From a virus: a stretch of 64,000 bases of DNA. The number at the start of each line of letters is the position of its first letter. The stretch's first letter is position 1. The notes below the pieces were generated by a model. That model worked only from the letters and a program-made list of their open reading frames with translations. It did no database searches and was not told the DNA's origin. The position numbers were made by a program, and so were the translations under genes. The stretch lies in IMG/VR virus record IMGVR_UViG_3300005264_000001, positions 28,962 to 92,961 of that record; one strand, written 5' to 3'. This document shows, in pieces, positions 1-64,000 of this stretch.

Positions 1-3
1 TTT

Positions 4-1752
4 TTATTTAACCCTCATAATCCAAGTCATAGATATTGCTTGGAAAGGTGTACCTGAAGTTTTAGACCCTGTGTTTGAGTATTGAGTTGTTCCATGAACA
101 CCACTACTACCTGATGTTTTATAAGTATAACTATGATTATGATTTGGTAGATAATCTTCTGTTCTATTTATACCACTAGTTCCTCCTCCATAAATAATTC
201 TAGCGTCTCCATTTAAATTTCTAATTGTTTTTCCATTAAAAGGACTTTCAATATCATCCAAAACTTGACCATTACACTCTACAAAATTATTGTAGGGTAA
301 AATTCCTGTAGCACTTTTAAAAACTACATCTTGATATGTAGAATATCCTGTGTAACTTCCTCCTGGGTCACTTTCACCAAATAGTTTAAATGTCGTTGAA
401 GCATCCCAAACACCATTATAATTATAAACAATGTTGTAATCATTAGCATCTTCATCTAAATCACAATTTACTAATGTTACTCCATTTATTACTAAAGACC
501 CACTTAAAGATACTTCCTGATTATCTCCTGTCACTAAAAAAGATATATTTATTGAATTACCAACAGTAAACCCTAAATTTATAAAATCTTGCCCTGTTTT
601 ATTTAGCAAATCATGACTACCCTCAGATAAACCTGATGCTGTTAAAGTGTTAAAAGAATGTTCAACACCTCCCACAAGATTTTTATCCCAAGGTAAAATA
701 CAACCAATAGGAACCATAGGACTATATATTTGATTTCTATTCATAGTTTCCCAATCATTAGTTCCTTTTACAATAAAATCTCCTTGATTACCATCAGGTA
801 AAGATTCTCCGTATTCATAACCATCTTCAGTTACATTAATTTTTACAACTTTTCCAGCATCTCCTTCTACAATTACAGGTAATTTTGTTCCTGAAGAACT
901 AACTCCTCCTACACAAATAATTGAACCACTTTCTACAAGTCCAAAAGTAACAATAGCAGACTCTTCATCAATTCTTTGTATATCTGTTGGTATAATATCA
1001 TATCCATTCACATCTAAAACTTGTATTAAAACTTCTTTATTTCCTAATTTGTGATTCACTGTTACAGAAATTTCATTCTCAAATGTTGTCTTATGATAAC
1101 CATTATTCATACCTACACCACCTATTACAATAACTCTTCCACTTGTTAAAGCACTAAAATGAATATTTACAGAGTTTGCGTCAACACTTGTCACTCTATC
1201 AGGTTCAATTAATTCATTGTTACTATCATATACTTGAATAATTGGTTGTTCATCTCCTAAATTGTGAGTTACAAGAATAGATGTTTCGTTTGTAAAATCT
1301 AATACTTTTCTACCAAATGTACTACCTCCTGAACCTGCTCCACCAATATTTAATACTCTAATATCTTTTAAAGAACTCGTTATATTTGTTGATGTTGTAT
1401 TCCAAATTAATAGACCAACACAATAATAATTTGTACTGTCATATTCAGGTGGTATACCTAAAATACTTAATGTTCCTTGAATGTATGATACAACTCCTGT
1501 ATTACTTATAAGTAATAAGTCTGTTCTTGCATTTACTCCACCATAAATATTATATTCTATTCCTGTTTGTTCCTCTACTTCAACCAACTCCTTCCCGAAG
1601 AATAATTGACCAGCTTTTACTTTTAGAGTTCCTCCTGTGATTTCTATCTCACAACCATTTAGAACACCAATAGAATTTCCTTTCGCCATATTGTTTAATT
1701 CTGGTGAAAATAATTTTTCTTGTTGTCCTCCTTTGAATTTTAATCCTGTCAT
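4..1752 (-). CDS. tail fibre protein with C-terminal tail-collar-like domain
   Basis: Last gene of the baseplate cluster; repeated VTHNLG/VNHKLG modules; collar-like PIGCILPW...FVECNGQ...NLNG. Confidence 0.65.
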   Translation of the reverse strand: MTGLKFKGGQQEKLFSPELNNMAKGNSIGVLNGCEIEITGGTLKVKAGQLFFGKELVEVEEQTGIEYNIYGGVNARTDLLLISNTGVVSYIQGTLSILGIPPEYDSTNYYCVGLLIWNTTSTNITSSLKDIRVLNIGGAGSGGSTFGRKVLDFTNETSILVTHNLGDEQPIIQVYDSNNELIEPDRVTSVDANSVNIHFSALTSGRVIVIGGVGMNNGYHKTTFENEISVTVNHKLGNKEVLIQVLDVNGYDIIPTDIQRIDEESAIVTFGLVESGSIICVGGVSSSGTKLPVIVEGDAGKVVKINVTEDGYEYGESLPDGNQGDFIVKGTNDWETMNRNQIYSPMVPIGCILPWDKNLVGGVEHSFNTLTASGLSEGSHDLLNKTGQDFINLGFTVGNSINISFLVTGDNQEVSLSGSLVINGVTLVNCDLDEDANDYNIVYNYNGVWDASTTFKLFGESDPGGSYTGYSTYQDVVFKSATGILPYNNFVECNGQVLDDIESPFNGKTIRNLNGDARIIYGGGTSGINRTEDYLPNHNHSYTYKTSGSSGVHGTTQYSNTGSKTSGTPFQAISMTWIMRVK

Positions 1753-1775
1753 ATTAATAAATAATAAAAATTAGT

Positions 1776-1790
1776 TTTTAAATATATTTT
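1776..1790 (-). promoter_or_regulatory. late-class archaeal TATA promoter (AAATATATTTAAAAA)
   Basis: About 23 nt upstream of the ATG at 1752; the 42 bp at 1750-1791 are identical to 4368-4409; the motif recurs before many structural genes. Confidence 0.7.
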
Positions 1791-1792
1791 AA

Positions 1793-2326
1793 TTAAAGTA
1801 AAAAATCTGGTCCATTTACATAACTTAAATTTGATGTAACTACTGAGAACTTAGCAAAAAAGTCTACTGTTTTCACAAGAACACCAGCTGCTTTTGTTGA
1901 ATCAATTATACTCCTTATCTTTACTTCACTTAAATCTATTAAAGGAGTGATGTAAATATCTACATTAAACACAAGATTTCTAATCTCATTAAATAAAATA
2001 TCATCCTCATCAACATCAATCTCTTTTCTAATATTATTCATAATGGCTTGTTCTGTACCACTTAATACAGTTTCATTTCCACTTAATGAAAGTAATCTTA
2101 CTTTATAATCTTCATCTAGTTCATCTTTTTTTCTATCTAACCCAAACAATAAACCTAATTTATCTAAATAAATTCCTGTAGAACTCTCAATGAAAACATA
2201 ATCTAAATCTATCAATGCTAATTCTCTAACATTGTGTAAAGCTATCTCAATCGCATCAAATAAATATTTATTATTTGAACCCTCTTCTTTATTAAAAGAT
2301 GTTGGAAAATTATCTAACATTTCCAT
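1793..2326 (-). CDS. baseplate wedge subunit (P2 gpI-like)
   Basis: GIYLDKLGLLFGLDRKKDELDEDYKVRL motif and C-terminal KAAGV; follows baseplate J. Confidence 0.65.
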   Translation of the reverse strand: MEMLDNFPTSFNKEEGSNNKYLFDAIEIALHNVRELALIDLDYVFIESSTGIYLDKLGLLFGLDRKKDELDEDYKVRLLSLSGNETVLSGTEQAIMNNIRKEIDVDEDDILFNEIRNLVFNVDIYITPLIDLSEVKIRSIIDSTKAAGVLVKTVDFFAKFSVVTSNLSYVNGPDFLL

Positions 2327-2327
2327 T

Positions 2328-4370
2328 TTAATTCACCAGTACAATATGAGTTCCATTAACTGCTGCATCCGTATCAGGTATAGATAAATCACTCATAACA
2401 CCATTAATACTATTAACAACAATATTATCTAGTCCATCTGTAGACATACCAATCTTGTAAATCTCAGCTAATAAAACATTTTCACCTAATTTTAAGTTTC
2501 CTATGTATGTATTAATTCCTGCTATTAAAGAATCTCTAACAACTGAAGCCAAATAATTTTCATTAACATCAATATTACAAGATACGACAACACTAATATA
2601 AGTAGGTTCTACAACATTATAATACACTCCCAAACTCTTAACAGTATCAACAACTTCCTTTACTCCTGTTAATTGTACAGGTGATAAAGTTCCAGTGATT
2701 CCTATAACATTTAAATTAAACCAACCTATTTTATTTGCTTCATAATCTACTAAAAAATTATCTCCGTTTGTTGGTTTTGTTCCAGCAATTAACCATACTA
2801 ATGTATTATTACTTGTTAACTCATAATCTGTATTTTCAATGTATGTTGTTGCTCCACTTGTTACAGTTGTAACACCACCTTGAATACTCTCGAATTTAAG
2901 TGTATAAGTATCTACTCCTGTATCATACACAAATGTTTCGTCTACAACATTAATTTTTGGTGTATCAATAATACTTGAACCTAAAACATAAGATAATGAA
3001 TCAACTCTACTTGTAATAGAATTTATATTATTAATATCAGAAATATTTTTAGTGTTTACAATTCTAGCTCTATAAATTTCATCTGATTCTAAATCAAGAC
3101 CATCTTTATATCCTTCATAATTAGATATAAAATCAATCTCCGGAATACTTGAAACTTTATAAATTACTTTCTCACTTGCTACATTACCATTAATTCCTAT
3201 TTGAGTTGCTTCTACATTTACATCAACTGATGTTGGAATTAGAGTATACTCCATATTAGTCTCATTGTCTGGAAAATTGTTAAAACTTGTAGGTGCTAAA
3301 TTAATGTATTTTCCATGATATGGTGTTAAATCTCCTTGTAATAAACCACCAAACATAATTTCTTTTTCTGCAATAATATCAGTAATGTTATTTGTTACAA
3401 CTTTCATGTAATAATAATTTAATTTTGTCCAGTCAATAGTTCCATATAGACTTAAATCTTTACTCTCTGATGTTGCTGATAAAAAGTTCCATCCAATTTT
3501 TAATGGTTTTGTTAATTCTGCTCTATCACTAACACTTGTTCCTAAAGATACAGTTAAACTTTTAATTTTATCTAGAGTTGATTGGTCTTTAACTTTAATA
3601 TAAAATCCTGCTCCTTGTAATTCACTAGTTACTAAAGAACCTGTCTTACTGTAACTTATTGTATCTACTGTTGTATTATTCTTTAATAGACTGAATGTAT
3701 TCTCACTTGTGATACCTTCATCTGTTTCTATGTTCATATCTTGTGTATTTGCTCCTGATATCCAAATCCCGTCAGTACAATCATCTAACATATCAAAATT
3801 ATCAATAAAGTTCATTTCTCCTTCATCTATTTTATACTCAATATCTTTTGTATACGTTACAGGACTTCCTGCTCTTGTAATACTCATATTATCTAAACCA
3901 TTAAAGAATCTTTGTCCGGGAGCATAGAATATTTTTCCTGTTTCATAATTTGCTTCACTTGGTAATGTTGTTGAAAATACAACATCATCTAAAGTTACAA
4001 ATGAAATCTGTCCATTATCAAGTGTTGGTTGTGTTGATACAACTAATCCAGCAGGTAAACTAAAATTTGAAGTTGTTGGTTCATTTCTTAAAAATGTAAC
4101 TATACCTTTTGACTTCTCACCTTGGATTCTGTTTATTCCTACATAACTTCCTAACTTGTCTATGTACTCACCTGTTGCTGTGTCAATAAAACATTGATTA
4201 TTTAAATACTCAGCGTATGTTTGTACGTCTTCAATTCCTGTTGCAACACTTGTTGAAAAAACATCGATAACACTTCCTGTATTTACGTCGTTTATATCAT
4301 CAGAATTACTTGAGAAATCCCATTTTATATCAGCTGCATACTCTTCAACTGATTTCTTTATAATTACCAT
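2328..4370 (-). CDS. baseplate J-like protein with large central insertion
   Basis: FIDTATGEYIDKLG..G..R and GLDLESDEIYRARI motifs. Confidence 0.85.
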   Translation of the reverse strand: MVIIKKSVEEYAADIKWDFSSNSDDINDVNTGSVIDVFSTSVATGIEDVQTYAEYLNNQCFIDTATGEYIDKLGSYVGINRIQGEKSKGIVTFLRNEPTTSNFSLPAGLVVSTQPTLDNGQISFVTLDDVVFSTTLPSEANYETGKIFYAPGQRFFNGLDNMSITRAGSPVTYTKDIEYKIDEGEMNFIDNFDMLDDCTDGIWISGANTQDMNIETDEGITSENTFSLLKNNTTVDTISYSKTGSLVTSELQGAGFYIKVKDQSTLDKIKSLTVSLGTSVSDRAELTKPLKIGWNFLSATSESKDLSLYGTIDWTKLNYYYMKVVTNNITDIIAEKEIMFGGLLQGDLTPYHGKYINLAPTSFNNFPDNETNMEYTLIPTSVDVNVEATQIGINGNVASEKVIYKVSSIPEIDFISNYEGYKDGLDLESDEIYRARIVNTKNISDINNINSITSRVDSLSYVLGSSIIDTPKINVVDETFVYDTGVDTYTLKFESIQGGVTTVTSGATTYIENTDYELTSNNTLVWLIAGTKPTNGDNFLVDYEANKIGWFNLNVIGITGTLSPVQLTGVKEVVDTVKSLGVYYNVVEPTYISVVVSCNIDVNENYLASVVRDSLIAGINTYIGNLKLGENVLLAEIYKIGMSTDGLDNIVVNSINGVMSDLSIPDTDAAVNGTHIVLVN

Positions 4371-4409
4371 ATTAATAAATAATAAAAATTAGTTTTTAAA
4401 TATATTTTA

Positions 4410-4766
4410 TTATAATGTTATTGTAATCGTATCATTATTTATTGATATAATGGAAATAACTATATTTAACTTGTCTCCTACTTGTTCAGTTTTAATTGAT
4501 TCAATAGTTTTAATTCTTGCTTCTTGTCTCAAACTTTCTGCTATTAAACCTTTTGCTCTTATCTCATTATTCTTACCACCTAATACTTTGTGTAATTCAC
4601 TACCGTATTGTTGCATAAAATATGAACCTATACTACATAACAATCTTAACTTAATTGCTTGTGCTAGATTTTCTTTATCACTAATTGTTGAGATTTCACC
4701 TAAACTATTAAAACTAATGTCTCCATCTTCATTTAAAGCAATATCTGTTCCTAAATCTTCTGTCAT
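4410..4766 (-). CDS. baseplate wedge / sheath initiator (gp25/XkdS-like)
   Basis: NLAQAIKLRL..G.Y...YGSEL and ESLRQEARI motifs; position. Confidence 0.75.
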   Translation of the reverse strand: MTEDLGTDIALNEDGDISFNSLGEISTISDKENLAQAIKLRLLCSIGSYFMQQYGSELHKVLGGKNNEIRAKGLIAESLRQEARIKTIESIKTEQVGDKLNIVISIISINNDTITITL

Positions 4767-4806
4767 ACTATTAATAATAAAAAATGTTTTTTAAACTTAT
4801 TTATAC

Positions 4807-4817
4807 AAAGACTTATA
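4807..4817 (+). promoter_or_regulatory. early-class BRE+TATA promoter (AAAGACTTATAAA)
   Basis: TATA ends about 21 nt before the ATG at 4841; more than 15 copies of the motif in the window. Confidence 0.75.
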
Positions 4818-4840
4818 AAGACTAGAACATTAATAATATT

Positions 4841-5101
4841 ATGGTAAGAGAAAACAACCAAAAGAGACAAGAACTGATAAACTTCTTTACAGAAGAAAAC
4901 TTATTTACTAAAGAAGAAATCACAAATATTTTAGATTATGATAACTTAACACTTGAAAAAATAGAAGAATACAAAGAATTATGTATGACAAGACATTTAA
5001 ATCATTTAGATGCTGGTAACAAGAAAGAGAGTGAAGCATATTATGATGTATGGTCAAATTTATACACTTTAGATAAAAAGAATTTTGGAGGTAGTGAATA
5101 A
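4841..5101 (+). CDS. hypothetical protein (early-promoter island)
   Basis: Leaderless ATG after the promoter; MVRE start shared with other cassette genes. Confidence 0.7.
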   Translation: MVRENNQKRQELINFFTEENLFTKEEITNILDYDNLTLEKIEEYKELCMTRHLNHLDAGNKKESEAYYDVWSNLYTLDKKNFGGSE

Positions 5102-5102
5102 A

Positions 5103-5495
5103 ATGAAAGCTAAAACAGAATTACAAAAGAAAATTGAAAAGATGCATAAAAAAGATTTAGACTTATACAAAGAAATAGTAAGTACTTCGTACGAAGCAGC
5201 AAAAGAATTTGTAATTGAGAACTACGGTAAGTGGTTTAAATCAGGACCAGTATATTTTATGATACCAAAAGAAGGTAGAGGATTAATAACAAGATTCGTT
5301 GTAGAAATGAAAGAAGGTAAATACATAGCTAAAATTGTAACAGATTGTGATTACAAATTATTTGCTATTATGTTTTATGAAAAATTTAGTTTTGATAAAA
5401 TGGAAGAGATTTCACAAGAGGAATACTTAGAAGCACAAGATATTTTTCAAAACATTAGAAATTTAGAAAAAAGAATGGAGAAATTTAACAAATGA
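5103..5495 (+). CDS. hypothetical protein
   Basis: GGAGGT upstream of the ATG at 5103; stop overlaps the next start. Confidence 0.65.
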   Translation: MKAKTELQKKIEKMHKKDLDLYKEIVSTSYEAAKEFVIENYGKWFKSGPVYFMIPKEGRGLITRFVVEMKEGKYIAKIVTDCDYKLFAIMFYEKFSFDKMEEISQEEYLEAQDIFQNIRNLEKRMEKFNK

Positions 5496-5950
5496 ATGAG
5501 AAAAAAGATTGTATAATTATGGACATCGATGGATGTTTAGCAGATAACACAGAAGTTTTTGAAACTTGTTGTAAAGAAGATGGTTCATTTGATTATAAGA
5601 AACATATAGAATTGTTACCAAATATGAAAGTAAACGATTGGTGTGTAGAATTAAATCAAATCTACTATCATAAACATACAAGTATAATTGTTACAGCACG
5701 TAAGGAAAGTCGTCGAGAATTGACCGAGAAGTGGCTTAAAGATAATTGTATTTGTTATGATAGACTTGTAATGCATCCCGGCCGTGATATGAAAGATGAG
5801 GATTACAAAGTAAGTGCAGTTAATAAATTAGCTGAACAATATAATATTTTACTTTGTGTTGAAGATTCACCTAAAAATGTTGATGCTTTAAGAAGTAATG
5901 GTTATTTAGTTTTACAACCTAATCACTTATATGAGGTAAATAAAGAATGA
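5492..5950 (+). CDS. HAD-superfamily phosphatase (PNKP 3'-phosphatase-like)
   Basis: DIDGCLAD motif I, VTAR motif II, K, and EDSPKNV motif IV. Confidence 0.8.
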   Translation: MNEKKDCIIMDIDGCLADNTEVFETCCKEDGSFDYKKHIELLPNMKVNDWCVELNQIYYHKHTSIIVTARKESRRELTEKWLKDNCICYDRLVMHPGRDMKDEDYKVSAVNKLAEQYNILLCVEDSPKNVDALRSNGYLVLQPNHLYEVNKE

Positions 5951-6144
5951 AACCAACTTTAACAAAATCAATGATAGTACCTTATCTTATTATATTTTAT
6001 TCTATGATGACTATATTTTTTGTTGATGTAACAGTGTTTATTAAGATACTTTGGGGTGTTGTAATCGCATTAAATATTCACACAATCTTAAAAGAATATG
6101 AACACTTAGAAATAATGAACAATATAAGAAATGGTAAGTTTTAA
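5947..6144 (+). CDS. small membrane protein
   Basis: Two hydrophobic segments; ATGA overlap with the previous gene. Confidence 0.55.
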   Translation: MKPTLTKSMIVPYLIIFYSMMTIFFVDVTVFIKILWGVVIALNIHTILKEYEHLEIMNNIRNGKF

Positions 6145-6151
6145 AGAATGA

Positions 6152-6676
6152 TTATTTAGAATCATTAATAGTGATTCTTGCTTCGTGGTCTGCTAGTGTG
6201 GCTTCAATTTGTTCTAATTTAGTTTTACTAAATGAAGGACTTCCGTCCATATTAATAAATCTATAATCACTACATCTAAAAGTAATAGAATTATCGTCTT
6301 TTAGATGCATATAAGTACCATTTTCTTTTGCTGATACAATATATTCACCTTGTTTTATAGGGAGAACATTATCCGGTGAGCTTGTAAAGTCATCATACAA
6401 ATTACCTAATACAATCGGAGTTGTATTATCTACAAATCCAACTAATACAATATCATTAATTTTAGGTAACATAATTTGACCTTTTAAATTACCCATACCT
6501 AATCCAGCACATTGTACATTATCATATTGTAAATTAAAATTAAGTCTTTTGATATTGACATTTCCTGTTGTAACATTAACACCTGTAACTACATATTTAT
6601 CTAAAGATTTAGTTGATTTGATTTCTTCTTTAATTAGTTCTTTTAGAACTTCTTTAAATGATTTAATAAATTTCAT
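6152..6676 (-). CDS. baseplate central spike (gpV/gp45-like)
   Basis: LPKINDIVLVGFVD..PIVLG OB-fold motif; own late promoter at about 6697-6711. Confidence 0.75.
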   Translation of the reverse strand: MKFIKSFKEVLKELIKEEIKSTKSLDKYVVTGVNVTTGNVNIKRLNFNLQYDNVQCAGLGMGNLKGQIMLPKINDIVLVGFVDNTTPIVLGNLYDDFTSSPDNVLPIKQGEYIVSAKENGTYMHLKDDNSITFRCSDYRFINMDGSPSFSKTKLEQIEATLADHEARITINDSK

Positions 6677-6770
6677 AATAAGATTAATAAAAAATGTTTT
6701 TTAAACTTATTTATAAGTCTTTGTATTGAGAAAAGCAAAGACTTATAAAGGTTCAATCATTACTATTAGT

Positions 6771-7157
6771 ATGGTAAGAGAAAATCACTTTAAGAGTCAA
6801 AAAGTAAGCGAGAGAACAATAAAAATGATGAAAGAATTGTTAAATACAGATATGATTTGGTATGATACAAAAGTTCCAACATACACACAAATCTTTGCAT
6901 GGATTACAGAATTCAGAAAAGATATCGAATTACAATCATTTAGTAAATTTAGAGCAGAACACGATACTCATAATGCATCAGGTAAGATAATAATGAAAAC
7001 AACTAGATGTGATGCTTTTAGATTCACTTTACATATGGGAAATAGATTATTTGTAGAATTTAATAGTGATAAGTGTGATGATGTAACTAGAGCACTCGTT
7101 AGTTTTTTAGCTGGACATAAATCTATGTCTAATTGTTATGAAAAGAGACAATACTAA
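6771..7157 (+). CDS. hypothetical protein (start re-assigned from 6726)
   Basis: ATG 21 nt after the early TATA; the upstream extension in the ORF track is promoter sequence. Confidence 0.7.
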   Translation: MVRENHFKSQKVSERTIKMMKELLNTDMIWYDTKVPTYTQIFAWITEFRKDIELQSFSKFRAEHDTHNASGKIIMKTTRCDAFRFTLHMGNRLFVEFNSDKCDDVTRALVSFLAGHKSMSNCYEKRQY

Positions 7158-7194
7158 ATAAATTTATAAATGATTACAAATTAATAATATTAAA

Positions 7195-7761
7195 ATGGTT
7201 AAATTAATAAAAACATATAAAGGTTTTGAGGTGTATGCATCTCGAGTAGAACAAGATGAAGGAGAGAAAGGTAATGTGTACTTTTTATCGAGCATAAGTA
7301 TACCTAAGAAGCACCCTAGGTATAACACTAAGAATCCATATTTTACAGATGCTGATTTTAATAATGAAGAATATGAGATTGATACATATAGAATTGGGGA
7401 TGTTTGGGGACAAGCAAAGAAATACATTAATAAATTCTTATTAACAAATAAAACAACTACTAAAGAAAGATTGGAAATGTTAAGTGAGAGATTAAATTCA
7501 AATGATTTTAAATTTAAACTTGAATTATCAAGAGAAGGAAAAGATATCTTAAATAAAAAGATTAGTGCTGTTAAAGAACCTGAAGTATTTAAAAAGATAT
7601 CAAATATGAGTAAAGCTATATTTAAAGATGAAGAATCAATCAAGAAGATACCAAATCTAGTATCAGCTTATTTGAAAGGTTCTAGAAAAATGATTGTATT
7701 AGAATTTTTCACAAAAGACAAGAAAAGATATCCAATAACTTATAATATTAAAGAATTATAA
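7195..7761 (+). CDS. hypothetical protein
   Basis: 188-aa ORF with TTTATAAA about 24 nt upstream. Confidence 0.65.
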   Translation: MVKLIKTYKGFEVYASRVEQDEGEKGNVYFLSSISIPKKHPRYNTKNPYFTDADFNNEEYEIDTYRIGDVWGQAKKYINKFLLTNKTTTKERLEMLSERLNSNDFKFKLELSREGKDILNKKISAVKEPEVFKKISNMSKAIFKDEESIKKIPNLVSAYLKGSRKMIVLEFFTKDKKRYPITYNIKEL

Positions 7762-7831
7762 TTTATAAATCTTTATAAACAACAACTAATTTTATCGAAA
7801 GACTTATAAAGGAGTAAGTATTACTATTATT

Positions 7832-8194
7832 ATGGTAAAAAGACAATTAAAAATAAATGACAGTAATAACAAGGAAAACCCAAATCAAAATGTTTGTGCT
7901 ATGATGGTAGCTAAAAGAATCGGTGTTGCTGACCATTCAAGATATTTACATACAATTCAAGATTTAGTGAAAGCATCAAGAAAATTTTTCACTGTTAGAA
8001 GTAGATTGAGTTCTTTAAAAGTTAAGTCTGTTGGTGGTAGTAGAAAACATTGTAAAGCAATCGGAGCAAGATTATACATAGCACATGTTAAAGGTCACGT
8101 TTTACTATTAAATAATGAAGGTAAAACTATTGTTGATACAGCTCCTAGAAAAATTGATAAAAGAAAATTAATTAGCTTTTATGCTATTTTCTAA
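7832..8194 (+). CDS. hypothetical basic protein (Cys...His pair, possible papain-like fold)
   Basis: Early promoter; NVCA and GHVLL motifs; function is a guess. Confidence 0.55.
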   Translation: MVKRQLKINDSNNKENPNQNVCAMMVAKRIGVADHSRYLHTIQDLVKASRKFFTVRSRLSSLKVKSVGGSRKHCKAIGARLYIAHVKGHVLLLNNEGKTIVDTAPRKIDKRKLISFYAIF

Positions 8195-9360
8195 AACTCA
8201 TAAGCTAATTGAGTTTTTTCTTCACCAGCTAATAATTCTGTATTCCACACTCCGTTCTCATCATCGAGTAAAACGTCTTCTGGAAAGTCATTTGCTGAGT
8301 TACTATATCCTGTAATACTACAAGTTACAGCATCACTACCACTTATTTTTATATCTAAAGTTTTGATAATCCAAACTTGACTAGCTGAAATTTTTGGATG
8401 GTCGTGTACTACAAATGTATCACCAACTTGAAAGTTCTTGTCAAAATTGTTTACATCGAACGATACAGTATAATTTTTAGCCATTTCTAACAGCTTAGCA
8501 CGTGCTATTTCACGACATTCCTCCTCTGAGAATACATCTCTTCTAAAGATTGGTAATATGTGTAATCTCTCGATGATTGGTTTAAATCCACCAATTAATT
8601 CAGATTCACGAGCTCCATTTTTAAGTTGATACGCTATTGGGTCAAATGCCAAACCTGTACAATTATTTCCTATAACTTGCACAGCATCATAACTATTTGA
8701 TAAATTTCCTGTGTTTATTTTTTCAATATTTGTATAAGGACTAAATACCCAAGCATCGACACTCTCAGCATTTAAATATTTTGGAAATTGTATCTTTAGG
8801 ACACCTTCTCCTGTTTGAAATATTTGTATTGCGTACTTCTCTTTAATGTTATTTAGTACTTCTCCAAAGTTATCATTATCATCAATCTTTAATTCAACGT
8901 TAGGTGAGATATTATCATCTATTGTATATTTTGGAATGAATCCTTTTAAATCAATATCCTTTTCAGCTTTAGACATTATTGTATCAATACTTCCTGTAAC
9001 ATATTCAACAGGTGCTGGTCTTTCAAAACAAATACCACTTGTAGATTTACAATTAATTGAGTAATGATAACCACTATTATCTTGCCTTAACTCAGGATAT
9101 TCAACATAACCATAAAATACAACTGGCATATTTCTTTCATTATACAACGCCAAATTAGTTTCGTCTATTGTTGTATCAAAATATAATTTAACTAAATCAT
9201 ATTTTTGTATGTTAGTTGTATCTACTTTTCCTTGTTTAAAGAAAGGTAAACTAAAAGATAATGTGTTGATTACATTATTCAAATCAAAACTTGCTGTGAA
9301 GTCATCACCAAAGTTAAAAACTTGGTCACCGATTTGTATTAAATGTTTCGTATATCTCAT
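8191..9360 (-). CDS. baseplate hub protein (gpD/gp27-like)
   Basis: Size and position between tape measure and spike. Confidence 0.65.
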   Translation of the reverse strand: MRYTKHLIQIGDQVFNFGDDFTASFDLNNVINTLSFSLPFFKQGKVDTTNIQKYDLVKLYFDTTIDETNLALYNERNMPVVFYGYVEYPELRQDNSGYHYSINCKSTSGICFERPAPVEYVTGSIDTIMSKAEKDIDLKGFIPKYTIDDNISPNVELKIDDNDNFGEVLNNIKEKYAIQIFQTGEGVLKIQFPKYLNAESVDAWVFSPYTNIEKINTGNLSNSYDAVQVIGNNCTGLAFDPIAYQLKNGARESELIGGFKPIIERLHILPIFRRDVFSEEECREIARAKLLEMAKNYTVSFDVNNFDKNFQVGDTFVVHDHPKISASQVWIIKTLDIKISGSDAVTCSITGYSNSANDFPEDVLLDDENGVWNTELLAGEEKTQLAYEF

Positions 9361-9968
9361 TTGTTAACTCTCTCATCTTGTTCAGTAAAACTCTTATATG
9401 CGTTTGTAAAGAATCCTGTTACACTTGAAATTAATCCTGATTTCTCAGCTCCACCTGTTTGTTCAATTAAATTACCTGTTCTATTATTATAAGTATTCAA
9501 GAATGCTCTTTTACTTGCGAAGTTAATTAAATTAATTGTCAGTATTTTACTTACAACATCTTTTGCTTCGATAAGTGTTAAACTTCCTATTTTCTCATAA
9601 GGATTAGGTTGATTAGTCACAAATACAGGTTTACTAATAAAGTACCTATTTGACGACGTGGGATTGTTATACGGTGATAAAAACTCTACAGTTTCTCCAC
9701 TTTTAACTAAGTCAAATAAAAGATTTTTCTTTCTTTCTAAATCGTCAATATCATCACCAATTAATTTTACATCGATTGGTATTTGTATTGTTTCGATTCC
9801 ATTGTTGTAAACTACAGATGAGTTCCCACTTGCAGCTTCTCTTATGATTATTCTATTATTTACAGACTCTGTAAAAGATTGAACATATCCCATTTCAATA
9901 AATTCATCATCTTTCTTAGTATTTATATCATGTGTTCTCACTAATTTAAATTTACTTTCTACTACCAT
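9357..9968 (-). CDS. tail tube initiator-like protein
   Basis: Directly downstream of the tape measure gene. Confidence 0.5.
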   Translation of the reverse strand: MVVESKFKLVRTHDINTKKDDEFIEMGYVQSFTESVNNRIIIREAASGNSSVVYNNGIETIQIPIDVKLIGDDIDDLERKKNLLFDLVKSGETVEFLSPYNNPTSSNRYFISKPVFVTNQPNPYEKIGSLTLIEAKDVVSKILTINLINFASKRAFLNTYNNRTGNLIEQTGGAEKSGLISSVTGFFTNAYKSFTEQDERVNK

Positions 9969-11215
9969 TATCTAACACCACTTAAATCTCTAGCCATTAC
10001 ATCAGCAAATCCTGCTGCTCCTGCTCCACTTATTTCTCTTGAAGTGTGAACATTCACATTATTTACGTGTGAGACAGCTTGTCTCTCTCTTGCTGAACTT
10101 CTAAGACTACTCTTTGAATCTTCATCCACGTTTTTCTCTTCTCTTACAGTTATCGTTTTATCATCACTTCCACCAAATATTTTATCAAACCACTCCCCTA
10201 CTTGTTTAATAGGTTCCCATAGAGCCCAAACAATAGCCACAAGTGCTGCAACTCCCATAATTACCATTCCTAAAGGATTAGCATTTAAAGCAAAGTTTAA
10301 CAACCATTGAGCAGCTGTCCAAGCATGAGTCATAGCAATTATTCCTAAACCTACAGTTTTGTAAATTGCTAATGGAACTAATACAACACCTAAGATTTTT
10401 CCGAAGTTTTTCATTACATCTATTCCATTTTTAGTTGTTCCAAATAAGTCTTGTAACACTTCACCAACTGCTTGACCGATGTCTAAGATTGGACCTAATC
10501 CTATCATGAATCCTTCAGCAATTCCTGAAGCTAAATCTACAATTCCATTTAGTATACTAAATATTGGTCGTAATACAATATCAATTAATGGACTTATCTT
10601 TCTTAATGCTTTTGACATTATCGTCCCAAATCTCGACATACTACCTTTTAAATTACCCATGAACCCGTTCCATTTAGTTTGAATTCCTCCAACATTGACG
10701 TCCCAAGCTTTCTTTAATGATTTAAAAGCAATAACTCCAACAGCTGCAATTCCTGCAATCACTGTTCCCATCATTAAAAGTTTTGGTAAAACTGTTTTTA
10801 CTTTTAAAAGTAGACTTGAAAAATTCATATTTACAAGTCTAGAACCGTCATCAGCAATTATGAAAGCATCAGCTGCCCCTGCTAAACTAGTAGCAAAACC
10901 TACTCCATTTTCTCTCATAGCTTTAAAATTTTCAGAAGCATTTTTACTTCTATCACTAACACTAGATAAAAATCCTTTTGTGTCTTTATTTAGTAATGTA
11001 TTCAATGCTGTTACTTTTGCTCCCATACTTTCTAATTTATATATAATATTAGAAGCAGGCGATGATAAATCGGATAATGCACTTTTAGTTTTATCTAAAT
11101 TCTTTGTAAAATCTGAATTTTGTCTTGCTTGTGATATTTTATCATTTAAACTACCAACTTTACTAGACAAAGCTCCAAATCCTTTTTCTCCAAATACTAT
11201 TTCAAACATTCCCAT
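9968..11215 (-). CDS. tape measure protein (short, 415 aa)
   Basis: Helical, Gly/Ala-rich; AWTAAQWLLNFALNANPLG motif; follows the chaperone. Confidence 0.85.
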   Translation of the reverse strand: MGMFEIVFGEKGFGALSSKVGSLNDKISQARQNSDFTKNLDKTKSALSDLSSPASNIIYKLESMGAKVTALNTLLNKDTKGFLSSVSDRSKNASENFKAMRENGVGFATSLAGAADAFIIADDGSRLVNMNFSSLLLKVKTVLPKLLMMGTVIAGIAAVGVIAFKSLKKAWDVNVGGIQTKWNGFMGNLKGSMSRFGTIMSKALRKISPLIDIVLRPIFSILNGIVDLASGIAEGFMIGLGPILDIGQAVGEVLQDLFGTTKNGIDVMKNFGKILGVVLVPLAIYKTVGLGIIAMTHAWTAAQWLLNFALNANPLGMVIMGVAALVAIVWALWEPIKQVGEWFDKIFGGSDDKTITVREEKNVDEDSKSSLRSSARERQAVSHVNNVNVHTSREISGAGAAGFADVMARDLSGVR

Positions 11216-11216
11216 T

Positions 11217-11432
11217 TTATTCTTTATTTTCCTCCCTTTGTATCAATAACCAATCTGCAAATAATTCGTATATTTCTGACCACGTATGATTTTCTAAAAT
11301 TTCAAAACGTGTTTTTTGATATGCTATTGCAACTCTAGCTAAGATATATTCTTTGTAACTTCTCCTTTTATCTAAATGTGGTTGAAAAGTTTTGAGGATG
11401 TCAACATCCCCTGAACCACTTAATCTAAAAAA
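11217..11432 (-). CDS. -1 frameshift extension of the chaperone (gpGT-like)
   Basis: ATG-less open frame of about 69 codons from the slippery site to a TAA 1 nt before the tape measure ATG. Confidence 0.75.
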   Translation of the reverse strand, partial: FFRLSGSGDVDILKTFQPHLDKRRSYKEYILARVAIAYQKTRFEILENHTWSEIYELFADWLLIQREENKE

Positions 11433-11722
11433 TCTATATCCTCAGTAACTACATTATAAGCTAATGCTAATCTACTAATGATACCTTCACCTAATTCATA
11501 AAATTCATCTTCTTTTAATGTTGAATCTTTAAGTGCCCAAAATAATTTAACTAACTCTGGTGATTCTTTAATTTCAGCTGCTCTTGTTTTTACTTGAGCT
11601 GCTAATTTTCCTGATAATTCTTTAAGAGTATATTCTACTCCTCTAATAGTCGCTGTAACACTTCCATCACTATTTACTTTTGTAAATTCTTTAACCTTTG
11701 ATTTTAAATTTGTAACTTCCAT
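11420..11722 (-). CDS. tail assembly chaperone (gpG-like)
   Basis: Between tube and tape measure; ends in slippery T TTT TTA. Confidence 0.75.
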   Translation of the reverse strand: MEVTNLKSKVKEFTKVNSDGSVTATIRGVEYTLKELSGKLAAQVKTRAAEIKESPELVKLFWALKDSTLKEDEFYELGEGIISRLALAYNVVTEDIDFLD

Positions 11723-11727
11723 TTTAT

Positions 11728-12144
11728 TTATTCTGTTTCTCTAAAGTCTAATGCATCAAATGGCATACTTGACTTTGCTTCATCTGCTAATCCTACGGAC
11801 CATGTATAGTTCTTAAATACTGCTGATTTAATACTAATTCTTACAGGTCTTCCATTCTTTGAAACTACTCCCATTAAATTAAATTCTGGATTATCTCCTT
11901 CATCTAAATCTAGTAAATGTTTTACTGGTTCTAAGTCTAAACTTGAAATATCACAACTTCCACTTACTGACATTACACCTTTATTATGTGCTACGTTTTT
12001 CTTACTTCCTGCTTCTCCGATAAGTTTATTATCCCAAGCAACTTCACAAGAAAGAGAATTAATTCCTCCTACTCTTATGTCTCCTTTATCTTTTGTTTCA
12101 AAAGTGATAGTCATGTCTGTTAAATTATATGCTTTTTTACTCAT
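11728..12144 (-). CDS. tail tube protein
   Basis: 138 aa, beta-rich, immediately after the sheath. Confidence 0.75.
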   Translation of the reverse strand: MSKKAYNLTDMTITFETKDKGDIRVGGINSLSCEVAWDNKLIGEAGSKKNVAHNKGVMSVSGSCDISSLDLEPVKHLLDLDEGDNPEFNLMGVVSKNGRPVRISIKSAVFKNYTWSVGLADEAKSSMPFDALDFRETE

Positions 12145-12145
12145 T

Positions 12146-13492
12146 TTAGTTTACCTCCAATGTAATATATGATTTGTTTACAGCGTAAAATGGTGCAATC
12201 TTTACAATCCATTTAACTGCGTCTGCTCCGTCAACATCTTCTGATTGTGTTGGTAAGAACGCTTTTAGTAATTCGTTACTAACTAAACCACTTAGAATGT
12301 TATCCATTGACATAGCGTGTTTAATTCTATTTTTTGTACTATCAGGACTTCCTAAGATTTGTTCATCTGAATAATTTTGTAATAGTTGTTTAACTGAATA
12401 TACAATATCTGTAATTACTTGTTCAAATGCTGGACTTGTCTTATCACTAAAACTTGTTATAGCTCTTGATACTTTAAATACATTTTGATATTTTCCAAAT
12501 GGGATTAATCCAATACTTAAATAATTATCTTGTTCTAACTTAGTTAATGATTTTTCAATTCCTTCATTTTTAAATTCTTTCATTGTTGTACTTACACCTA
12601 AACCATAAAATGTTACCATTCCAGCGTAACCACAAGCAGAATATGAAGCATCTAAATGTTCAACAGCATTTGAGTTACTTTTATTTGTGTAATCACACCC
12701 AAGTGCTAATCTTGAAATCATTTCACCATTAGCTGTTCTTGCTTCAGATACTGAAAAGTCTTCTGCTAATGTAATTCCTGTATAGTATTGTGAAAATTTC
12801 TTCTCTAAATCAGCTCTCACTATTAATTTTCCTACGATTGTATTATGAAAGGCATCTGTTGTTTGTCCTGGAATCAATAATACATCATAATCAACTAAAT
12901 TTAAACTATCAACTGCTGTTAAAATTTCAGTTTCTGATGGTGCTCTATCTGTTCCTCCTGCTAATTGAGTAGTTGTGAAAGGTCTTACAAGATTATCTAC
13001 TGCACCACTTCTCACAGTTACATTAACCCATTTACTAACACTTAATTTAGTTACAAGGTCTGAATTTTTAACAACTCCTGTATAAATTTCAACTGAATTT
13101 CCAAACTTCACTGTTACGATTCCACTTACTGCGTCAATCTCAACTGTATATTTATTTCCTAATGTTCCCTCAGTAATTGCATCAAATACAACATCTCCGG
13201 ATTCCACTGATAATGTAGCTTTTGTACTTCCTGAACCGGCTACTCTTTTAAATTGTAATCCTGAACCAAAGTTACTAAAGAATTGTTTCACAGCTTTTAC
13301 TCCTGTTAAACCTCCTGTATTATCATCACTTCCAAATTTATTAGCAAAATCACTTTCTCCAGTGATTGGTGTTAATTCATCTATAATTCCTGAATTAGCA
13401 GTTCCTAACATAATTGTTTTTCTTGTACTAACTCCTTGCGCCAGACTTTGTAAAAAGACTGTACTTATTTTTGTTTCTGGTAAATATTCCAT
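12146..13492 (-). CDS. contractile tail sheath protein
   Basis: A..EG..GN.Y.VEI and LAGGTD motifs; C-terminal KIAPFYAVNKSYITL. Confidence 0.85.
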   Translation of the reverse strand: MEYLPETKISTVFLQSLAQGVSTRKTIMLGTANSGIIDELTPITGESDFANKFGSDDNTGGLTGVKAVKQFFSNFGSGLQFKRVAGSGSTKATLSVESGDVVFDAITEGTLGNKYTVEIDAVSGIVTVKFGNSVEIYTGVVKNSDLVTKLSVSKWVNVTVRSGAVDNLVRPFTTTQLAGGTDRAPSETEILTAVDSLNLVDYDVLLIPGQTTDAFHNTIVGKLIVRADLEKKFSQYYTGITLAEDFSVSEARTANGEMISRLALGCDYTNKSNSNAVEHLDASYSACGYAGMVTFYGLGVSTTMKEFKNEGIEKSLTKLEQDNYLSIGLIPFGKYQNVFKVSRAITSFSDKTSPAFEQVITDIVYSVKQLLQNYSDEQILGSPDSTKNRIKHAMSMDNILSGLVSNELLKAFLPTQSEDVDGADAVKWIVKIAPFYAVNKSYITLEVN

Positions 13493-13495
13493 TTT

Positions 13496-14107
13496 TTAAT
13501 TTTCTGTTTTTACTTCGATTCTAGAATCTGTTATTAGTTTTCCAGCAATTCCTGTAATAGGGTCTGCTTTTCCGTAAACTCTTTTCCACGTTTCCATGTA
13601 TTCAACTCTATATTGTAATCTTGATGTCCAAAAATATTTCCCGTCATCAAATGATTTCTCTTCATTAATTAAATCAAAATCATAAAAGATATCTTTCCAC
13701 TCATCTAATGTTGAATTTACAAGATAACTTACAATTCCTTTTACATATTCATTTGCTGCTTTTCCGTATATTGTGTGAACACTTTCATCTGGTAGAGTTA
13801 CAGTAACAACTTTATCTTTATTTCTATGAGTATATACCCATAGATTCATTTTTGTTCTATATCTACGTCCGTATGTTTCTTCTATGGTACCGTCTGTATT
13901 GTGTACAATACATAAAAAATTATCATCACCTACTGGAACATACTCTCCATCTTCTGAAAGTTCATATGTTACTTGTGGTAAGTTTGCCTTAGTCTCTGGA
14001 TATGTCGGATAAAACCATCTAGACCCTATATTAAAAGGGTTTGCATATTCTTTTACTAAGTCTTCCATCTTGAAGACTACATCTACATTTGTTATTCCTG
14101 TTTCCAT
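13496..14107 (-). CDS. tail terminator / neck protein
   Basis: Upstream of the sheath; YP....LP.V pattern. Confidence 0.5.
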   Translation of the reverse strand: METGITNVDVVFKMEDLVKEYANPFNIGSRWFYPTYPETKANLPQVTYELSEDGEYVPVGDDNFLCIVHNTDGTIEETYGRRYRTKMNLWVYTHRNKDKVVTVTLPDESVHTIYGKAANEYVKGIVSYLVNSTLDEWKDIFYDFDLINEEKSFDDGKYFWTSRLQYRVEYMETWKRVYGKADPITGIAGKLITDSRIEVKTEN

Positions 14108-14242
14108 TTTTTCCAGAGACTGAGTTGTTACAATCTAAAATCAAAGTAAGGTAGTAATTAACCTTAATATTAATAAATTAATTTTCTTTTTTAAATATAT
14201 TTTAAAAGATAGATTTATAAAGACGTATCTATTCTTTTTAAT

Positions 14243-14674
14243 ATGTTAAATAAAAAACTACTTAAATCACAAAAAGTCACATTGAAGAATGTGAAAAAGA
14301 TAGAGGAACATATGGAGACATCTAAAGATTTGATGTTAAAGATAAATGAAGGACTATACACTATGAGTGATAATTCAATATTGGAGTATATTGTAGATAC
14401 TTGGAAATTAAATGAAAGAATAATACAAAACTTATGGAATTTTGAATCTAATGAATTGTATGTTGTTCATAAACTTATATCGTCGATTGAACACGATATC
14501 ACTCATTCTAAGATGAGATTATTACTAGGTAATAACATTTATCACAAAGTAATAGAAACACCTCAAATGATGGCTAATACGTGTACAATGATAAATGGAG
14601 AAATAGCAATATATCCTTGTGATATTAAGAATGCTATAAATGGTTTGTTAGGTAATTATACTTATTTTGATTAA
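14243..14674 (+). CDS. hypothetical protein (opposite-strand island)
   Basis: TATA (GATTTATAAA) 21 nt upstream. Confidence 0.65.
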   Translation: MLNKKLLKSQKVTLKNVKKIEEHMETSKDLMLKINEGLYTMSDNSILEYIVDTWKLNERIIQNLWNFESNELYVVHKLISSIEHDITHSKMRLLLGNNIYHKVIETPQMMANTCTMINGEIAIYPCDIKNAINGLLGNYTYFD

Positions 14675-14732
14675 AATGGATGATTCACAAGTATTTGTAA
14701 TTATAATGATTATTTTATGGTTATTATTCTAA

Positions 14733-15158
14733 TTATTTAACATTGAAAAATTCATATTTCTTGTATAGTATTTTCATAAATTCTATATCGATTAAATTAT
14801 CAAATCCTTTTTCTAGATTTTTATCGTTTAATATCTTATCAATAAATTTAAGTGCTTTTGTTCCGGGATGATTTACTTCCGTAGCAAAACCTGTTTGACC
14901 GTTTCCAGCATTCCAAGCTAATACTCCACCCGGTTTAGCTTTAATCTTGTGAGCCTTGGTTCCATCATTTAAAAATGTTATAATATCTCCAAACGGATTT
15001 TGTAATATTACATCGTTTCCAACTATATTAACTTCCCAACCGTCTGCTGTATCTCCTGTCTTGTGTGGTGTCTTCTCAATAAATACAGGTAAATAAATTC
15101 TACTAACAGCTATCATAATTGCTTTGTTTATCTCATCTTTACTTACTTCATATGCCAT
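14733..15158 (-). CDS. HK97 gp10-like neck / tail completion protein
   Basis: TP.KTG, GTKAHKIKAK...LAW and VNHPGTKA motifs. Confidence 0.75.
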   Translation of the reverse strand: MAYEVSKDEINKAIMIAVSRIYLPVFIEKTPHKTGDTADGWEVNIVGNDVILQNPFGDIITFLNDGTKAHKIKAKPGGVLAWNAGNGQTGFATEVNHPGTKALKFIDKILNDKNLEKGFDNLIDIEFMKILYKKYEFFNVK

Positions 15159-15159
15159 T

Positions 15160-15585
15160 TTATTCTTTACTTGTTGATATAATATCAAATCTTACAAATG
15201 AGTCATCATAACCCAACTGTGATTGGTCAATGTCAGCAACTCTAAATCTTTTTCCATTAGTAAACTCTATTGTATTGTCTTTCATTAAATTTACTCCTAC
15301 TTTCATTATTGCACTATAAAGTACTTCACCTGCTTGGATATATCCTTCTTTTTCTAATTTCCATCTATTCTTTTTACTAGAATGAATACTAATCTCAATC
15401 TCAGTTCTATTTTCTACTTCTTTACTTTCATCTGTTGTTTTCCAACCTGTGTATGTCCCAGGTGCTTGTACTTGATTTGGAATTCTAATTAATACAGCAT
15501 TAACTTTATTCGAGTTAAATAAATATTCAAATTCTTTATTAAAAAGATTAATTGAAAATTCCTTATCTTCTCCGAATAATCCCAT
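15160..15585 (-). CDS. head closure protein
   Basis: Position and size. Confidence 0.5.
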   Translation of the reverse strand: MGLFGEDKEFSINLFNKEFEYLFNSNKVNAVLIRIPNQVQAPGTYTGWKTTDESKEVENRTEIEISIHSSKKNRWKLEKEGYIQAGEVLYSAIMKVGVNLMKDNTIEFTNGKRFRVADIDQSQLGYDDSFVRFDIISTSKE

Positions 15586-16252
15586 TGTGACCTCCGTTTG
15601 AGTAATCATGATTAATATTTACATCCATTACATCTACTCCCTTAATATTTATAGATTTTATTGAGATATCATCTTCTGTTTCATTTATGTATTCGTCAAC
15701 ACTTTGTTTATCGAATACAATATCAATTCCATTAATTTGTTTAGTTGTCATTCCTTGTTGTAATTTGAATGGTGATAATGTTCTGAATAAATAAATAATA
15801 ACATACAACTCTTCAATTTCTTTAACAAGTAAATCTAACTTAGAAAAATCCTCAATCATATATTTGTATTGAATACTCAGTGTATGATTTGAAGGAATTA
15901 CAAATTCAGGTTTAAATGTTAAGTAACTTTTACCATTAGGATGCCCAGGTAAAAAACTTTGTATGTTAGTAACAGGTACATTATTTACAGTAAAGGGTGG
16001 TTCACTCATATAAGTAGTTATATTTATATCATCAATGTCTATTAATTTATCAAAATTAACATCCGCAATGTATTGTTTTAATTCATAATATTCTTTAACT
16101 GTTGTTGATTTGATTTCATCAGGTAAAAATATTGTCTCTAATAATCTTTTTCTAGAATAATTTAAAGCATCAATCATAATTGTATCATTATAGATAAAAT
16201 CATATTTTGTTTTAATTTCTAGTACTCTTGTTGTATCATCTAATACTCCCAT
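15563..16252 (-). CDS. head-tail adaptor
   Basis: Position; late promoter upstream. Confidence 0.5.
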   Translation of the reverse strand: MGVLDDTTRVLEIKTKYDFIYNDTIMIDALNYSRKRLLETIFLPDEIKSTTVKEYYELKQYIADVNFDKLIDIDDINITTYMSEPPFTVNNVPVTNIQSFLPGHPNGKSYLTFKPEFVIPSNHTLSIQYKYMIEDFSKLDLLVKEIEELYVIIYLFRTLSPFKLQQGMTTKQINGIDIVFDKQSVDEYINETEDDISIKSINIKGVDVMDVNINHDYSNGGHNGIIRRR

Positions 16253-16283
16253 AATAATAAATAATAAAAATTAGTTTTTAAAC

Positions 16284-16538
16284 TTATTTTAAATAAGCAA
16301 TATACCCGATTAAACTTCCTACCATTGTTAGTAAGGTTGTTATAAATAACCACATTAATGTATTTAATCTAGTTTCTGTTGTTTTACTAGCATATTTATT
16401 AGGTAAATTTTCTAAAGCTAGGAGTACTTTTGCTTCAAATCCTTTCCTTTCTTCTCTATCTTTTTCCTGCGACTCCTTCATATATTCTATGTCCTTTTTC
16501 ATTATAGTCACATCCTCTTCTAGTTTATCCATTTTCAT
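16284..16538 (-). CDS. coiled-coil protein with C-terminal membrane anchor
   Basis: Heptad pattern plus hydrophobic C-terminus. Confidence 0.55.
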   Translation of the reverse strand: MKMDKLEEDVTIMKKDIEYMKESQEKDREERKGFEAKVLLALENLPNKYASKTTETRLNTLMWLFITTLLTMVGSLIGYIAYLK

Positions 16539-16594
16539 TTTGTTTTATCTTTTAGTCTAATAAAGTCTAAAAATATATTGTTTTTAAATATATT

Positions 16595-17122
16595 TTAAAC
16601 ATTTATTTCTTGAATCTCTTCTTTTTTTATTTGATTGTGATATTCTGACTTAGTAAGAACCTTATCTACTCCAAAGTAATTAATCCATTGTCTCAATTCT
16701 TCATCAGATAAAACAGAATGTCTGTTCCCGTTTGAATCTCTTGCTCCAATACTTAATAAGATATTTCTATCTTCTGAGTCATGAGAAATACTATATTCAC
16801 TCCATGATTTTTGTTCAGTAATAACATCCCCTTCTTTATCTAGACTAGGAATCATTCTATAAGCATCGACTTCAATTTCGTTACCATCTTTGTCAATGCC
16901 AGGAACTTTATACCTTTCTTGAATCATTATAGGTTTACTTGAATTGATAAAATCTACAGGTACGAGACTGTTGAGCTTCTTGTTATCTATTTTAACTGCA
17001 CCAATAAATCCAATAATTGCTACTTCGCTTCTATAAGCGTCTATAAATTCTTGATGAGAAATAGAAGGTTTGATTATCTCTATTCTCTCTTTTGTTAAAT
17101 CTATTATATTTGTTTCTTCCAT
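16595..17122 (-). CDS. hypothetical protein
   Basis: ORF co-transcribed with the fibre cluster. Confidence 0.55.
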   Translation of the reverse strand: MEETNIIDLTKERIEIIKPSISHQEFIDAYRSEVAIIGFIGAVKIDNKKLNSLVPVDFINSSKPIMIQERYKVPGIDKDGNEIEVDAYRMIPSLDKEGDVITEQKSWSEYSISHDSEDRNILLSIGARDSNGNRHSVLSDEELRQWINYFGVDKVLTKSEYHNQIKKEEIQEINV

Positions 17123-17124
17123 TT

Positions 17125-18486
17125 TTAAGGTCTCCAAAAGTAACCATCTACTTTCACGTTTGTAATAACAGCACTTCCTGATAAAGTGTCTTCTGGGTCG
17201 TTACCTAGTCTATAAAAACTTATTATAATTTCTTCTCCAGGAACTAATGTGTTAACGGGAATTAAAAAACTTGCTGTCCTTCTTGTATTTTGATTTCCTG
17301 CTTCAAATGTATCTATAGCGGTACTTGTAAAGTCAGGAGTGTTTGACGTCGAGTAAACAAAACCATCTTTAACATGAATTGCATCTATTCCAAACTTGAC
17401 AGCACCAGCATTATCTGATGTTGGGTAACCAGTAATATTTAAGGTCATGGGGATACTTGTATCTAATCCCTCAGGAATGGTTATCGGAATAATAAAGCCA
17501 TCTTCGGTATTATCTACGAATTTATTGTCATTAATATCTCCAACCATACCATTAGCATAGTTTATGTTTTGACTTCCTGGGTTTTTTGATATGTTTTGTA
17601 ATGTGTTACTCACTCCTGCAAATAATGTTTTTTGGTATCTACTTTTCCCAAAATATTCTGTTGAACCATCTGCATTAATTTCAAATCTATTAGTATGCAT
17701 TTTTAATTGTTCTATAGTTATATCGGTTGTGATGTCAGATGTTATTAAAAATCTTGCCCAATATTTAGTATAATCTGTTCCATTAATATTTAAAGTAACC
17801 TTGTTCCATGGAACTGGTAGGTTTGACGGATTGAATCCAAATCTCCATTGTTCAGAAGAACTATTCAAAGCACCAAGAACGTTTCCTCGTTGTGTATAAG
17901 GATAATTTGCATCAGTAGCCATAAAATTTGCAGTTGCCCAGGTCGTGTCGTTTTCTAAATATTCACCAATAACATTTTCTGGTTCAACATCACCTGCAAT
18001 GTCAATCTTAGCCTTAACACCACTAAATGTATAATCACTTCCAACAAGAACATATTTTCCAGTAGTTGTCCCATTAAATAATCCGACTGTAGAACCTGTA
18101 TCGCTTGACAATTCGGTAGTTACATCTGTTGCTCCTGTTATGGTTAATCCAGTAGTGTTTGATATGTCACAATGCCACGCACTACCAACCTTAGGAACAC
18201 CTTCTGGTGTAGTGTCTTCCTTTCCAACACCATATGAATCCCCTTCTCCAAATACTGATTCTTTTGAATTACTAGGTTTTCCAACTGAAAATTGTTCAGT
18301 ACAAATAATTCCTTTATCGTCTCCTATATTAACTGCTTCTAAATAAGGAACAGCTGTTCCCTCTCCAAGATAAGTTTTCATAGCAGAGTTAGGAACTGTA
18401 ACTGAGTTCCCTTCTTCACTTACTCCACGTGTAAAATCGTTATCATCTACACTTGTTTTTATTGTTAAATTTTTTTCTTTTACCAT
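17125..18486 (-). CDS. putative virion fibre / decoration protein
   Basis: Thr/Gly-rich beta composition; late operon. Confidence 0.5.
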   Translation of the reverse strand: MVKEKNLTIKTSVDDNDFTRGVSEEGNSVTVPNSAMKTYLGEGTAVPYLEAVNIGDDKGIICTEQFSVGKPSNSKESVFGEGDSYGVGKEDTTPEGVPKVGSAWHCDISNTTGLTITGATDVTTELSSDTGSTVGLFNGTTTGKYVLVGSDYTFSGVKAKIDIAGDVEPENVIGEYLENDTTWATANFMATDANYPYTQRGNVLGALNSSSEQWRFGFNPSNLPVPWNKVTLNINGTDYTKYWARFLITSDITTDITIEQLKMHTNRFEINADGSTEYFGKSRYQKTLFAGVSNTLQNISKNPGSQNINYANGMVGDINDNKFVDNTEDGFIIPITIPEGLDTSIPMTLNITGYPTSDNAGAVKFGIDAIHVKDGFVYSTSNTPDFTSTAIDTFEAGNQNTRRTASFLIPVNTLVPGEEIIISFYRLGNDPEDTLSGSAVITNVKVDGYFWRP

Positions 18487-18488
18487 TT

Positions 18489-21400
18489 TTAATTGTTTAA
18501 TATATAATCTCCATTTTCATCTAATATAAAGTCATAGTTTTCATCTTTTAAATAAGGGTCATTAATAAATTTAAGAACCTTGTCAGTTTCATCATCTGTT
18601 AATGTATCTTCATAAACTAAAAAGTTCTTGATTTGTTGTTGCTCAGCCTTTGATACATCCATAAATATATTATGATTGTTATAAACATCTCCCAATGAGT
18701 CTTGCATATTTTTGAATGAAATCTTGTTTGGAACTTCTGCTGTATATAAAAAGTCAAGTCCCGCATCAGCCTTAATCAGTGCAGGTGCTACTGGTTCTTG
18801 AATTAATGTTTCAGCGTTGTTGTGAAACTTCCCGCTAGGGTTACTTAAGGTGTTTCCTAAAGCGTCAAGCCCTGTATTGCCTAGTTGTGCTGGAATGCAT
18901 AAAGTATCACAACCATAAATAATTCCATTCTCTCCATCAACGGTATCAATATATTTATTCCCATTAACTCTTCTCCAATCACCTAATACTACACCTGTAG
19001 GTCCTCTTGCACTTAATGTATGGACAATACCTTTTACATATCCACCAGCTTGAAGACCTAAAGTAGGATTAACTGAACTTAAATTAGGAGTAACTGACGG
19101 AATAGTTCCTATAAAAGTTAAAGTCTGAGTAACTCCATTAATACTTAATTGCAACCTGTTTGCATTGCTTGTTTCATTACCTTGGAATACTAAAGTTGCT
19201 TTAATTCTTCCTGTATCACTGAACTCAACATAACCGTAGCTTAGTGAGTCATCTCTAATAACCGCGTAAATTCTACCATTGGTATGCCATAATAATTGAA
19301 TATAAGAATCATTATCTAAAAACTGTTGAAAACAAACACTGTCAGTTGTGTTGTGTTTTTCTATATCCATACTGATATGAAGATATGATGAATTACTTAT
19401 ATCAATTGTAGGGAACTCCACATAATCATCAACTCCGTCAAACATTAAAGATGTACTAAATCCATCAAGTAAATTATGAGGTCTTTGATTATCTTTAGCA
19501 TGAAATGTACTTAAATCAGCATCAATAATAGTACCATTAGCAGTTTTTGATATTATTTCGTTTATGGTAATATTATCTATAACTCCATCAAAATAACCTC
19601 TAGTTGTAAATTGTATATAAACATCTCCAGAATCATCTAACTCAAAATCAACAGAAATTTTTCCAGTTGTTTCTGTATTTGTTATCAATTTTAAAAATGT
19701 TCCACCAAGTGTTCTTCTTAAGGAAATATCCCAGTCATCAGTTCCAGAGTTTTTTATAACATCAGCCTCAAATCTATATTTTTTTGAGTGGTCTATATAA
19801 AACGGCATTGATGTCCCACCATATTTATTAGAAACATTATCACCAGTAATATGTAATTTTCCATTATCTATTTCAAATGTATTCAAATCATTATTAACCC
19901 AACCATTTAATTCATTGTCAAAATTACCATTAGTGACTAATTCATCACCAAAGTTAATCGGAACTGTATCATAAACTGTATCTCCAGCACCTTCTGCAAA
20001 GTTCCAGTTGTTAATAATTGCTCCAGCTCTGTTTCTTCTAGTTACATTATACATCTTACCATCTGAAACTAAAGAACTAAGTTTACCAATTCTGAACTCT
20101 TGTGCAAATCCTGGCATTGTTGCTGGAAAATCTCCTGAATAATCAAGAGACACTTCTGAATCATTGATATATAATTTTACTCTATCATTACCAGTTAATG
20201 TTCCGTCATAGACTGCTCTAATACTAGCTGGGTTATCGTATTCGTTAAAGAAATATGACGCACTACTTGTAGTGTCATATTTTGCATACACTGAAATATA
20301 TCCATTTGAGTACCACATAATTCCTGCTGAATTAGTAGCACCACCGTATTGTGAAAGATTTATAATACCAGAAGAATCTTTCATAGCCTTCATTTCGAAA
20401 TCAAAATAATCCACTCTACTTAAATCTATATTTTCTTTATCGAATCTAATATATGAAGAACCATCGAACTGCGTACAATTACTTTCAACTAAGTCAGCAT
20501 TATATCTGACAAGTCCTTTGTATGTTGGTGTGTTACCTAATACGTCTTTACCATCTGTTCTGATTGGTATGTTTAATATTTCACATCCATCAATAATTCC
20601 ATTATTGTTATTATTACTTGAATCAGGTAATGTTGAACTAGTTACATTTTTAAAGTCAGCATTATATAATAAATCAGCATCACTTACTTTTATATTATTA
20701 GTTAAGTGTTCAACTTCTATTTGTGTTAATGCTCTACCCCACAATTTACTATCAAGTAGTAAACCTGACATAAATCCTACATCTGTGTTAGCTCCTAATG
20801 TTACAATAGATGTTTCAACACTTATACTTCCAGTAGAACCTCCTGATTGGTTTAATATTCCATCAACATATAATTTTCCAATTGTACCATCGTATGTAGC
20901 AACAATATCATGAACTTTTCCATCAGCAATATTGATACTCCCAAGATGAGTCACTAAATCCCAAATGTTACCATCACCAGAAACACTAAAATCTATTACG
21001 TTATTATTAGTTTCTAATGCCCAGCATCTACCTCCTTTGAACTTTATAGCTAAGCTTCTATAACCAGTACCAAAATCTTCTGATTTTACTCTAGAGTAAA
21101 TAGTAAGTGCATTAGTTGCATCTAGTGAAGTATCATTTCCTAAATTTACATAATCATTATATCCATTAAATTTTAAAGATGTAGTATATCCTTCTTCATT
21201 TTGGAATGAATCAAAACTGTTATCAGTAGCGTGGAACGTAGATAAATCAGCGTTCTTGATTTCTCCATTAACTGGGATTGTACTACATTTATAATTTTTA
21301 TAAGTTGCTGTTTCTGCTCCTGTTGAACCCAATACTAGATATGTTGTTGGTGATGTCGCAGTAAATTCAAAACTTTGAAATCCTGTGATGTCGTCACTTT

Positions 21401-22442
21401 GTAATAAAGTGCTTCCATAATTTGAACCATTGGGTGGTGCATTTCCCCAACCTGATTTAAATATACCAGCACCTGAATCTATTGCTTCATATGTGATTTT
21501 ATATTTAGTTCCAATTACTGTACTAATTGATGTATAAGTAGAAGAGAAATCTCCATCATCTGTAACTAGTAGCTCATTATCAACAGTACTAATTAGAGCA
21601 TTTACAATATTCCAATCATCTGTATTATTAAACTCGCTATTTGATACATAATTAACAGGTGTTACACTATCATAAGTGATGTCTCCAACTCCTTCGTCCA
21701 TTTTCCATTGATGAACTAAATTCTCATTTTCATCATAAAATTCTAAATTATTCATACTAAATGAATCCGAATACTCTGGTGTTGGATTTCTAGCAAAAAG
21801 TCTATTAACATATAATACAGCATTGTGTGTAAGTGTTTGTGTTTCTATGTCTACTCCATCTATAACCAACGTAACACTAGTATTGACTCTGACGAACTCA
21901 TATGTATGAATCTTATCATCAGGAGTGTACGTAAAAGAAACAGCTGAACCTGATATGTTTTGGTAAGCAATTCTTGGAATACTTGGTTGTATTCTTATTG
22001 CTGAATATATTTCTCCAGTATCTGCTGTAATAACACAATCAGAGGTTAATGGTATTTTCGCATTGAATTTAATTCTATGGCTTGAACCTAATGATATTCT
22101 TTCAAAATCAATAATATCGTTTGCTCCATCGGTTTTATAACATCTACCTGGTTGAACAGGTCCGTTTCTAGCACCTACACTATCTACAAGTTCATACTTT
22201 CCTGTAACACTATTAAGTGTAGTATTCATCTTTAAGAATTGAATCATATCTAATTGAGGTATGTTTATTCCCTCTCTAAGTTTACCTAATATTTTATCAT
22301 AGTAAACACCATTCATGATATTATTTTTATCTAGATTACTATCTGTATCTCTTGTCTCTTCTAGAATAATGTCATATTTTGCTCCATAGGATTCAGATGT
22401 TTCTGAATCTCTTACATTGTCTAAAAATTTATCTACTTTCAT
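18489..22442 (-). CDS. large LamG/concanavalin-A and CBM-repeat virion protein
   Basis: SLxFxGxxDYV, HDIVATYDG...LYVDG and ELVTNGNFD motifs; internal repeats. Confidence 0.8.
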   Translation of the reverse strand: MKVDKFLDNVRDSETSESYGAKYDIILEETRDTDSNLDKNNIMNGVYYDKILGKLREGINIPQLDMIQFLKMNTTLNSVTGKYELVDSVGARNGPVQPGRCYKTDGANDIIDFERISLGSSHRIKFNAKIPLTSDCVITADTGEIYSAIRIQPSIPRIAYQNISGSAVSFTYTPDDKIHTYEFVRVNTSVTLVIDGVDIETQTLTHNAVLYVNRLFARNPTPEYSDSFSMNNLEFYDENENLVHQWKMDEGVGDITYDSVTPVNYVSNSEFNNTDDWNIVNALISTVDNELLVTDDGDFSSTYTSISTVIGTKYKITYEAIDSGAGIFKSGWGNAPPNGSNYGSTLLQSDDITGFQSFEFTATSPTTYLVLGSTGAETATYKNYKCSTIPVNGEIKNADLSTFHATDNSFDSFQNEEGYTTSLKFNGYNDYVNLGNDTSLDATNALTIYSRVKSEDFGTGYRSLAIKFKGGRCWALETNNNVIDFSVSGDGNIWDLVTHLGSINIADGKVHDIVATYDGTIGKLYVDGILNQSGGSTGSISVETSIVTLGANTDVGFMSGLLLDSKLWGRALTQIEVEHLTNNIKVSDADLLYNADFKNVTSSTLPDSSNNNNNGIIDGCEILNIPIRTDGKDVLGNTPTYKGLVRYNADLVESNCTQFDGSSYIRFDKENIDLSRVDYFDFEMKAMKDSSGIINLSQYGGATNSAGIMWYSNGYISVYAKYDTTSSASYFFNEYDNPASIRAVYDGTLTGNDRVKLYINDSEVSLDYSGDFPATMPGFAQEFRIGKLSSLVSDGKMYNVTRRNRAGAIINNWNFAEGAGDTVYDTVPINFGDELVTNGNFDNELNGWVNNDLNTFEIDNGKLHITGDNVSNKYGGTSMPFYIDHSKKYRFEADVIKNSGTDDWDISLRRTLGGTFLKLITNTETTGKISVDFELDDSGDVYIQFTTRGYFDGVIDNITINEIISKTANGTIIDADLSTFHAKDNQRPHNLLDGFSTSLMFDGVDDYVEFPTIDISNSSYLHISMDIEKHNTTDSVCFQQFLDNDSYIQLLWHTNGRIYAVIRDDSLSYGYVEFSDTGRIKATLVFQGNETSNANRLQLSINGVTQTLTFIGTIPSVTPNLSSVNPTLGLQAGGYVKGIVHTLSARGPTGVVLGDWRRVNGNKYIDTVDGENGIIYGCDTLCIPAQLGNTGLDALGNTLSNPSGKFHNNAETLIQEPVAPALIKADAGLDFLYTAEVPNKISFKNMQDSLGDVYNNHNIFMDVSKAEQQQIKNFLVYEDTLTDDETDKVLKFINDPYLKDENYDFILDENGDYILNN

Positions 22443-22453
22443 TTGATAAACCT

Positions 22454-22660
22454 CTATTTATATTCTAATGTTGCTTTATCATCCCAAACGGAGTAAATAA
22501 CATTATCGATTCCCTTTACAGATTCTATTTTAGTTTCATCTGAACTAACTTCTGTAATTCTTTTTATAACCCATATTTTGGCACTAGTTAACTTTGATGA
22601 GTTAAGTTTAGCTTCTCCAATATATGTAACAGTTCCAATTTTTTCAATTAATCTTGTCAT
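22454..22660 (-). CDS. small conserved virion-associated protein
   Basis: YIGEA...WVIKRI...WDD pattern; late promoter at 22683-22697. Confidence 0.55.
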   Translation of the reverse strand: MTRLIEKIGTVTYIGEAKLNSSKLTSAKIWVIKRITEVSSDETKIESVKGIDNVIYSVWDDKATLEYK

Positions 22661-22763
22661 AATAAAATAATATTAACTTTTGTTTTTAAATATATTTTAA
22701 GAATTGTACCTACGTACTTGAGAATTAGTTTATTTGTGTATAAAAATATAATATTAATTATAT

Positions 22764-23756
22764 TTATGCTGCTGTAATAATTACACCGGCTGTGTCAGCT
22801 GCGATAGCCATTCCAACATCGATTGCGAAAATGTGTTCGTAATCTCCTGCTGTTTGAGGTAATCTACCTGAGTAAATATCCATTCCACCTTCTTGTACAA
22901 TTTGTAAGAAGTATCTGTTATCAACAGCGATTGCATGAATCGCTTTTGCGTTTGAAACTTTTCCTTCTAAGATATCCCATTCAGTAATTGCTGTTCCATT
23001 AAAGTTTACCATTTCTGTGTTAACATTTTGTAAACTTCCAATGTTGTAAGCAGCCATTGCTCTAAATTGTTCATCTAATTGTAGAGTTTCCCAACCTGTA
23101 GGTGACATTGCTACGTTAGTACATTTGAATGTTTGTAATACACCGTTAGTATCTTTTTGACCCTTGAAGTATTTTTTAGCTTTTACTAAGTTAGCCCAAG
23201 TTAATCCACCAGTAATATCTGTTGCAGATTTTACACCAGCAATCATTTTATCAATTACAGCATCGAACTTAGCTCTATGAATAGCAGCTGAATTTTCTTC
23301 CATAATTTGTTTAACTACACCAGGAGCTCCTGTTTTAGCCAATCTTCTATTAACTCTTAATGCTGAGTAATATGTAAAACAACTTACAGTCATTTCTGTT
23401 ACAGTAGCTGTTTGGTAAGTTACAGTGTTATCGTTATCGTTATCAAACTTAGCACCAGTCATACCAGCTACTTTAGGAACTTTATATACTCCTGCTCCAT
23501 CGATTCCACCTAACTCTGCTGGAGTCCATGTTCTAATTGCTGCAGCGTAATTTGAAAAATCTTTTTCTGCAAATGCAAATACACTTCTTGCAATTTTTGT
23601 TGTTAGAGCTGAACCTGTATTACCTACATTTTGTCCTGCTTCTGTAAACGCTTCATTAAATTTTGCGTTTTCCTTTACTTCTTTTTCGAAAGCTTCAGTT
23701 AAGTAGTCTCCTACAATACTTCTTGCTCCATCCATTGTTTTTACTTCAAATGCCAT
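22764..23756 (-). CDS. major capsid protein (HK97 fold)
   Basis: 330 aa after protease and scaffold; strongly biased codon usage; MSP..W..L pattern. Confidence 0.8.
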   Translation of the reverse strand: MAFEVKTMDGARSIVGDYLTEAFEKEVKENAKFNEAFTEAGQNVGNTGSALTTKIARSVFAFAEKDFSNYAAAIRTWTPAELGGIDGAGVYKVPKVAGMTGAKFDNDNDNTVTYQTATVTEMTVSCFTYYSALRVNRRLAKTGAPGVVKQIMEENSAAIHRAKFDAVIDKMIAGVKSATDITGGLTWANLVKAKKYFKGQKDTNGVLQTFKCTNVAMSPTGWETLQLDEQFRAMAAYNIGSLQNVNTEMVNFNGTAITEWDILEGKVSNAKAIHAIAVDNRYFLQIVQEGGMDIYSGRLPQTAGDYEHIFAIDVGMAIAADTAGVIITAA

Positions 23757-23759
23757 TTT

Positions 23760-24326
23760 TTAGTTAAATGAGTTTCTCAACATTTCAGCCAAGTTTAATT
23801 TTTTTTCAACTTTTGTTTCAACCTTAGTTTCTACAAATGTTCCAGCTCCAGTTACTTCCTTTGCTTCTTTTTTCTCTTTTTCGTCCTCTTTACTAGAGTC
23901 CTTAGATTTAGACGTATCTTCATCTTCTGAATCATTAGCTGCTGCATCCTCTTCTTTTTCAGTAATTTCTTCTTCCTTTTTAGGAACTTCTTTTACTTCA
24001 GATTTAGCTTCAGTACTAACTTCCTCTTTTTCATCTTCTGATTCAACGGATTCTTTAGTTTCCTTTGATTCATCTTCTGATTCAGATTCTTTAGCTTCTT
24101 GTAATGTATTCAGTTTCTCTTTTAATTCTGCGTTTTCATTAGATAATTCTTCTAACTTAACAGTCATTGCTTCAAGTGATGAAGTAACTAATACTAAGTT
24201 TTCTTTATTTTCTTCTACAGACTTAACGGAGTTTTCTAATGTTTCATTCATTTCAGAAAACTTATTAGCGTTTCCTTCAGTAAATTCATTCATTTTTGTT
24301 TCAAAATTTTCAATAATTTTTTCCAT
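23760..24326 (-). CDS. scaffolding protein
   Basis: Glu/Lys-rich coiled coil between protease and capsid. Confidence 0.75.
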   Translation of the reverse strand: MEKIIENFETKMNEFTEGNANKFSEMNETLENSVKSVEENKENLVLVTSSLEAMTVKLEELSNENAELKEKLNTLQEAKESESEDESKETKESVESEDEKEEVSTEAKSEVKEVPKKEEEITEKEEDAAANDSEDEDTSKSKDSSKEDEKEKKEAKEVTGAGTFVETKVETKVEKKLNLAEMLRNSFN

Positions 24327-24363
24327 TTTTTAACTGATAATAAACAATAAAATATATTTGTTT

Positions 24364-24951
24364 TTAAATATATTTAATATTGTTAATAATTTCGTTCATT
24401 TTTTCCATGAACTCTTCTTTTTTCTTAGATTCTTCTGTGTTTAATTGCTCAACTGCTGACCCCTCAAAACTTTCTGCGAATACAACTTTAGCTTCTTCAA
24501 ATCCTTCACATGAGACTATCGAACATTCATTCCACGACTTTACAGTTGCTTCTCTATATGATTCTCCAGACTCTGTTTGTTTATTTAATGCTTGACCGTT
24601 AATGTTAAGACTAACTCTTAACTCACTTGCGTTTCTTAAATACTCAATTAAACTCTCGTTATATTTTGTATCATAAATCTTTGCTGTACCATATAATCCG
24701 TCTTCCTTACCCTCAACAGATAACCAATGCCCTACTGGTAATGAATGGTCTGAAGTTTTGTGATTGTACATAACATTCTTACCGATTAACTCATTAGCTT
24801 TTTCTAAGATTGACTCTTTATTATACAATACACCGTTTCTTGAAGTTTTATGAAAAGGAACAATCATACCTGAGATTGTCTTATCTTTTGCTTCATTAGC
24901 TTCAGAAAATACTGTATCTATACTAAGGTTTTTGTTTTTAATATCAACCAT
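24364..24951 (-). CDS. prohead protease
   Basis: SRNGVLY, MYNH, PVG, VS and ECSIV motifs. Confidence 0.85.
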   Translation of the reverse strand: MVDIKNKNLSIDTVFSEANEAKDKTISGMIVPFHKTSRNGVLYNKESILEKANELIGKNVMYNHKTSDHSLPVGHWLSVEGKEDGLYGTAKIYDTKYNESLIEYLRNASELRVSLNINGQALNKQTESGESYREATVKSWNECSIVSCEGFEEAKVVFAESFEGSAVEQLNTEESKKKEEFMEKMNEIINNIKYI

Positions 24952-24992
24952 AGAATAATATTATTATTATTTGTTTTTAAATATATTTAGAA

Positions 24993-25997
24993 TTAGTAAA
25001 TGACCTTCTGGTCATCATTTATAATTACAAATCCACAATTAAGTTCTTTAATTATATTATTCATTCTTATTTCATCTTTCTTCATTTGCTTCTCACTACT
25101 TCTGTGATAACACTCATTAACTTCATATACAACATTATTAACTTCATCATAACCATCTACGAAATATCGTAATACTTGATATTGTCTTGTAATGTTTATA
25201 TCTAGTTTATATTCAATCATATCTAAAGCAGCTGTTTCGTTCCTACCAATCATTGGAGAAAAAGAAACACTCTTTAAACCATACTTTCTTATATGTTCAG
25301 TAATAGCTTTACTTCTCCTTAAAGAAGTCAATTCTTTTTGTTCTTTAGTTCTGTTTTTTAAAGTTTCTTTAAACTTTCTAACTCTAGATAATTCTTGTTT
25401 TATAGTTAAACTTTTTCTATGCTGTCTCATAAATATACTTTGTCTTTTAGACATTTGTTGTCTTGTCTCATCAGACATATTCTCATTGACTTTCTTTCTA
25501 GCCTCACTTTGATTTTTAAAAACATCAGCTTTCTTTTCATCACTCCAATTTTTCATAGTTTCTTTTCTTTTATTAGCAATTTCTTTCTTTTGTTCAGGAG
25601 TTAAACTGTTAAGCCAAGCATTATGTGTTACTCTATATCTTTCCCTCATTTCTTTAGTATGTACTCTATTCCTTAATAATTCACTTCTATCAGCACTCAT
25701 CTTTTCCTTAGCTTCGTGTGACATATTTTCAAGACCTACAAACAATCTATCTATTTTTGCTTGTCTTTCCTCATCAGAAATAGTTTTATTATAGGCTGTC
25801 ATACCTTTACTTTGACTACTTTTGAATTCTTTTGAGTTACAGAATGCTCTTCTTTTTTCACTCATTATATCTATGTTTGGAAAATTAATTATATACTCTG
25901 GTACACTTGTATTATGTGTTTTTAGGTGTCTAGTAGTAATTTGTTTAAATTCTCTATTACAAATCTCACATGTAACTTTATCTTTTAACTCTTTCAT
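24993..25997 (-). CDS. putative homing endonuclease (C2H2 Zn finger, basic repeats, Vsr/DUF559-like nuclease)
   Basis: CEIC...HLKTH at the N-terminus; RQY...YFVDGYD...VYEV.E..H at the C-terminus. Confidence 0.7.
   Translation of the reverse strand: MKELKDKVTCEICNREFKQITTRHLKTHNTSVPEYIINFPNIDIMSEKRRAFCNSKEFKSSQSKGMTAYNKTISDEERQAKIDRLFVGLENMSHEAKEKMSADRSELLRNRVHTKEMRERYRVTHNAWLNSLTPEQKKEIANKRKETMKNWSDEKKADVFKNQSEARKKVNENMSDETRQQMSKRQSIFMRQHRKSLTIKQELSRVRKFKETLKNRTKEQKELTSLRRSKAITEHIRKYGLKSVSFSPMIGRNETAALDMIEYKLDINITRQYQVLRYFVDGYDEVNNVVYEVNECYHRSSEKQMKKDEIRMNNIIKELNCGFVIINDDQKVIY
24997..25085. repeat. 89-bp direct repeat, copy 1 (copy 2 at 28866-28954)
   Basis: Identical sequence at the 3' ends of the two endonuclease genes. 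Confidence 0.9.
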
Positions 25998-26059
25998 ATA
26001 ATTAAAAATAGATATAAGTTTATAAATCTTTTTATATTTTAAAAAATTAGTTTGTTTAA

Positions 26060-26572
26060 TTAAAAAGGTAATGTGTAAGGTTTATCTAAGTTAATAGATA
26101 AAAATAATTCAAATGCTCTTTTTTGAAATGTAAAATGTTTACCATTAAATAATTTAATCATTTCATCTTTAATAGGTTTAGATAAACAATTAATCATTAA
26201 TTGAATAAATTCTTCTTTTGATTTTTTAATACCCTCATGAAACTCGCTGTCTATTGTGTACTCATAACCACCTTTAACATGAAAGATTTTACTTCTTTTT
26301 TCATGAACTAGTTTTAAATATGTTGTGTGGTCTTCTGTACTCATATTGTAAGCTTCACTTGGTTCTGTAATTCTCAAATGTTCTTCACCTTCAAATGCAG
26401 ACATATAAACATTATCTTTTAGAATTTGTAATTTGTATTCATTCTCTCTTTCAACTATAGCATCTCTGACACTTGATTGATTAAGATAAGAATCTCTTGC
26501 GTTTCTTAATTTTATACTTGCTGTTTGAACTCCTTCTTTTAATTGGCTTATCATTTCGTTTTTAGTTACCAT
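26060..26572 (-). CDS. hypothetical protein (early cassette)
   Basis: Early promoter sharing 35 bp with the one before the DNA ligase. Confidence 0.7.
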   Translation of the reverse strand: MVTKNEMISQLKEGVQTASIKLRNARDSYLNQSSVRDAIVERENEYKLQILKDNVYMSAFEGEEHLRITEPSEAYNMSTEDHTTYLKLVHEKRSKIFHVKGGYEYTIDSEFHEGIKKSKEEFIQLMINCLSKPIKDEMIKLFNGKHFTFQKRAFELFLSINLDKPYTLPF

Positions 26573-26638
26573 ACTAATAGTAATACTCTTTAGTTTATAA
26601 GTCTTTCGATAATTTAGAATAGTGTTTATAAAGATAAA

Positions 26639-27688
26639 TTATTTTATTAATACTAAGAACTCTTTTCTTACATTAATACTAAATTCTTCTCCTTTTTCCA
26701 AAGAGTCAAACTTTGATTCATATTTTGAGAATACTTTTTCGACTGAGCGTTTGATATCTCTCAATTTATAATCCTTTTGAAATTCTTGGGCTAAACTTTG
26801 ATAACATACAGCGACTAGTTCAGATAAAGATTTGCTATGCATAGCAAATCCAGAGTACTTAAAAAAATATTTCTTACCTGGTGCATCTTTTCTTTTTATA
26901 GACACAGTATTTATAGTAGATAATTTTTCTTTAAATCCATCTTGTAATCTTTCGATTAAATTTTTAAGTCTTTCGTTTGTTTCTTTATAACTCAAATTAT
27001 GTTGGTCAAATACAGATTTTAATTTCTTATCAAATCCTTTAACTTTAACATTATTTCTCTTTTTCCATAATCCGTTTAATACACCTGCTCTCTTAGTCTT
27101 TTTTAAACTTCCTATATGTTTGTTTAGTGACTTAAAGAAGAGTCTTATAAACGTCTTAGAAACGGGTCTAAATGAACTATTAGCACCATTACTAACGAAT
27201 GTAGCAAAGTCTGCAATATCTTTTGTTAATTCTTTCTTTTGTTTGTCATTTAGTTCAGCACCTGGGACTGGTTTATATAAATAATCATGTGATAGTTCAT
27301 AAGCCACAGTATGTAAGAATGTTCTTACTTGTACTTCTACTTGTCCTAAATTGTGTTGAACAACTCCTGCGTAGTCAGGTCTAGGATTTACAATGTAATC
27401 TGATGTAGTTGTAATTAAGTCTTTGAATATCTCTTTAATTCGACCGGCAATCACTTTATATCTACTCATGTTATCAATGTGAATTCTAAATCCAAATAAA
27501 TCTCCTAAATCTTCTAATTTTCTATATTTATCAGGTTTGGTTTTAATTTTGTTTAATGCTGAGTTTAAATCTTTTGCTCTATAAGTATAAGTAGTACCGT
27601 CTAATTTTCCTAATCTTTTTCTAATCTCTGGAATAATTGTAGAGTTTAGATTTTTCATCAATTTATCATAATCCTTCTTATTCGCCAT
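26639..27688 (-). CDS. RelA/SpoT-domain small alarmone synthetase (SAS/toxSAS-like) with C-terminal extension
   Basis: RAKDLNSALNK, DLFGFRI, DYIVNPRPDY and EVQVRT...H..LYK motifs. Confidence 0.85.
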   Translation of the reverse strand: MANKKDYDKLMKNLNSTIIPEIRKRLGKLDGTTYTYRAKDLNSALNKIKTKPDKYRKLEDLGDLFGFRIHIDNMSRYKVIAGRIKEIFKDLITTTSDYIVNPRPDYAGVVQHNLGQVEVQVRTFLHTVAYELSHDYLYKPVPGAELNDKQKKELTKDIADFATFVSNGANSSFRPVSKTFIRLFFKSLNKHIGSLKKTKRAGVLNGLWKKRNNVKVKGFDKKLKSVFDQHNLSYKETNERLKNLIERLQDGFKEKLSTINTVSIKRKDAPGKKYFFKYSGFAMHSKSLSELVAVCYQSLAQEFQKDYKLRDIKRSVEKVFSKYESKFDSLEKGEEFSINVRKEFLVLIK

Positions 27689-27965
27689 CTTTACAACATT
27701 CTATATATTCTTTTATTAACTCTTGACTATCACTAGCAAATTCTGGGTAGATTGTACTAATAGTAGCAATAGCTTCCTCTTTTGTAAATGCTGAAGTAGT
27801 TAATACTTCACTATTACAATCATCTTTGTTTTCCAAAGTTTCTTTAAACACACCAGCGTTATTGTAATCCATTGCTTCCTCAAATGAGTCGAATGATTCA
27901 CAACTTACTAATTCTCCTGTTTTCATATTCTTAGTGAATACAAAACTAAATTCTTTCTTTTCCAT
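27678..27965 (-). CDS. small acidic protein, candidate antitoxin/immunity protein of the SAS
   Basis: Late promoter upstream; overlaps the SAS start by 11 nt; function inferred. Confidence 0.5.
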   Translation of the reverse strand: MEKKEFSFVFTKNMKTGELVSCESFDSFEEAMDYNNAGVFKETLENKDDCNSEVLTTSAFTKEEAIATISTIYPEFASDSQELIKEYIECCKDGE

Positions 27966-28044
27966 TTTATTTAATATAGTAAAGTAATATAAATATTACT
28001 TTTTAAATATATTTTACATACTTAATCGTTTCTTGTTGAAATAC

Positions 28045-28305
28045 TTAACAAAACTTTAAAGCTTGTTCATAGTATTTATCTCCTTTACAAATTTTAAGTC
28101 TATCTTTTTCAAAGTAATCTGTCATCATATCAGACTCATTTGTATAATTTAGTTCTTTAGGGAAGTGTTCATACTCTCTATTATATACAGTAATTGTATC
28201 TTCACTTAGTCCACTTTCTTTTGTATAGTTACCAATACTATAAAATACTTTCCATTTCTTGTCACCTTGCTTAATACAACTTTTTAAAAATCTTACTTCT
28301 GACAT
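28045..28305 (-). CDS. hypothetical protein
   Basis: ORF in an early cassette. Confidence 0.6.
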   Translation of the reverse strand: MSEVRFLKSCIKQGDKKWKVFYSIGNYTKESGLSEDTITVYNREYEHFPKELNYTNESDMMTDYFEKDRLKICKGDKYYEQALKFC

Positions 28306-28306
28306 T

Positions 28307-28504
28307 TTAGTATTCCTCCATAATTTTTATATGTTCTTTTGATTTTAAAATTGAGATTTTATTTTCTTTAATAACCCATTCATATTCTTTAATTTCCCAT
28401 TGTTGACAAACTTCAATTTGTTCTTCACAATATTTAATTGAATTATTAAATGATTCTATTTCTTCCTTAACTTCTTCTATCTTGTTTTTTATTTGGCTTT
28501 CCAT
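28307..28504 (-). CDS. hypothetical coiled-coil protein
   Basis: Early promoter identical to 7770-7833. Confidence 0.6.
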   Translation of the reverse strand: MESQIKNKIEEVKEEIESFNNSIKYCEEQIEVCQQWEIKEYEWVIKENKISILKSKEHIKIMEEY

Positions 28505-28572
28505 CTTATAATAATAGTAATACTTACTCCTTTATAAGTCTTTCGATAAAATTAGTTGTTGTTTATAAAGAG

Positions 28573-28854
28573 TTATAAATTTCTTTCGAATTCTATCTCT
28601 TCCAATGTAGATTGTTTTGTTTTATATTCGAGTGCTCGTGCTGTTAAGCCTCTTCCTTTTCTTGTTTCTACATCACTGTAATATGTTTTTAATAGTTTTG
28701 CAGCATTTGCTGACATTTGAGAAGTTAAATTAAAGTGTTTTGCTATATCCTCTCTTCTTGTCCAATCTTTACAGAATAGAAGTAAATTATTTATACTTCC
28801 AATTCTTTCAGTCCATGACCCACCCTCAGGATTAGGTTGTTTTATCTTTTCCAT
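28573..28854 (-). CDS. putative winged-HTH DNA-binding protein
   Basis: TRREDIAKHFNLT HTH-like pattern. Confidence 0.5.
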   Translation of the reverse strand: MEKIKQPNPEGGSWTERIGSINNLLLFCKDWTRREDIAKHFNLTSQMSANAAKLLKTYYSDVETRKGRGLTARALEYKTKQSTLEEIEFERNL

Positions 28855-28858
28855 TTTA

Positions 28859-29812
28859 TTATTCATAAATGACCTTCTGGTCATCATTTATAATTACAAA
28901 TCCACAATTAAGTTCTTTAATTATATTATTCATTCTTATTTCATCTTTCTTCATATTCTTAGGTCTCCTATGATGATTTTCATATACTTCATATACAACA
29001 TTGTTAATCTCATCATAGCCATCTACAAAATACTGTAAAATAGGAAATTGTCTTGTAATGTTTATATTAAGTTTACTTTCCATCATATCTAAAGCTTTTG
29101 TTTCATTCTTACCAATATTTGGCAAGAACTCTTTTCCATTTATTTTTCTATGTTTTTTAAAATATTCTATTGCAGATTTTCTAATTTTTTCTTTCCATTC
29201 ACTTTTTACTTCTGGTGTCATCTGATTGTGAACATTTTTTGAATGTTCTGAAAAATCAAAAGTAGACTTAGCCAATGCTTCTTTTGTTTGTTTAGCCAAC
29301 TCTCTTCTTCTTTCTACTGGTGTGTTTTCCCAAGCTTTCTTTTGTGACTTACTCAACTTTTTCAAAGACTCTTCACTCCACTCATATCCCATGTGTACTT
29401 TAGACATATGTTCTCTATGCCCTGGTCTTTTCCATACCTCTAATTGTCCTTTTGACATAGACTTTTTCCATGCTCCAATATCTTTTGGTTTATTCCATAT
29501 ACCTTTCATAGTTATACTTTTCTTCTCACCGGCTATTCTGAGACTTTCACAAGTCTCTTTAGTTAGTCCTTTATGCCAAGCACACTTCTTTTTTAGTTCC
29601 TTGGCTTTTTTCTTTCCATGTATTTCTTCAAAAGTTTTACCCTTAATGGTGTTTCCATAACAATTTTCGGATAATAATTTTCTAGTGTTATCACTAAGTA
29701 AATTAGAGTTTGGAAATTTTTCTTTATAATATTCTATTGTAGTGTTGTGTCTTTTTAAGTGAGTATTTGTAATACTCTTAAATTCTTTACCACAAATTTT
29801 ACATTCTACCAT
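28859..29812 (-). CDS. putative homing endonuclease, paralogue of 24993-25997
   Basis: Same Zn finger and nuclease C-terminus; NUMOD3-like repeats. Confidence 0.7.
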   Translation of the reverse strand: MVECKICGKEFKSITNTHLKRHNTTIEYYKEKFPNSNLLSDNTRKLLSENCYGNTIKGKTFEEIHGKKKAKELKKKCAWHKGLTKETCESLRIAGEKKSITMKGIWNKPKDIGAWKKSMSKGQLEVWKRPGHREHMSKVHMGYEWSEESLKKLSKSQKKAWENTPVERRRELAKQTKEALAKSTFDFSEHSKNVHNQMTPEVKSEWKEKIRKSAIEYFKKHRKINGKEFLPNIGKNETKALDMMESKLNINITRQFPILQYFVDGYDEINNVVYEVYENHHRRPKNMKKDEIRMNNIIKELNCGFVIINDDQKVIYE

Positions 29813-29871
29813 ATTAATTATAAAGTTTATCCATTTTTAAATATATTGTGTTTCTCTTACTCTTTAGTCAA

Positions 29872-32316
29872 TCACTCATAAGGAATCCAAGAACACCTAC
29901 ATCCCCACTCATCAGTGATTAAAGGTTTTTTACCACTTAATAAGTCATCAATTAAAAACACATGTTTGTTAAGTTTCCTGTGGGAATTCCTAACTTTTTC
30001 GTCACGCCTCGTTCTGAGCTGTGCTCGAGTTAAGCCCAAATTTTTCCACTTTCTAAGTTTAATGATTGAACCAGCTGTTCTTGCTCCTTTCTTTATTACA
30101 ACATCAAATCTATTTACAATTCCACTCTTGTAATCATACTTTGTTCTAATCTGGTTTTTAATATCTTTAACATCAACACCACGTCCAACCATATCAGCTA
30201 TATCAGACATTACCATCTGTGAAACATTGTTTTTTGTTTGTTCTACACTTTGTAGTATAACGTCTTGCATGAGTCTCTGCTTGTCTGAGATGGTCTTTTC
30301 TCCTTTCTTGATAACTTTGTCGTGAGCTTCATTATCTACTCTAGGAATCGTTCCTACTTCGTTATTTACTATGATGTTGTGTTTAGTTAAGGCTCTCCCA
30401 ACACTTCTGTTTATTCTACTACCAAATATATTAAATTTCTTCTTTAATCCAGGGAAAAATGTATCACTCAAAAATCCTTCAGTTAAACATACAGGTATTT
30501 CTGTATTTAGACTTTCTTTTATTTTCTCTTTTTTATCTAACATAGAAATTATATCATCAATAAGAGTATTCCAATCTTTTTCAACATCATCTCCTACTCC
30601 ATCTAAAAGTTTGTCCTCTTCTGATTCTTCATCATCAAAGATTTCTTGTTCATCTAAAAGATGTTTAATTAAAGCATCATAAGTTTCTTTAGCTTGACTT
30701 ACACCTTCATCTACTCTTTCTACTTTATGTAATAGTAGGGATTGAAAAATTAAATAAGAATTTTCATCTTTAATTAATCTAACTACTATTCCTCCAATGT
30801 CCCTCTTACTGAGTTCTTTTGACTTGGAGGATAAACTAAAACCTGTTTTGTTATTTAGTTTATTTACTCTTTTACTAAATTCTTCATATGATTCATTACC
30901 ACCTAAACTTTCTGAAAATCCTTTTAAACTTTCTGTTTCATTAGTTTCTTTAGGAAGGTTTTTAGTATCTAATTCGATACCTTCAAACACTCCTAATTTA
31001 TTATAATAATCTACAATTTGCTCTCTTGTAATTACTCCTTGATTAATTAAACTATCAACTAAACTTGTATAGTCTTGAACGTTTCCACTTAATTGAGGTG
31101 TGTCAAATACAAATGTAGCATTAAATGGTACATTTTCTTTACCAAAATCTTTTCTTAATCTAGATAAGATAATTTCATTTAGATATTTTACAAGTGCTCC
31201 TTGTCTACTTTTCAATCTTAACATAAAAGCCGGCATTGCTTGTTCACTTCCCATTGTTGTAGCACTATCTGACCAAGGTGTTAAGTGTTGTGGTAATAAA
31301 CTCATAACAAGCATTCTTCTAACTAAATCAAACACTCCTTCCAATGTATCATAATTTCCACTTACTTTAATATCTTGTTCTAACATCTTTAGTGGGTAAG
31401 GTAAAATCTTAAAGGAACTTCCAGTATCAGCTAATTTGTCTTCAATATCTTCTTGAACTGGTTTACTCATTTGAAAACCTTTTCCATCTTTATCAAGTGT
31501 CATAATCTTTTGGTCAATAGCTTTATTTCTTGCGATTGTATCCCATGCTCCTATAATAGATGAATATACATTGAATGCATCAATTCCTGAAGCTAAAATA
31601 CTTCTACCATAAACATTATCACTTGAAAATCCTGTTGTTCTTAAATCCATTTCACCGTCTGAGATGTATACACCATATATTGTAAATCTCATAAATACAT
31701 TATTCTTAATATATCCTACTTGTATTTGTGTTGGTGTTTTAACTTTACCAGCGAACTTAAAACTAGTTTGTCCTTGTGGTGTCATTAAAATATATTTTTT
31801 TGAACCATCTTCATCTTCTAAATTTACAAATATACGAGACATATCATTATATGTTCCAATACCATTAAAGTATGTTTTACCATCATCTCCTTTCTTATAG
31901 AAGAATTGAACAGGTGCATTTCCAAAAATAGTGTTAGCTGTTTCCATTTGTTTAACTTCCTCAAGTAACCAACCTCTAGCATCTAACCAATCATTGATAA
32001 AATCTTCTGCCTTATCATTACCCTCAACAACAACTCTTAAATTATCATTTGAAATCAACATATCATTATACTGATTGATACCAGTTGATACAAGTGGACA
32101 AGTATTATACATTTCTAATTGTCTAATAAACTCATAATGAGGTGTTCTATCTTCTCCTTTATCTGTAACTCCTGGAGAGAATGTAAACGCACCTAAATCT
32201 GCTAGGTTTGTTATTTTAGTCTCCATGTTATTATTTTCCTTTATTGCTTCACTTATAAATACATCTCTATAAGTTAACGGTGCGGATTCTTTTATATCTT
32301 CTTTTATTGTTTCCAT
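29872..32316 (-). CDS. portal protein fused to MuF/SPP1 gp7-like head morphogenesis domain
   Basis: TIFGNA and YGRSILA portal motifs; C-terminal RTRRDEKVRNSH...GCRCS MuF motif. Confidence 0.8.
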   Translation of the reverse strand: METIKEDIKESAPLTYRDVFISEAIKENNNMETKITNLADLGAFTFSPGVTDKGEDRTPHYEFIRQLEMYNTCPLVSTGINQYNDMLISNDNLRVVVEGNDKAEDFINDWLDARGWLLEEVKQMETANTIFGNAPVQFFYKKGDDGKTYFNGIGTYNDMSRIFVNLEDEDGSKKYILMTPQGQTSFKFAGKVKTPTQIQVGYIKNNVFMRFTIYGVYISDGEMDLRTTGFSSDNVYGRSILASGIDAFNVYSSIIGAWDTIARNKAIDQKIMTLDKDGKGFQMSKPVQEDIEDKLADTGSSFKILPYPLKMLEQDIKVSGNYDTLEGVFDLVRRMLVMSLLPQHLTPWSDSATTMGSEQAMPAFMLRLKSRQGALVKYLNEIILSRLRKDFGKENVPFNATFVFDTPQLSGNVQDYTSLVDSLINQGVITREQIVDYYNKLGVFEGIELDTKNLPKETNETESLKGFSESLGGNESYEEFSKRVNKLNNKTGFSLSSKSKELSKRDIGGIVVRLIKDENSYLIFQSLLLHKVERVDEGVSQAKETYDALIKHLLDEQEIFDDEESEEDKLLDGVGDDVEKDWNTLIDDIISMLDKKEKIKESLNTEIPVCLTEGFLSDTFFPGLKKKFNIFGSRINRSVGRALTKHNIIVNNEVGTIPRVDNEAHDKVIKKGEKTISDKQRLMQDVILQSVEQTKNNVSQMVMSDIADMVGRGVDVKDIKNQIRTKYDYKSGIVNRFDVVIKKGARTAGSIIKLRKWKNLGLTRAQLRTRRDEKVRNSHRKLNKHVFLIDDLLSGKKPLITDEWGCRCSWIPYE

Positions 32317-32317
32317 T

Positions 32318-32752
32318 TTATTTTATCTTGTTTTTTATATCTTTAAGGTAGTCTGGTAACTCTCTTAATAAGAGAACTATTCCAACACAACACAAAAAGT
32401 TCCATATGTCAAAAATTCCTACTCTAAGGTTAAGTACACCAAGTAAAGCAAGACTTAATAATAAATCATATGTTATCTTTAATAAATATATTTTAAATAT
32501 TTTCTTTAATTTATCAGTTTTATCATTTTTAAAGTTTCTTAAATATAATTGAAACCAATATTTTTTATTAAAAATATATCTACTGCTTAGTTCTTTCCAA
32601 AATGCTTTCGTATTTAGAAAGGATATCTGTATCTCTTGTAAGCTGTTTTTTGAACGGAGCAACCATTTCTTTGATTCTCTTTTCAAAAGCTTCTTTAAAT
32701 TTATCTTCACCATTTTTTTCAATAACTTCAATATTTTTTTTAACAGTTTCAA
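32318..32752 (-). CDS. membrane protein, start uncertain
   Basis: Two C-terminal hydrophobic segments; all ATGs lie inside the upstream gene. Confidence 0.45.
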   Translation of the reverse strand: MKLLKKILKLLKKMVKINLKKLLKRESKKWLLRSKNSLQEIQISFLNTKAFWKELSSRYIFNKKYWFQLYLRNFKNDKTDKLKKIFKIYLLKITYDLLLSLALLGVLNLRVGIFDIWNFLCCVGIVLLLRELPDYLKDIKNKIK

Positions 32753-33098
32753 TCATTGCTTGAATCTCTGTTACTTCTTTAAAAAAGAATTCCTCAACTT
32801 GCTCATTAACACTTAAATTATACAAATCTTTCATTTCTTGTTCTTGTTTTTCTAGTTCAATTATTTGATTTTTGTATTCTTCTTTTTGTTGTTCAAATGC
32901 TTCAGAAGTATATTCTAATTCATAACCTTTAATACTATTTTGTAAACTCTCAATTTGTGCTTTTACAATTTTAGCATACTTCTTTAATTGTGTTCTACTT
33001 GTGAATTGTTTAAATCCATTTGTTAACTCAATGTTACCTTCTTTATCTACTTTTAATTCGTAGATGTCTTCATGTTTAATATCTCTTTCAGTTTTCAT
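32580..33098 (-). CDS. coiled-coil protein
   Basis: Glu/Lys heptad pattern. Confidence 0.6.
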   Translation of the reverse strand: MKTERDIKHEDIYELKVDKEGNIELTNGFKQFTSRTQLKKYAKIVKAQIESLQNSIKGYELEYTSEAFEQQKEEYKNQIIELEKQEQEMKDLYNLSVNEQVEEFFFKEVTEIQAMIETVKKNIEVIEKNGEDKFKEAFEKRIKEMVAPFKKQLTRDTDILSKYESILERTKQ

Positions 33099-33430
33099 TT
33101 TTCATCTGCTCCGTGATTACAAACCACTGTATAGTATCTTCCACACTCTTTACAAGTATACATACCATAATCTTTACTGTATAATGAGTTCTTCATTACA
33201 ATACCATAATAAGAAACCTTATCTACAACTACAAATTCATCAGATTCTAATACATTAATTGCATCTTTAAGTTTATTAACTTGTATATTCAACTTATCTT
33301 TAGAAGCTAATTGTATTTTAGTATTCTTTATTCTGTTGTACTTTTCTTCGAATGAATACAACTCTTCTTTTAATTTGGAGACAGTCTTGTCCCACTCAGA
33401 AATATCTTTCTTCATAAAATTAATATACAC
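33095..33430 (-). CDS. hypothetical protein with CxxC
   Basis: ORF; start uncertain. Confidence 0.5.
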   Translation of the reverse strand: MYINFMKKDISEWDKTVSKLKEELYSFEEKYNRIKNTKIQLASKDKLNIQVNKLKDAINVLESDEFVVVDKVSYYGIVMKNSLYSKDYGMYTCKECGRYYTVVCNHGADEK

Positions 33431-33564
33431 TAATCCTTTATAAACTTTTGCAAAAATTTCTAGAAATCCCTCTCATAGGACGTGTTCAAACTGATAATAA
33501 GAATTAATTTGTATTTATAAAGTTATTGATTCAAGAAAAGAAAGACTTATAAATAGATTCTAAT

Positions 33565-35403
33565 TCATCTATTCTTACGAAAGAATTTTATTCTTTCTCT
33601 AATGTTTTCAGGTTTGTTGAACTCTTTAATCTTTTCAACAGCTTGTTCTTCTGTGTCCTCTTCTTTCTTCTTGTATTTTCTAGCTATTGTAATCTCACCA
33701 GCGTGTTTTAAATCTTCAGGTAACAAAGCATACATTGTAGCCATACAACTATCTCCGTGACCGTTACTTGTTTTAAGTGGTTGAAAATCTCTTCCTGAAA
33801 TTGCCTGAAAGTGTTCTAAGTGAATCATGTCCTCAATAAGATTTAATTGTGTTCCTCTATCATCTAAACCATTTAACATTAACATTGTTAAAGTGTGACC
33901 ATATTCGTTTAATTTATACTTTAATCCACTATACGTTTCTATCGTATTCCCACCTTGAATTCCTCTAATGTGTTCAGTTCCATAGGTTGCTTCAAAATAT
34001 TGTGTCATTTGCCTTCCTATAGGTGTTGCATCGAATGTTGCTCTCCAATTAGAGTTACAAGAATCAATGTAATCAAACATAGGTTGTAATTTAGTTTGCA
34101 TCTCAGGTAATGGCATATTCTTGACATTCATTAAAAACAATTCATCTTTAATATTTCCATAGTGGCCAATCACACTCATGGAGAAAAAGTCTGATACAGT
34201 TGCTGGGTCTAATCCGATAGTTATTTTATCGTATTTCTCAAACTCAATGTATTTAAATTGTTCCTCTTCAACAAATTCTCTTATCATTCTTTCAATCATC
34301 AATGGTGTTTTATAGAACTGGTAATCATCATCAACTTGAATTCCCATCATCTCTTCCATGAACTTTTCAGGAGAAATACAAAAAGCTGTCCACAACATAT
34401 CTTTTTTATGCCATGGTACAATAGAGATTAAATCATCTCTATCTTGAAATGGTATTTTACAATCTCCACTTCTATATTCTTCAAATAAATCACGTCTAAA
34501 TACAGGCCAATCGAATATCTTAAAACCTTTATTACCTTTCTTTATGTTGTCTCTAATCTTACCTAACCAAGAAGCAAATACAGTATTACCTTTTAGTGTA
34601 GTACCAATTTCAAATTGTTTATAATCTCTTCCTTTAGAATCTGCTCCTTTATACGCTTTATCTAATGCTTCGAATAAATCCTCAAATGTTCTCATGAAGT
34701 TTGCCTCATCTAACATTCCCATATTACCTTGGATTCTCAATCCTCTCACATTCTCAGCTGCTGATGCTCCAGCAGGATATGCTTCCCAAATTACACCATT
34801 AGGAAATATAATTTTTGACTCAGCTTTCATATCACATTCAGCTGGATTAAACGGATAATATTCTAGTTTCTCGAATCTCTCAACTAAACCCTTATTCTCT
34901 AAACTTGTAATATCTCCTTCAAAATTATCTAAAGAACATTCTTTACCTGTTACTAAATCTCTTACATAGATTTCTTTTTCTATAATTGGATTCATGTGTT
35001 TAATAATATCTTTAGCCTGTTTTAATAACTTATTTGCTCCTTGTTTACCCATTCTGATAAAAGGAACTGTAACATTATGAAATTCAATAGTAGCCATTAT
35101 TTCACGTATAATACTAGATACAGTAAAACTTGTATTACGTGATTTAATTACAATAGAAGATTCTGCAAGTTCACCTAACAATGCAATATCGTTTAAGTGA
35201 TATTCTATTTGGTGATTAGTCATTTTATAATTATCCCAAATACCACTTCCTACATCTACTAAAAAGATTTCTTGTAATGTCCATAAGTAATAATCTGATT
35301 TCTCATCAGGAATTACCGGAGCTTCATACCATGATTCAAATGCTGATTCGTACGTAGAAATATATGTATTTTGTAAAATATTCGTTGATTGTGTCTTATT
35401 CAT
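33565..35403 (-). CDS. terL: terminase large subunit
   Basis: KSRNTSFT Walker A-like, VRG, MLDEANF Walker B, IGLDPA RNase H and HGDS motifs. Confidence 0.85.
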   Translation of the reverse strand: MNKTQSTNILQNTYISTYESAFESWYEAPVIPDEKSDYYLWTLQEIFLVDVGSGIWDNYKMTNHQIEYHLNDIALLGELAESSIVIKSRNTSFTVSSIIREIMATIEFHNVTVPFIRMGKQGANKLLKQAKDIIKHMNPIIEKEIYVRDLVTGKECSLDNFEGDITSLENKGLVERFEKLEYYPFNPAECDMKAESKIIFPNGVIWEAYPAGASAAENVRGLRIQGNMGMLDEANFMRTFEDLFEALDKAYKGADSKGRDYKQFEIGTTLKGNTVFASWLGKIRDNIKKGNKGFKIFDWPVFRRDLFEEYRSGDCKIPFQDRDDLISIVPWHKKDMLWTAFCISPEKFMEEMMGIQVDDDYQFYKTPLMIERMIREFVEEEQFKYIEFEKYDKITIGLDPATVSDFFSMSVIGHYGNIKDELFLMNVKNMPLPEMQTKLQPMFDYIDSCNSNWRATFDATPIGRQMTQYFEATYGTEHIRGIQGGNTIETYSGLKYKLNEYGHTLTMLMLNGLDDRGTQLNLIEDMIHLEHFQAISGRDFQPLKTSNGHGDSCMATMYALLPEDLKHAGEITIARKYKKKEEDTEEQAVEKIKEFNKPENIRERIKFFRKNR

Positions 35404-35446
35404 AACAAATAAAACTAAAAATTAGTTTTTAAATATATTTAAATAT

Positions 35447-36043
35447 TTAGTTATTATCTTGCTTTTCATATGTCTTAATAACATAATCAGTAGCGTCCTT
35501 AACAGATAACTTTTTTGTTGGTTTCATTTTTCCTGGTGCTCCTTTAAATAGATACCAACCCTCATTTTTAATGTTGTCAACCAATCTACCTTGTGAATCT
35601 CTTTTACCTGTATATTTATTTGATAAGTGAATCATAACAGCTTCATTTTTACCTGTCCAGTAAACACTATTTTCGTCGAGTGTGTCTTTTGCTTCTGTTA
35701 GATTATCAGATTCATCTAAACTTTCTTTAGACCACTTACTTTTGTTCTTTTTCAAATAATCTTTAGCATATTTATGTAAAACAGCTTCTGCTTTCTTTTC
35801 ATCAAAAATATCATATTGTTCAGGTGTTAATTTATCAGTAAATAGTGATATGTATTTGTCAGTATCTAATACAATACCATTTTTTCCACCATCTTCAAAA
35901 TGAGCAGCTTCTGCTGAATGTTGCAGATGTCTAATAACATCTGATACTTTTAAGATGTCTTTATAGTTAATACCTTTACTTTCTGTAAATTCTACAGCTT
36001 CAATTCTTTCTTCAATTCTTTCTAATCTTTCTTTTATTTCCAT
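35447..36043 (-). CDS. putative internal head protein
   Basis: N-terminal IKERLE motif; several [FL]xE/[SA] sites. Confidence 0.45.
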   Translation of the reverse strand: MEIKERLERIEERIEAVEFTESKGINYKDILKVSDVIRHLQHSAEAAHFEDGGKNGIVLDTDKYISLFTDKLTPEQYDIFDEKKAEAVLHKYAKDYLKKNKSKWSKESLDESDNLTEAKDTLDENSVYWTGKNEAVMIHLSNKYTGKRDSQGRLVDNIKNEGWYLFKGAPGKMKPTKKLSVKDATDYVIKTYEKQDNN

Positions 36044-36080
36044 TCTAATAATATAAATATATAGTCATTTATAAACTTTT

Positions 36081-36332
36081 CTATCCAAGAGTTGTTTTTC
36101 TTTTCTTTTTTGGTTCAACACCAAATCCGTAATCATCAAACTTGTCAAAGATTTGCTCAATCTTCTTTAACCAATCTTTTGCATAAGTCTTAACTTTTGT
36201 TTCATTCTCGAAATCTTTTACAAGTTTCTTAAATTGTGGTTCAAACTTAAATTTAAAAGTGGCTTCATTATCTGTAGCTTTCTTAGTATCAAATGTTTCT
36301 AAAATTGCATTTAACCTTTCCTTTGTCTCCAT
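36081..36332 (-). CDS. putative internal head protein
   Basis: N-terminal TKERLN motif; late-like promoter. Confidence 0.45.
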   Translation of the reverse strand: METKERLNAILETFDTKKATDNEATFKFKFEPQFKKLVKDFENETKVKTYAKDWLKKIEQIFDKFDDYGFGVEPKKKRKTTLG

Positions 36333-36364
36333 AAAATAAAAATAAATGATAATTGTTTTTAAAG

Positions 36365-37663
36365 TTATTTGAACAAGTCACTTACTTTTCTATATTGAGT
36401 TGTAGTGTGTCCTTTAATTGTTTTAGTTTCATACTTAAATCCTTTAAAACTCAAATCTTGATTAAACTTTCTTTGACTTAGAGATTCACCACTCCATTCT
36501 TTATAGATATTATATAACTCTTTATTACTTATAAATGTTAAACTTTTATCTATATAATTTGTTAGTATATCACCTTTTAAATCATAAGTCTTACAATAAT
36601 CAATAAACTGAGTTATTTCGTCTTTAGAGTTCTCTAATAATTGTCTTCTTGCTAAATTATCAAAAGGTTTATCTATCTCATCTCTTGTGACTTCTAAATT
36701 TAGTAGATAAGAATAAAAATGAGCACATTCTAATTCAAAAGCCTTAGTATCTTTCTTACTCAACCATTTACTTAAACCATTAAGAACTAGAACTTTATTT
36801 TCAAATACAGTATATCTTCTATCTGTTGAGTCTAGAATAACAGGCATATCATCATTCGTTGCTATAAAATAATTAATATAATTATCCGTTGTGTACTCTT
36901 GCACTCCTTTCTTATTAATAAGAATTGTTTCACTACCTATTAGATTTTTAAGTTTTGCTAAATCTTTTTCTTGTTTTATTTTAGCTTCATCTAATAATAT
37001 GATAAGTTTATTTTCTTGAACTTGTGTGAAACTACCACTTATATAATCACCATTAATTACGGTACATAGATTATTAAATATGTGTTTTAATATTTTGTCA
37101 AACAATAAACCTTTACCAGCCCCTTGTTCTCCTTTAAATATAATACTTCCAACTATTCTATCATCTGGATTAATAGTAATCCACGAGAATCTTTTATATA
37201 AGAAGTCTGTTTGTCTTTCAACATTACCACAAACATTAGTAGCAATAGCGTGTATCATAGGAAAGTCTTCTTTACTACTATCTTTATTAATTTTATGATG
37301 TTTCATAAAATAAGAATGTCTGTATGTATTTAAATATAAATTTCTATCGTTGTCTTCGAAATATAACTTATCAACTGGGTAAAACCCAACATTTTTAACT
37401 TCTTTAAAATTATCTTTAATATTAATATTTAACTTTTTTCTTAAACTATCAGATGTGTATGTAGGATTAACTACTTTCATTGCTACTACAACTTTATCAC
37501 AATCTTTCTTGAAATTTGTATATATCTTACTAGCGAGTGTTGTGGTCTTACCACGAACAATGTCACCTGTATTTGATAATAACACGTACCCATTATCACT
37601 TATATCGTCATTAATATCTACAAAAGTATATTTATTATTAATCTTTTCTAATAGATTATTCAT
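36365..37663 (-). CDS. SF3/D5-like (DUF5906-type) helicase ATPase
   Basis: GEQGAGKG Walker A, LLDEA Walker B, FIATN and DRRY motifs; AGGAGGT ribosome-binding site before the ATG at 37663. Confidence 0.8.
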   Translation of the reverse strand: MNNLLEKINNKYTFVDINDDISDNGYVLLSNTGDIVRGKTTTLASKIYTNFKKDCDKVVVAMKVVNPTYTSDSLRKKLNINIKDNFKEVKNVGFYPVDKLYFEDNDRNLYLNTYRHSYFMKHHKINKDSSKEDFPMIHAIATNVCGNVERQTDFLYKRFSWITINPDDRIVGSIIFKGEQGAGKGLLFDKILKHIFNNLCTVINGDYISGSFTQVQENKLIILLDEAKIKQEKDLAKLKNLIGSETILINKKGVQEYTTDNYINYFIATNDDMPVILDSTDRRYTVFENKVLVLNGLSKWLSKKDTKAFELECAHFYSYLLNLEVTRDEIDKPFDNLARRQLLENSKDEITQFIDYCKTYDLKGDILTNYIDKSLTFISNKELYNIYKEWSGESLSQRKFNQDLSFKGFKYETKTIKGHTTTQYRKVSDLFK

Positions 37664-37792
37664 AGTAAAATACCTCCTAATATAAATGATTGTAAACAAC
37701 CCATTATAATTATCAATAGTTTTATAAATAGAAGTTGATTCTTATATATTAAAGATGATAAAGAATTGGCGTTCTTATTATTATTTATCTTT

Positions 37793-38029
37793 TTAATCAT
37801 TGTTATTATTCTCCAACTTTACATAAACTTTACAATTCTCTGTATATTCTAGTTTATTTAATTCAACTAGTCCATCTAAAATATTCTTAACTGTTGGTAC
37901 TGACACATCAGTTCTTTCAGAAACATCTTTAACTACAAATACAGTTTCTGCACTTTCTTTTACAAACTTTAAAATAGTTTCAAAGTTTTCTTTTTTAGTC
38001 TTTTTAATTACCATATTAATAAGAATCAT
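37793..38029 (-). CDS. winged-HTH protein
   Basis: VKDVSERTDVSVPTVKNILDGL. Confidence 0.7.
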   Translation of the reverse strand: MILINMVIKKTKKENFETILKFVKESAETVFVVKDVSERTDVSVPTVKNILDGLVELNKLEYTENCKVYVKLENNNND

Positions 38030-38078
38030 TAATCCTTTTTAAATATATTGTCATTTTTCAATATAAATCATTATTTTA

Positions 38079-38375
38079 CAATAAAATTAATTAAGTCAAT
38101 AAAATTAATTAAGTTAATAAAAATATATAACTTAATAAAAATATATAAGTTTAAAAAGTTATATATTTAATAATTATGTAGTATTGACGTTCTACTACTT
38201 AAATTCTTTATTTTATTATATTAAATATTTAAATATATAAATAAATAGAGTTAACACAAAAATATCATAAAATAAATAAACACAAAAATTTTATATATTT
38301 AAATATTTAATAGTTAAATCTAAGAATTCGTATGTTACAGCTTGTGTATTATCATATATAAATTATATATGATAA
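38079..38375. repeat. AT-rich region with four 18-bp tandem repeats and inverted repeats
   Basis: CAATAAAATTAATTAAGT x2 then TAATAAAAATATATAA(C/G)T x2; inverted repeat of about 23 bp at 38219/38312; hairpin at 38350-38374. Confidence 0.75.
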
Positions 38376-38394
38376 ATATTTTAAAGTTATTTAT

Positions 38395-38922
38395 CTAAAA
38401 TTTGTGTTTTACTTGTATGTCTGCAATTATCTTACTATTAACATTAAGTTCATTATAAACTTTAATTGTGTTTTGTAAATATCCTACGATATCAAGTAAA
38501 TTTAACTTACTTACAAATTCTTTTTCTTCGTATTTCATCATTTCACCATTAAAATTTAAAACTTCTTGGGCTAATTTAGAATGATGTTTTATAAGCATCA
38601 TATCATAGTTAGGACAATGCATGTCTAAAATTTCATCTCTAATTTCTGACATAATATCGTGTGTTTCATTATATTCATCTGTACTTATACTATTTGAAAA
38701 GTAAATAGGGCAAGATTGATACCAATAACCCATTGCCGTTTTTCTTGCATAAGACATAGTGACCAATCTTACAAATAAAGCTCTATCTTCTAGTAAACTA
38801 TTAACTACTTTATGTTGAGCTAACAAAACATTTACTCTATTAAATTTCTCGTAACAATATGTTTTAAATTTAACTTCCCTATCTTCCAAATCTCGTTTAA
38901 ATTCTTCTTTATTATATGTCAT
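38395..38922 (-). CDS. hypothetical protein
   Basis: 175-aa ORF. Confidence 0.6.
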   Translation of the reverse strand: MTYNKEEFKRDLEDREVKFKTYCYEKFNRVNVLLAQHKVVNSLLEDRALFVRLVTMSYARKTAMGYWYQSCPIYFSNSISTDEYNETHDIMSEIRDEILDMHCPNYDMMLIKHHSKLAQEVLNFNGEMMKYEEKEFVSKLNLLDIVGYLQNTIKVYNELNVNSKIIADIQVKHKF

Positions 38923-38924
38923 TT

Positions 38925-39098
38925 TTAATCACAACTCCTTAATCTTTGAAATGTGATGATAAAGTTTTTATCATCATTATCAATCTTATGAACAGAAGTA
39001 TCATATTGACTCATTGTGTATTTTTCTTCATATTCATCAATAGTTAAATCTAAATCTGCATCTTTACTTACTTTTATTATTTCTTTTATCTTTGTCAT
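38925..39098 (-). CDS. hypothetical protein (start re-assigned)
   Basis: ATG 21-22 nt after an early TATA. Confidence 0.55.
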   Translation of the reverse strand: MTKIKEIIKVSKDADLDLTIDEYEEKYTMSQYDTSVHKIDNDDKNFIITFQRLRSCD

Positions 39099-39120
39099 AA
39101 TAATAGTAATACTCTTACCT

Positions 39121-39420
39121 TTATAAAGATTTGTATTTAAACCCATAAATATATTTAGATGAACTCTTTGAATTTTCCCAATTATCACAAGTACGATATT
39201 GTCTTACTTTGCTAATATTATTTGCTTTATTAAATTCCTCAATCTTGTCTTCAGGAAGTGTTATTTTTCTCTTATGTGAAATTACAATTAAATATCTACA
39301 TCCCATTATCACCTCAAAATTAAAATATAATCTTTCAAAAAATGTATAGTTGATATTAAAATACTTACATATATCTTCAGGAGTTATTTCAACAATTTCC
39401 TCTATCTTAATCTTAGCCAT
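39121..39420 (-). CDS. hypothetical protein
   Basis: TAATG coupling to rtcB; its stop is the TATA of the next promoter. Confidence 0.55.
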   Translation of the reverse strand: MAKIKIEEIVEITPEDICKYFNINYTFFERLYFNFEVIMGCRYLIVISHKRKITLPEDKIEEFNKANNISKVRQYRTCDNWENSKSSSKYIYGFKYKSL

Positions 39421-40538
39421 TATGCTTTTATATTAAGCACAGGCTTAACCCTCCTTAAAATAGTCGCTGTTGGTTCAATAGCGTCTTCAATTACTTTTGC
39501 ATCTTTATAAGCATTAGGTGCCTCGTCAAGAGTACTTTGTGATATACTTGTACTATACACATTAGCATCTTTCATTTGAGTTTGAAATTCTTCTAAACTT
39601 AATTCTCTCTTAGCTTTTGCTCTTGAATACAATCTACCAGCTCCATGTGGTGCTGAATTATTCCAATCAGGATTACTTTTACCTTCACAAATTAAAAGAC
39701 CATCCTTCATATTAAAAGGTATAACCATTTTCTCACCTACGTATGAACGAATAGCTCCCTTTCTAATAATACCATCTCTAAAATCCATAAAGTTATGAAC
39801 TGAGGATATACGTTCTGTTTCATGTACAACTTTAAAATCAAACACTTCTTTTAACATAATATTTATCATTTCTACTCTATTTAAATCAGCATATTCTTGA
39901 GCGATTGACATATCATACAAATAATCTGAACTATCTTCCTCAGATAAGAACGCTAACTCTTTACAAGTTTGAGTTTTATCTGTTTCAATAGCTATCTTTT
40001 GCCAATAGTCACAAACTTCTTTACCAAATCTTCTACTTCCTGAATGTACAGTCAACCAATAGTCACCAGTCTCATCTTTACCTAACTCAATAAAGTGATT
40101 ACCACCTCCAAGTGTTCCAATTTGTTTTAGTACATTACTTGTCTCTAATTTATTAATCTTCTTACAAATTAAATCAATTTGTCCATAAGTTCCCATATTT
40201 ACATTTGTTTCTTTTTCCTTACTCTTAAATCCAAGTGGTACATATTTTCTAATTAAAATATCTGTGTCTTTTAAGGTCAATGGTATATGTTTACCTATAT
40301 TTACAGATAGAACCCCACATCCGATATCTACAGATATCACGTTGGGACAAACTCTCTTTCCTATTGGACAAGTAAATCCAATAACACTACCTTTCCCCAA
40401 ATGACAGTCAGGCATTACTTTAATAGGAACATCTTTGAAATGTTCTACATTACAGAGACTTTGTATTTGTGAGTAAGTCGCTGCGTCAATATCTTCTGTC
40501 ATTACTTTTGCTGTGTTGTATTTTCCTTTAATTTCCAT
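39420..40538 (-). CDS. rtcB: RtcB RNA ligase
   Basis: MPDCHLGKG, VDIGCG, GTLGGGNHFIE, HSGSR, HN, RKGA, SAPHGAGR and DEAPNAYK motifs. Confidence 0.95.
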   Translation of the reverse strand: MEIKGKYNTAKVMTEDIDAATYSQIQSLCNVEHFKDVPIKVMPDCHLGKGSVIGFTCPIGKRVCPNVISVDIGCGVLSVNIGKHIPLTLKDTDILIRKYVPLGFKSKEKETNVNMGTYGQIDLICKKINKLETSNVLKQIGTLGGGNHFIELGKDETGDYWLTVHSGSRRFGKEVCDYWQKIAIETDKTQTCKELAFLSEEDSSDYLYDMSIAQEYADLNRVEMINIMLKEVFDFKVVHETERISSVHNFMDFRDGIIRKGAIRSYVGEKMVIPFNMKDGLLICEGKSNPDWNNSAPHGAGRLYSRAKAKRELSLEEFQTQMKDANVYSTSISQSTLDEAPNAYKDAKVIEDAIEPTATILRRVKPVLNIKA

Positions 40539-41025
40539 TTTTCATAAATTCCTCCATATATTCAATTGCTTCCTTTTCAGTAGGAAATATATAACTTGTA
40601 AATTTACCTGTTTTGTAAATATATAATGTAACAATATATTCATCAATACCTTCTTCTAATTCAAATGTATCGTTTACTCTTTGATAACAATCTTTATAGA
40701 TTGTGTTTTCAGTTCTCTTTTGTTCCCATTTTATGATTTCTCTTACCATAATAATAGTAATGATTGAACCTTTATAAGTCTTTGCTTTTCTCAACTCCAC
40801 GAAACCATGAATTGAACTTAAATCATTTACTACTTCAAACTTATTACATCCACCATGAGCATTTATACTAAGTTGTCTTTCTTCTCCTGTATGTTTAAGA
40901 TGCTTATAAGTAAATATACTACATACACCCCAATCATCTTTTAACTTACTGTGTTTACAGAACTTACAACATTTAAACATTGTGTAATCTACACTTTTCA
41001 AAACTTCTAATTTATTTAAGTCCAT
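40528..41025 (-). CDS. Cys-rich ORF read through an internal promoter cassette into a second gene (own start at 40749)
   Basis: Contains the 58-bp cassette shared with 6726-6783. Confidence 0.6.
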   Translation of the reverse strand: MDLNKLEVLKSVDYTMFKCCKFCKHSKLKDDWGVCSIFTYKHLKHTGEERQLSINAHGGCNKFEVVNDLSSIHGFVELRKAKTYKGSIITIIMVREIIKWEQKRTENTIYKDCYQRVNDTFELEEGIDEYIVTLYIYKTGKFTSYIFPTEKEAIEYMEEFMKNGN

Positions 41026-41212
41026 TATTCAAATCACTAACTGACAACTTAACGTGCGTCCATTTTATAGTCTTTACTTTTATAGTATGACAATTCTTAC
41101 ATAAATATGTTATACTACAGCAAGGAATTTTACATCCGTAACTTGTATCAATAAAATTAAATGTTTTGATTGGTTCATAATTATGAAAACCAAATATACA
41201 ACTTAATTTCAT
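41012..41212 (-). CDS. small Zn-binding protein (DUF1660-like)
   Basis: MKLSCIFGFHNY...CKNC. Confidence 0.55.
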   Translation of the reverse strand: MKLSCIFGFHNYEPIKTFNFIDTSYGCKIPCCSITYLCKNCHTIKVKTIKWTHVKLSVSDLNNGLK

Positions 41213-41354
41213 TTTGACACACCATTTTTATATAAGTCACTCTTTAAGAATAGTTGGAATTTCAAACTTTCGTTTTCGTCCCACAACTCTTTACATCTCT
41301 TTTCTAGAAACTCGTTTCTAATACTTAAACGTTTATTTTGTGCTTCTGTTTGAT

Positions 41355-41975
41355 TCATTTGTTAACCTCAGGATAACCAATACATAATAAATCATCTTTC
41401 TTTACTTCACAATCAATTCCATTATTTTTTATATCGTCTATCAACTCTCTTGTATCACAAGGTTTAAATAATATATGATAACCATTTTGAGTTTCAATCT
41501 TGAAATTAGCTTGAATATTTCTATTTGTTAACATACACAAAACAACTTCATCATTTTCTTTTTCATCTAAGTCTAACATAAAGTAATCTTTCTTACAAGG
41601 ATTTCTCGCTAAACACGAAATCCATTCTTTATCTACATTTACAATTTTAGTCATAATGTTTGGGTCATTTGAAATCTCATAATCCCAATTAGCCATTTTC
41701 TCTTTAAGATTCTTATATGCTTTCTTAACATTACGAGCATTGTAATTAACATATAATTTGTAATTATGTTTATCATCTAACTCAATTAATCCTGTAATCT
41801 CTTTATGAGCTCTTTCTAAACTCAACTCATTAGTTACAAGTCTTCTATATACAATTTCTTTTGCATGTGTAATATCATCGTTATCTTTCTTACGGCTTAT
41901 ACCTAAAATAAAGTATGAACCTTTATTAAAGTCAATTATTTCTTTTACCTTATCTATACTTATATATTTCATCAT
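41355..41975 (-). CDS. AEP (primase-polymerase)-superfamily-like protein
   Basis: MLDLD and ETQNGYHIL resemble AEP motifs I and II. Confidence 0.5.
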   Translation of the reverse strand: MMKYISIDKVKEIIDFNKGSYFILGISRKKDNDDITHAKEIVYRRLVTNELSLERAHKEITGLIELDDKHNYKLYVNYNARNVKKAYKNLKEKMANWDYEISNDPNIMTKIVNVDKEWISCLARNPCKKDYFMLDLDEKENDEVVLCMLTNRNIQANFKIETQNGYHILFKPCDTRELIDDIKNNGIDCEVKKDDLLCIGYPEVNK

Positions 41976-42287
41976 TTTTTAAACTCACAACCAACACAAG
42001 ATATATCTTTATCTTCTACAATTTCTCCATTTTTATATTTCAAAATTTCATCATCTTCTCCTCTACATTTGGAACAAAGTCCAACAGCTTTTACACTAAT
42101 TATTTCTACACTCATTTGTCTTCATCTCCACCTAACTGAATTATTTTTTCAGAATAACCAATATCTGTAATCTCAATATTCTCAAAACTTCTAACACTCA
42201 AAAACATGTCAGTAACACCATCAGTAAATGTAAACTGGATATCAAAATCCTCATAATCTTTTAACTCTTCTATTAATTCTTTCACTT

Positions 42288-42698
42288 TCATTCTTCTTTA
42301 TCCTCTTTGTTATGATATAAATCTATATTTTTAATGTTCTTACTTTTTAACCAATCATCATGTGCTTTCCAAAACAATTCCTCGTTTAATTTTAATGCTA
42401 CTTGTATTGCTCCATTATTAAGTGCGTGATTTTTATTAGATATTCTTTGTTCTTCATCTATTCTCTTTTTCCACTTTTCCTCAAATGTTAAATCATCTTC
42501 TTTATCTACTAAATTTTCTTTTACAAATTGACCTAATTCAAAAGCCTTTTCTGCAATCCTTCTTATATAAAAGTCCTCATCTTCTTTAAATTGGAATGAA
42601 CTTCCAAATAGATATTTTTTAAAACCAAATAAACCTTTAGTTTCAAATAAATCATTGTTTGTTAATTCAAATATCTCGTCTTTATTTAATTTTCTCAT
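42288..42698 (-). CDS. hypothetical protein
   Basis: ATGA-coupled ORF. Confidence 0.55.
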   Translation of the reverse strand: MRKLNKDEIFELTNNDLFETKGLFGFKKYLFGSSFQFKEDEDFYIRRIAEKAFELGQFVKENLVDKEDDLTFEEKWKKRIDEEQRISNKNHALNNGAIQVALKLNEELFWKAHDDWLKSKNIKNIDLYHNKEDKEE

Positions 42699-44089
42699 TC
42701 GTCTAACCCTCTATGAATAGTAACAAATTCTTTTAATTTTTCAAATTCATTCTCAATTTCACCATCACAAACCATTTCAAATAATGGTTCTAAGATTTCT
42801 TTAAACTCTGGACCTGGTTTCATACCCAGCGCAATTAAATCTTTACCTCCAAATTTCATATCCCCAATTTTAAAAGGTGTTTCTTTTTCTTTCAATTCGT
42901 AAAACTTCTTAATTATTTTGTTACCGGCATTAAATATTTCTAAACCTGTAACTTTCTCAAAAACTTTAACTACACTTTCACTTAGTTTAATTGGATTCTT
43001 CTTTTTATTTCCATGACAATCACAAAAGATAAGACTTCCTAATTCTTCAACAGTTACACCATTTTCTTCTAGTTCATTAAATAATTTAATATAAGTATTG
43101 GTTTTAATTGGATTACCTTCAATCATATATCCAAACATATGTCTTCTAATTAAACAATGAACATAATTAATTTCTTCAGTACTTGCTCCAAGATGTTTCA
43201 ACATATATTTCTTCATCAAACTTGCACCTTCTTTTTCATGACCATAAAAATGTGTACCTGTAACAAAATCATGTGTTCTAGTTCTAGCTTTTCCAATATC
43301 ATGAAATAAAGCACTCATAATAAATAAAGGATTATTTGAAATCTTTTGAGCTTCTTGCATTGTATAAATACAGTGTTCTCTTGGTGTTTCGTCATGAAAA
43401 TCTCCACCATCCATTTCCATTTCAGTTCTAAACCAAGTTAAAGGAAACATCTCACTAGCCCAGTATTTAATATGTTTCTCTTTTAAATAAGGTAATACTT
43501 TTTTAAATGAAATCCAAGTTCTTTCTTTTGCAACTCCACTAGTGTCAAACTCTTCAATAGCTTTTAATGTTTCTTCTTCAATATCAAAGCCTAATCTATC
43601 AGCTTGTTCTAAGTATCTGAAATATCTCCCATCATCTTCATTTAATCTATCTCTGGGTTCTCCAACAGCTCTTACAATTTTATCTCTAATATCTTCTAAC
43701 CCTTGGTAATTAAACGCATTACTAGAATGTATAATTCCATCACTTTTACAACATATACAATTCATAAACGCGTCGCAGGTTGCTTGATGTTCAAAAATAT
43801 CATTTCCAACTTCTTTTCTATCACCACTATTTCTATATTGAGAAATTTCTGTATCATCTACGATTACAGTTAGAATCTTTTCTTGTCTTTCTTCTCCACC
43901 AATAACTTTACCTTGTGGAAATACTTTTAGAATATCTGAACAATTTGTAAAGAGGTCAAAATCATGTGGTTCTATCTCTAATAAACTATCACGAATTGCA
44001 CCACCTATCAAAAATACCTCGAAACCTTCAGCTTCAAGTGTCTTCATCATGTCTTTAACTTTGTTTGGTATTACGATTTTTTTCATCAT
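42695..44089 (-). CDS. cca: class II tRNA nucleotidyltransferase (CCA-type) with HD domain
   Basis: GGAIRD...DFDL, EDDGRYFR, LFHDIGK, HFYGHE and GKDLIALG.KPGP motifs. Confidence 0.85.
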   Translation of the reverse strand: MMKKIVIPNKVKDMMKTLEAEGFEVFLIGGAIRDSLLEIEPHDFDLFTNCSDILKVFPQGKVIGGEERQEKILTVIVDDTEISQYRNSGDRKEVGNDIFEHQATCDAFMNCICCKSDGIIHSSNAFNYQGLEDIRDKIVRAVGEPRDRLNEDDGRYFRYLEQADRLGFDIEEETLKAIEEFDTSGVAKERTWISFKKVLPYLKEKHIKYWASEMFPLTWFRTEMEMDGGDFHDETPREHCIYTMQEAQKISNNPLFIMSALFHDIGKARTRTHDFVTGTHFYGHEKEGASLMKKYMLKHLGASTEEINYVHCLIRRHMFGYMIEGNPIKTNTYIKLFNELEENGVTVEELGSLIFCDCHGNKKKNPIKLSESVVKVFEKVTGLEIFNAGNKIIKKFYELKEKETPFKIGDMKFGGKDLIALGMKPGPEFKEILEPLFEMVCDGEIENEFEKLKEFVTIHRGLDE

Positions 44090-44274
44090 AATAATAATAA
44101 TGTTCTATTGTTTATAAGTCTTTGCTTTTCTAATCTTATCACAACTAATACACTTATATTTTACAGGTACTTCATGTTGTGGTCTAACACCACCCCAATA
44201 AACAACTCTGAACTCTCCACACGTACACAGAGTATCTAAATTAATTATCTCTTTCCCGATTAATTCACTTTTCA

Positions 44275-44658
44275 TCATTTTGTTTTCCTCTTAATAATAT
44301 CCATACATCTCTTAATTTCTAAACTTAATTCATTATAATCAGAACTTTTTATATTCATTGTACTATTATGAGGTAAATCAACTCTAAATTTATTTAAACT
44401 TCTGGATGCTTTACTTAAATAAAATCTTGTTTCTTCTAATAATTTAAAATCTTTATCTTTGTGAAATTTAATAATACAACATGCTATGTAGTCTAACATT
44501 CCACTTGTATTATAAAAACTATCTGTATCTAATACATACTTCTTATTTCGATAACACAATACAATTTCATCTTTCTCATTAATAGCAAAATCTATACTCT
44601 TAATTTTTTGTTTATAGAATTTCATAAGTTTCTGAATCCTAGTATTTTTATGTATCAT
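44275..44658 (-). CDS. hypothetical protein
   Basis: TATA about 22 nt upstream. Confidence 0.55.
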   Translation of the reverse strand: MIHKNTRIQKLMKFYKQKIKSIDFAINEKDEIVLCYRNKKYVLDTDSFYNTSGMLDYIACCIIKFHKDKDFKLLEETRFYLSKASRSLNKFRVDLPHNSTMNIKSSDYNELSLEIKRCMDIIKRKTK

Positions 44659-44829
44659 AGAATAAGTAATGTGTATGTGTTTATAAGTTTTTTGTAATAG
44701 ATGCCCAGTCTTATATCGTCACAATATGTTTTTATCTTTTTATTGACATCTATTGTATATAGTAAAATAAGATATGTTTATAAACATATGTGTAGAAACA
44801 GAATCTTTTATATATGACTTGTTGTCACT

Positions 44830-45174
44830 CTACAAGAACAACGAAATAACAATACTTCCAATAATTGATGTTATTAGGTATTGTTTCCACTCTTTCTTTA
44901 CAAATACAACAACATCTCTAAATGTAATTACAAGTCCACTATATTTAACTTTTACTTTTGTTTGTGAGAATTTCCAACCAAATCTTACATCAAATGATAC
45001 AAAACTAATTAGTAACCATAATCCAACTACCCAATCTAAACTAGGCAATGGAAAGAATATATTTTTAACTCTACTAAGTTGATTAAGAGGTTTAATTGTT
45101 GAGTGACTATAGTAACATCCAAGCTCATTCATTCTCTTATTTTCAAGTGTCTTAATTTCGTTTTTGTTAAACAT
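44830..45174 (-). CDS. hypothetical membrane protein
   Basis: Early promoter; hydrophobic segments. Confidence 0.45.
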   Translation of the reverse strand: MFNKNEIKTLENKRMNELGCYYSHSTIKPLNQLSRVKNIFFPLPSLDWVVGLWLLISFVSFDVRFGWKFSQTKVKVKYSGLVITFRDVVVFVKKEWKQYLITSIIGSIVISLFL

Positions 45175-45213
45175 ACTAATAGTAATACGTTATTATTTAT
45201 AAATCTTTGTATT

Positions 45214-45549
45214 TTAATAAATCCATTTTTCGTCACCGTTAGAATCATAATCATAAACTCTAGTCTTTACAGCTCTTTTATCAACTGCTACTTCATACCC
45301 TTGATATGTAAAGTGTTTTGATATTTCATTAAATGCATCAGCCAATCCTTCAGGTTTTGATGAATATTTGTATATTTCCCCTGTTGACATTTCTACTAAG
45401 AAGTTTCCTCCTTGTAATTTGATTATTACATCATCAGGTATCTTATTAATTGGGTTCATTCTTTCCCATCTAGGTGTTAGTTCAGAACTTCCAAAACAAT
45501 TCGTAGCATTCCATTTTTGTGATAATGGGTCACCTTTTTTGACTAACAT
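45214..45549 (-). CDS. hypothetical protein
   Basis: AGGTGA ribosome-binding site upstream. Confidence 0.55.
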   Translation of the reverse strand: MLVKKGDPLSQKWNATNCFGSSELTPRWERMNPINKIPDDVIIKLQGGNFLVEMSTGEIYKYSSKPEGLADAFNEISKHFTYQGYEVAVDKRAVKTRVYDYDSNGDEKWIY

Positions 45550-45672
45550 TTATTCACCTTATCCAGTTCATTTTTTATACTTTTATCTAGAAATTTCATC
45601 GTAGAAATAGAACTACATTTGTATTTATAAACTTATTGTGTGTGAGAATTATTTGTATAAAAAGAAATATAT

Positions 45673-45927
45673 TTATTTCATTCCGTTCTTATGGTTTTTA
45701 TAAACCCAAGCAGCGAATGCTTCTTTATTCTTTTCATCAGACCAATCTTTGTTTGTAGCTTTCTTAAACATTTTACCTAATTTAGTCATACCTTCAGATG
45801 ATGTTTTATCACCTAATAGAATCTTCCAACCTTTTTGTGCATCTTCGGACCAGTCTTTATATCCTTCTTTAATTGAGTTATTCTCAATTACACTTTCTAA
45901 TCTTTCTTTTATTGTTTTATCAACCAT
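45673..45927 (-). CDS. putative internal head protein
   Basis: TIKERLESVIE...IKE/G; start context TTATTCTATGGTTGATA shared with the protease gene. Confidence 0.45.
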   Translation of the reverse strand: MVDKTIKERLESVIENNSIKEGYKDWSEDAQKGWKILLGDKTSSEGMTKLGKMFKKATNKDWSDEKNKEAFAAWVYKNHKNGMK

Positions 45928-45967
45928 AGAATAATAAAATAAGTTTGTATTTATAAACTTATTTGTT

Positions 45968-47143
45968 CTAGATTACAATTTTAAGAATCGTAACACCTTG
46001 TTCTTTAGGTACATTTATATAAGCAGGGTCTCCTTTAACGTCATATCCAACAATTCCATCAGTGTTTTGTAAATCTACTCTCATTCCTTCAACATCATTT
46101 CCAATGATAAACATATTTTGTGATGCACGAGAAGATAAGTTCAAACCTTTATCAGCATATGGATTACTTCCAACAAGACTACCAGCACGAGCAAAGAAGT
46201 CACTAATTAAACAACTATGGATATGTCCAAATAAAATATAATCTATTTTAATTCCTTGTATACTGTATTTAGCTATAATCTTTTGAATTGAACCCTCAGG
46301 ATTCTTTTGTATACTTGTACCATGAGTTAGTAGAATATTATGACCATTAATACAAATAACTTTCTCAGATAACCCACCTTTGATAAAATTTACTCTATCA
46401 TCTTTTACAAATAAGTGTTCCAACATATTATCTAAACAATAATCTAAATTGTTTGAAAGTAAAATATCACTATGACCCATTTCTTTATCAATTCTTGATT
46501 CATTACCACAAACACTTACAACATCAACCATAAATCCACGTGAAGTTAAATCATTTATAATTTGACTAATCATAGAAGTACCTAACAACAATGATTGCAT
46601 AATATTGTGAGAATTAGTCAAAAGTTCATCAGTTCTACGTGGAGAATTAAACATATCACCAGTCATAGCAATTACAATTTTTTCGACTCCTGACTCTAAA
46701 AACTTCTCTCTTGATTTACTTACAAATTTCTTTAATCTCTTTCCAGCTACTTCCCAATCGTATGTGTTCATATCACTCTTCACACACTCACCAAAGTGTA
46801 AATCACTTAATTGTATAATACCAATCTTACAGTCTTGTTTTCTCTTGAATCTGACGTCCTTAGGTAGCTTAAAATCGAAATAGTCACCACCAATAGCATC
46901 TAATTTTTTAATTAAGGAAGAATTCATCTCAATCAAAGCATTATCTTTTCTAAATGCTTCTCGTGAAATTTTATTTGCGACTCTGTTTTTATCCATAAGT
47001 CCTTGTCTACTTTTAGCTAATTTAACTAAATCCAAGTCAACTGACCATTGAAAATTACATTCTTTACAAAGATATCGTTGCTTATTATTTCTTGTTCCTC
47101 TTTTGATAACATGATGTCCAAAACATCTATTACATTCATTCAT
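45968..47143 (-). CDS. calcineurin-like metallophosphoesterase with N-terminal Zn ribbon
   Basis: SDLH, GD, GNE, THG and GHIH motifs; CxxC...CxxC. Confidence 0.8.
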   Translation of the reverse strand: MNECNRCFGHHVIKRGTRNNKQRYLCKECNFQWSVDLDLVKLAKSRQGLMDKNRVANKISREAFRKDNALIEMNSSLIKKLDAIGGDYFDFKLPKDVRFKRKQDCKIGIIQLSDLHFGECVKSDMNTYDWEVAGKRLKKFVSKSREKFLESGVEKIVIAMTGDMFNSPRRTDELLTNSHNIMQSLLLGTSMISQIINDLTSRGFMVDVVSVCGNESRIDKEMGHSDILLSNNLDYCLDNMLEHLFVKDDRVNFIKGGLSEKVICINGHNILLTHGTSIQKNPEGSIQKIIAKYSIQGIKIDYILFGHIHSCLISDFFARAGSLVGSNPYADKGLNLSSRASQNMFIIGNDVEGMRVDLQNTDGIVGYDVKGDPAYINVPKEQGVTILKIVI

Positions 47144-47165
47144 AATAAAAAGAATTATAAAGTAT

Positions 47166-47705
47166 TTATAAATCTTTGTGTTTATAAGTTCTTACAATTT
47201 CAGTTTGTACTCCAATAATGTGTGATTGTTTCTCACTCATTCCATGTTCCATATGAATTCTTTTAATTTCATGACAATAACCATTATTTAAATCATTAGC
47301 AACAACATTGTTTAAAGTATTCAACTTCATTACAAATTCTTCAGTAAACTTTTCTTTTAATTCATATTCTTTAATCTTAGTTTTTTGATTTCCTAAAATA
47401 CCTTTAAGACTTTTAATATCTTTTTTTAACTTCTTAACCAGTAAATAATCATCTACACCTTCACGAGCATCAGCTTTTTCTAACTCTTCTTGAGGTCCCT
47501 CATTTTTAAACATACAATCTTCCCACATCCAAGAATTACCTCTAACTTTATAAAAGTCACCATTACATTCTTCTATGATTAATTTAGTGTTACAAAAATC
47601 AAACATTTCACTTCCCAAACCATGTGTACTAGTTTTCTCTACACTATTTAGTTGTGCTCTACTCTTAATTGTAACTTCGTCTCCTGGTTTATATTTTAAT
47701 ACCAT
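47166..47705 (-). CDS. hypothetical protein (SH3-like N-terminus plus coiled coil)
   Basis: KYKPGDEVTIK...WMWEDCMF. Confidence 0.55.
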   Translation of the reverse strand: MVLKYKPGDEVTIKSRAQLNSVEKTSTHGLGSEMFDFCNTKLIIEECNGDFYKVRGNSWMWEDCMFKNEGPQEELEKADAREGVDDYLLVKKLKKDIKSLKGILGNQKTKIKEYELKEKFTEEFVMKLNTLNNVVANDLNNGYCHEIKRIHMEHGMSEKQSHIIGVQTEIVRTYKHKDL

Positions 47706-47988
47706 AATAATATAGAATCAATTTGTATTTATAAGTGTTTGTATAGAATATGTATTGTTAAAATTAGTGGGTTGACTAGACCCACATGAATATTTATTAA
47801 AATACCCAAAAAGATAAAAACGTATTGTTACAATATATAACAATAATATAATAGAATTAAAATCTCTTTTTAAATATATTTAGAATAAACAAAATTATTA
47901 ATAAGTTTGTCCGAACTTCTGCTCCCACCTCATCGGGCTACTAACAAACGAACGCACAAACATGTCAAAGTTTGTTGCAACAAACCTC

Positions 47989-48075
47989 TACCTTGTACGG
48001 GATTTGAACCCGTGACCTCTCCGCAACATTAGCTAAATGTCTATGGGATGCTCTACCAAACTAAGCTAACAAGAC
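47989..48075 (-). ncRNA. tRNA-like RNA with extended anticodon arm
   Basis: GTCTTGT/ACAAGGT acceptor, D arm, ACGGG-TTCAAAT-CCCGT T arm; 30 nt in place of the 17-nt anticodon arm. Confidence 0.65.
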
Positions 48076-48083
48076 AATATAAA

Positions 48084-48161
48084 AGTACCCGACAGGAATT
48101 GAACCTACACATCTTCCACAACACAAAGGTGGATGCTTTACCTTAATTAAGCTACGGGCAC
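48084..48161 (-). ncRNA. tRNA-like RNA with 9-nt anticodon loop
   Basis: GTGCCCG/CGGGTAC acceptor; TCCAC/GTGGA stem closing loop CTTTGTGTT. Confidence 0.7.
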
Positions 48162-48168
48162 AAAACAC

Positions 48169-48268
48169 GAGGGTTAGGAGTTTAACCTAACTCGGATAAC
48201 TAGTATGTCCTTAAAATCAAACACAACTACTCAGCTAATTACTTCCTTTTGTTGCTGAAATTCCTCTC
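48169..48268 (-). ncRNA. degenerate cloverleaf-like RNA
   Basis: TTAGG-TTAAACT-CCTAA T-arm-like hairpin plus two stems; weak acceptor. Confidence 0.3.
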
Positions 48269-48378
48269 ACCATAAATGAGAGTTTAAGGTACTCTCAAAC
48301 CTTTGTATTTTAAACCCAAGACGAGTGTGATTCTGGCTAAACTTATCAATAACAAATCACAAATTATTGAAGCACATT

Positions 48379-48455
48379 TTAAAAGAGTGAGAATCGAACT
48401 CACGTCTACAAAGATTTTCCATCCCTGCCACATTTCCATAGTATGCTACCTTTTC
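48379..48455 (-). ncRNA. tRNA-like RNA with 8-bp anticodon stem and 5-nt loop
   Basis: GTGAG-TTCGATT-CTCAC T arm; GCAGGGAT-GGAAA-ATCTTTGT arm. Confidence 0.6.
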
Positions 48456-48470
48456 ATTATATTATTTTAT

Positions 48471-48581
48471 CGAAGTCGGGTAGATTACGAACTACCATCT
48501 TGGCTTAACCCCAAAGTCTTTAAGTACTAATTATCACTTTGTTGATGTTAAGTTGCTCTACGTATATTGAGCTACGTCCCC
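48471..48581 (-). ncRNA. tRNA-like RNA with long insert in the anticodon arm
   Basis: GCTC/GAGC D stem, GGTAG/CTACC T stem; nested CTTAAC/GTTAAG and CAAAGT/ACTTTG helices. Confidence 0.6.
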
Positions 48582-48765
48582 ATTATAAAGTTAAGTTTAA
48601 GGTTCTTCAACCGTCGAAATCTTTGTCTATTTTCAAAATGATTGAGTATAAAGGTCTCCACCTTATTTAGCGTAATTCATATTGGCAAATATACATACAC
48701 ACAAGTTGAGAAGTTCTGGCTAGAGAACGTTTTCTCATCTCATACTAATAAGAATGATTAACCAT

Positions 48766-49416
48766 TTATAAGTCTTTCGATATATTCAATGTTTCTAGCA
48801 TATAAGCGTTACAATTAAATTTTATACTATTTAAACAATCTTCCTCTGTGATTCTTTTTAAGTTTTCACTTTTATCTGTAGTAATAACTTCAGTTAATTC
48901 GTCTTCATTTCTAAGATAATGTTTAAATACTTGACCCTCGTGTCTTTCTTCATATACAACATAACCACAATAAATAGCTCTCAAATCTTCTGTATGTCTG
49001 ACTAAACTTTGAATTACAGTGTCTTTACCAAATCCACCAAACCAATTATTAGCACTACGAAGTGTACCGTCTGGCATTTTTCTATGTGAATGCATATAAT
49101 CAGCAAATGATTTCTCTATTACAGGATGTTGAAAACCAACATAATCTAATTTACCTTCTGAGGTGTCTCTAATAGCTCCTCCTGTAAATGTTCTAATTTC
49201 TGATTTAGTTTCTTCATCCTTTATCATCTCATCACACAAAAACATTTCAATCCCTGAAGATATTACAGTTCCAGAATATAAATCAGAACTTACTGAATCT
49301 ATTCTTACAAGTTTACCACTTGATTCTTCTTGAATTTTTGATATTTTAATACAACCAACAACATCATGTCTTATCAATTTAGCTAACAATACAATATCAT
49401 TTACTTTATATTTCAT
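48766..49416 (-). CDS. DUF5664-like dATP/dGTP diphosphohydrolase-domain protein
   Basis: RTFTGGAIRDTSEGKLDY, NNW..G and SLVRH motifs. Confidence 0.65.
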   Translation of the reverse strand: MKYKVNDIVLLAKLIRHDVVGCIKISKIQEESSGKLVRIDSVSSDLYSGTVISSGIEMFLCDEMIKDEETKSEIRTFTGGAIRDTSEGKLDYVGFQHPVIEKSFADYMHSHRKMPDGTLRSANNWFGGFGKDTVIQSLVRHTEDLRAIYCGYVVYEERHEGQVFKHYLRNEDELTEVITTDKSENLKRITEEDCLNSIKFNCNAYMLETLNISKDL

Positions 49417-49970
49417 TTTTCTTTACCCTCATCTGGTTTAATTAATAGTGTTATCTTACTAGCATTATTAATTTTGGCATCCTCAACTAACCCTTCTAAA
49501 TATTCTACATTAAATGTTTGCATATTATTTCTAGTAACTAGAATATTTACACTTAAATTTTTACTAGTATCTTTTAAAACACTTACTATTTCTTTAATTT
49601 GTCTAGTACTAAATCTACAACCTCTTAATTGTTCAATTATAGTATTCTTTTGATGGCTAGACATAGACATTCTTTGAATATACTCTTCTGATATTACTTT
49701 TGTGTCTTCTTTATCTACTACAATATTATAGTAAACATAATCATCTTCTTTACCAAAGTTGGAAATAATTTCTATTTTCTCTAATGGGTAGTCGTGAGTT
49801 TTATTATATATTACACTAATTTGTGAATGTGGTGTATAATTTGACATAACTTCTACAATACAATTCTTATAAACTTGTTCACGATTTATATCTTCTCTTT
49901 TCCATATAAAAGAAATCATATAATTAATTTCTTCTTGTACATCTTTTGAATATTTATTTAAATCAATCAT
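49413..49970 (-). CDS. hypothetical protein
   Basis: ATGA-coupled ORF. Confidence 0.55.
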   Translation of the reverse strand: MIDLNKYSKDVQEEINYMISFIWKREDINREQVYKNCIVEVMSNYTPHSQISVIYNKTHDYPLEKIEIISNFGKEDDYVYYNIVVDKEDTKVISEEYIQRMSMSSHQKNTIIEQLRGCRFSTRQIKEIVSVLKDTSKNLSVNILVTRNNMQTFNVEYLEGLVEDAKINNASKITLLIKPDEGKEK

Positions 49971-50290
49971 TTTTCTAATTCCTCAACAAAATCTTTACAT
50001 TCTTCCTCAAAACTATTTTGTAAATCTACGAAGTAACTATAATCGTCATCTTCCTCATCAAAATCCTCGATACTAGTAGTAAATCCAAATTCCCATTTAC
50101 CTTCAACGTTTTCATACCAACCAAATTCATCAGTATCAAATACAATCTTACCTTCATGAATAATTTCTCCAGTCTTTGCAACAAAACTTAAATACTCATT
50201 TTCTCCCTCTTCGTTTACATAATCAACTCTTAATAATTGACTATATTTACTATAATTAAATTCTTCACAAAATTTTTTGTAATTATTCAT
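49967..50290 (-). CDS. hypothetical acidic protein
   Basis: ATGA-coupled ORF. Confidence 0.55.
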   Translation of the reverse strand: MNNYKKFCEEFNYSKYSQLLRVDYVNEEGENEYLSFVAKTGEIIHEGKIVFDTDEFGWYENVEGKWEFGFTTSIEDFDEEDDDYSYFVDLQNSFEEECKDFVEELEK

Positions 50291-50449
50291 TTTCTATAAA
50301 TTCCTCCAAATCATTAACTAAAGAGTAAGCATCGGATGACAAATTCTCTAAATGTTCTCGTAAACTTTCATAATCAATATCTTCTTTATTATAGGGTAAA
50401 CCTAACTCATCGTAAAAACTCTCAATCTTTTTATCTAATTCTTGTTTAT

Positions 50450-50698
50450 TCATTTTTCTGTTACCTCGTAATCATTCTCTAATACTTGTTCATAAGTTCT
50501 CTCTACCCCTTTGTGAGTCCAAGTTATCTTTGTTAATATATCATAATTTAATTCAAAAAATTCTATATATTCTTTGATTATTTTAATTTCCTCGTCAAAC
50601 ATTTCACGAGTTGTAGTTACAAGACAAATACTTGCATCTCTTATCAGATACTTTACAGCATGAGACCTGAATTTATTTACTTTTATTTCTTCATTCAT
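50450..50698 (-). CDS. hypothetical protein
   Basis: Coupled ORF. Confidence 0.5.
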   Translation of the reverse strand: MNEEIKVNKFRSHAVKYLIRDASICLVTTTREMFDEEIKIIKEYIEFFELNYDILTKITWTHKGVERTYEQVLENDYEVTEK

Positions 50699-50984
50699 TT
50701 TTCATAACCTCAGCACTTAATTTAATTTTGTAGTCTTCTAGTGTTTCCCATTGTTCAATATAAAAGTTTTCTAATTCACCTTCACATAATGACTCTTCAA
50801 TATTTTCAGTTACATCTTCTAAGTCTGTAAACTTTCTTACAATAGCTTTATGTAAGTCTTCTGAGTATTCTTTTTGAAATTTAGATAATTCTTCTTCAGT
50901 ATAATCTTCTTGTGCTTTTTCACAATCGGACCAAACACAATAATTATCTGGTGTTTCTACCTCTATAATAATTTTAGTTTTCAT
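50691..50984 (-). CDS. hypothetical acidic protein
   Basis: GAGGT upstream. Confidence 0.5.
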   Translation of the reverse strand: MKTKIIIEVETPDNYCVWSDCEKAQEDYTEEELSKFQKEYSEDLHKAIVRKFTDLEDVTENIEESLCEGELENFYIEQWETLEDYKIKLSAEVMKNE

Positions 50985-51040
50985 TTTTCTGTTACCTCAA
51001 TTTCTACTCCACAAGCATCTAATGTTTCCCAATCTTCCAT

Positions 51041-51268
51041 TTAATCTTCCTCCAGTAAGAAATTTCTCAGTTCTTTAAAATCAGAGCAACTTTCTTCTCC
51101 TTTGAATACAGTCGGAAGTACTGATACTCCTTTAGAAATAGCTTCTTTCATTATTTCAGCATCATCACAGCTTCTAAACTCGACTTCTACCTTTCCCTTA
51201 ATCATCATCTTTAATTGTTTACAATTAGGACAATGTGACTTTGTATAACATATTCTGGTTTTATCCAT
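51041..51268 (-). CDS. glutaredoxin-like protein
   Basis: YTKSHCPNC and GVSVLPT motifs; start re-assigned after the early TATA. Confidence 0.75.
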   Translation of the reverse strand: MDKTRICYTKSHCPNCKQLKMMIKGKVEVEFRSCDDAEIMKEAISKGVSVLPTVFKGEESCSDFKELRNFLLEED

Positions 51269-51290
51269 ATAAATAAGAATTAATTTGTAT

Positions 51291-51614
51291 TTATAAGTCT
51301 TTTGTTTCATACCAAGAATCATATACAATTAAAAATCCTCGAATGTTCTTACTATCAACATATTTACAGAATAATTTACAATATAATTTACGCAACCACG
51401 AACCAGAATATATAATTTTAATTTTTTGAATAGAAGTACTTCTGAATCTATTTCCAAGTCTATTCAAGAATAGTGTCTCATTATCAATAAACTCTTCTTG
51501 AATCTCTTTAAAAACGACTTTAAAAGAGAATAAGGTCTTTATAATACCTAACATTTCTCCTTTTATTTGTATAAGTTCTTTAAACTTATTTTTACTTAGT
51601 ATTATCTTTTTCAT
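51291..51614 (-). CDS. hypothetical protein
   Basis: Ends KDL* inside the next promoter. Confidence 0.5.
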   Translation of the reverse strand: MKKIILSKNKFKELIQIKGEMLGIIKTLFSFKVVFKEIQEEFIDNETLFLNRLGNRFRSTSIQKIKIIYSGSWLRKLYCKLFCKYVDSKNIRGFLIVYDSWYETKDL

Positions 51615-51619
51615 AATAA

Positions 51620-51997
51620 CTAAACTCGTGTACTCTTTATAAACTTATTCGTTCTCATGTTATAATAAGTTTTAAAAATCATACCATTTACAACAATACC
51701 AAGAAGAGCATACCACCAAGGATATGGTCCAGCAAACAACATTACAAATCCTGTTAAAAAGATTAATCTTTGTAATAAAGAAGCAATAGGAAATTGTGTG
51801 TAAATATCTTCTAAAGGATTAGGTTCATATTGACACTCTTCCCAAATCTCTTCTAGAGTTTTACTCTTAGTAGGTTTGTTTAGTTCTTCAAACTTTTTAA
51901 GTTCTTTCTTTAATTGCTTATTATCTTTCGCTAGTGTACTATCAACTAGTACACTACATTTTTTATTATTTGTTTTATTTTTCATTTTATTCCTCAT
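51620..51997 (-). CDS. membrane protein
   Basis: Two hydrophobic segments. Confidence 0.55.
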   Translation of the reverse strand: MRNKMKNKTNNKKCSVLVDSTLAKDNKQLKKELKKFEELNKPTKSKTLEEIWEECQYEPNPLEDIYTQFPIASLLQRLIFLTGFVMLFAGPYPWWYALLGIVVNGMIFKTYYNMRTNKFIKSTRV

Positions 51998-52664
51998 TCA
52001 ATGCTTTAATCTCAGCATCTAAGTCTTCAATATCTAAATCATCTAAACTTGAGTTAAACTTATCATCAATTAAATCATGTGCACTTGTTACCTCACTGAT
52101 TATTAAATTACCTTTATCATCTTTTAAACCTAAGTCTTCACAACTAACATATGGTTTAGGTTTATTAATCATTTCTTTATGACTATCATCATCAATCTTA
52201 TCTAAACCATATTTCTTATCAATATCTTCAAGTTTTTTCTTTCCTACTTCACTAAGTTTAATTACACTAGGGAAACAAACAGATGGTTCTTTAATAATAG
52301 TCACAAACTCTAATTCTTCAAGTTCAGCATATTTCTTAAATTTAACTTTATCAAGAGATTCTTTAATACATCTACCATTTTCTTTACCCCATTTCATAGC
52401 CTTAACTTCGTCGTAATCAAACTTTTTCATCTCTTTGATAAATACACCACCATCAAACTTTTTAGTAGACTTATTGGACTCATTATATTCTTCAATACAT
52501 TCTTCTGTAATACATTGTTTAATACTACTCAATGTTGCAGATAAATTGTCTCTCTCATCTAATAATACAGAATTATTTTCCTCCCATTCTTTTCTGGAAG
52601 CTTCAATCTTTTCACAAACCAAATCTAGTTCGTCTTTTGTCTCTTTGTAATCTCTTATACTCAT
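51987..52664 (-). CDS. coiled-coil protein (Gam/Gp157-like, tentative)
   Basis: N-terminal coiled coil, FDYDEVKAMKW motif, acidic tail. Confidence 0.4.
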   Translation of the reverse strand: MSIRDYKETKDELDLVCEKIEASRKEWEENNSVLLDERDNLSATLSSIKQCITEECIEEYNESNKSTKKFDGGVFIKEMKKFDYDEVKAMKWGKENGRCIKESLDKVKFKKYAELEELEFVTIIKEPSVCFPSVIKLSEVGKKKLEDIDKKYGLDKIDDDSHKEMINKPKPYVSCEDLGLKDDKGNLIISEVTSAHDLIDDKFNSSLDDLDIEDLDAEIKALNEE

Positions 52665-52704
52665 TGTAATAATATAAATGATTAATCATTTATAAATGTT
52701 TGTA

Positions 52705-53484
52705 TTAATCAAACACCTTCTTATATTTATTTATGTTCTCACAATATTCTTCATAACTAATCTCTTCTAAATTAGACCTATCCCAACGATTATAGCTTAT
52801 TTCTACTTGTCCATCATATTTTTTATGACCATACTTACTAAAACTAAACATAGATGAATATACACTCCAAGTATCAAACTGAATTCTATCAATTTTACAT
52901 ACTCCTAAAATGTCAGCACATTCCTCTTCCTCATAATACTCATCATCTTTATCAACTAAAACTCTAAAATATTTACCATAGTATTTCTCATTTAGTTTTT
53001 CAAATTTTTCTTTCTTTTCAATAATAAAATATTGATTACTTCTACTCAATTTCTCTACATCAACTGTAACGTCATCCAGAGAACCACATTTCTCTAAAAT
53101 CTTTTCAAAACAAATCTTTTTCTTAGTTTCAAATTCTTCAGGTTCTATAACTTTTCCTTGTCTTACATTACCATCTCTTAGACTAGTATTCTCAGAATTA
53201 CTAAAATCAAAGTTGTCTCCTCTAACATCTAATCTCTCACAATCACATCTTACAGTATCACTGTCAAAAGAAGCCTCAGGTTTAAAATATAATTTAGTAA
53301 TCTTAATAATACTACCTGAACCATCATTGAACACATTCTTATAATAGAACGGTAATTTAGTATTTTCCCATCTTTCTATCATACGTTTACAATCAGCTTT
53401 TCTTCTTAAATCACTATCATTTCTTTCTGCTGCTTTCTCTTCTTGTAATCTTACCTTTGTTTTTTCTATATTTTTAAATTCCAT
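52705..53484 (-). CDS. hypothetical protein
   Basis: TAATG-coupled to the hydrolase gene. Confidence 0.6.
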   Translation of the reverse strand: MEFKNIEKTKVRLQEEKAAERNDSDLRRKADCKRMIERWENTKLPFYYKNVFNDGSGSIIKITKLYFKPEASFDSDTVRCDCERLDVRGDNFDFSNSENTSLRDGNVRQGKVIEPEEFETKKKICFEKILEKCGSLDDVTVDVEKLSRSNQYFIIEKKEKFEKLNEKYYGKYFRVLVDKDDEYYEEEECADILGVCKIDRIQFDTWSVYSSMFSFSKYGHKKYDGQVEISYNRWDRSNLEEISYEEYCENINKYKKVFD

Positions 53485-53921
53485 TATTCACTCCTCCAGA
53501 ATTTACTTTTAGTTAAATAAGCATCTTGTCTTTTTTCATCCCAAACACTCATTGTACTTAGATTTTGAGCTCTATCACAAAATTTAATCATAATAGCTTC
53601 AGGTGATTCAAGTCTAGGAAATGTTTTCTCTCCATTTTCATTCTTATCTTTAGTCAATTCTAAAACAAGATTTCTAACTCTTAACCCAAACATTTGAAAT
53701 AACTGTAAAGGAGTTACATCACAATCTTCTAATACGTCATGTAAATAAGCCGCAGCAATTATATTTTCATTATCAGTTAATCCAGCAACCATATCTCCAA
53801 CTACTTTTACATGGGTCTCATAATAACTTTGCCCACCGTCTCTTAATTGTCCTTTATGCATCTCTTGTGCAAAATCTTGTGCTTTCTCAACCATACTTTG
53901 TGTTATAATCATACTTTCCAT
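53484..53921 (-). CDS. Mesh1/SpoT-type HD small alarmone hydrolase (SAH)
   Basis: A...HKGQLR, Y..H, AAAYLHDVLED, V..LTKD and IKFCDRAQN motifs. Confidence 0.9.
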   Translation of the reverse strand: MESMIITQSMVEKAQDFAQEMHKGQLRDGGQSYYETHVKVVGDMVAGLTDNENIIAAAYLHDVLEDCDVTPLQLFQMFGLRVRNLVLELTKDKNENGEKTFPRLESPEAIMIKFCDRAQNLSTMSVWDEKRQDAYLTKSKFWRSE

Positions 53922-53923
53922 TC

Positions 53924-54199
53924 TTATTTATTTTCTCCTTTTACATCAGTAAAGTTAATAATCTCATAATTATTATCTTCAAACCATTCTTTTTGTTCAT
54001 AATAGATACAACCTAAACCACCGCAAATGTTATCAATTTCGTAACAAGTGTTTGCTTCGTATTCTTCCCATAGTGATTTAGTACGTCTTAAAGACCATTC
54101 AATACCTAGTTCTTTACACATACTAATAAATTGTTCTGCTTCTTCTTTTGTTTTGCAGTTAACTGCAATCTTTGCTTTTATAATTTGTTTCATTTCCAT
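53924..54199 (-). CDS. paralogue family A member (AVxCxT...TCY)
   Basis: IAVNCKTKEEAEQF; early promoter. Confidence 0.6.
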   Translation of the reverse strand: MEMKQIIKAKIAVNCKTKEEAEQFISMCKELGIEWSLRRTKSLWEEYEANTCYEIDNICGGLGCIYYEQKEWFEDNNYEIINFTDVKGENK

Positions 54200-54270
54200 C
54201 TTATAATAATACTAATACTTAATCCTTTATAAGTGTTTGTATAGAATAAAACATAGATTTATAAATAAAT

Positions 54271-54606
54271 CTATTTACTTACTATTTTAATAATGTTTCT
54301 ATAAGAACTAAATAAACCAATTCTCCATCCAACTACTTTAACTTTATATGTTTCACCAACTTTAAGTTGCCTGTATACATCTGAACTATCGAATTTCATA
54401 AACAATAGTGTGTCAACATTCTCAAATGTTTCAAACTCTGATGCAATTAAATATTTTTGTTTGTTGTTTTGGTACTTAACCCATTTATCATCAATAGTAA
54501 TATCTATCGTTGTTTCAGTAGACAAGTACATTGGAATATAAATAAACAACGCAAGAATAATCAACAACACACAAATAAACGCACCAATATTTCCTTTCAT
54601 ATTCAT
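54271..54606 (-). CDS. DUF1523-like membrane-anchored protein
   Basis: N-terminal transmembrane segment; FEN.D...KFDSSD...GWRI...YRNI. Confidence 0.65.
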   Translation of the reverse strand: MNMKGNIGAFICVLLIILALFIYIPMYLSTETTIDITIDDKWVKYQNNKQKYLIASEFETFENVDTLLFMKFDSSDVYRQLKVGETYKVKVVGWRIGLFSSYRNIIKIVSK

Positions 54607-55049
54607 TTTAAAGCCTCAGCTCTAGTTAATAAGTCATCTCCTCTTTTTATAGAGTCATAAACCATTAATTGACCATCTAAACTTAATCTTTCATAACTAT
54701 TAGGTAATTTACTAAATCCTCTAGGTTTATATAAAAGATTATTCTTTATGTTAGCTGCTATATTATAACTCAACAATTTACATTCATCTAAATCTTCAAG
54801 ATGATACATCTTAGTAGAATCTTTATGTCCATATTTTCCTAACTTATCAGTAAATACAAGGTAAGTTGGGACTTCTCTATAATTCTCTTGTATTCCATTA
54901 AATTGTTCTATCTCGAACTTTTTCATATTAAAACTATCTTCTAGTTTATTTTGTAAATCAGTATTAACTAATTTACCACTTAGTATTATTTCATCCAATC
55001 TCGCTTGTTCTTCACTCATATTTATCATGTTTAATATACTTTTTTTCAT
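54603..55049 (-). CDS. hypothetical protein
   Basis: Coupled ORF. Confidence 0.55.
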   Translation of the reverse strand: MKKSILNMINMSEEQARLDEIILSGKLVNTDLQNKLEDSFNMKKFEIEQFNGIQENYREVPTYLVFTDKLGKYGHKDSTKMYHLEDLDECKLLSYNIAANIKNNLLYKPRGFSKLPNSYERLSLDGQLMVYDSIKRGDDLLTRAEALK

Positions 55050-55282
55050 TCTTCTCTTCTCACAATGGCTACTATTTCTATCGTAGTTTTTGATTCAAAC
55101 TCTGTGTCACATTTAGGACAACAAAAATGTATATTTTCTTTTCCATTTGGATAACTTATATATTCATTATTAAAATCTACTTCACACAAAGTATCACAAT
55201 CAGGACATTTCATTTCCTCTTTAAAAGGGAGATAAAATCTTTTAACTTCTATCTCTTCTAACTCAATTATTTCTTCTTTCAT
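55046..55282 (-). CDS. Zn-ribbon protein
   Basis: CPDC...CPKC. Confidence 0.6.
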   Translation of the reverse strand: MKEEIIELEEIEVKRFYLPFKEEMKCPDCDTLCEVDFNNEYISYPNGKENIHFCCPKCDTEFESKTTIEIVAIVRREE

Positions 55283-55346
55283 TCTTCAACATCTTCACCA
55301 TCAGAAACATAAGTATCTAAATCTAAGTCATTACAACTACAATTAA

Positions 55347-56036
55347 TCATTCTTTCATCTCACAATTAAATAACAAAAGTTCTCTAACAGTTAAATTATT
55401 CTTACTCATAAACTCAATAATTTCTTCTTGGGTTGTCTCAGAAGAAACTTTTAAGTTTACAATCTCAGACCAACCAGTTAATAACTCACCAATACTATGT
55501 GAATCTTCAATACAACACCATTCATTTTTAGTAGGTTTATTTGGGGCAGTATCTTCATGAACTTCTTGTAAAACACAAAATTCATTATCAACTTTTAAAT
55601 CATTCCACATCATAAACTCTACACCATTATCAAACTTAGTTTTAGCCCATTGAATTGAACCAATCTTCTCACCACTTTCATATTGTTTAATAAAGTTATC
55701 AGCTTCTTTAACATACGTATGTAAATTCTCATTCTCTTCTTTAACTCTCATCAGTTCTTTTACATAAGATTGAAAAACATCTATATCACATTCAAAAGTG
55801 CTCTCTTCATAAATATCATCAGACTCAACAATAGCAAATCCTTTATCAACATCTTTTAATTGTCTAACTCTCCAACTACCTTCATTATCACCATCAAAGA
55901 TATAACAAGTTTCATTACTAACCCAATCTCTAATACTTGAACTAGATTCACAATGTAACTCACAAATTCTAATCGCTTCTTTGTCTGTTCTACAACGAAC
56001 AGCTGTGTCTTTTCCTATTACATCATTTATATTCAT
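55347..56036 (-). CDS. paralogue family A member with C-terminal extension
   Basis: TAVRCRTDKEA...ETCY. Confidence 0.55.
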   Translation of the reverse strand: MNINDVIGKDTAVRCRTDKEAIRICELHCESSSSIRDWVSNETCYIFDGDNEGSWRVRQLKDVDKGFAIVESDDIYEESTFECDIDVFQSYVKELMRVKEENENLHTYVKEADNFIKQYESGEKIGSIQWAKTKFDNGVEFMMWNDLKVDNEFCVLQEVHEDTAPNKPTKNEWCCIEDSHSIGELLTGWSEIVNLKVSSETTQEEIIEFMSKNNLTVRELLLFNCEMKE

Positions 56037-56356
56037 TTTTTACTTACCTCTCTAAATTCAAACATCACACTATCAGATACAGTACCAACATATACTTCTT
56101 TTGAAAATAAACCAAACATATACTTTTTTGTTTTGTATATACTTCTATATATGTGATTACATCTTACAAGTTCACCTTTCATTTTTAATTTCTTTACAAT
56201 CTCTTTACTCGTAAATGTGATTTCTTCTGAGTGGTCTTTTGATGAAAATGTCAATGTTCCAAATAAAGCACCAACACTAAAAGATTTATCAATCTTAAAT
56301 ATTATCTTTAGTTGAGTATCTGTAAACTTCTTATGAGTAGTAACGGTTTTAATCAT
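56033..56356 (-). CDS. hypothetical protein
   Basis: Coupled ORF. Confidence 0.5.
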   Translation of the reverse strand: MIKTVTTHKKFTDTQLKIIFKIDKSFSVGALFGTLTFSSKDHSEEITFTSKEIVKKLKMKGELVRCNHIYRSIYKTKKYMFGLFSKEVYVGTVSDSVMFEFREVSKK

Positions 56357-56664
56357 TCTAGTTCTACCTCTTCAAACTCAAGAATCCTATCATAACTTAC
56401 AATTAAAGATTTAGTTCCATTGTAATAACTTAGTTTCGAATAATCCCAAGTAGTTACTCCTCTCGACTCATAACTTTTAATATCATAACAAGTTTCTTCT
56501 TTGTATTCATTAAATTCAGCAAAATCTTTTTTAATACAAAGTTTTGAATCTGCAAATTTAAATTTAATACCTTTAGTTTCCACAGCTTTAATGAACTTCT
56601 CAGCTTTTTCTCTTGTATCACAGTGAACTGCAATCTTTTTATCTATAATATCTTCAATCTTCAT
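56353..56664 (-). CDS. paralogue family A member
   Basis: IAVHCDTREKAEKF...ETCY. Confidence 0.6.
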   Translation of the reverse strand: MKIEDIIDKKIAVHCDTREKAEKFIKAVETKGIKFKFADSKLCIKKDFAEFNEYKEETCYDIKSYESRGVTTWDYSKLSYYNGTKSLIVSYDRILEFEEVELE

Positions 56665-56945
56665 TCTTCTCTTTCCTCTTCAAAACCAGCTGTTGCTACT
56701 GCTTCATCACACCAACCTTGTATTGTTTCGATTTCTTTTTCTAATCCATTAGTCTCAGCATTATACGAGATAACTTTATCTAATACAGTTTTAATCATGA
56801 TTAAACGTATAAGAGAATTAGCTCCAGCAATATCATCTGATATAATTTCATTAGCTTCTTGCATTGCATCAGCCATAACAGAACCTGTCTCTTCCATTTT
56901 CTTCATCATGTCTTTATGTTCACTCTCTAATAACTTTTTACTCAT
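56661..56945 (-). CDS. hypothetical helical protein (start re-assigned after the early TATA)
   Basis: AAAGACTTATAAA at about 56970-56982. Confidence 0.55.
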   Translation of the reverse strand: MSKKLLESEHKDMMKKMEETGSVMADAMQEANEIISDDIAGANSLIRLIMIKTVLDKVISYNAETNGLEKEIETIQGWCDEAVATAGFEEEREE

Positions 56946-57098
56946 TGTAATAATAGAAATGATTAAGAGTTTATAAGTCTTTGTATTCAATAAGAATAAT
57001 CGTTCACATCGATTCTGAGAAGACTTTTTATTTTTTGTGACAAAGTTTACACAAAGTTGATAAACTCTTCTAGAATCAAATGATATAGAGATTAAAAT

Positions 57099-57614
57099 CT
57101 ATAACATACACTTAGTATACTTCTTTAAAACATCATTATGAAAAGATAATCTTTTCATTGGTGTGTAATCTACATGATGTATATATGTTGCATTATGAAG
57201 TGCTTTACATATTACGATGATATTGTCACGTTCTAAATCATCAGTCACATCACAAAATATAGAGGTAACATCAAGTTTATTATATTTTGAGAAGTAATGA
57301 ATAAGATAGTTTTTTAATCTTGTGTAACCTATGTTTTTGTATTGTTCTATTTTATTGATTACTTCTACACGCATTAATTTACTCATTGTATCTTTATTAA
57401 GAGTTTGTTCTTGTTCTTTAGTTTCTTTATTATCTATTCTTCTAATTAATCTATTATTTTCTTTTGTAAGAAATTTAATTAACATACTTTGTTCTACTAT
57501 TCTTTCCTTGAGTGTCATATTTTCTTTATTGATAAAATTAATTAATTCACTTTGAGATTCATCATCTAATCTTAAACTAATTTTTTCGTTATGGTTATTT
57601 TCTTTTTCTTCCAT
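57099..57614 (-). CDS. coiled-coil plus putative winged-helix protein
   Basis: First leftward gene from the strand switch. Confidence 0.5.
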   Translation of the reverse strand: MEEKENNHNEKISLRLDDESQSELINFINKENMTLKERIVEQSMLIKFLTKENNRLIRRIDNKETKEQEQTLNKDTMSKLMRVEVINKIEQYKNIGYTRLKNYLIHYFSKYNKLDVTSIFCDVTDDLERDNIIVICKALHNATYIHHVDYTPMKRLSFHNDVLKKYTKCML

Positions 57615-58500
57615 GATAATAAGAATTGATATAAACTTATAAAACTATGTAAAATCACGACAAAACACGTAGAACAGTTTTTCAAGATGTCTAGTCATCA
57701 AATTCGACGTTTAAGACGTTAAAATTAAAATTTAAATCGTTAAATTGACTCAGAATTGTCAACGTGTACTCAAAAAATTGGTTTTTATGACACTCTCAAA
57801 AACCCAAAGCCTCCAGATTTGATAGGTACACGTCTTGTACTACTCAAATTCGAGAAAAAGATGCTCAACCTTTACCTAATGACAATACACGTCTTCTACC
57901 TATCAAATTCGACATATGAGTGTTTGGTTTTTTGCTTTTAAACTCCCTTATACATATATACATATACATATAGAAAGATATATATTTAAAAAATCTTCTT
58001 TTAGAAGGGATGAGATATATGTATAAGCACAAAATAAAAACTAAAAAACTGATTACTCATTCAAAGAATTTGATAGGTACACACTCTCTATCATACGTAT
58101 GCAAAGTTTTTACACGAAACACGTCTTAAACGTCATATACATACTCCTCACGTCGTCTCTGTTGGTTTCGTAGTTTTTAAATCGGCTTTTTAATTTAACG
58201 TTTTGGGTACACGTTGAAATGACATTACTTAAAAGTTACTATCAAAACTACTATTTTTTAGTAAAATAAAAAAAAATAATTTGAGGATTACGTTTTTAAA
58301 TTTAAAATCCTCGTTTATATTTTTAAATTTAAAAACGTAATCCTACTTTTATTTTTAAATTTAAAAACGTAATCCTCACGTTTATGGGTTATTTTTAAAA
58401 ACGTCAAACCACGATTACGTTTTTAAATTTAAAAACGTAAATCTATATTTTAAGATTTTTAAGATTTTTAGGATTTTTAATAAAAACAATAACTTTATAA
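57615..58500. repeat. non-coding strand-switch region with iteron-like and palindromic repeats (candidate origin or genome end)
   Basis: Perfect 26-bp palindrome at 58415-58440; three related copies at 58282-58378; TTTGATAGGTA repeats; many ACGT. Confidence 0.75.
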
Positions 58501-58554
58501 ATAGTAGTTAATTCTATTATATTATGAGTTGAAAATGACTCGATTTAGATAAAA

Positions 58555-58932
58555 ATGAATGAAATTATAGAAAACTTGGAAAGAAAAATAGATGAAAACT
58601 CTGCAAGAATAGAGATTTTAGAGGAAGAAAATAAGACATTAAAGACACAAAATACAAAAATATTGACACAAAATAATACTGTAAATGTTCGATTTTCTCG
58701 ATTATATGGAGAGTCCGTAGCTACATTAAGAATAAAAAGTGAGCTCGAAAAACTCGGAAAAGATTCTCTTACTTTAAAAGAATTGAACAAATATTTTGGT
58801 GTTTATGTCAAAAAATCACTTGGATTTGGTGTAAATAAGACTAGATTATATATGGATTATGTAATGAATGAGTTCGGATATAATAAAATTATGAAAGACA
58901 GGTCAGTTTTATATGTGAGGAAAAATAAATGA
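58555..58932 (+). CDS. coiled-coil plus putative DNA-binding protein
   Basis: Paralogous to 58929-59261 (G.NK.R.Y..Y.M). Confidence 0.55.
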   Translation: MNEIIENLERKIDENSARIEILEEENKTLKTQNTKILTQNNTVNVRFSRLYGESVATLRIKSELEKLGKDSLTLKELNKYFGVYVKKSLGFGVNKTRLYMDYVMNEFGYNKIMKDRSVLYVRKNK

Positions 58933-59261
58933 ATATAGAAGATAGATTAAAAACAGTAGAAGATAGATTACTTTCTATTGATTTAAGAGTATATTCTGAT
59001 ATTAATAAGTTAAAAGACAAAGTATTAGAATTAGAAGGTATACGAATATATTCAGAGTATAAAGAGTTTACGGCTAAATTAAGAAGTGAGAACACAAAGA
59101 ATACTATTTTATTGAAAGACTTATTAATAAAGTACTTAGATTTAATTAAACGTGAGTTAAAATGTGGTACTAACAAAGCTAGAAAATATATTGAGTATAT
59201 TATGTCTGATTCACACACAAAATCAAGAACAAAAGAAGGAGTTATATATACTAAAAAATGA
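58929..59261 (+). CDS. paralogue of 58555-58932
   Basis: CGTNKARKYIEYIM. Confidence 0.55.
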   Translation: MNIEDRLKTVEDRLLSIDLRVYSDINKLKDKVLELEGIRIYSEYKEFTAKLRSENTKNTILLKDLLIKYLDLIKRELKCGTNKARKYIEYIMSDSHTKSRTKEGVIYTKK

Positions 59262-59917
59262 AGACAAGCGAGTTAATAAACATTAGAAACTTCTTATATG
59301 AGACTGATGCTCCACATCATTTAACCACGACACTAACTAAAGAAATCAATAAAAAGTATCTCAAATTAAGTGATTTCACGTCAAATAAGAAGAAATTGTA
59401 TACTGCATTGATTAATTGGTACATAAATAAGTATAATATGACTCAACATATAACTAATATACGTCTAGATGTAGAGTATTTGAGTCTAAAAGATTTAACA
59501 CAAGGTTATATTAAAAGAAATCCTTATGAAAATAGGTTTGATATTAAAATGAAACCTAACTCTAATATAATAGAGGAGATTGATACTTTAATACATGAAC
59601 TAACACATTATAAACAATATATAAGTGGTAGTATGAAAGATTTACAGGATAAAACTATACAATTCAATGAGATATCCTATAAATTATCAGACACTCCTTA
59701 TGAGGAGCAACCATAGGAGATTGAAGCAGAGAAAACAGCAAAAGAGTTAACAATAGACTTCTTATTATATATAAGGTTCACATATCCAATCAAAAAGAGT
59801 TTGGAATTGTTTAATATATTAAGAGAAGAAATGGAATCACTCGCTGGATATCTAGATATATTAGAACACACAGACAGTGAATTAAGATATATGAAATTAT
59901 ACGACACATTATATTAA
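59258..59917 (+). pseudogene. HExxH metallopeptidase-like gene with in-frame TAG at 59714-59716
   Basis: HELTHYKQY...YEEQP*EIEA; frame stays open to a TAA 1 nt before the next ATG. Confidence 0.7.
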
Positions 59918-59918
59918 A

Positions 59919-60431
59919 ATGGAAAGAAACGAAAAAATAGCACAATTAAAAGAAGAATTACAGACTCTTGAAAAAGAAGAAATGATAAATAATAATTATT
60001 TAGAAGACCATAAAGATGAGTTAAATTTATTTGAACTTAATTTGAGAAATAAATTACTAGAAGTAGAAAAGTATCATAAAAAGATAGTTGAACTAAAAGA
60101 CAAACATATAAAATATTCTTATACATTTGTTAATTCAATAGAACATTACAAAAGATTATTAATGTTTGTAGTAGAACGAGATGAAAAATATATCGATAAT
60201 TATTATAAATATATACACAGTCAACATTTCGAAGAGGATTTGTATATTAATGGTAAAGATTTGACTGAATTATCAATGTGTTATGATGAGGATGATGAGG
60301 ATGATATTTATGAAAATTGTTTTGAATTAAACAAAAATAACATTGTAACAATAAAGAAACTATCCTTAGAACAATACTTCAATAAATTAAATTTACATTC
60401 AACAAGTATTTTACAAAATAATAAACAATAA
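59919..60431 (+). CDS. hypothetical protein
   Basis: 170-aa ORF. Confidence 0.55.
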   Translation: MERNEKIAQLKEELQTLEKEEMINNNYLEDHKDELNLFELNLRNKLLEVEKYHKKIVELKDKHIKYSYTFVNSIEHYKRLLMFVVERDEKYIDNYYKYIHSQHFEEDLYINGKDLTELSMCYDEDDEDDIYENCFELNKNNIVTIKKLSLEQYFNKLNLHSTSILQNNKQ

Positions 60432-60461
60432 GTTTATAAACACTTAACTTATTTAATTTTT

Positions 60462-60890
60462 ATGAGTCTTGAAAAGATACTCCATGAGCAACCTTTCGAA
60501 CCATCAAAACACGATGTTATCGTCAAGAATATAGACAAAAGATTAAAACGACTAAATAACCCGTACACAAAAGTGTTACACAACGCAGAATACTACAAAA
60601 CGGATGTAAACACACGTAAACAAACGTACAATACAAGATATCCATTACAAGCAGTTAGTGATGCAGATAACTTCGCAACACATGTAAATAAACACTCAAA
60701 ACGTATAATATACATTGAGGTTAAGAGTTCTATGTCAAAAAATTTAAACCAAAAGGCTAAGAAGCAATTAATAAGAGCAAAACAATATTTCTCACGTCAC
60801 CCAGAAACAAAAGATTATCAATTTTATGGTTTTATACTCAGAACACCTACTACTGACCCTAAAGATTATATTATAAAGAGATATAACTAA
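60462..60890 (+). CDS. PD-(D/E)xK-like nuclease
   Basis: DAD...IYIEVKS...KQL. Confidence 0.6.
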   Translation: MSLEKILHEQPFEPSKHDVIVKNIDKRLKRLNNPYTKVLHNAEYYKTDVNTRKQTYNTRYPLQAVSDADNFATHVNKHSKRIIYIEVKSSMSKNLNQKAKKQLIRAKQYFSRHPETKDYQFYGFILRTPTTDPKDYIIKRYN

Positions 60891-60961
60891 CAAAACGAAA
60901 ACACACAACACACAACACACAAAAACGAAATACTTATAAATACATAAGTATTTTTTATTCT

Positions 60962-61906
60962 ATGGAAGAATCAATTCATAAATTTGACAAGATAAAAAGA
61001 GAAGGAGCACAAAAAGCTAGTAACTTTACTCCTGATGAAGATATTTACAAAACTGAAAAAGTAGATGGGGCAAACGCAAGATTCTTTAAAGGAACAGACC
61101 CAGTTGAAATAAGATTTGCTACAAGAAATACTGTATTTGTTTCATCTAAACATACTGATTATAAAGCAGATGGTTATGGAAGTTTTCAAGTAGCAGTAGA
61201 TTATATTAATAATCATTTAACAGTTGATGACTTAGAAGATGATAAAATTTACTTTGGTGAATGTATGACTAAACATTCTATTAATTATGATTGGTTAAAT
61301 TCTCCTCGATTCATTCTATTTGATATTTATGATACAACAAACAAAACATATTTACGATTAGATAAACTTAGAGAATTTACATCAAAACATGATATGGAAC
61401 TTATACCTGTATTATTTGAAGGTAAATATAAAGATATGCCTACAGATATTCCACAATCTAAATATGGAAATGTACAAGCAGAAGGTTTTGTAATCAAACC
61501 ACAAGAGTGTTCTTATGATGTTACAGGAAATATTCACAGAGCAAAAGTAGTAGGTGAACAATTCAAAGAAGCAAAGAAAGAAGCATGGGGTTCTAGTGGA
61601 AATCCAGTAGAAAGATTTTGTAATAAGTTCTGTACAGTTGCGAGAATTGACAAACTATTACACAAGTTAGTAGATTATGGTGCATTAGAAGATTTAGAAG
61701 AAATGTCTATCTTAAAAAAGATTGGTTTAATTGAATATGAATTATCAAAAGATATTTGTACAGAAGAGTTCAAAGCATTAAGAAAATTAGGAGTAATTAA
61801 TTTCGCTGAAATCAAAAGAGAAGTTATCATAAGAATTAAAAGATTTATTTCATACGTTCCACCTGAAAATAAGATTGAATTAAACACACAAACGAAAGAC
61901 TTATAA
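60962..61906 (+). CDS. ATP-dependent RNA ligase (Rnl2-like)
   Basis: TEKVDGAN, FGE, FILFDI, EGFVIK and AKVV motifs; C-terminal T..RI domain. Confidence 0.85.
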   Translation: MEESIHKFDKIKREGAQKASNFTPDEDIYKTEKVDGANARFFKGTDPVEIRFATRNTVFVSSKHTDYKADGYGSFQVAVDYINNHLTVDDLEDDKIYFGECMTKHSINYDWLNSPRFILFDIYDTTNKTYLRLDKLREFTSKHDMELIPVLFEGKYKDMPTDIPQSKYGNVQAEGFVIKPQECSYDVTGNIHRAKVVGEQFKEAKKEAWGSSGNPVERFCNKFCTVARIDKLLHKLVDYGALEDLEEMSILKKIGLIEYELSKDICTEEFKALRKLGVINFAEIKREVIIRIKRFISYVPPENKIELNTQTKDL

Positions 61907-61929
61907 ATATAAACATATTTATATTTATT

Positions 61930-62295
61930 ATGTATGAAAGAAAACAAACATATGACATGAAAGAAGTATTTGACTTCTTGAAAGAAAATCAAGGCTCTCC
62001 TAAAAGAAAAAACGATAGATGTAATTTTAACGGTGAGATGATTAAAACTTATTCTTTAAGATATCTTACATTTCAACAATCAGGAACAATTTGTACTAAA
62101 TGTGGATTGAAAGGAGAATATTTTGCTATGGAAAGAGACCAAGGTACAACCTATCATTTTAATTTATATGGACATGATAATACAAATAAAGAAGTTATGT
62201 TATGTAAACAACTTGTTGGAAAAGAAGATAGTGGTAAGAAAATTTACACTACTATGTGTTATAATTGTATTTGTACAAAATCGAAAGACTTATAA
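61930..62295 (+). CDS. degenerate HNH-like Zn protein
   Basis: CTKC...MCYNC; catalytic DH not visible. Confidence 0.45.
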   Translation: MYERKQTYDMKEVFDFLKENQGSPKRKNDRCNFNGEMIKTYSLRYLTFQQSGTICTKCGLKGEYFAMERDQGTTYHFNLYGHDNTNKEVMLCKQLVGKEDSGKKIYTTMCYNCICTKSKDL

Positions 62296-62500
62296 AGAGT
62301 AAACGATTCTTATTATTATGAGTTGAGAGACACGATAAAGTGAGTACCTCCAACTAGTCTAAAAGACAATGAGTTTGATATTGAATACTCGCACAAAATG
62401 TATTCCGAGGACTGAGAAGCAGCGACTCGTAAGTGATAAGTCATTATCATATGTAACTTCATTGTAATCCTCTGAATAGAGGTAGTTACTCTTATATAAC

Positions 62501-62572
62501 AGTCCTTTGGTGTATCAGGAAACACGTAGGTCTTTGGAACCTTCACGGGGAGTTCGAGACTCTCAGGGACTA
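62501..62572 (+). tRNA. tRNA-Gln(UUG), A1:U72, no encoded CCA
   Basis: Full cloverleaf AGTCCTT/AGGGACT; loop CT-TTG-GA. Confidence 0.9.
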
Positions 62573-62654
62573 TTTCTTTAATTCTAATAAACTGATTTCG
62601 AAATAAACACAAAAGTTCGAATACATTTAAAAGAGAATATTGACAATACTTATT

Positions 62655-63101
62655 ATGGATAAATTTAAAAAATGCACTAAGTGTAGTGAAATAAAATCTA
62701 TTGAGGAATTTAGTTGGAAAAATAAACCAAAAAATAAAAGACAATCTCAGTGTAAGAGCTGTCAGAAAATTAGTCACAAAGCTAGTTATGAGAAAAATAA
62801 AGAACATTACATAAAGAAAAGTAGTGCAAGTAATAAAAAGAGAAGAGAAGATATGCATAATTATTTGAGAGATTACACAAAAGATGGGTGTGTAGATTGT
62901 GGTGAAAAAGATTATGTTTGTCTGGATTTTGACCATATACTTGAAAGAGGAGAAAAGAGTTTTGAAATTTCCTATGGATTACAAGCATATTCACTAAGTA
63001 AGATAAAAGAAGAGTTGAAAAAATGTGATGTTGTATGTTCAAACTGTCATAGAAAGAGAACCGCTAACCGAGGAAATTGGTATAAAACGAAAACTTTATA
63101 A
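62655..63101 (+). CDS. HNH endonuclease between tRNA genes
   Basis: CVDCG...LDFDHI...CDVVCSNCHRKRT; N-terminal CxxC pair. Confidence 0.85.
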   Translation: MDKFKKCTKCSEIKSIEEFSWKNKPKNKRQSQCKSCQKISHKASYEKNKEHYIKKSSASNKKRREDMHNYLRDYTKDGCVDCGEKDYVCLDFDHILERGEKSFEISYGLQAYSLSKIKEELKKCDVVCSNCHRKRTANRGNWYKTKTL

Positions 63102-63207
63102 ATAGAAGTCAATTCTTATATATTATAAGTTGAAGATTGTGGGTTCAAGTCTCATCTGATGCTCTTTAAAGGGAATGTGATGCCTTTTCAATCCAAACCA
63201 CAATATT

Positions 63208-63289
63208 GAAAATGTAACAAAGTGGCCAAATGTGGCTGGTTTAGAACCAGTTCCTTATAGGTTCACAGGTTCGAATCCTGTCATTTTCA
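63208..63289 (+). tRNA. tRNA-Leu(UAG), no encoded CCA
   Basis: GAAAATG/CATTTTC acceptor; GCTGG-TTTAGAA-CCAGT arm; long variable arm; A73. Confidence 0.9.
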
Positions 63290-63598
63290 TTAAATCCTCC
63301 CCTTTCATATATAATGCCCTTCGTCGGACTAATTATCCAATGTTGCGCTAAAAAGTGTGGTGATTCGCACTAATTAAATGTTCAACTGTTTATGGTTGTT
63401 ATGTATATAAGCTTTATTTAATTTGCTTGTGTCTTAGATTCTCTATTTGGGATTTGTTTTTTATTATTGTCGTTTTTATGGCATTACTTGGTATTTTGAA
63501 CGGAATTTATATAGGTATGCATGCCAATATATAGATTCCAACATATTTTAATTCTATTAAATACAAAGATTTATAAACTAAAGAGTATTACTATTAGT

Positions 63599-64000
63599 AT
63601 GGTAAGAGAAATCATAAATAAAATAAATAAAGAGAATGGCTCAACTTATAAGTTGAATGTTTTAAAAGAACACAAAGACAACGAATTATTACAAAGAGTT
63701 CTTAAAATGACATACGATATTGTCACTTATTCTTATGGAATTACTTTAAAGAATATTGAATACACAAGTTCAGTTAAAGCTTTCCCAAGTCTTGAACTTG
63801 CTTTAAATATATTAGAAACAGAATTTTGCACAAGAATTGTTACAGGAAATAAGGCAAAAGAACTATTACAAAATGTGTTAAATACCTTAAATGAAGAAGA
63901 CGGAAAGATTATTGTAGGGATTATTGAAAGAGACCAACATTTAGGAATTGGTAAATCAACTATCAACAAAGTCTGGAAGAATCTAGTTGTTAAACCACCT
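63599..64000 (+). CDS. lig: T4 gp30-like ATP-dependent DNA ligase, N-terminal part (truncated by the window; absent from the ORF track)
   Basis: Manual translation MVREIINKINKENGSTYKLNVLKEHKDNELLQRVLKMTY...RIVTGNKA...RDQHLGIGKSTINKVWKNLVVKPP. Confidence 0.8.
   Translation, partial: MVREIINKINKENGSTYKLNVLKEHKDNELLQRVLKMTYDIVTYSYGITLKNIEYTSSVKAFPSLELALNILETEFCTRIVTGNKAKELLQNVLNTLNEEDGKIIVGIIERDQHLGIGKSTINKVWKNLVVKPP

Follow-up and report, generated by a model that had tools for sequence, protein, structure and literature searches.

A tailed virus from marine sediment, which probably infects archaea, was found to carry within its head-morphogenesis module a two-gene operon, predicted to be late, that encodes a divergent stand-alone RelA/SpoT-family pyrophosphokinase (SAS) together with an acidic orphan protein (ORF95) as its candidate partner; a small alarmone hydrolase (SAH) is encoded elsewhere in the same genome. 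Coordinates and motif counts refer throughout to the window, the whole 64-kb stretch of the virus record IMGVR_UViG_3300005264_000001 that was analysed. The virus is 93 kb in size and terminally redundant (direct terminal repeats), and it is probably lytic because no integrase was recognised in its genome. The features that enter into the argument are as follows.

24364-24951, minus strand: prohead serine protease (S78; Peptidase_S78, 23.7 bits), marking the lower end of the accessory cassette within the head module, behind an M1 motif at 24974-24987
24993-25997, minus strand: gene with a Zn-finger and a Vsr-like endonuclease-like part, bracketing the accessory cassette; paralogue of 28859-29812
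26594-26606, minus strand: host-type promoter motif M2, AAAGACTTATAAA, of the next gene, ORF170, 21 nt before its ATG
26639-27688, minus strand: SAS, stand-alone RelA/SpoT-family pyrophosphokinase, 349 aa, recognised by Pfam, motifs and fold
27678-27965, minus strand: ORF95, 95-aa acidic orphan and first cistron; candidate inhibitor or chaperone of SAS (overlap with SAS, codon score, complex prediction)
27983-28000, no strand assigned: perfect 8+8 palindrome, AGTAATAT-TT-ATATTACT, read from the sequence in the interval between M1 and ORF95; candidate operator or leader hairpin
28000-28013, minus strand: late-class promoter-like motif M1, AATATATTTAAAAA, exact copy 34 nt upstream of the ORF95 start
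28859-29812, minus strand: second Zn-finger and endonuclease-like paralogue, bracketing the accessory cassette, behind an M1 motif
29872-32316, minus strand: portal-MuF fusion protein, 814 aa (Phage_Mu_F and PHROG matches)
53484-53921, minus strand: SAH, 145 aa (HD_4, with H..HD..ED..D..N motifs), in an operon behind an M2-like motif of the non-late class

The synthetase ORF and ORF95 share an 11-nt overlap (ATGGCGAATAA), which suggests translational coupling, and no promoter motif was detected between them. An M1 motif stands upstream of the pair; 12 exact matches to it, every one on the minus strand, occur in the window, where 0.05 would be expected. The remaining copies precede genes of the structural block (baseplate J, the prohead protease, a scaffold-like gene and others) with a gap of 21-23 nt (once 34 nt), and besides this operon M1 is restricted to the structural-gene half (window 1.7-48 kb), with none in the replication arm. 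The 3′ limit of the operon is marked by M2 at 26594-26606, a motif that occurs 14 times in exact form across the window (0.06 expected), and it is this other motif class that the genes neighbouring the ORF95-synthetase pair carry. Since a motif private to structural genes stands upstream, the pair is, as read from its promoter signals, a late operon. The initial annotation had called a late promoter at about 28000-28014 and a late operon of two genes within the head module, consisting of a synthetase gene and an overlapping upstream 95-aa acidic ORF. Both ORFs exist at the positions it gave, and the call is upheld by the exact M1 copy, the 11-nt overlap, the pI of ORF95 (4.2) and the portal and protease neighbours. 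Among the public sequencing runs listed, the virus was contained in DNA runs of one marine-sediment study only, of which one is probably its source, and in no RNA run.

With the portal-MuF ORF on one side and the prohead protease gene on the other, the synthetase gene lies within the head-morphogenesis module. The portal-MuF ORF ends 2.2 kb upstream of it, in agreement with the distance of about 2 kb claimed previously. Residues 702-810 of this ORF matched Phage_Mu_F with 26 bits, just below the cut-off of 29.6, and its PHROG matches were to head morphogenesis and, weakly, to portal; no PDB sequence match was obtained for the portal part of the 814-aa ORF. The two endonuclease-like paralogues have 38% amino acid identity, and the final 106 nt of their genes agree at 94%. 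Searches of 50,697 phage records and of IMG/VR matched neither the putative capsid protein nor the 612-aa ORF nor the portal, and the TerL_ATPase Pfam model had no match in the virus genome.

SAS is laid out as an N-terminal synthetase domain (about residues 1-170) followed by an uncharacterised basic C-terminal half. Pfam RelA_SpoT (PF04607) was matched over residues 37-139 with 42.3 bits (gathering cut-off 27, E 1e-10), and the same model scored 44.1 bits in a six-frame search. Each of the synthetase motifs listed in the initial annotation was present, namely syn1 (R37-x-K39...S43...K47...K51), syn2 (D63-L-x-G66-x-R68), the syn3 region (D97-Y-I..P102...Y106), syn4 (E118-V-Q120-V-R-T123) and syn5 (H134...Y138-K139). 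These motifs fall on invariant or near-invariant columns of 30 homologues, and all 30 aligned sequences have the G-loop Tyr, Y106. In RSH enzymes, syn1 serves the ATP phosphates and the syn2 Asp serves Mg2+, while the G-loop Tyr stacks on the acceptor base. With a Pfam score above cut-off and an intact catalytic set, the assignment as a stand-alone RelA/SpoT synthetase therefore holds: SAS is, to judge from these residues, a catalytically competent-looking member of the RSH synthetase superfamily, and we infer that it would transfer pyrophosphate from ATP to a 3′-OH. The AlphaFold2 model of SAS had a pLDDT of 85-95 over residues 1-190, and Foldseek matched RelQ, RelP, Rel and CapRel with a probability of 1.0 (5DED, 6FGK, 6EWZ, 2BE3, 7ZTB and 1VJ7); viral RelA/SpoT proteins were also matched by the fold, including phage proteins of at least 1,000 aa annotated with other domains. 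The C-terminal half (residues 176-349) was modelled with low to moderate confidence (pLDDT 59). For this half, the best feature score in the ESM Atlas was 0.76 with all TM-scores under 0.5, and in a VIA-align comparison with 48,161 chains the best Z was 5.3, which is in the chance range, with no pseudo-zinc-finger protein among the matches listed. No N- or C-terminal address tag common to SAS and other proteins of the virus was found, and PADLOC returned no RSH match for SAS.

The residues that follow the G-loop Tyr bear on the acceptor. In (p)ppGpp synthetases the S-x-H at this position provides guanosine recognition (PMC12226406), and it is missing in SAS, where the sequence reads Y106-A-G108-V-V110, a point that the initial annotation did not make. 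Fewer basic residues surround the G-loop Tyr of SAS than that of its relatives, a reduction similar to the one in FaRel2 (PMC11782079). Because the guanosine-reading S-x-H of syn3 is lost, the acceptor is predicted to be, more probably than GDP/GTP, either the tRNA 3′-CCA end or an adenosine nucleotide, the latter with ATP depletion and (pp)pApp as the outcome.

Sequence searches showed SAS to be a near-orphan: of 1.84 billion proteins, 30 matched it at E <= 1e-3, and a single one of these is close. The only close relative, P0002, is encoded on a 1.5-kb fragment, covers SAS from residue 92 at 52% identity and has Y-A-G-V-T in syn3, whereas the remaining 28 homologues keep Y-R/x-S-x-H. In at least two of the 30 homologues, the synthetase domain forms the C-terminus of a portal protein. 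P0008 is one of these portals, and over 486 residues it shares 94% identity with another portal, in which a MuF-like end takes the place of the synthetase. Word-index searches with SAS and with ORF95 each returned only the query itself, and searches with SAS, an alignment (A2), P0003 or P0008 recovered no related loci in viral or metagenome contigs. The family profile of SAS and its matches hit Rel, RelP and RelQ at E 1e-31 to 1e-22 (Rel 1e-31) and, more weakly, CapRel (2e-13) and FaRel2 (3e-6), with no Tas1/Apk1 chain (6OX6) among the matches listed. Since this profile is closer to Rel/RelP/RelQ than to the toxSAS enzymes, a non-toxic alarmone synthetase has to be weighed among the alternatives below.

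ORF95 had no Pfam, PHROG, PADLOC or PDB sequence match and no homologue among 5.8 billion proteins, and by sequence searches it resembles no known antitoxin or immunity family (pseudo-zinc-finger, Tis1/IapK, Panacea, SAH). Its codon usage is native to the virus, with a coding-frame codon score of 0.56 compared with 0.48-0.54 for long genes. When the complex of ORF95 with the basic SAS (pI 9.8) was predicted, the three runs scored 0.22, 0.54 and 0.78 (median 0.54), against 0.01 for the best of three controls; the runs agreed in at least 18% of contacts, with a partner pLDDT of at least 62. Of 80 solved complexes, 58 passed the mark applied to these predictions, as did 2 of 110 mismatched pairs; passing scores of 0.60 or less came from 7 of the 80 solved complexes and from both passing mismatches. 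In the range of the ORF95-SAS score, a majority of passes would be false unless the prior is high. The prediction thus lends weak support to the binding of SAS by ORF95.

The SAH reported for the same virus was recovered as an intact HD_4 gene (46.2 bits) with its catalytic motifs preserved, 26 kb from the SAS gene. Its PDB matches include Rel hydrolase domains (1e-15), SAH, Mesh1 and the (p)ppApp hydrolase 7smg, and the M2-like motif of its operon is located at 54226-54238. In many phages an SAH serves against host alarmone-based defence (10.1101/575399), and by analogy the SAH of this virus could have that function only.

The virus had initially been called archaeal, and we grade this host assignment as probable: promoter geometry, the sharing of a motif with MCM/RadA viruses and tRNA-Gln A1-U72 are in its favour, with bacterial-type enzymes to the contrary. 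The promoter motifs stand 21-23 nt ahead of start codons without Shine-Dalgarno sites. The motif-to-ATG gap was 21-22 nt in 23 of 28 cases, and a Shine-Dalgarno-like site was found at none of the 28 motif-preceded ORFs versus 38 of the 107 others (p = 3e-5). This geometry would fit a leaderless start with a TATA box some 25 nt ahead of it. Sigma-70-type sites were not in excess (119 found, 121.6 expected), and intrinsic-terminator-like sites were few (7 found, 2.8 expected; one on the coding strand of the synthetase block). M2 with the identical 21-nt gap was also detected in two unrelated tailed-virus contigs. Both encode a full-length MCM (208 and 259 bits) and one of them also Rad51/RadA (183 bits), and an HK97-type capsid protein and a tail tube protein are among the further products of these contigs; as M2 is common to unrelated MCM/RadA viruses, it is taken to be a host signal and not a private one. 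The transcription signals of the virus are, on these sequence features, archaeal in type. Furthermore, the tRNA-Gln of the virus has A1-U72, as in M. thermautotrophicus, and not the bacterial U1-A72. At 47989-48075, the anticodon arm of a tRNA contains a short insertion; no canonical bulge-helix-bulge intron was resolvable in it, and it was given no weight in the host assignment. Two other explanations of the motifs were considered and rejected: (i) recognition of M2 by an RNA polymerase that the virus itself encodes, since M2 is common to unrelated viruses; and (ii) a Bacteroidota-type promoter (TAnnTTTG), given the GAGG-type Shine-Dalgarno sites in about one third of internal cistrons and the fixed motif-ATG gap.

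Archaeal hallmark replication genes were not recognised in the virus itself: a PCNA_N match was sub-threshold (17.8 bits, cut-off 20.3), and the family A polymerase (about 28% identical to polymerases of Firmicutes phages), the class II CCA-adding enzyme with its HD domain and RtcB (39-44% identical to RtcB of Bacteroidales, Clostridia and Selenomonadales) are bacterial in type. These enzymes, together with the overwhelmingly bacterial distribution of RSH domains, argue for a bacteriophage with an ordinary phage-borne SAS/SAH pair; the promoter-like motifs would then be recognised by a phage factor or by some unusual sigma factor of bacteria. We nevertheless consider a bacteriophage unlikely, as this would leave to be explained the recurrence of M2 and its 21-nt gap in unrelated MCM/RadA viruses, the leaderless geometry, the lack of Shine-Dalgarno sites at motif-preceded genes when internal cistrons have them, the sigma-70-type and terminator-like site counts, the A1-U72 pair of tRNA-Gln and the structural proteins that are unmatched in the 50,697 phage records.

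Our preferred reading, drawn by analogy with the Apk2-IapK-Aph1 modules and held at about even strength, is that SAS is a toxSAS-like cargo effector with ORF95 as its binding inhibitor and SAH as its antidote. ORF95, being co-translated, would bind SAS and hold the enzyme inert during its late accumulation. SAS would be synthesised together with the head proteins and travel inside or attached to the capsid, as do its nearest relatives when portal-fused, and could act at the onset of the next infection or against competitors; SAH, expressed from the non-late promoter class, would remove the product of SAS and limit the effect. Several points count against this reading: SAS is fused to neither MuF nor portal and has no address tag in common with other proteins of the virus, ORF95 is unlike the known antitoxin and immunity families in the sequence searches, and the SAH gene is distant and may have a purely counter-defensive role. 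A further-reaching proposal would have a lytic archaeal virus package and inject a free RSH pyrophosphokinase that hits the ATP pool or the tRNA 3′ ends of a host without a stringent response, with an early hydrolase as the off-switch and an orphan inhibitor during assembly; we regard this as possible but doubtful.

The alternatives to a cargo effector differ in whether the enzyme is active and, if active, where it would work. It is conceivable that the synthetase domain is dead or repurposed, leaving a structural or nucleic-acid-binding head protein, or a nucleotidyltransferase-fold enzyme with other chemistry, and the extreme divergence of SAS (30 matches in the protein search), its very basic character and its altered syn3 would agree with this. 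We find it very improbable, however, in that SAS retains the Asp that binds Mg2+, the catalytic Glu-x-Gln, the Arg/Lys residues for the ATP phosphates and the G-loop Tyr, and Y106, E118, Q120, H134, Y138 and K139 are identical in P0002 over the part that it covers. An active enzyme might instead be a non-toxic regulatory synthetase that stays unpackaged and makes (p)ppGpp or pGpp late in infection, which would reprogramme host metabolism or translation, with ORF95 unrelated to it and SAH balancing the product. The family profile, best to Rel/RelA, RelP and RelQ, points in this direction, as do the syn1, syn2, syn4 and syn5 motifs, which are RSH-type and not Apk2-type, and the presence of housekeeping SASs such as RelP in prophages (10.1101/575399). 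Counter to this, SAS and its only close relative have both lost the guanosine-reading S-x-H, the 11-nt overlap suggests that ORF95 is translationally coupled to the enzyme, and the ORF95 complex score, although weak, is far above its controls. In archaea, moreover, stringent control by RSH enzymes is generally absent, which would leave a (p)ppGpp signal without an obvious receiver, and on balance we judge a regulatory synthetase to be improbable.

An intracellular toxin-antitoxin or superinfection-exclusion system like Phrann gp29/gp30 or CapRel would likewise require no virion cargo: SAS, held by ORF95 or by its own C-terminal half, would be released on the arrival of a competitor or on stress and would abort that infection. 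This proposal draws on (i) the overlapping bicistron with a small acidic partner, which is typical of toxSAS loci (10.1101/575399); (ii) the order of an N-terminal synthetase followed by about 180 residues, which mirrors CapRel; and (iii) CapRel as the top full-length Foldseek match, though with an rmsd of 23 A. We consider it a poor fit and hence rather improbable. As no integrase was found and the direct terminal repeats are compatible with a lytic virus, a prophage that such a system might protect would be lacking; upstream of the operon stands M1, the late motif of structural genes; and in the searches above the C-terminal half matched neither a pseudo-zinc-finger nor another antitoxin fold, its best Z being in the chance range.

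RSH synthetases, toxSAS toxins and MuF-borne (p)ppApp synthetases have so far been described from bacteria and their phages. If the toxic reading is true of an archaeal virus, RSH chemistry would be a domain-independent weapon, acting by ATP depletion or a block of tRNA ends, and not an alarmone signal. If SAS is in addition packaged and injected, the three genes would constitute a timed three-part take-over system delivered by the virion, toxSAS chemistry would work across domains, and the C-terminal half of SAS would be a new module for capsid loading or target recognition. The divergent active site (G-V-V in syn3) bears on the unsolved question of acceptor specificity in the RSH family, and SAS, ORF95 and SAH form a compact three-gene set that is testable in E. 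coli and archaeal models. Furthermore, the two promoter classes provide a ready temporal map of an uncultured archaeal virus.

The initial annotation had described the locus as an undescribed system. This was overstated with regard to the logic, which is known from Apk2-IapK-Aph1 and toxSAS (PMC12226406, PMC11782079, 10.1101/575399), and stands with regard to the host domain, enzyme, partner and timing. Among the enzymes that can be compared, RelQ/SAS1 and RelP/SAS2 (5DED, 6EWZ, 6FGK) gave the best superpositions on the catalytic domain of SAS (TM by target 0.55-0.66, rmsd 3.9-6 A), yet SAS shows no sign of their tetramer helix or allosteric site, lacks the guanosine S-x-H and has a viral late context. 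The RelA/SpoT domains fused to portals (P0008 and P0032, 'HK97 family phage portal protein', as well as P0011 and P0014) are among the nearest relatives of SAS, with 31-38% identity over about 120-150 residues, and are likewise late proteins of the head module. Those domains, however, have retained Y-R-S-x-H, possess a P..C...GC motif at the C-terminus and are covalently joined to the portal, whereas SAS is free, with its domain N-terminal and an unrelated C-terminal half of 180 aa.

The toxSAS pairs (FaRel, FaRel2, PhRel, PhRel2 and CapRel; 10.1101/575399, PMC11782079) are typically encoded by overlapping bicistronic loci with a small partner (10.1101/575399). The operon described here resembles them in being a small overlapping bicistron of a basic RSH synthetase and an acidic partner, in the retained G-loop Tyr and in an SAH that could be a universal type IV antidote. 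It differs in that SAS, to judge from the profile values, is probably by sequence no member of any validated subfamily, in that ORF95 has no pseudo-zinc-finger, Tis1 or Panacea signature in the sequence searches and, unlike stand-by toxSAS modules, in its late viral promoter. The closest parallel is the Apk2-IapK-Aph1 module, a MuF polymorphic toxin of temperate phages in S. pneumoniae, M. haemolytica and P. multocida in which the MuF-Apk2 toxin is accompanied by a binding immunity protein and a hydrolase immunity protein (PMC12226406). Common to both are an RSH-fold pyrophosphokinase among head genes, a candidate small binding inhibitor, an HD-type candidate product hydrolase, and a Gly in place of the Ser of syn3. 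This Gly is the only residue shared at the diagnostic positions, with G-F-R (syn2), G-V-V (syn3) and V-R (syn4) in SAS compared with RYT, GxN and YH in Apk2. In contrast to Apk2, SAS has no MuF fusion and starts with the synthetase domain, the MuF-like domain being on the portal ORF; in contrast to IapK/Tis1, ORF95 lies upstream of the enzyme gene and is an unrelated orphan; SAH is distant and of another temporal class; and the virus, in place of a temperate bacterial phage, is probably lytic and probably has an archaeal host. Overall, what is new here is the host domain, a free-standing divergent enzyme with an uncharacterised C-terminal half, an orphan partner and the temporal split between synthetase and hydrolase.

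The Pfam RelA_SpoT model matched the 349-aa protein over residues 37-139 with a score of 42.3 bits (cut-off 27). The synthetase portions of long RelA/SpoT models and solved Rel enzymes gave weak matches as well. Alignment of the protein with 29 others from an exhaustive search placed R37, K39, S43, K47, K51, D63, G66, R68, P102, Y106, E118, Q120, T123, H134, Y138, and K139 in invariant or near-invariant columns; these residues belong to syn1-syn5, the RSH-family motifs for ATP-phosphate and Mg2+ binding, the G-loop, and catalysis. An AlphaFold2 model (pLDDT 85-95 for residues 1-190) was matched by Foldseek to RelQ, RelP, Rel, and CapRel, each at a probability of 1.0. The Pfam score, conserved motifs, and fold match thus exclude a chance match, and the synthetase identity and motifs listed in the initial annotation were borne out.

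The window corresponds to bases 28,962-92,961 of the virus record (92,961 bp), which derives from a marine-sediment metagenome and carries 104-bp direct repeats at its termini; G+C content is about 28%. No integrase was found in the genome. The synthetase lies in a six-gene accessory cassette, with the portal-MuF ORF on one side and the prohead protease on the other. The cassette is bracketed by two paralogues, each composed of an N-terminal C2H2/Ros-MucR-like zinc finger and a C-terminal DUF559/Vsr-like region, which share 38% amino-acid identity and are 94% identical over their last 106 nt; these may be homing-endonuclease-like elements or recombination substrates. The features concerned are as follows (window coordinates).

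26639-27688, minus strand: synthetase, 349 aa, overlapping ORF95 by 11 nt
27678-27965, minus strand: partner ORF95, 95 aa
28000-28013, minus strand: late-class promoter-like motif M1 of ORF95
24993-25997 and 28859-29812, minus strand: zinc-finger endonuclease-like paralogues bracketing the cassette
4-1752: M1-preceded 582-aa ORF of unassigned function at the window edge
4807-4819, 26594-26606, 44111-44123, and 61895-61907: examples of the host-type promoter-like motif M2, 21-22 nt before start codons without Shine-Dalgarno sites
53484-53921, minus strand: small alarmone hydrolase (SAH), 145 aa, HD_4 46 bits, with H..HD..ED..D..N motifs

Two promoter-like motifs organize the viral genome. M2, AAAGACTTATAAA, was detected as 14 exact copies in the window (0.06 expected) and about 35 copies genome-wide when up to two mismatches were allowed; at replication, tRNA-repair, and small genes it is placed 21-22 nt ahead of the ATG. 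M1, AATATATTTAAAAA, was detected as 12 exact copies (0.05 expected), on the minus strand only and restricted to the structural-gene half of the genome, where it also precedes baseplate J, the prohead protease, a scaffold-like gene, a 612-aa ORF, and the portal-adjacent endonuclease-like gene. Since M1 precedes ORF95, neither motif occurs between ORF95 and the synthetase, and ORF170, which follows, is preceded by a separate M2 (at 26594-26606), the two overlapping ORFs form a late-class bicistron, in agreement with the late two-gene operon initially proposed. The M1-to-gene gap was 34 nt only for this operon and the scaffold-like gene, compared with 21-23 nt for other M1 genes, and a perfect palindrome, AGTAATAT-TT-ATATTACT, was noted at 27983-28000 between the late motif and ORF95. 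A promoter cassette consisting of M2 and its flanks, with a second TTTATAAA just upstream, was found to be duplicated (7760-7831, plus strand; 28505-28585, minus strand), with a third copy of 74% similarity at 26571-26648.

The virus was initially taken to be archaeal, and an archaeal host is quite likely based on promoter geometry, a leaderless pattern, the sharing of M2 with viruses encoding MCM/RadA, and tRNA-Gln, although the replication and tRNA enzymes are of bacterial type. The TATA-like element of motif-preceded genes ends 21-23 nt before the start codon, which is the spacing of archaeal promoters that yield leaderless mRNAs. Shine-Dalgarno-like sites were absent from all 28 ORFs with a motif within 26 nt upstream and present for 38 of the 107 others (p = 3e-5), a distribution of leaderless first cistrons and Shine-Dalgarno sites on internal cistrons. 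Sigma-70-type sites were not in excess (119 observed, 121.6 expected), and intrinsic-terminator-like sites were few (7 observed vs 2.8 expected), with only one on the coding strand of the synthetase's block. When IMG/VR was scanned for the exact pattern M2-N21-ATG, most hits were single matches by chance; two contigs carried the pattern repeatedly with the gap unchanged (L087, L089, L042). These contigs shared no proteins with the virus and encode full-length MCM, an HK97-type capsid protein, and a tail tube protein, with Rad51/RadA also on one. Recurrence of M2 at the same gap in unrelated MCM/RadA viruses, whose hosts are archaeal, argues that the motif is a host signal; it is probably the BRE/TATA promoter used by archaeal hosts of an uncultured lineage whose mRNAs are leaderless. 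In addition, the viral tRNA-Gln(UUG) (62501-62572, plus strand) has A1-U72 as its first pair and A73, which is the archaeal and not the bacterial state; A1-U72 is found in Methanothermobacter tRNA-Gln and U1-A72 in that of bacteria (PMC2811023). Counter to an archaeal host are (i) a family A polymerase whose nearest matches, at about 28% identity, are in Firmicutes phages; (ii) a class II CCA-adding enzyme with an HD domain; (iii) an RtcB 39-44% identical to those of Bacteroidales, Clostridia, and Selenomonadales; and (iv) a PCNA-like match that is sub-threshold only.

Other features of the genome were recorded. RtcB (bacterial short type, 39420-40538), the CCA-adding enzyme (42695-44089), an RNA ligase (60962-61906), and a possible metallophosphoesterase (45968-47143) form a tRNA-repair-like set in a virus with archaeal-looking signals. 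The virus also encodes 3-4 tRNAs. The 237-aa protein with the PCNA_N match (genome 12131-12844) is immediately upstream of a gp44/RFC-like clamp loader (genome 12848-13747), an unusual combination with a family A polymerase in one virus. A 189-aa protein (genome 24750-25319) has a CcdA antitoxin-like N-terminus (25.7 bits). A tRNA gene at 47989-48075 (minus strand; Rfam 41.7 bits) carries an insertion of about 14 nt in its anticodon arm, which could be a short archaeal-type intron or reflect a degenerate tRNA; ARAGORN in intron mode called it Ile(AAT), placing an 11-nt intron where a canonical one would not lie. Beside the tRNA cluster, a weak tmRNA/tRNA-like T-arm match (18 bits, under the gathering score) was detected at 48386-48480 (minus strand).

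By sequence comparison, the synthetase is a near-orphan. A word-index search returned nothing beyond the protein itself, and an exhaustive search of 1.84 billion representatives gave 30 matches at E ≤ 1e-3, only one of them close: P0002, a 148-aa fragment on a 1.5-kb contig with 52% identity over residues 92-237. Similarity to P0002 does not stop at the catalytic core but extends to residue 236, so that constraint acts on at least the beginning of the C-terminal half. The other matches are of 240-430 aa with a C-terminal synthetase domain, and at least two are portal proteins with this domain at their C-terminus, one labelled "HK97 family phage portal protein" by its source. A metagenomic portal (L139:10001-12223) was 94% identical to one of these fusions, P0008, over residues 1-486 and then diverged completely, ending in a MuF-like domain (...PPFHVNCRCVVE) where P0008 ends in the synthetase domain. 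This pair indicates that synthetase and MuF domains are interchangeable cargo at the inner end of portals, whose C-termini behave like polymorphic-toxin carriers. A BFVD fold search likewise placed RelA/SpoT folds inside very large phage proteins (at least 1,000 aa). The profile of 30 sequences matched Rel, RelA, RelP, and RelQ in the PDB at E-values of 1e-31 to 1e-22, CapRel at 2e-13, and FaRel2 at 3e-6; the Tas1/Apk1 chain (6OX6) was absent from the matches listed.

At this locus an intact-looking RSH synthetase shares a late operon with an orphan acidic protein, and the virus encodes an intact hydrolase separately, in the other promoter class. SAH matched Rel hydrolase domains, small alarmone hydrolases, Mesh1, and the (p)ppApp hydrolase 7smg; its gene is the second in an operon preceded by an M2-like motif, which assigns it to the non-late class. 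ORF95 has a pI of 4.2 compared with 9.8 for the basic synthetase, and the codon usage of both resembles that of the long viral genes. Complex prediction for the pair gave a median score of 0.54 (runs 0.22, 0.54, and 0.78; best of three controls 0.01), a mark that 58 of 80 solved complexes attained, as did 2 of 110 mismatched pairs; only 7 of the 80 and both passing mismatches did so at a score of 0.60 or below. The runs shared at least 18% of contacts with a partner pLDDT of at least 62, and these models hint that ORF95 may bind the synthetase.

The enzyme would move pyrophosphate from ATP onto a 3′-OH. After the G-loop Tyr it reads A-G-V-V, a departure overlooked in the initial annotation from the x-S-x-H of (p)ppGpp synthetases; the guanosine-reading S-x-H, a feature of (p)ppGpp-specific enzymes, gives way to G-V-V in this protein and to G-V-T in P0002, and Apk2 (p)ppApp synthetases have G-x-N at this position (PMC12226406). 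Basic residues near the G-loop Tyr are also reduced, and a similar loss is seen in the tRNA-modifying FaRel2 (PMC11782079). These two sequence features tentatively favor adenosine nucleotides or tRNA 3′ ends over GDP/GTP as the acceptor; exchanging these motifs left specificity unswitched in published work (PMC12226406). Given that the closest relatives of the synthetase form part of portals, that its gene is in the head block, and that the promoter is late, the most coherent model is that the enzyme is cargo or a late effector, and by analogy it may be packaged in the virion. ORF95 would keep it inert during assembly, and the hydrolase, expressed from the host-type promoter, would limit its effect.

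This model follows the same logic as Apk2-IapK-Aph1, the toxin, binding immunity, and hydrolase immunity of MuF polymorphic toxins. The initial suggestion of an undescribed system therefore holds only in part: in its working the locus resembles MuF/Apk2 toxin-immunity modules and toxSAS toxin-antitoxin pairs, yet it could be assigned to neither. The synthetase has no MuF fusion and its syn2 and syn4 are not Apk2-type; the partner matches no known antitoxin class by sequence, and the enzyme could not be assigned to a validated toxSAS subfamily. Its novelty lies in the probable host domain, in a highly divergent, free-standing enzyme whose C-terminal half has no assigned fold, in the orphan nature of the partner, and in the placing of synthetase and hydrolase in different temporal classes.

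Follow-up and report, generated by a model that had tools for sequence, protein, structure and literature searches.

A cluster of tRNA-like elements with over-long anticodon arms in a tailed virus from marine sediment

The 64,000-nucleotide window analysed here belongs to the 92,961 bp genome (90% coding) of a novel tailed virus originating from marine sediment. Positions 47706-48765 contain no open reading frame and, at 1,060 nt, form the largest such gap genome-wide; here lie four tRNA-like elements, A to D, and a related sequence, E (Table 1). An earlier sequence-only reading had placed an early promoter at about 48765-48777 (minus strand) in front of the elements, and the site is indeed an exact copy of a 13-mer, AAAGACTTATAAA, that occurs 18 times in the genome. 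Its usual place is 21–22 nt upstream of a leaderless ATG, and its copies show a TATA-like peak at -28/-27 relative to the ATGs of first genes. Inside the TATA-like part of the operon promoter lies the TAA (48768-48766) that ends the upstream ORF. The predicted start coincides with an ATG AGA TGA at 48743-48735, at the spacing of the leaderless-gene ATGs, and the 49 nt from 48781 to 48733 share 86% identity with the block preceding the tRNA-Gln transcript. Further copies of the promoter follow the trailer at ∼47879 and ∼47745. The elements are GC-rich (39–45%) relative to the short linkers (0%), the long spacers (32–34%) and the genome (28%). Jointly with the role as tRNA stand-ins developed below, we tentatively read the locus as an early-transcribed operon of tRNA-derived genes. 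No RNA run was listed among the sequencing runs that contain the viral DNA, and the only match was a marine sediment sample, the likely source.

Table 1. Coordinates of the tRNA-like locus and of two RNA-processing genes in the same window.
Feature	Position	Strand	Description
Early-class promoter	48777-48765	-	13-mer AAAGACTTATAAA, exact copy of the recurrent genome 13-mer
Leader	48582-48743	-	162 nt, from the predicted transcript start, placed by spacing only
Element A	48471-48581	-	111 nt; minimum-energy and centroid folds are the same four-arm cloverleaf
A anticodon arm	48504-48552	-	49 nt; 6 bp, 5x2 internal loop, 6 bp, 18-nt loop
Element B	48379-48455	-	tRNA-Phe(GAA)-like
B anticodon arm	48408-48428	-	21 nt; 7-bp stem and loop UGGAAAA
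B-C spacer	48162-48378	-	217 nt; contains E
E	48165-48275	-	Truncated paralogue of leader and A, without the first ∼21 nt of A
Element C	48084-48161	-	tRNA-Thr(UGU)-like
C anticodon arm	48115-48133	-	19 nt; 5 bp and 9-nt loop CUUUGUGUU
Element D	47989-48075	-	tRNA-like
D anticodon arm	48020-48048	-	29 nt; 2–3 basal pairs, internal loop, 6-bp hairpin
3' trailer	47900-47988	-	Structured; 9-bp hairpin immediately 3' of D, then a second hairpin
CCA-adding enzyme with HD domain	42695-44089	-	PF01743, PF01966, PF13735; PHROG tRNA nucleotidyltransferase
RtcB RNA ligase	39420-40538	-	PF01139, E = 7e-59

Three of the four elements exceed the 29-bit gathering cut-off of the Rfam tRNA model RF00005 (C, 48 bits; D, 41.7 bits; B, 29.7 bits). 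Element A found no match to this model in a 131-nt search, even at E ≤ 10, and is recognised by its minimum-energy fold, a cloverleaf topology seen in none of 1,500 shuffles. In the main, the earlier observation holds. A strict cloverleaf descriptor recovered B and C only and, at ∼0.45 matches per simulated genome, was too brittle; relaxed ARAGORN settings gave 2–7 junk calls per 10–20 kb elsewhere. Nearly all stem pairs are kept in B, C and D, as are U8, A14, G18G19, A21, G53:C61 and the TTCRA T loop, and their RF00005 alignments contain the T54-Psi55-C56 and A58 positions. Each of these three carries at least two lesions that are restricted to the 17 nt of the anticodon arm, whereas uniform neutral decay would be expected to put about three times as many in the tRNA body. 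As every tertiary-contact nucleotide is kept, the sequences of B, C and D suggest that tRNA shape, rather than decoding, is under selection. A detection bias applies to this comparison, as it is chiefly in the anticodon arm that the tRNA model accommodates insertions.

The anticodon arm had been described as abnormal in every clear element, and all four arms are over-long (A, 49 nt; B, 21 nt; C, 19 nt; D, 29 nt; canonical, 17 nt). None of A to D combines the 5-bp stem, 7-nt loop, U33 and purine 37 of a decoder. The long nested helix insert noticed in A is evident in the minimum-energy fold of its arm; the acceptor stem of A pairs at six of seven positions (A5xA68 mismatch, G3:U70), the D loop has no GG (no G18G19) and the T loop, UUCGUAAU, has 8 nt. 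Element D has a fully paired acceptor stem (7/7, two G.U), canonical D and T arms and discriminator A, but 27 nt where RF00005 has 13; its arm hairpin, GACAUU/AAUGUU, closes a 5-nt loop. Read otherwise, the arm has A34 with U37, and A stands at position 34 in both possible 7-nt readings (anticodon AAU or AGC).

By their sequences, B is Phe-GAA-like and C is Thr-UGU-like. The 8-bp stem with a GGAAA loop earlier ascribed to B is in fact a 7-bp stem with a normal-sized loop, in which the anticodon GAA follows G33 where U33 is near-universal. The covariance-model alignment of the arm has 13 nt against 9 in the model. ARAGORN called B as Phe(gaa) at -ps80, and at this lowered threshold another register gives a canonical 5-bp/7-nt tRNA-Phe. 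The D and T loops of B are intact, position 73 is A and the acceptor stem has a G1xA72 mismatch. For C, which ARAGORN called as Thr(tgt) at default settings with the anticodon at position 37, the 9-nt loop described earlier is correct as a count of unpaired nucleotides, but it resolves into a 7-nt loop, UUUGUGU, on a single unpaired C/U layer. The anticodon UGU is followed by G37 and U38 where threonine tRNAs carry A37 A38; PMC13276492 gives 36-UAA-38 as a requirement for t6A. C also has G3:U70 and discriminator U73.

These two elements could conceivably still decode, their altered loops (G33 in B; the extra layer and G37 in C) making them poor substrates for host anticodon nucleases, with A and D as relics. 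C has U73, which in haloarchaea serves as an identity element for threonine; both elements retain 7-nt loops with sensible anticodons, and there is precedent for such tRNAs (PMC10264068; PMC11464382). A different virus that carries RtcB (L009) has two tRNAs with 9-nt loops beside normal ones. We consider continued decoding quite unlikely, however: U33 is near-universal, A37 (t6A) is universal for ANN readers, and a stem longer by 1–2 layers displaces the anticodon. The G3:U70 pair of C is the alanine identity pair, so the wrong amino acid could be charged, and B has its mismatch at the first acceptor pair. The proposal that the elements are non-decoding tRNA mimics is plausible in view of the over-long arms and of the changes at near-universal decoder positions (G33 in B, G37/U38 in C, A34 and U37 in D).

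It had also been argued that base pairing is kept in the altered arms, which would speak against simple decay. Compared with shuffled sequences, the B arm is clearly more stable (p = 0.0005) and the C arm marginally so (p = 0.045), but the A (p = 0.10) and D (p = 0.12) arms are within chance; the argument against decay is thus weak for A and D, and E is visibly decayed. Pseudo-tRNAs are common in phage tRNA clusters, and the elements could be former decoders (Phe, Thr and others) that acquired indels in the anticodon arm, are still transcribed and are drifting neutrally toward deletion. The descending scores from C through D to B, the missed A and the truncated E are in keeping with this, as are the heterogeneous lesions, the acceptor mismatches in A and B, the chance-level helices of A and D and the want of a conserved counterpart, the one tRNA found on a low-GC metagenome contig together with a homologue of the upstream ORF being canonical (see below). 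On the other hand, the lesions cluster in the anticodon arm, and B, C and D retain intact body stems and all tertiary-contact nucleotides. GC content is higher in the elements than around them, the operon's own promoter matches the consensus in full, and the region takes up 1,060 nt of a compact genome. On balance we regard decay as somewhat doubtful, although it ranks close behind the tRNA stand-in reading.

Sequence E, previously taken for a weak fifth cloverleaf, has no match to the tRNA model RF00005 and is instead a truncated paralogue of the leader and A. The two share three colinear repeat blocks, including a 22-nt direct repeat, with local alignments at p = 0.009 and 0.014. The leader carries TAGCCAGAA (48722-48714) and ACCTTAAACT (48603-48594), both of which recur in the B-C spacer; the two occurrences of TAGCCAGAA in the 64-kb window are both in this locus. 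As a decayed paralogue, E indicates that the locus tolerates junk. The block CAACAAA..TAATTAG of the A arm nevertheless survives in E, where the tRNA body is lost. This survival, the blocks common to leader and spacer and the structured trailer (z = -2.31, with an equally good fold in 4 of 200 shuffles) would fit a role of the tRNA-like bodies as RNase P/RNase Z handles that release leader, spacer or arm-embedded small RNAs as the real products, much as in herpesvirus tRNA-miRNA units or with T4 RNAC/RNAD. Such a role seems improbable, since the leader and spacer folds are ordinary (z = -0.45 and -0.30), no Rfam family matches, the structure of the shared block differs between A and E, and the D arms are intact though unneeded for RNase P or Z handles.

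As the sequence-only reading had found, no canonical bulge-helix-bulge (BHB) intron can be fitted. A strict scan for the motif (3-nt bulge, 4-bp helix, 3-nt bulge) returned none in A to D, a manual check revealed no relaxed hBH or HBh' half-motifs in them, and 73% of 200 simulated sequences contained a match at least as good as the best BHB-like one of the region, which lies in E. The virus also has no gene for the splicing endonuclease EndA (PF01974) or for archease. For these reasons a splicing route is disfavoured on the sequence evidence. The insertions might still be non-canonical introns that a host or unknown viral endonuclease removes, the exons being rejoined by the RtcB that the virus encodes. 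Excision at 31/32, of 32 nt in A or 11 nt in D, would leave loops with Y32, U33 and R37 (for A, the Pro-like UUUGGGG), and L009 has a tRNA-Thr(UGU) (L009:7504-7657) with an 83-nt insertion, a near-canonical BHB intron, directly upstream of RtcB. Nonetheless, the anticodon that would result in D, AAU, has A34, the surplus of 4 nt in B and of 2 nt in C falls short of any known intron, and a loop-like 7-mer occurs beside a stem by chance at ∼0.1–0.4 per element. Of the explanations weighed here we hold this one to be the least probable.

Several other RNA classes were considered and set aside. The tmRNA model, whose cut-off is 47 bits, gave 18.1 bits across B and the linker between A and B, where the T arm alone aligned; there is no tag frame and ARAGORN finds no tmRNA. 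A Y RNA (YrlA) found no Rfam match, and the genome has no TROVE (Ro60) gene. An orphan T arm at 63139-63155 could not be assigned to a split tRNA, as it has no matching 5' half. Inspection of the locus by eye revealed no K-turn or C/D-box motifs.

At the DNA level, the phage collection gave no match, and for C the matches were only short, generic tRNA ones. Among viral contigs, the upstream ORF had one match (36%) and the exonuclease two (38%), none with a tRNA nearby; the downstream ORF and the tail sheath had no match, and RtcB reached at most 44% identity. The closest relative of the exonuclease was P0002 (61% identity), on a 2-kb Logan contig. Of 27 loci with upstream-ORF homologues on metagenome contigs, none had a tRNA-like cluster beside it. 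One low-GC contig (L043) contains both an upstream-ORF homologue and a tRNA, a canonical tRNA-Thr(UGU) at L043:1807-1877. No orthologous cluster was found in these searches.

The same genome encodes, besides the RtcB and CCA-adding enzymes of Table 1, an RNA ligase (PF09414), a RelA_SpoT small alarmone synthetase (SAS; 26639-27688) and, at 53484-53921, an HD_4 hydrolase. This genomic context is the whole basis for the earlier suggestions that the elements may be decoys or scaffolds. None of the elements encodes CCA, so the viral CCA-adding enzyme would be needed to complete them. As regards the host, the atlas clusters nearest to RtcB are bacterial and the sliding clamp, of the viral gp45/PCNA kind, does not indicate the host domain. 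The A1:U72 pair of tRNA-Gln was rejected as proof of an archaeal host, the same type being present in Bacteroidota, Verrucomicrobiota, Lentisphaerota and Ignavibacteria, and a claimed PriS-PriL primase has no Pfam family.

We tentatively favour the view that A to D are non-decoding stand-ins in a conflict over tRNAs. Their RNAs would fold into the tRNA L-shape, host tRNA end-processing enzymes would cut them out and the virus's own CCA-adding enzyme would add CCA. Normal decoding would be precluded by anticodon arms that exceed the canonical length by 2 to 32 nt and by changes at key loop positions, and A to D would most likely take the place of tRNAs in a contest for the tRNA pool of the host. 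They may act as decoys, drawing off nucleases or 3'-end-modifying toxins of the host that recognise tRNAs by their body; alternatively, B and C may be cleavage-resistant substitutes. The restriction of lesions to the anticodon arm, with the bodies of B, C and D intact, suggests such a role, as do the GC-richness of the elements, their own exact-consensus promoter within the largest non-coding stretch, and the combination of absent CCA with a viral CCA enzyme and repair genes in the same genome. Against it, the arms are aberrant each in its own way and share no design; the helices inserted in A and D have chance-level stability; A, which escapes the tRNA model, lacks G18G19 and has the 8-nt T loop; acceptor-stem mismatches occur in A and B; and E has decayed. 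The insertion tolerance of the model, which biases detection, and the want of an orthologous cluster also count against it.

A stronger version, which we think unlikely, is that the bodies are selected and the arms deliberately lengthened, making A to D dedicated decoys that titrate immune effectors recognising the tRNA body; these may be, for example, anticodon nucleases or CCA-end-modifying toxins, and the host could be an archaeon. In a more speculative variant, the UGGN start of the B loop might pair with the NCCA 3' ends of tRNAs and shield them, by analogy with a T-box. A UGGN loop start is also present in two odd tRNAs of the unrelated virus L009.

Among known systems, the nearest in kind are phage tRNAs that neutralise tRNA-cleaving defences (PMC11464382; PMC11555353; PMC10264068). 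The tRNA-Lys of T5 counters PARIS (PMC11464382), a phage tRNA-Tyr counters retron Eco7/PtuAB (PMC11555353), and mutation of the anticodon loop has been put forward as a hypothesis for phage tRNAs (PMC10264068). Like these, the elements described here are virus-encoded, have an anticodon stem-loop unlike that of the host, lie in a genome with RNA repair genes and would take part in a tRNA-pool conflict. Unlike them, they depart from the canonical 5-bp/7-nt form that still decodes; with the excess length of the arms and the replacement of U33 or A37, decoding here is doubtful. Phage tRNA pseudogenes similarly have low-scoring cloverleaves and defective anticodon loops beside good tRNAs, and E is truncated; in contrast, three of the five units here are damaged only in the anticodon arm, with tertiary-contact nucleotides fully intact, and a consensus promoter is dedicated to the cluster.

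RNAC and RNAD are encoded within the tRNA gene cluster of T4. These are stable small RNAs with ‘yet unknown functions’ (PMC9697503), and by description they resemble our elements as non-tRNA small RNAs among viral tRNA genes that are presumably co-processed; the T4 RNAs are late, however, whereas the operon here has an early-class promoter. The tRNA-miRNA units of the herpesvirus MHV68 are tRNA mimics. The same is true of the bacterial Y RNA YrlA (PMC4201824). In these RNAs, as in tmRNA, a domain shaped like a tRNA undergoes tRNA-like processing or recognition but does no anticodon decoding; the hairpins here are within the arm rather than downstream. Archaeal intron-containing pre-tRNAs carry a BHB motif (PMC4090602) and, together with the L009 tRNA-Thr, have in common with A to D extra sequence in the anticodon arm and an RtcB gene in the same genome. 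They differ in that A to D have no BHB, hBH or HBh' motif, their insertions lie on the 5' side of the loop and splicing would not give a canonical loop in every case.

The purpose of viral tRNA genes, and of the odd tRNA-like RNAs found in their clusters, has been an open question since T4, and recent work indicates that some viral tRNAs are counter-defence tools. In the present cluster the tRNA shape is kept in three units and the decoding arm alone is spoiled, in a genome fully equipped for tRNA healing. If the cluster is decaying, it offers a clean snapshot of viral tRNA gene death; if it is functional, it would extend the counter-defence idea from resistant decoders to pure decoys.

The four tRNA-like elements of the minus-strand operon, A to D, were compared with RF00005, the Rfam tRNA covariance model (cut-off 29 bits), with the ordinary viral tRNAs Leu(UAG) and Gln(UUG) at 59 and 42.9 bits as a yardstick. 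The structural description in the sequence-only reading was mostly correct: these structures are genuine and out of the ordinary, with an aberrant anticodon arm (canonically 17 nt) in all four. Element A also lacked an RF00005 match in a 131-nt search. Its minimum-energy and centroid folds are both an exact four-arm cloverleaf, and not one of 1,500 shuffled sequences gave this topology; A has U8, A14, A21 and G53:C61, lacks G18G19, and has an 8-nt T loop and an A5xA68 mismatch. In B, C and D all tertiary-contact nucleotides and almost all body base pairs are kept. GC content is 39-45% in the elements, 0% in their linkers, 32-34% in the long spacers and 28% in the genome, and none of the four encodes CCA as read from the sequence.

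Table. Coordinates of the tRNA-like elements and of viral genes related to RNA repair and alarmone metabolism
Feature	Position	Strand	RF00005	Anticodon arm or context
A	48471-48581	-	no match even at E<=10	49 nt: 6 bp, 5x2 internal loop, 6 bp, 18-nt loop
B	48379-48455	-	29.7 bits	21 nt: 7 bp + loop UGGAAAA
C	48084-48161	-	48 bits	19 nt: 5 bp + loop CUUUGUGUU
D	47989-48075	-	41.7 bits	29 nt: 2-3 basal pairs, internal loop, 6-bp hairpin, 5-nt loop
RtcB	39420-40538
Class-II CCA-adding enzyme with HD domain	42695-44089
RNA ligase, PF09414	60962-61906
RelA_SpoT alarmone synthetase	26639-27688	-		inside head module
HD_4 hydrolase, SpoT-like, separate gene	53484-53921	-		among early-class genes

The covariance-model alignment takes 13 nt in the arm of B where 9 are expected, with anticodon GAA and G33; the hairpin described earlier as 8 bp with a GGAAA loop is the same one, with U32-A38 there taken as paired. 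With the ARAGORN threshold lowered, an alternative register of B gives a canonical 5-bp/7-nt Phe arm, but a poor D stem. One possible reading of the 9-nt loop of C places UUUGUGU inside an unpaired C/U layer, with anticodon UGU, G37 and U38. Threonine tRNAs need A37; PMC13276492 gives the requirement as 36-UAA-38. In D, 27 nt stand where RF00005 expects 13, and both possible 7-nt readings (AAU or AGC) carry A34. Statistically, the claim that pairing is kept in the altered arms stands for B (p=0.0005), has weak support for C (p=0.045) and fails for A and D (p=0.10 and 0.12). The alanine identity pair G3:U70 is present in both A and C, which thus might be charged with alanine irrespective of the arm, though the anticodon of C is of the Thr type.

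Removal of the arm insertions by splicing is unlikely. Excision at the 31/32 junction, of 32 nt in A or of 11 nt in D, would yield loop-like 7-mers, but the estimated chance of such a 7-mer is ~0.1-0.4 per element, and the would-be product of D carries A34. A strict scan, with bulge-helix-bulge (BHB) geometry checked against PMC4090602, found no such motif in A-D; the best match of the region falls in the spacer between B and C and was equalled or beaten by 73% of 200 simulated sequences. The earlier failure to fit a canonical BHB intron was borne out. Relaxed half-motifs, checked manually, did not fit either, and neither a splicing endonuclease nor an archease was found in the virus. In contrast to A-D, the tRNA-Thr(UGU) of an unrelated, GC-richer, RtcB-carrying virus (L009, IMGVR_UViG_3300002220_006617; 7504-7657) contains an 83-nt insertion and shows a near-canonical BHB; it belongs to a tRNA cluster directly upstream of the RtcB gene of L009. 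Two further tRNAs of L009 (8358-8435 and 8921-9014) have 9-nt anticodon loops, both starting UGG (UGGUAUACA, UGGCAACUU). A GC-rich virus (L004, IMGVR_UViG_3300023440_000001) has at 1501-1624 a 37-bit tRNA-model match, without an ARAGORN call, with 63 nt in the anticodon arm at a place where 11 are expected. In an AT-rich phage with RtcB (L017, G006; 28% GC), the stretch 4263-14006 has five similar tRNA-Glu(CUC)-like genes and a 'tRNA-Stop(tta)' of 81 nt whose anticodon arm is odd.

The operon occupies the largest ORF-free stretch of the genome (1,060 bases), bounded by ORFs 48766-49416(-) and 47166-47705(-). The proposed early promoter, AAAGACTTATAAA at 48777-48765(-), is an exact 13-mer that occurs 18 times in the genome, and TATA-like words peak genome-wide at -28/-27 relative to first-gene ATGs; we therefore read it as one copy of a recurrent promoter cassette. 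ATG AGA TGA (48743-48735) stands at the spacing where genes carry ATG, and 48781-48733 matches the block ahead of the tRNA-Gln transcript with 86% identity over 49 nt. The operon is presumably transcribed. A conserved ATGAG(A/T)TGA-like word opens non-coding RNA units at 48743-48735, ~62318 and ~63127, at the leaderless-ATG position of protein genes, and may encode a three-codon mini-ORF or act as an initiator element. The operon promoter contains the stop codon of the upstream ORF, 48766-49416(-), which belongs to a small uncharacterised family (metagenome members 135-149 aa, 46-55% identical; alignment A1) with many invariant residues (QSLVRH.EDL, NNW), relative to which its product has an extra N-terminal part of ~70 aa. 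After D, the trailer (47900-47988(-)) is structured (fold z = -2.3), with a 9-bp hairpin directly past the discriminator followed by another hairpin, and may be a terminator or stability element.

The suggested weak fifth cloverleaf, E (48165-48275), found no tRNA-model support; in other loci, relaxed ARAGORN settings return 2-7 spurious calls for every 10-20 kb. The leader with A and the spacer with E nevertheless have three colinear blocks in common: TAGCCAGAA, present only twice in the 64-kb window, both times in these units; a direct repeat of 22 nt immediately ahead of each unit (local alignment p=0.014); and 33 nt from the D stem of A into its arm insert (p=0.009). E lacks the first ~21 nt of A. 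These shared blocks and the shortened E indicate that the locus grew by tandem duplication, the long insert of A being older than that event and the E copy having decayed afterwards. Elsewhere, an orphan T arm with a 3' acceptor-like strand (GTGGG TTCAAGT CTCAT CTGATGC; 63139-63162(+)) opens the tRNA-Leu transcript. The genome has no 5' half to match this T arm, which could represent a minihelix or a further tRNA relic.

Pure decay of tRNA genes would explain the model-score gradient (C > D > B > A > E), the acceptor-stem mismatches in A and B, lesions that differ between elements, the chance-level arm helices of A and D, and the dead paralogue E. No conserved counterpart was found in the collections searched, and in the single low-GC metagenome contig that combines an upstream-ORF homologue with a tRNA, the tRNA is a canonical tRNA-Thr(UGU). 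Against this, the bodies of B, C and D are intact while each has at least two lesions inside the 17-nt arm, although detection favours elements whose bodies look intact; the elements are GC-richer than their surroundings, the promoter is an exact consensus copy, and the non-coding region is long given the compactness of the genome (~90% coding). We consider selection on tRNA shape somewhat more likely than pure decay.

The virus record (92,961 bp, 28% GC; the window covers bases 28962-92961) has direct terminal repeats, and a tail sheath and baseplate wedge protein mark a contractile-tailed virus. No close relative was found in the phage collection or IMG/VR, where top protein identities were 36-44%. 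Its DNA was found in only one sequencing run, a marine-sediment metagenome that is probably the source; no RNA runs were listed. We lean slightly towards an archaeal host. A TATA-like box lies 21-22 nt ahead of leaderless ATGs, with equal spacing in two promoter classes, and Shine-Dalgarno-like motifs occur only before internal genes, a geometry that fits archaeal transcription. The remaining evidence leans bacterial or is uninformative: the nearest RtcB clusters and the class of the CCA-adding enzyme are bacterial, RelA_SpoT and HD_4 are typically found in bacteria, the polymerase is of family A with a gp44-like clamp loader, the sliding clamp is of the viral gp45/PCNA kind, and the claimed PriS-PriL primase matches no Pfam family. 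The A1:U72 pair of tRNA-Gln was considered as an archaeal-host marker and rejected: a pattern scan of species genomes (comparison loci L055-L134) found AGTCC..GGTGTA tRNA-Gln with A1:U72 not only in Archaea but also in Bacteroidota, Verrucomicrobiota, Lentisphaerota and Ignavibacteria, so this tRNA type alone cannot assign the virus to an archaeal host. The viral tRNA-Gln (62501-62572), with its GGTGTA D arm, is about equally distant from the bacterial and archaeal groups.

RtcB, the CCA-adding enzyme, the RNA ligase, RelA_SpoT and HD_4 amount to a repair set for broken anticodon loops and for 3' ends that have been damaged or modified. There is precedent for viral tRNAs that neutralise tRNA-cleaving defences (PMC11464382, PMC11555353, PMC10264068). 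Tentatively, A-D, as tRNA-shaped RNAs, may be processed and given CCA like tRNAs, and serve as stand-ins in a tRNA-cleavage conflict; this is the favoured reading, though we hold it as possible rather than probable. As decoys, they would engage effectors that recognise the tRNA body; as substitutes, B and C would be cleavage-resistant replacements.
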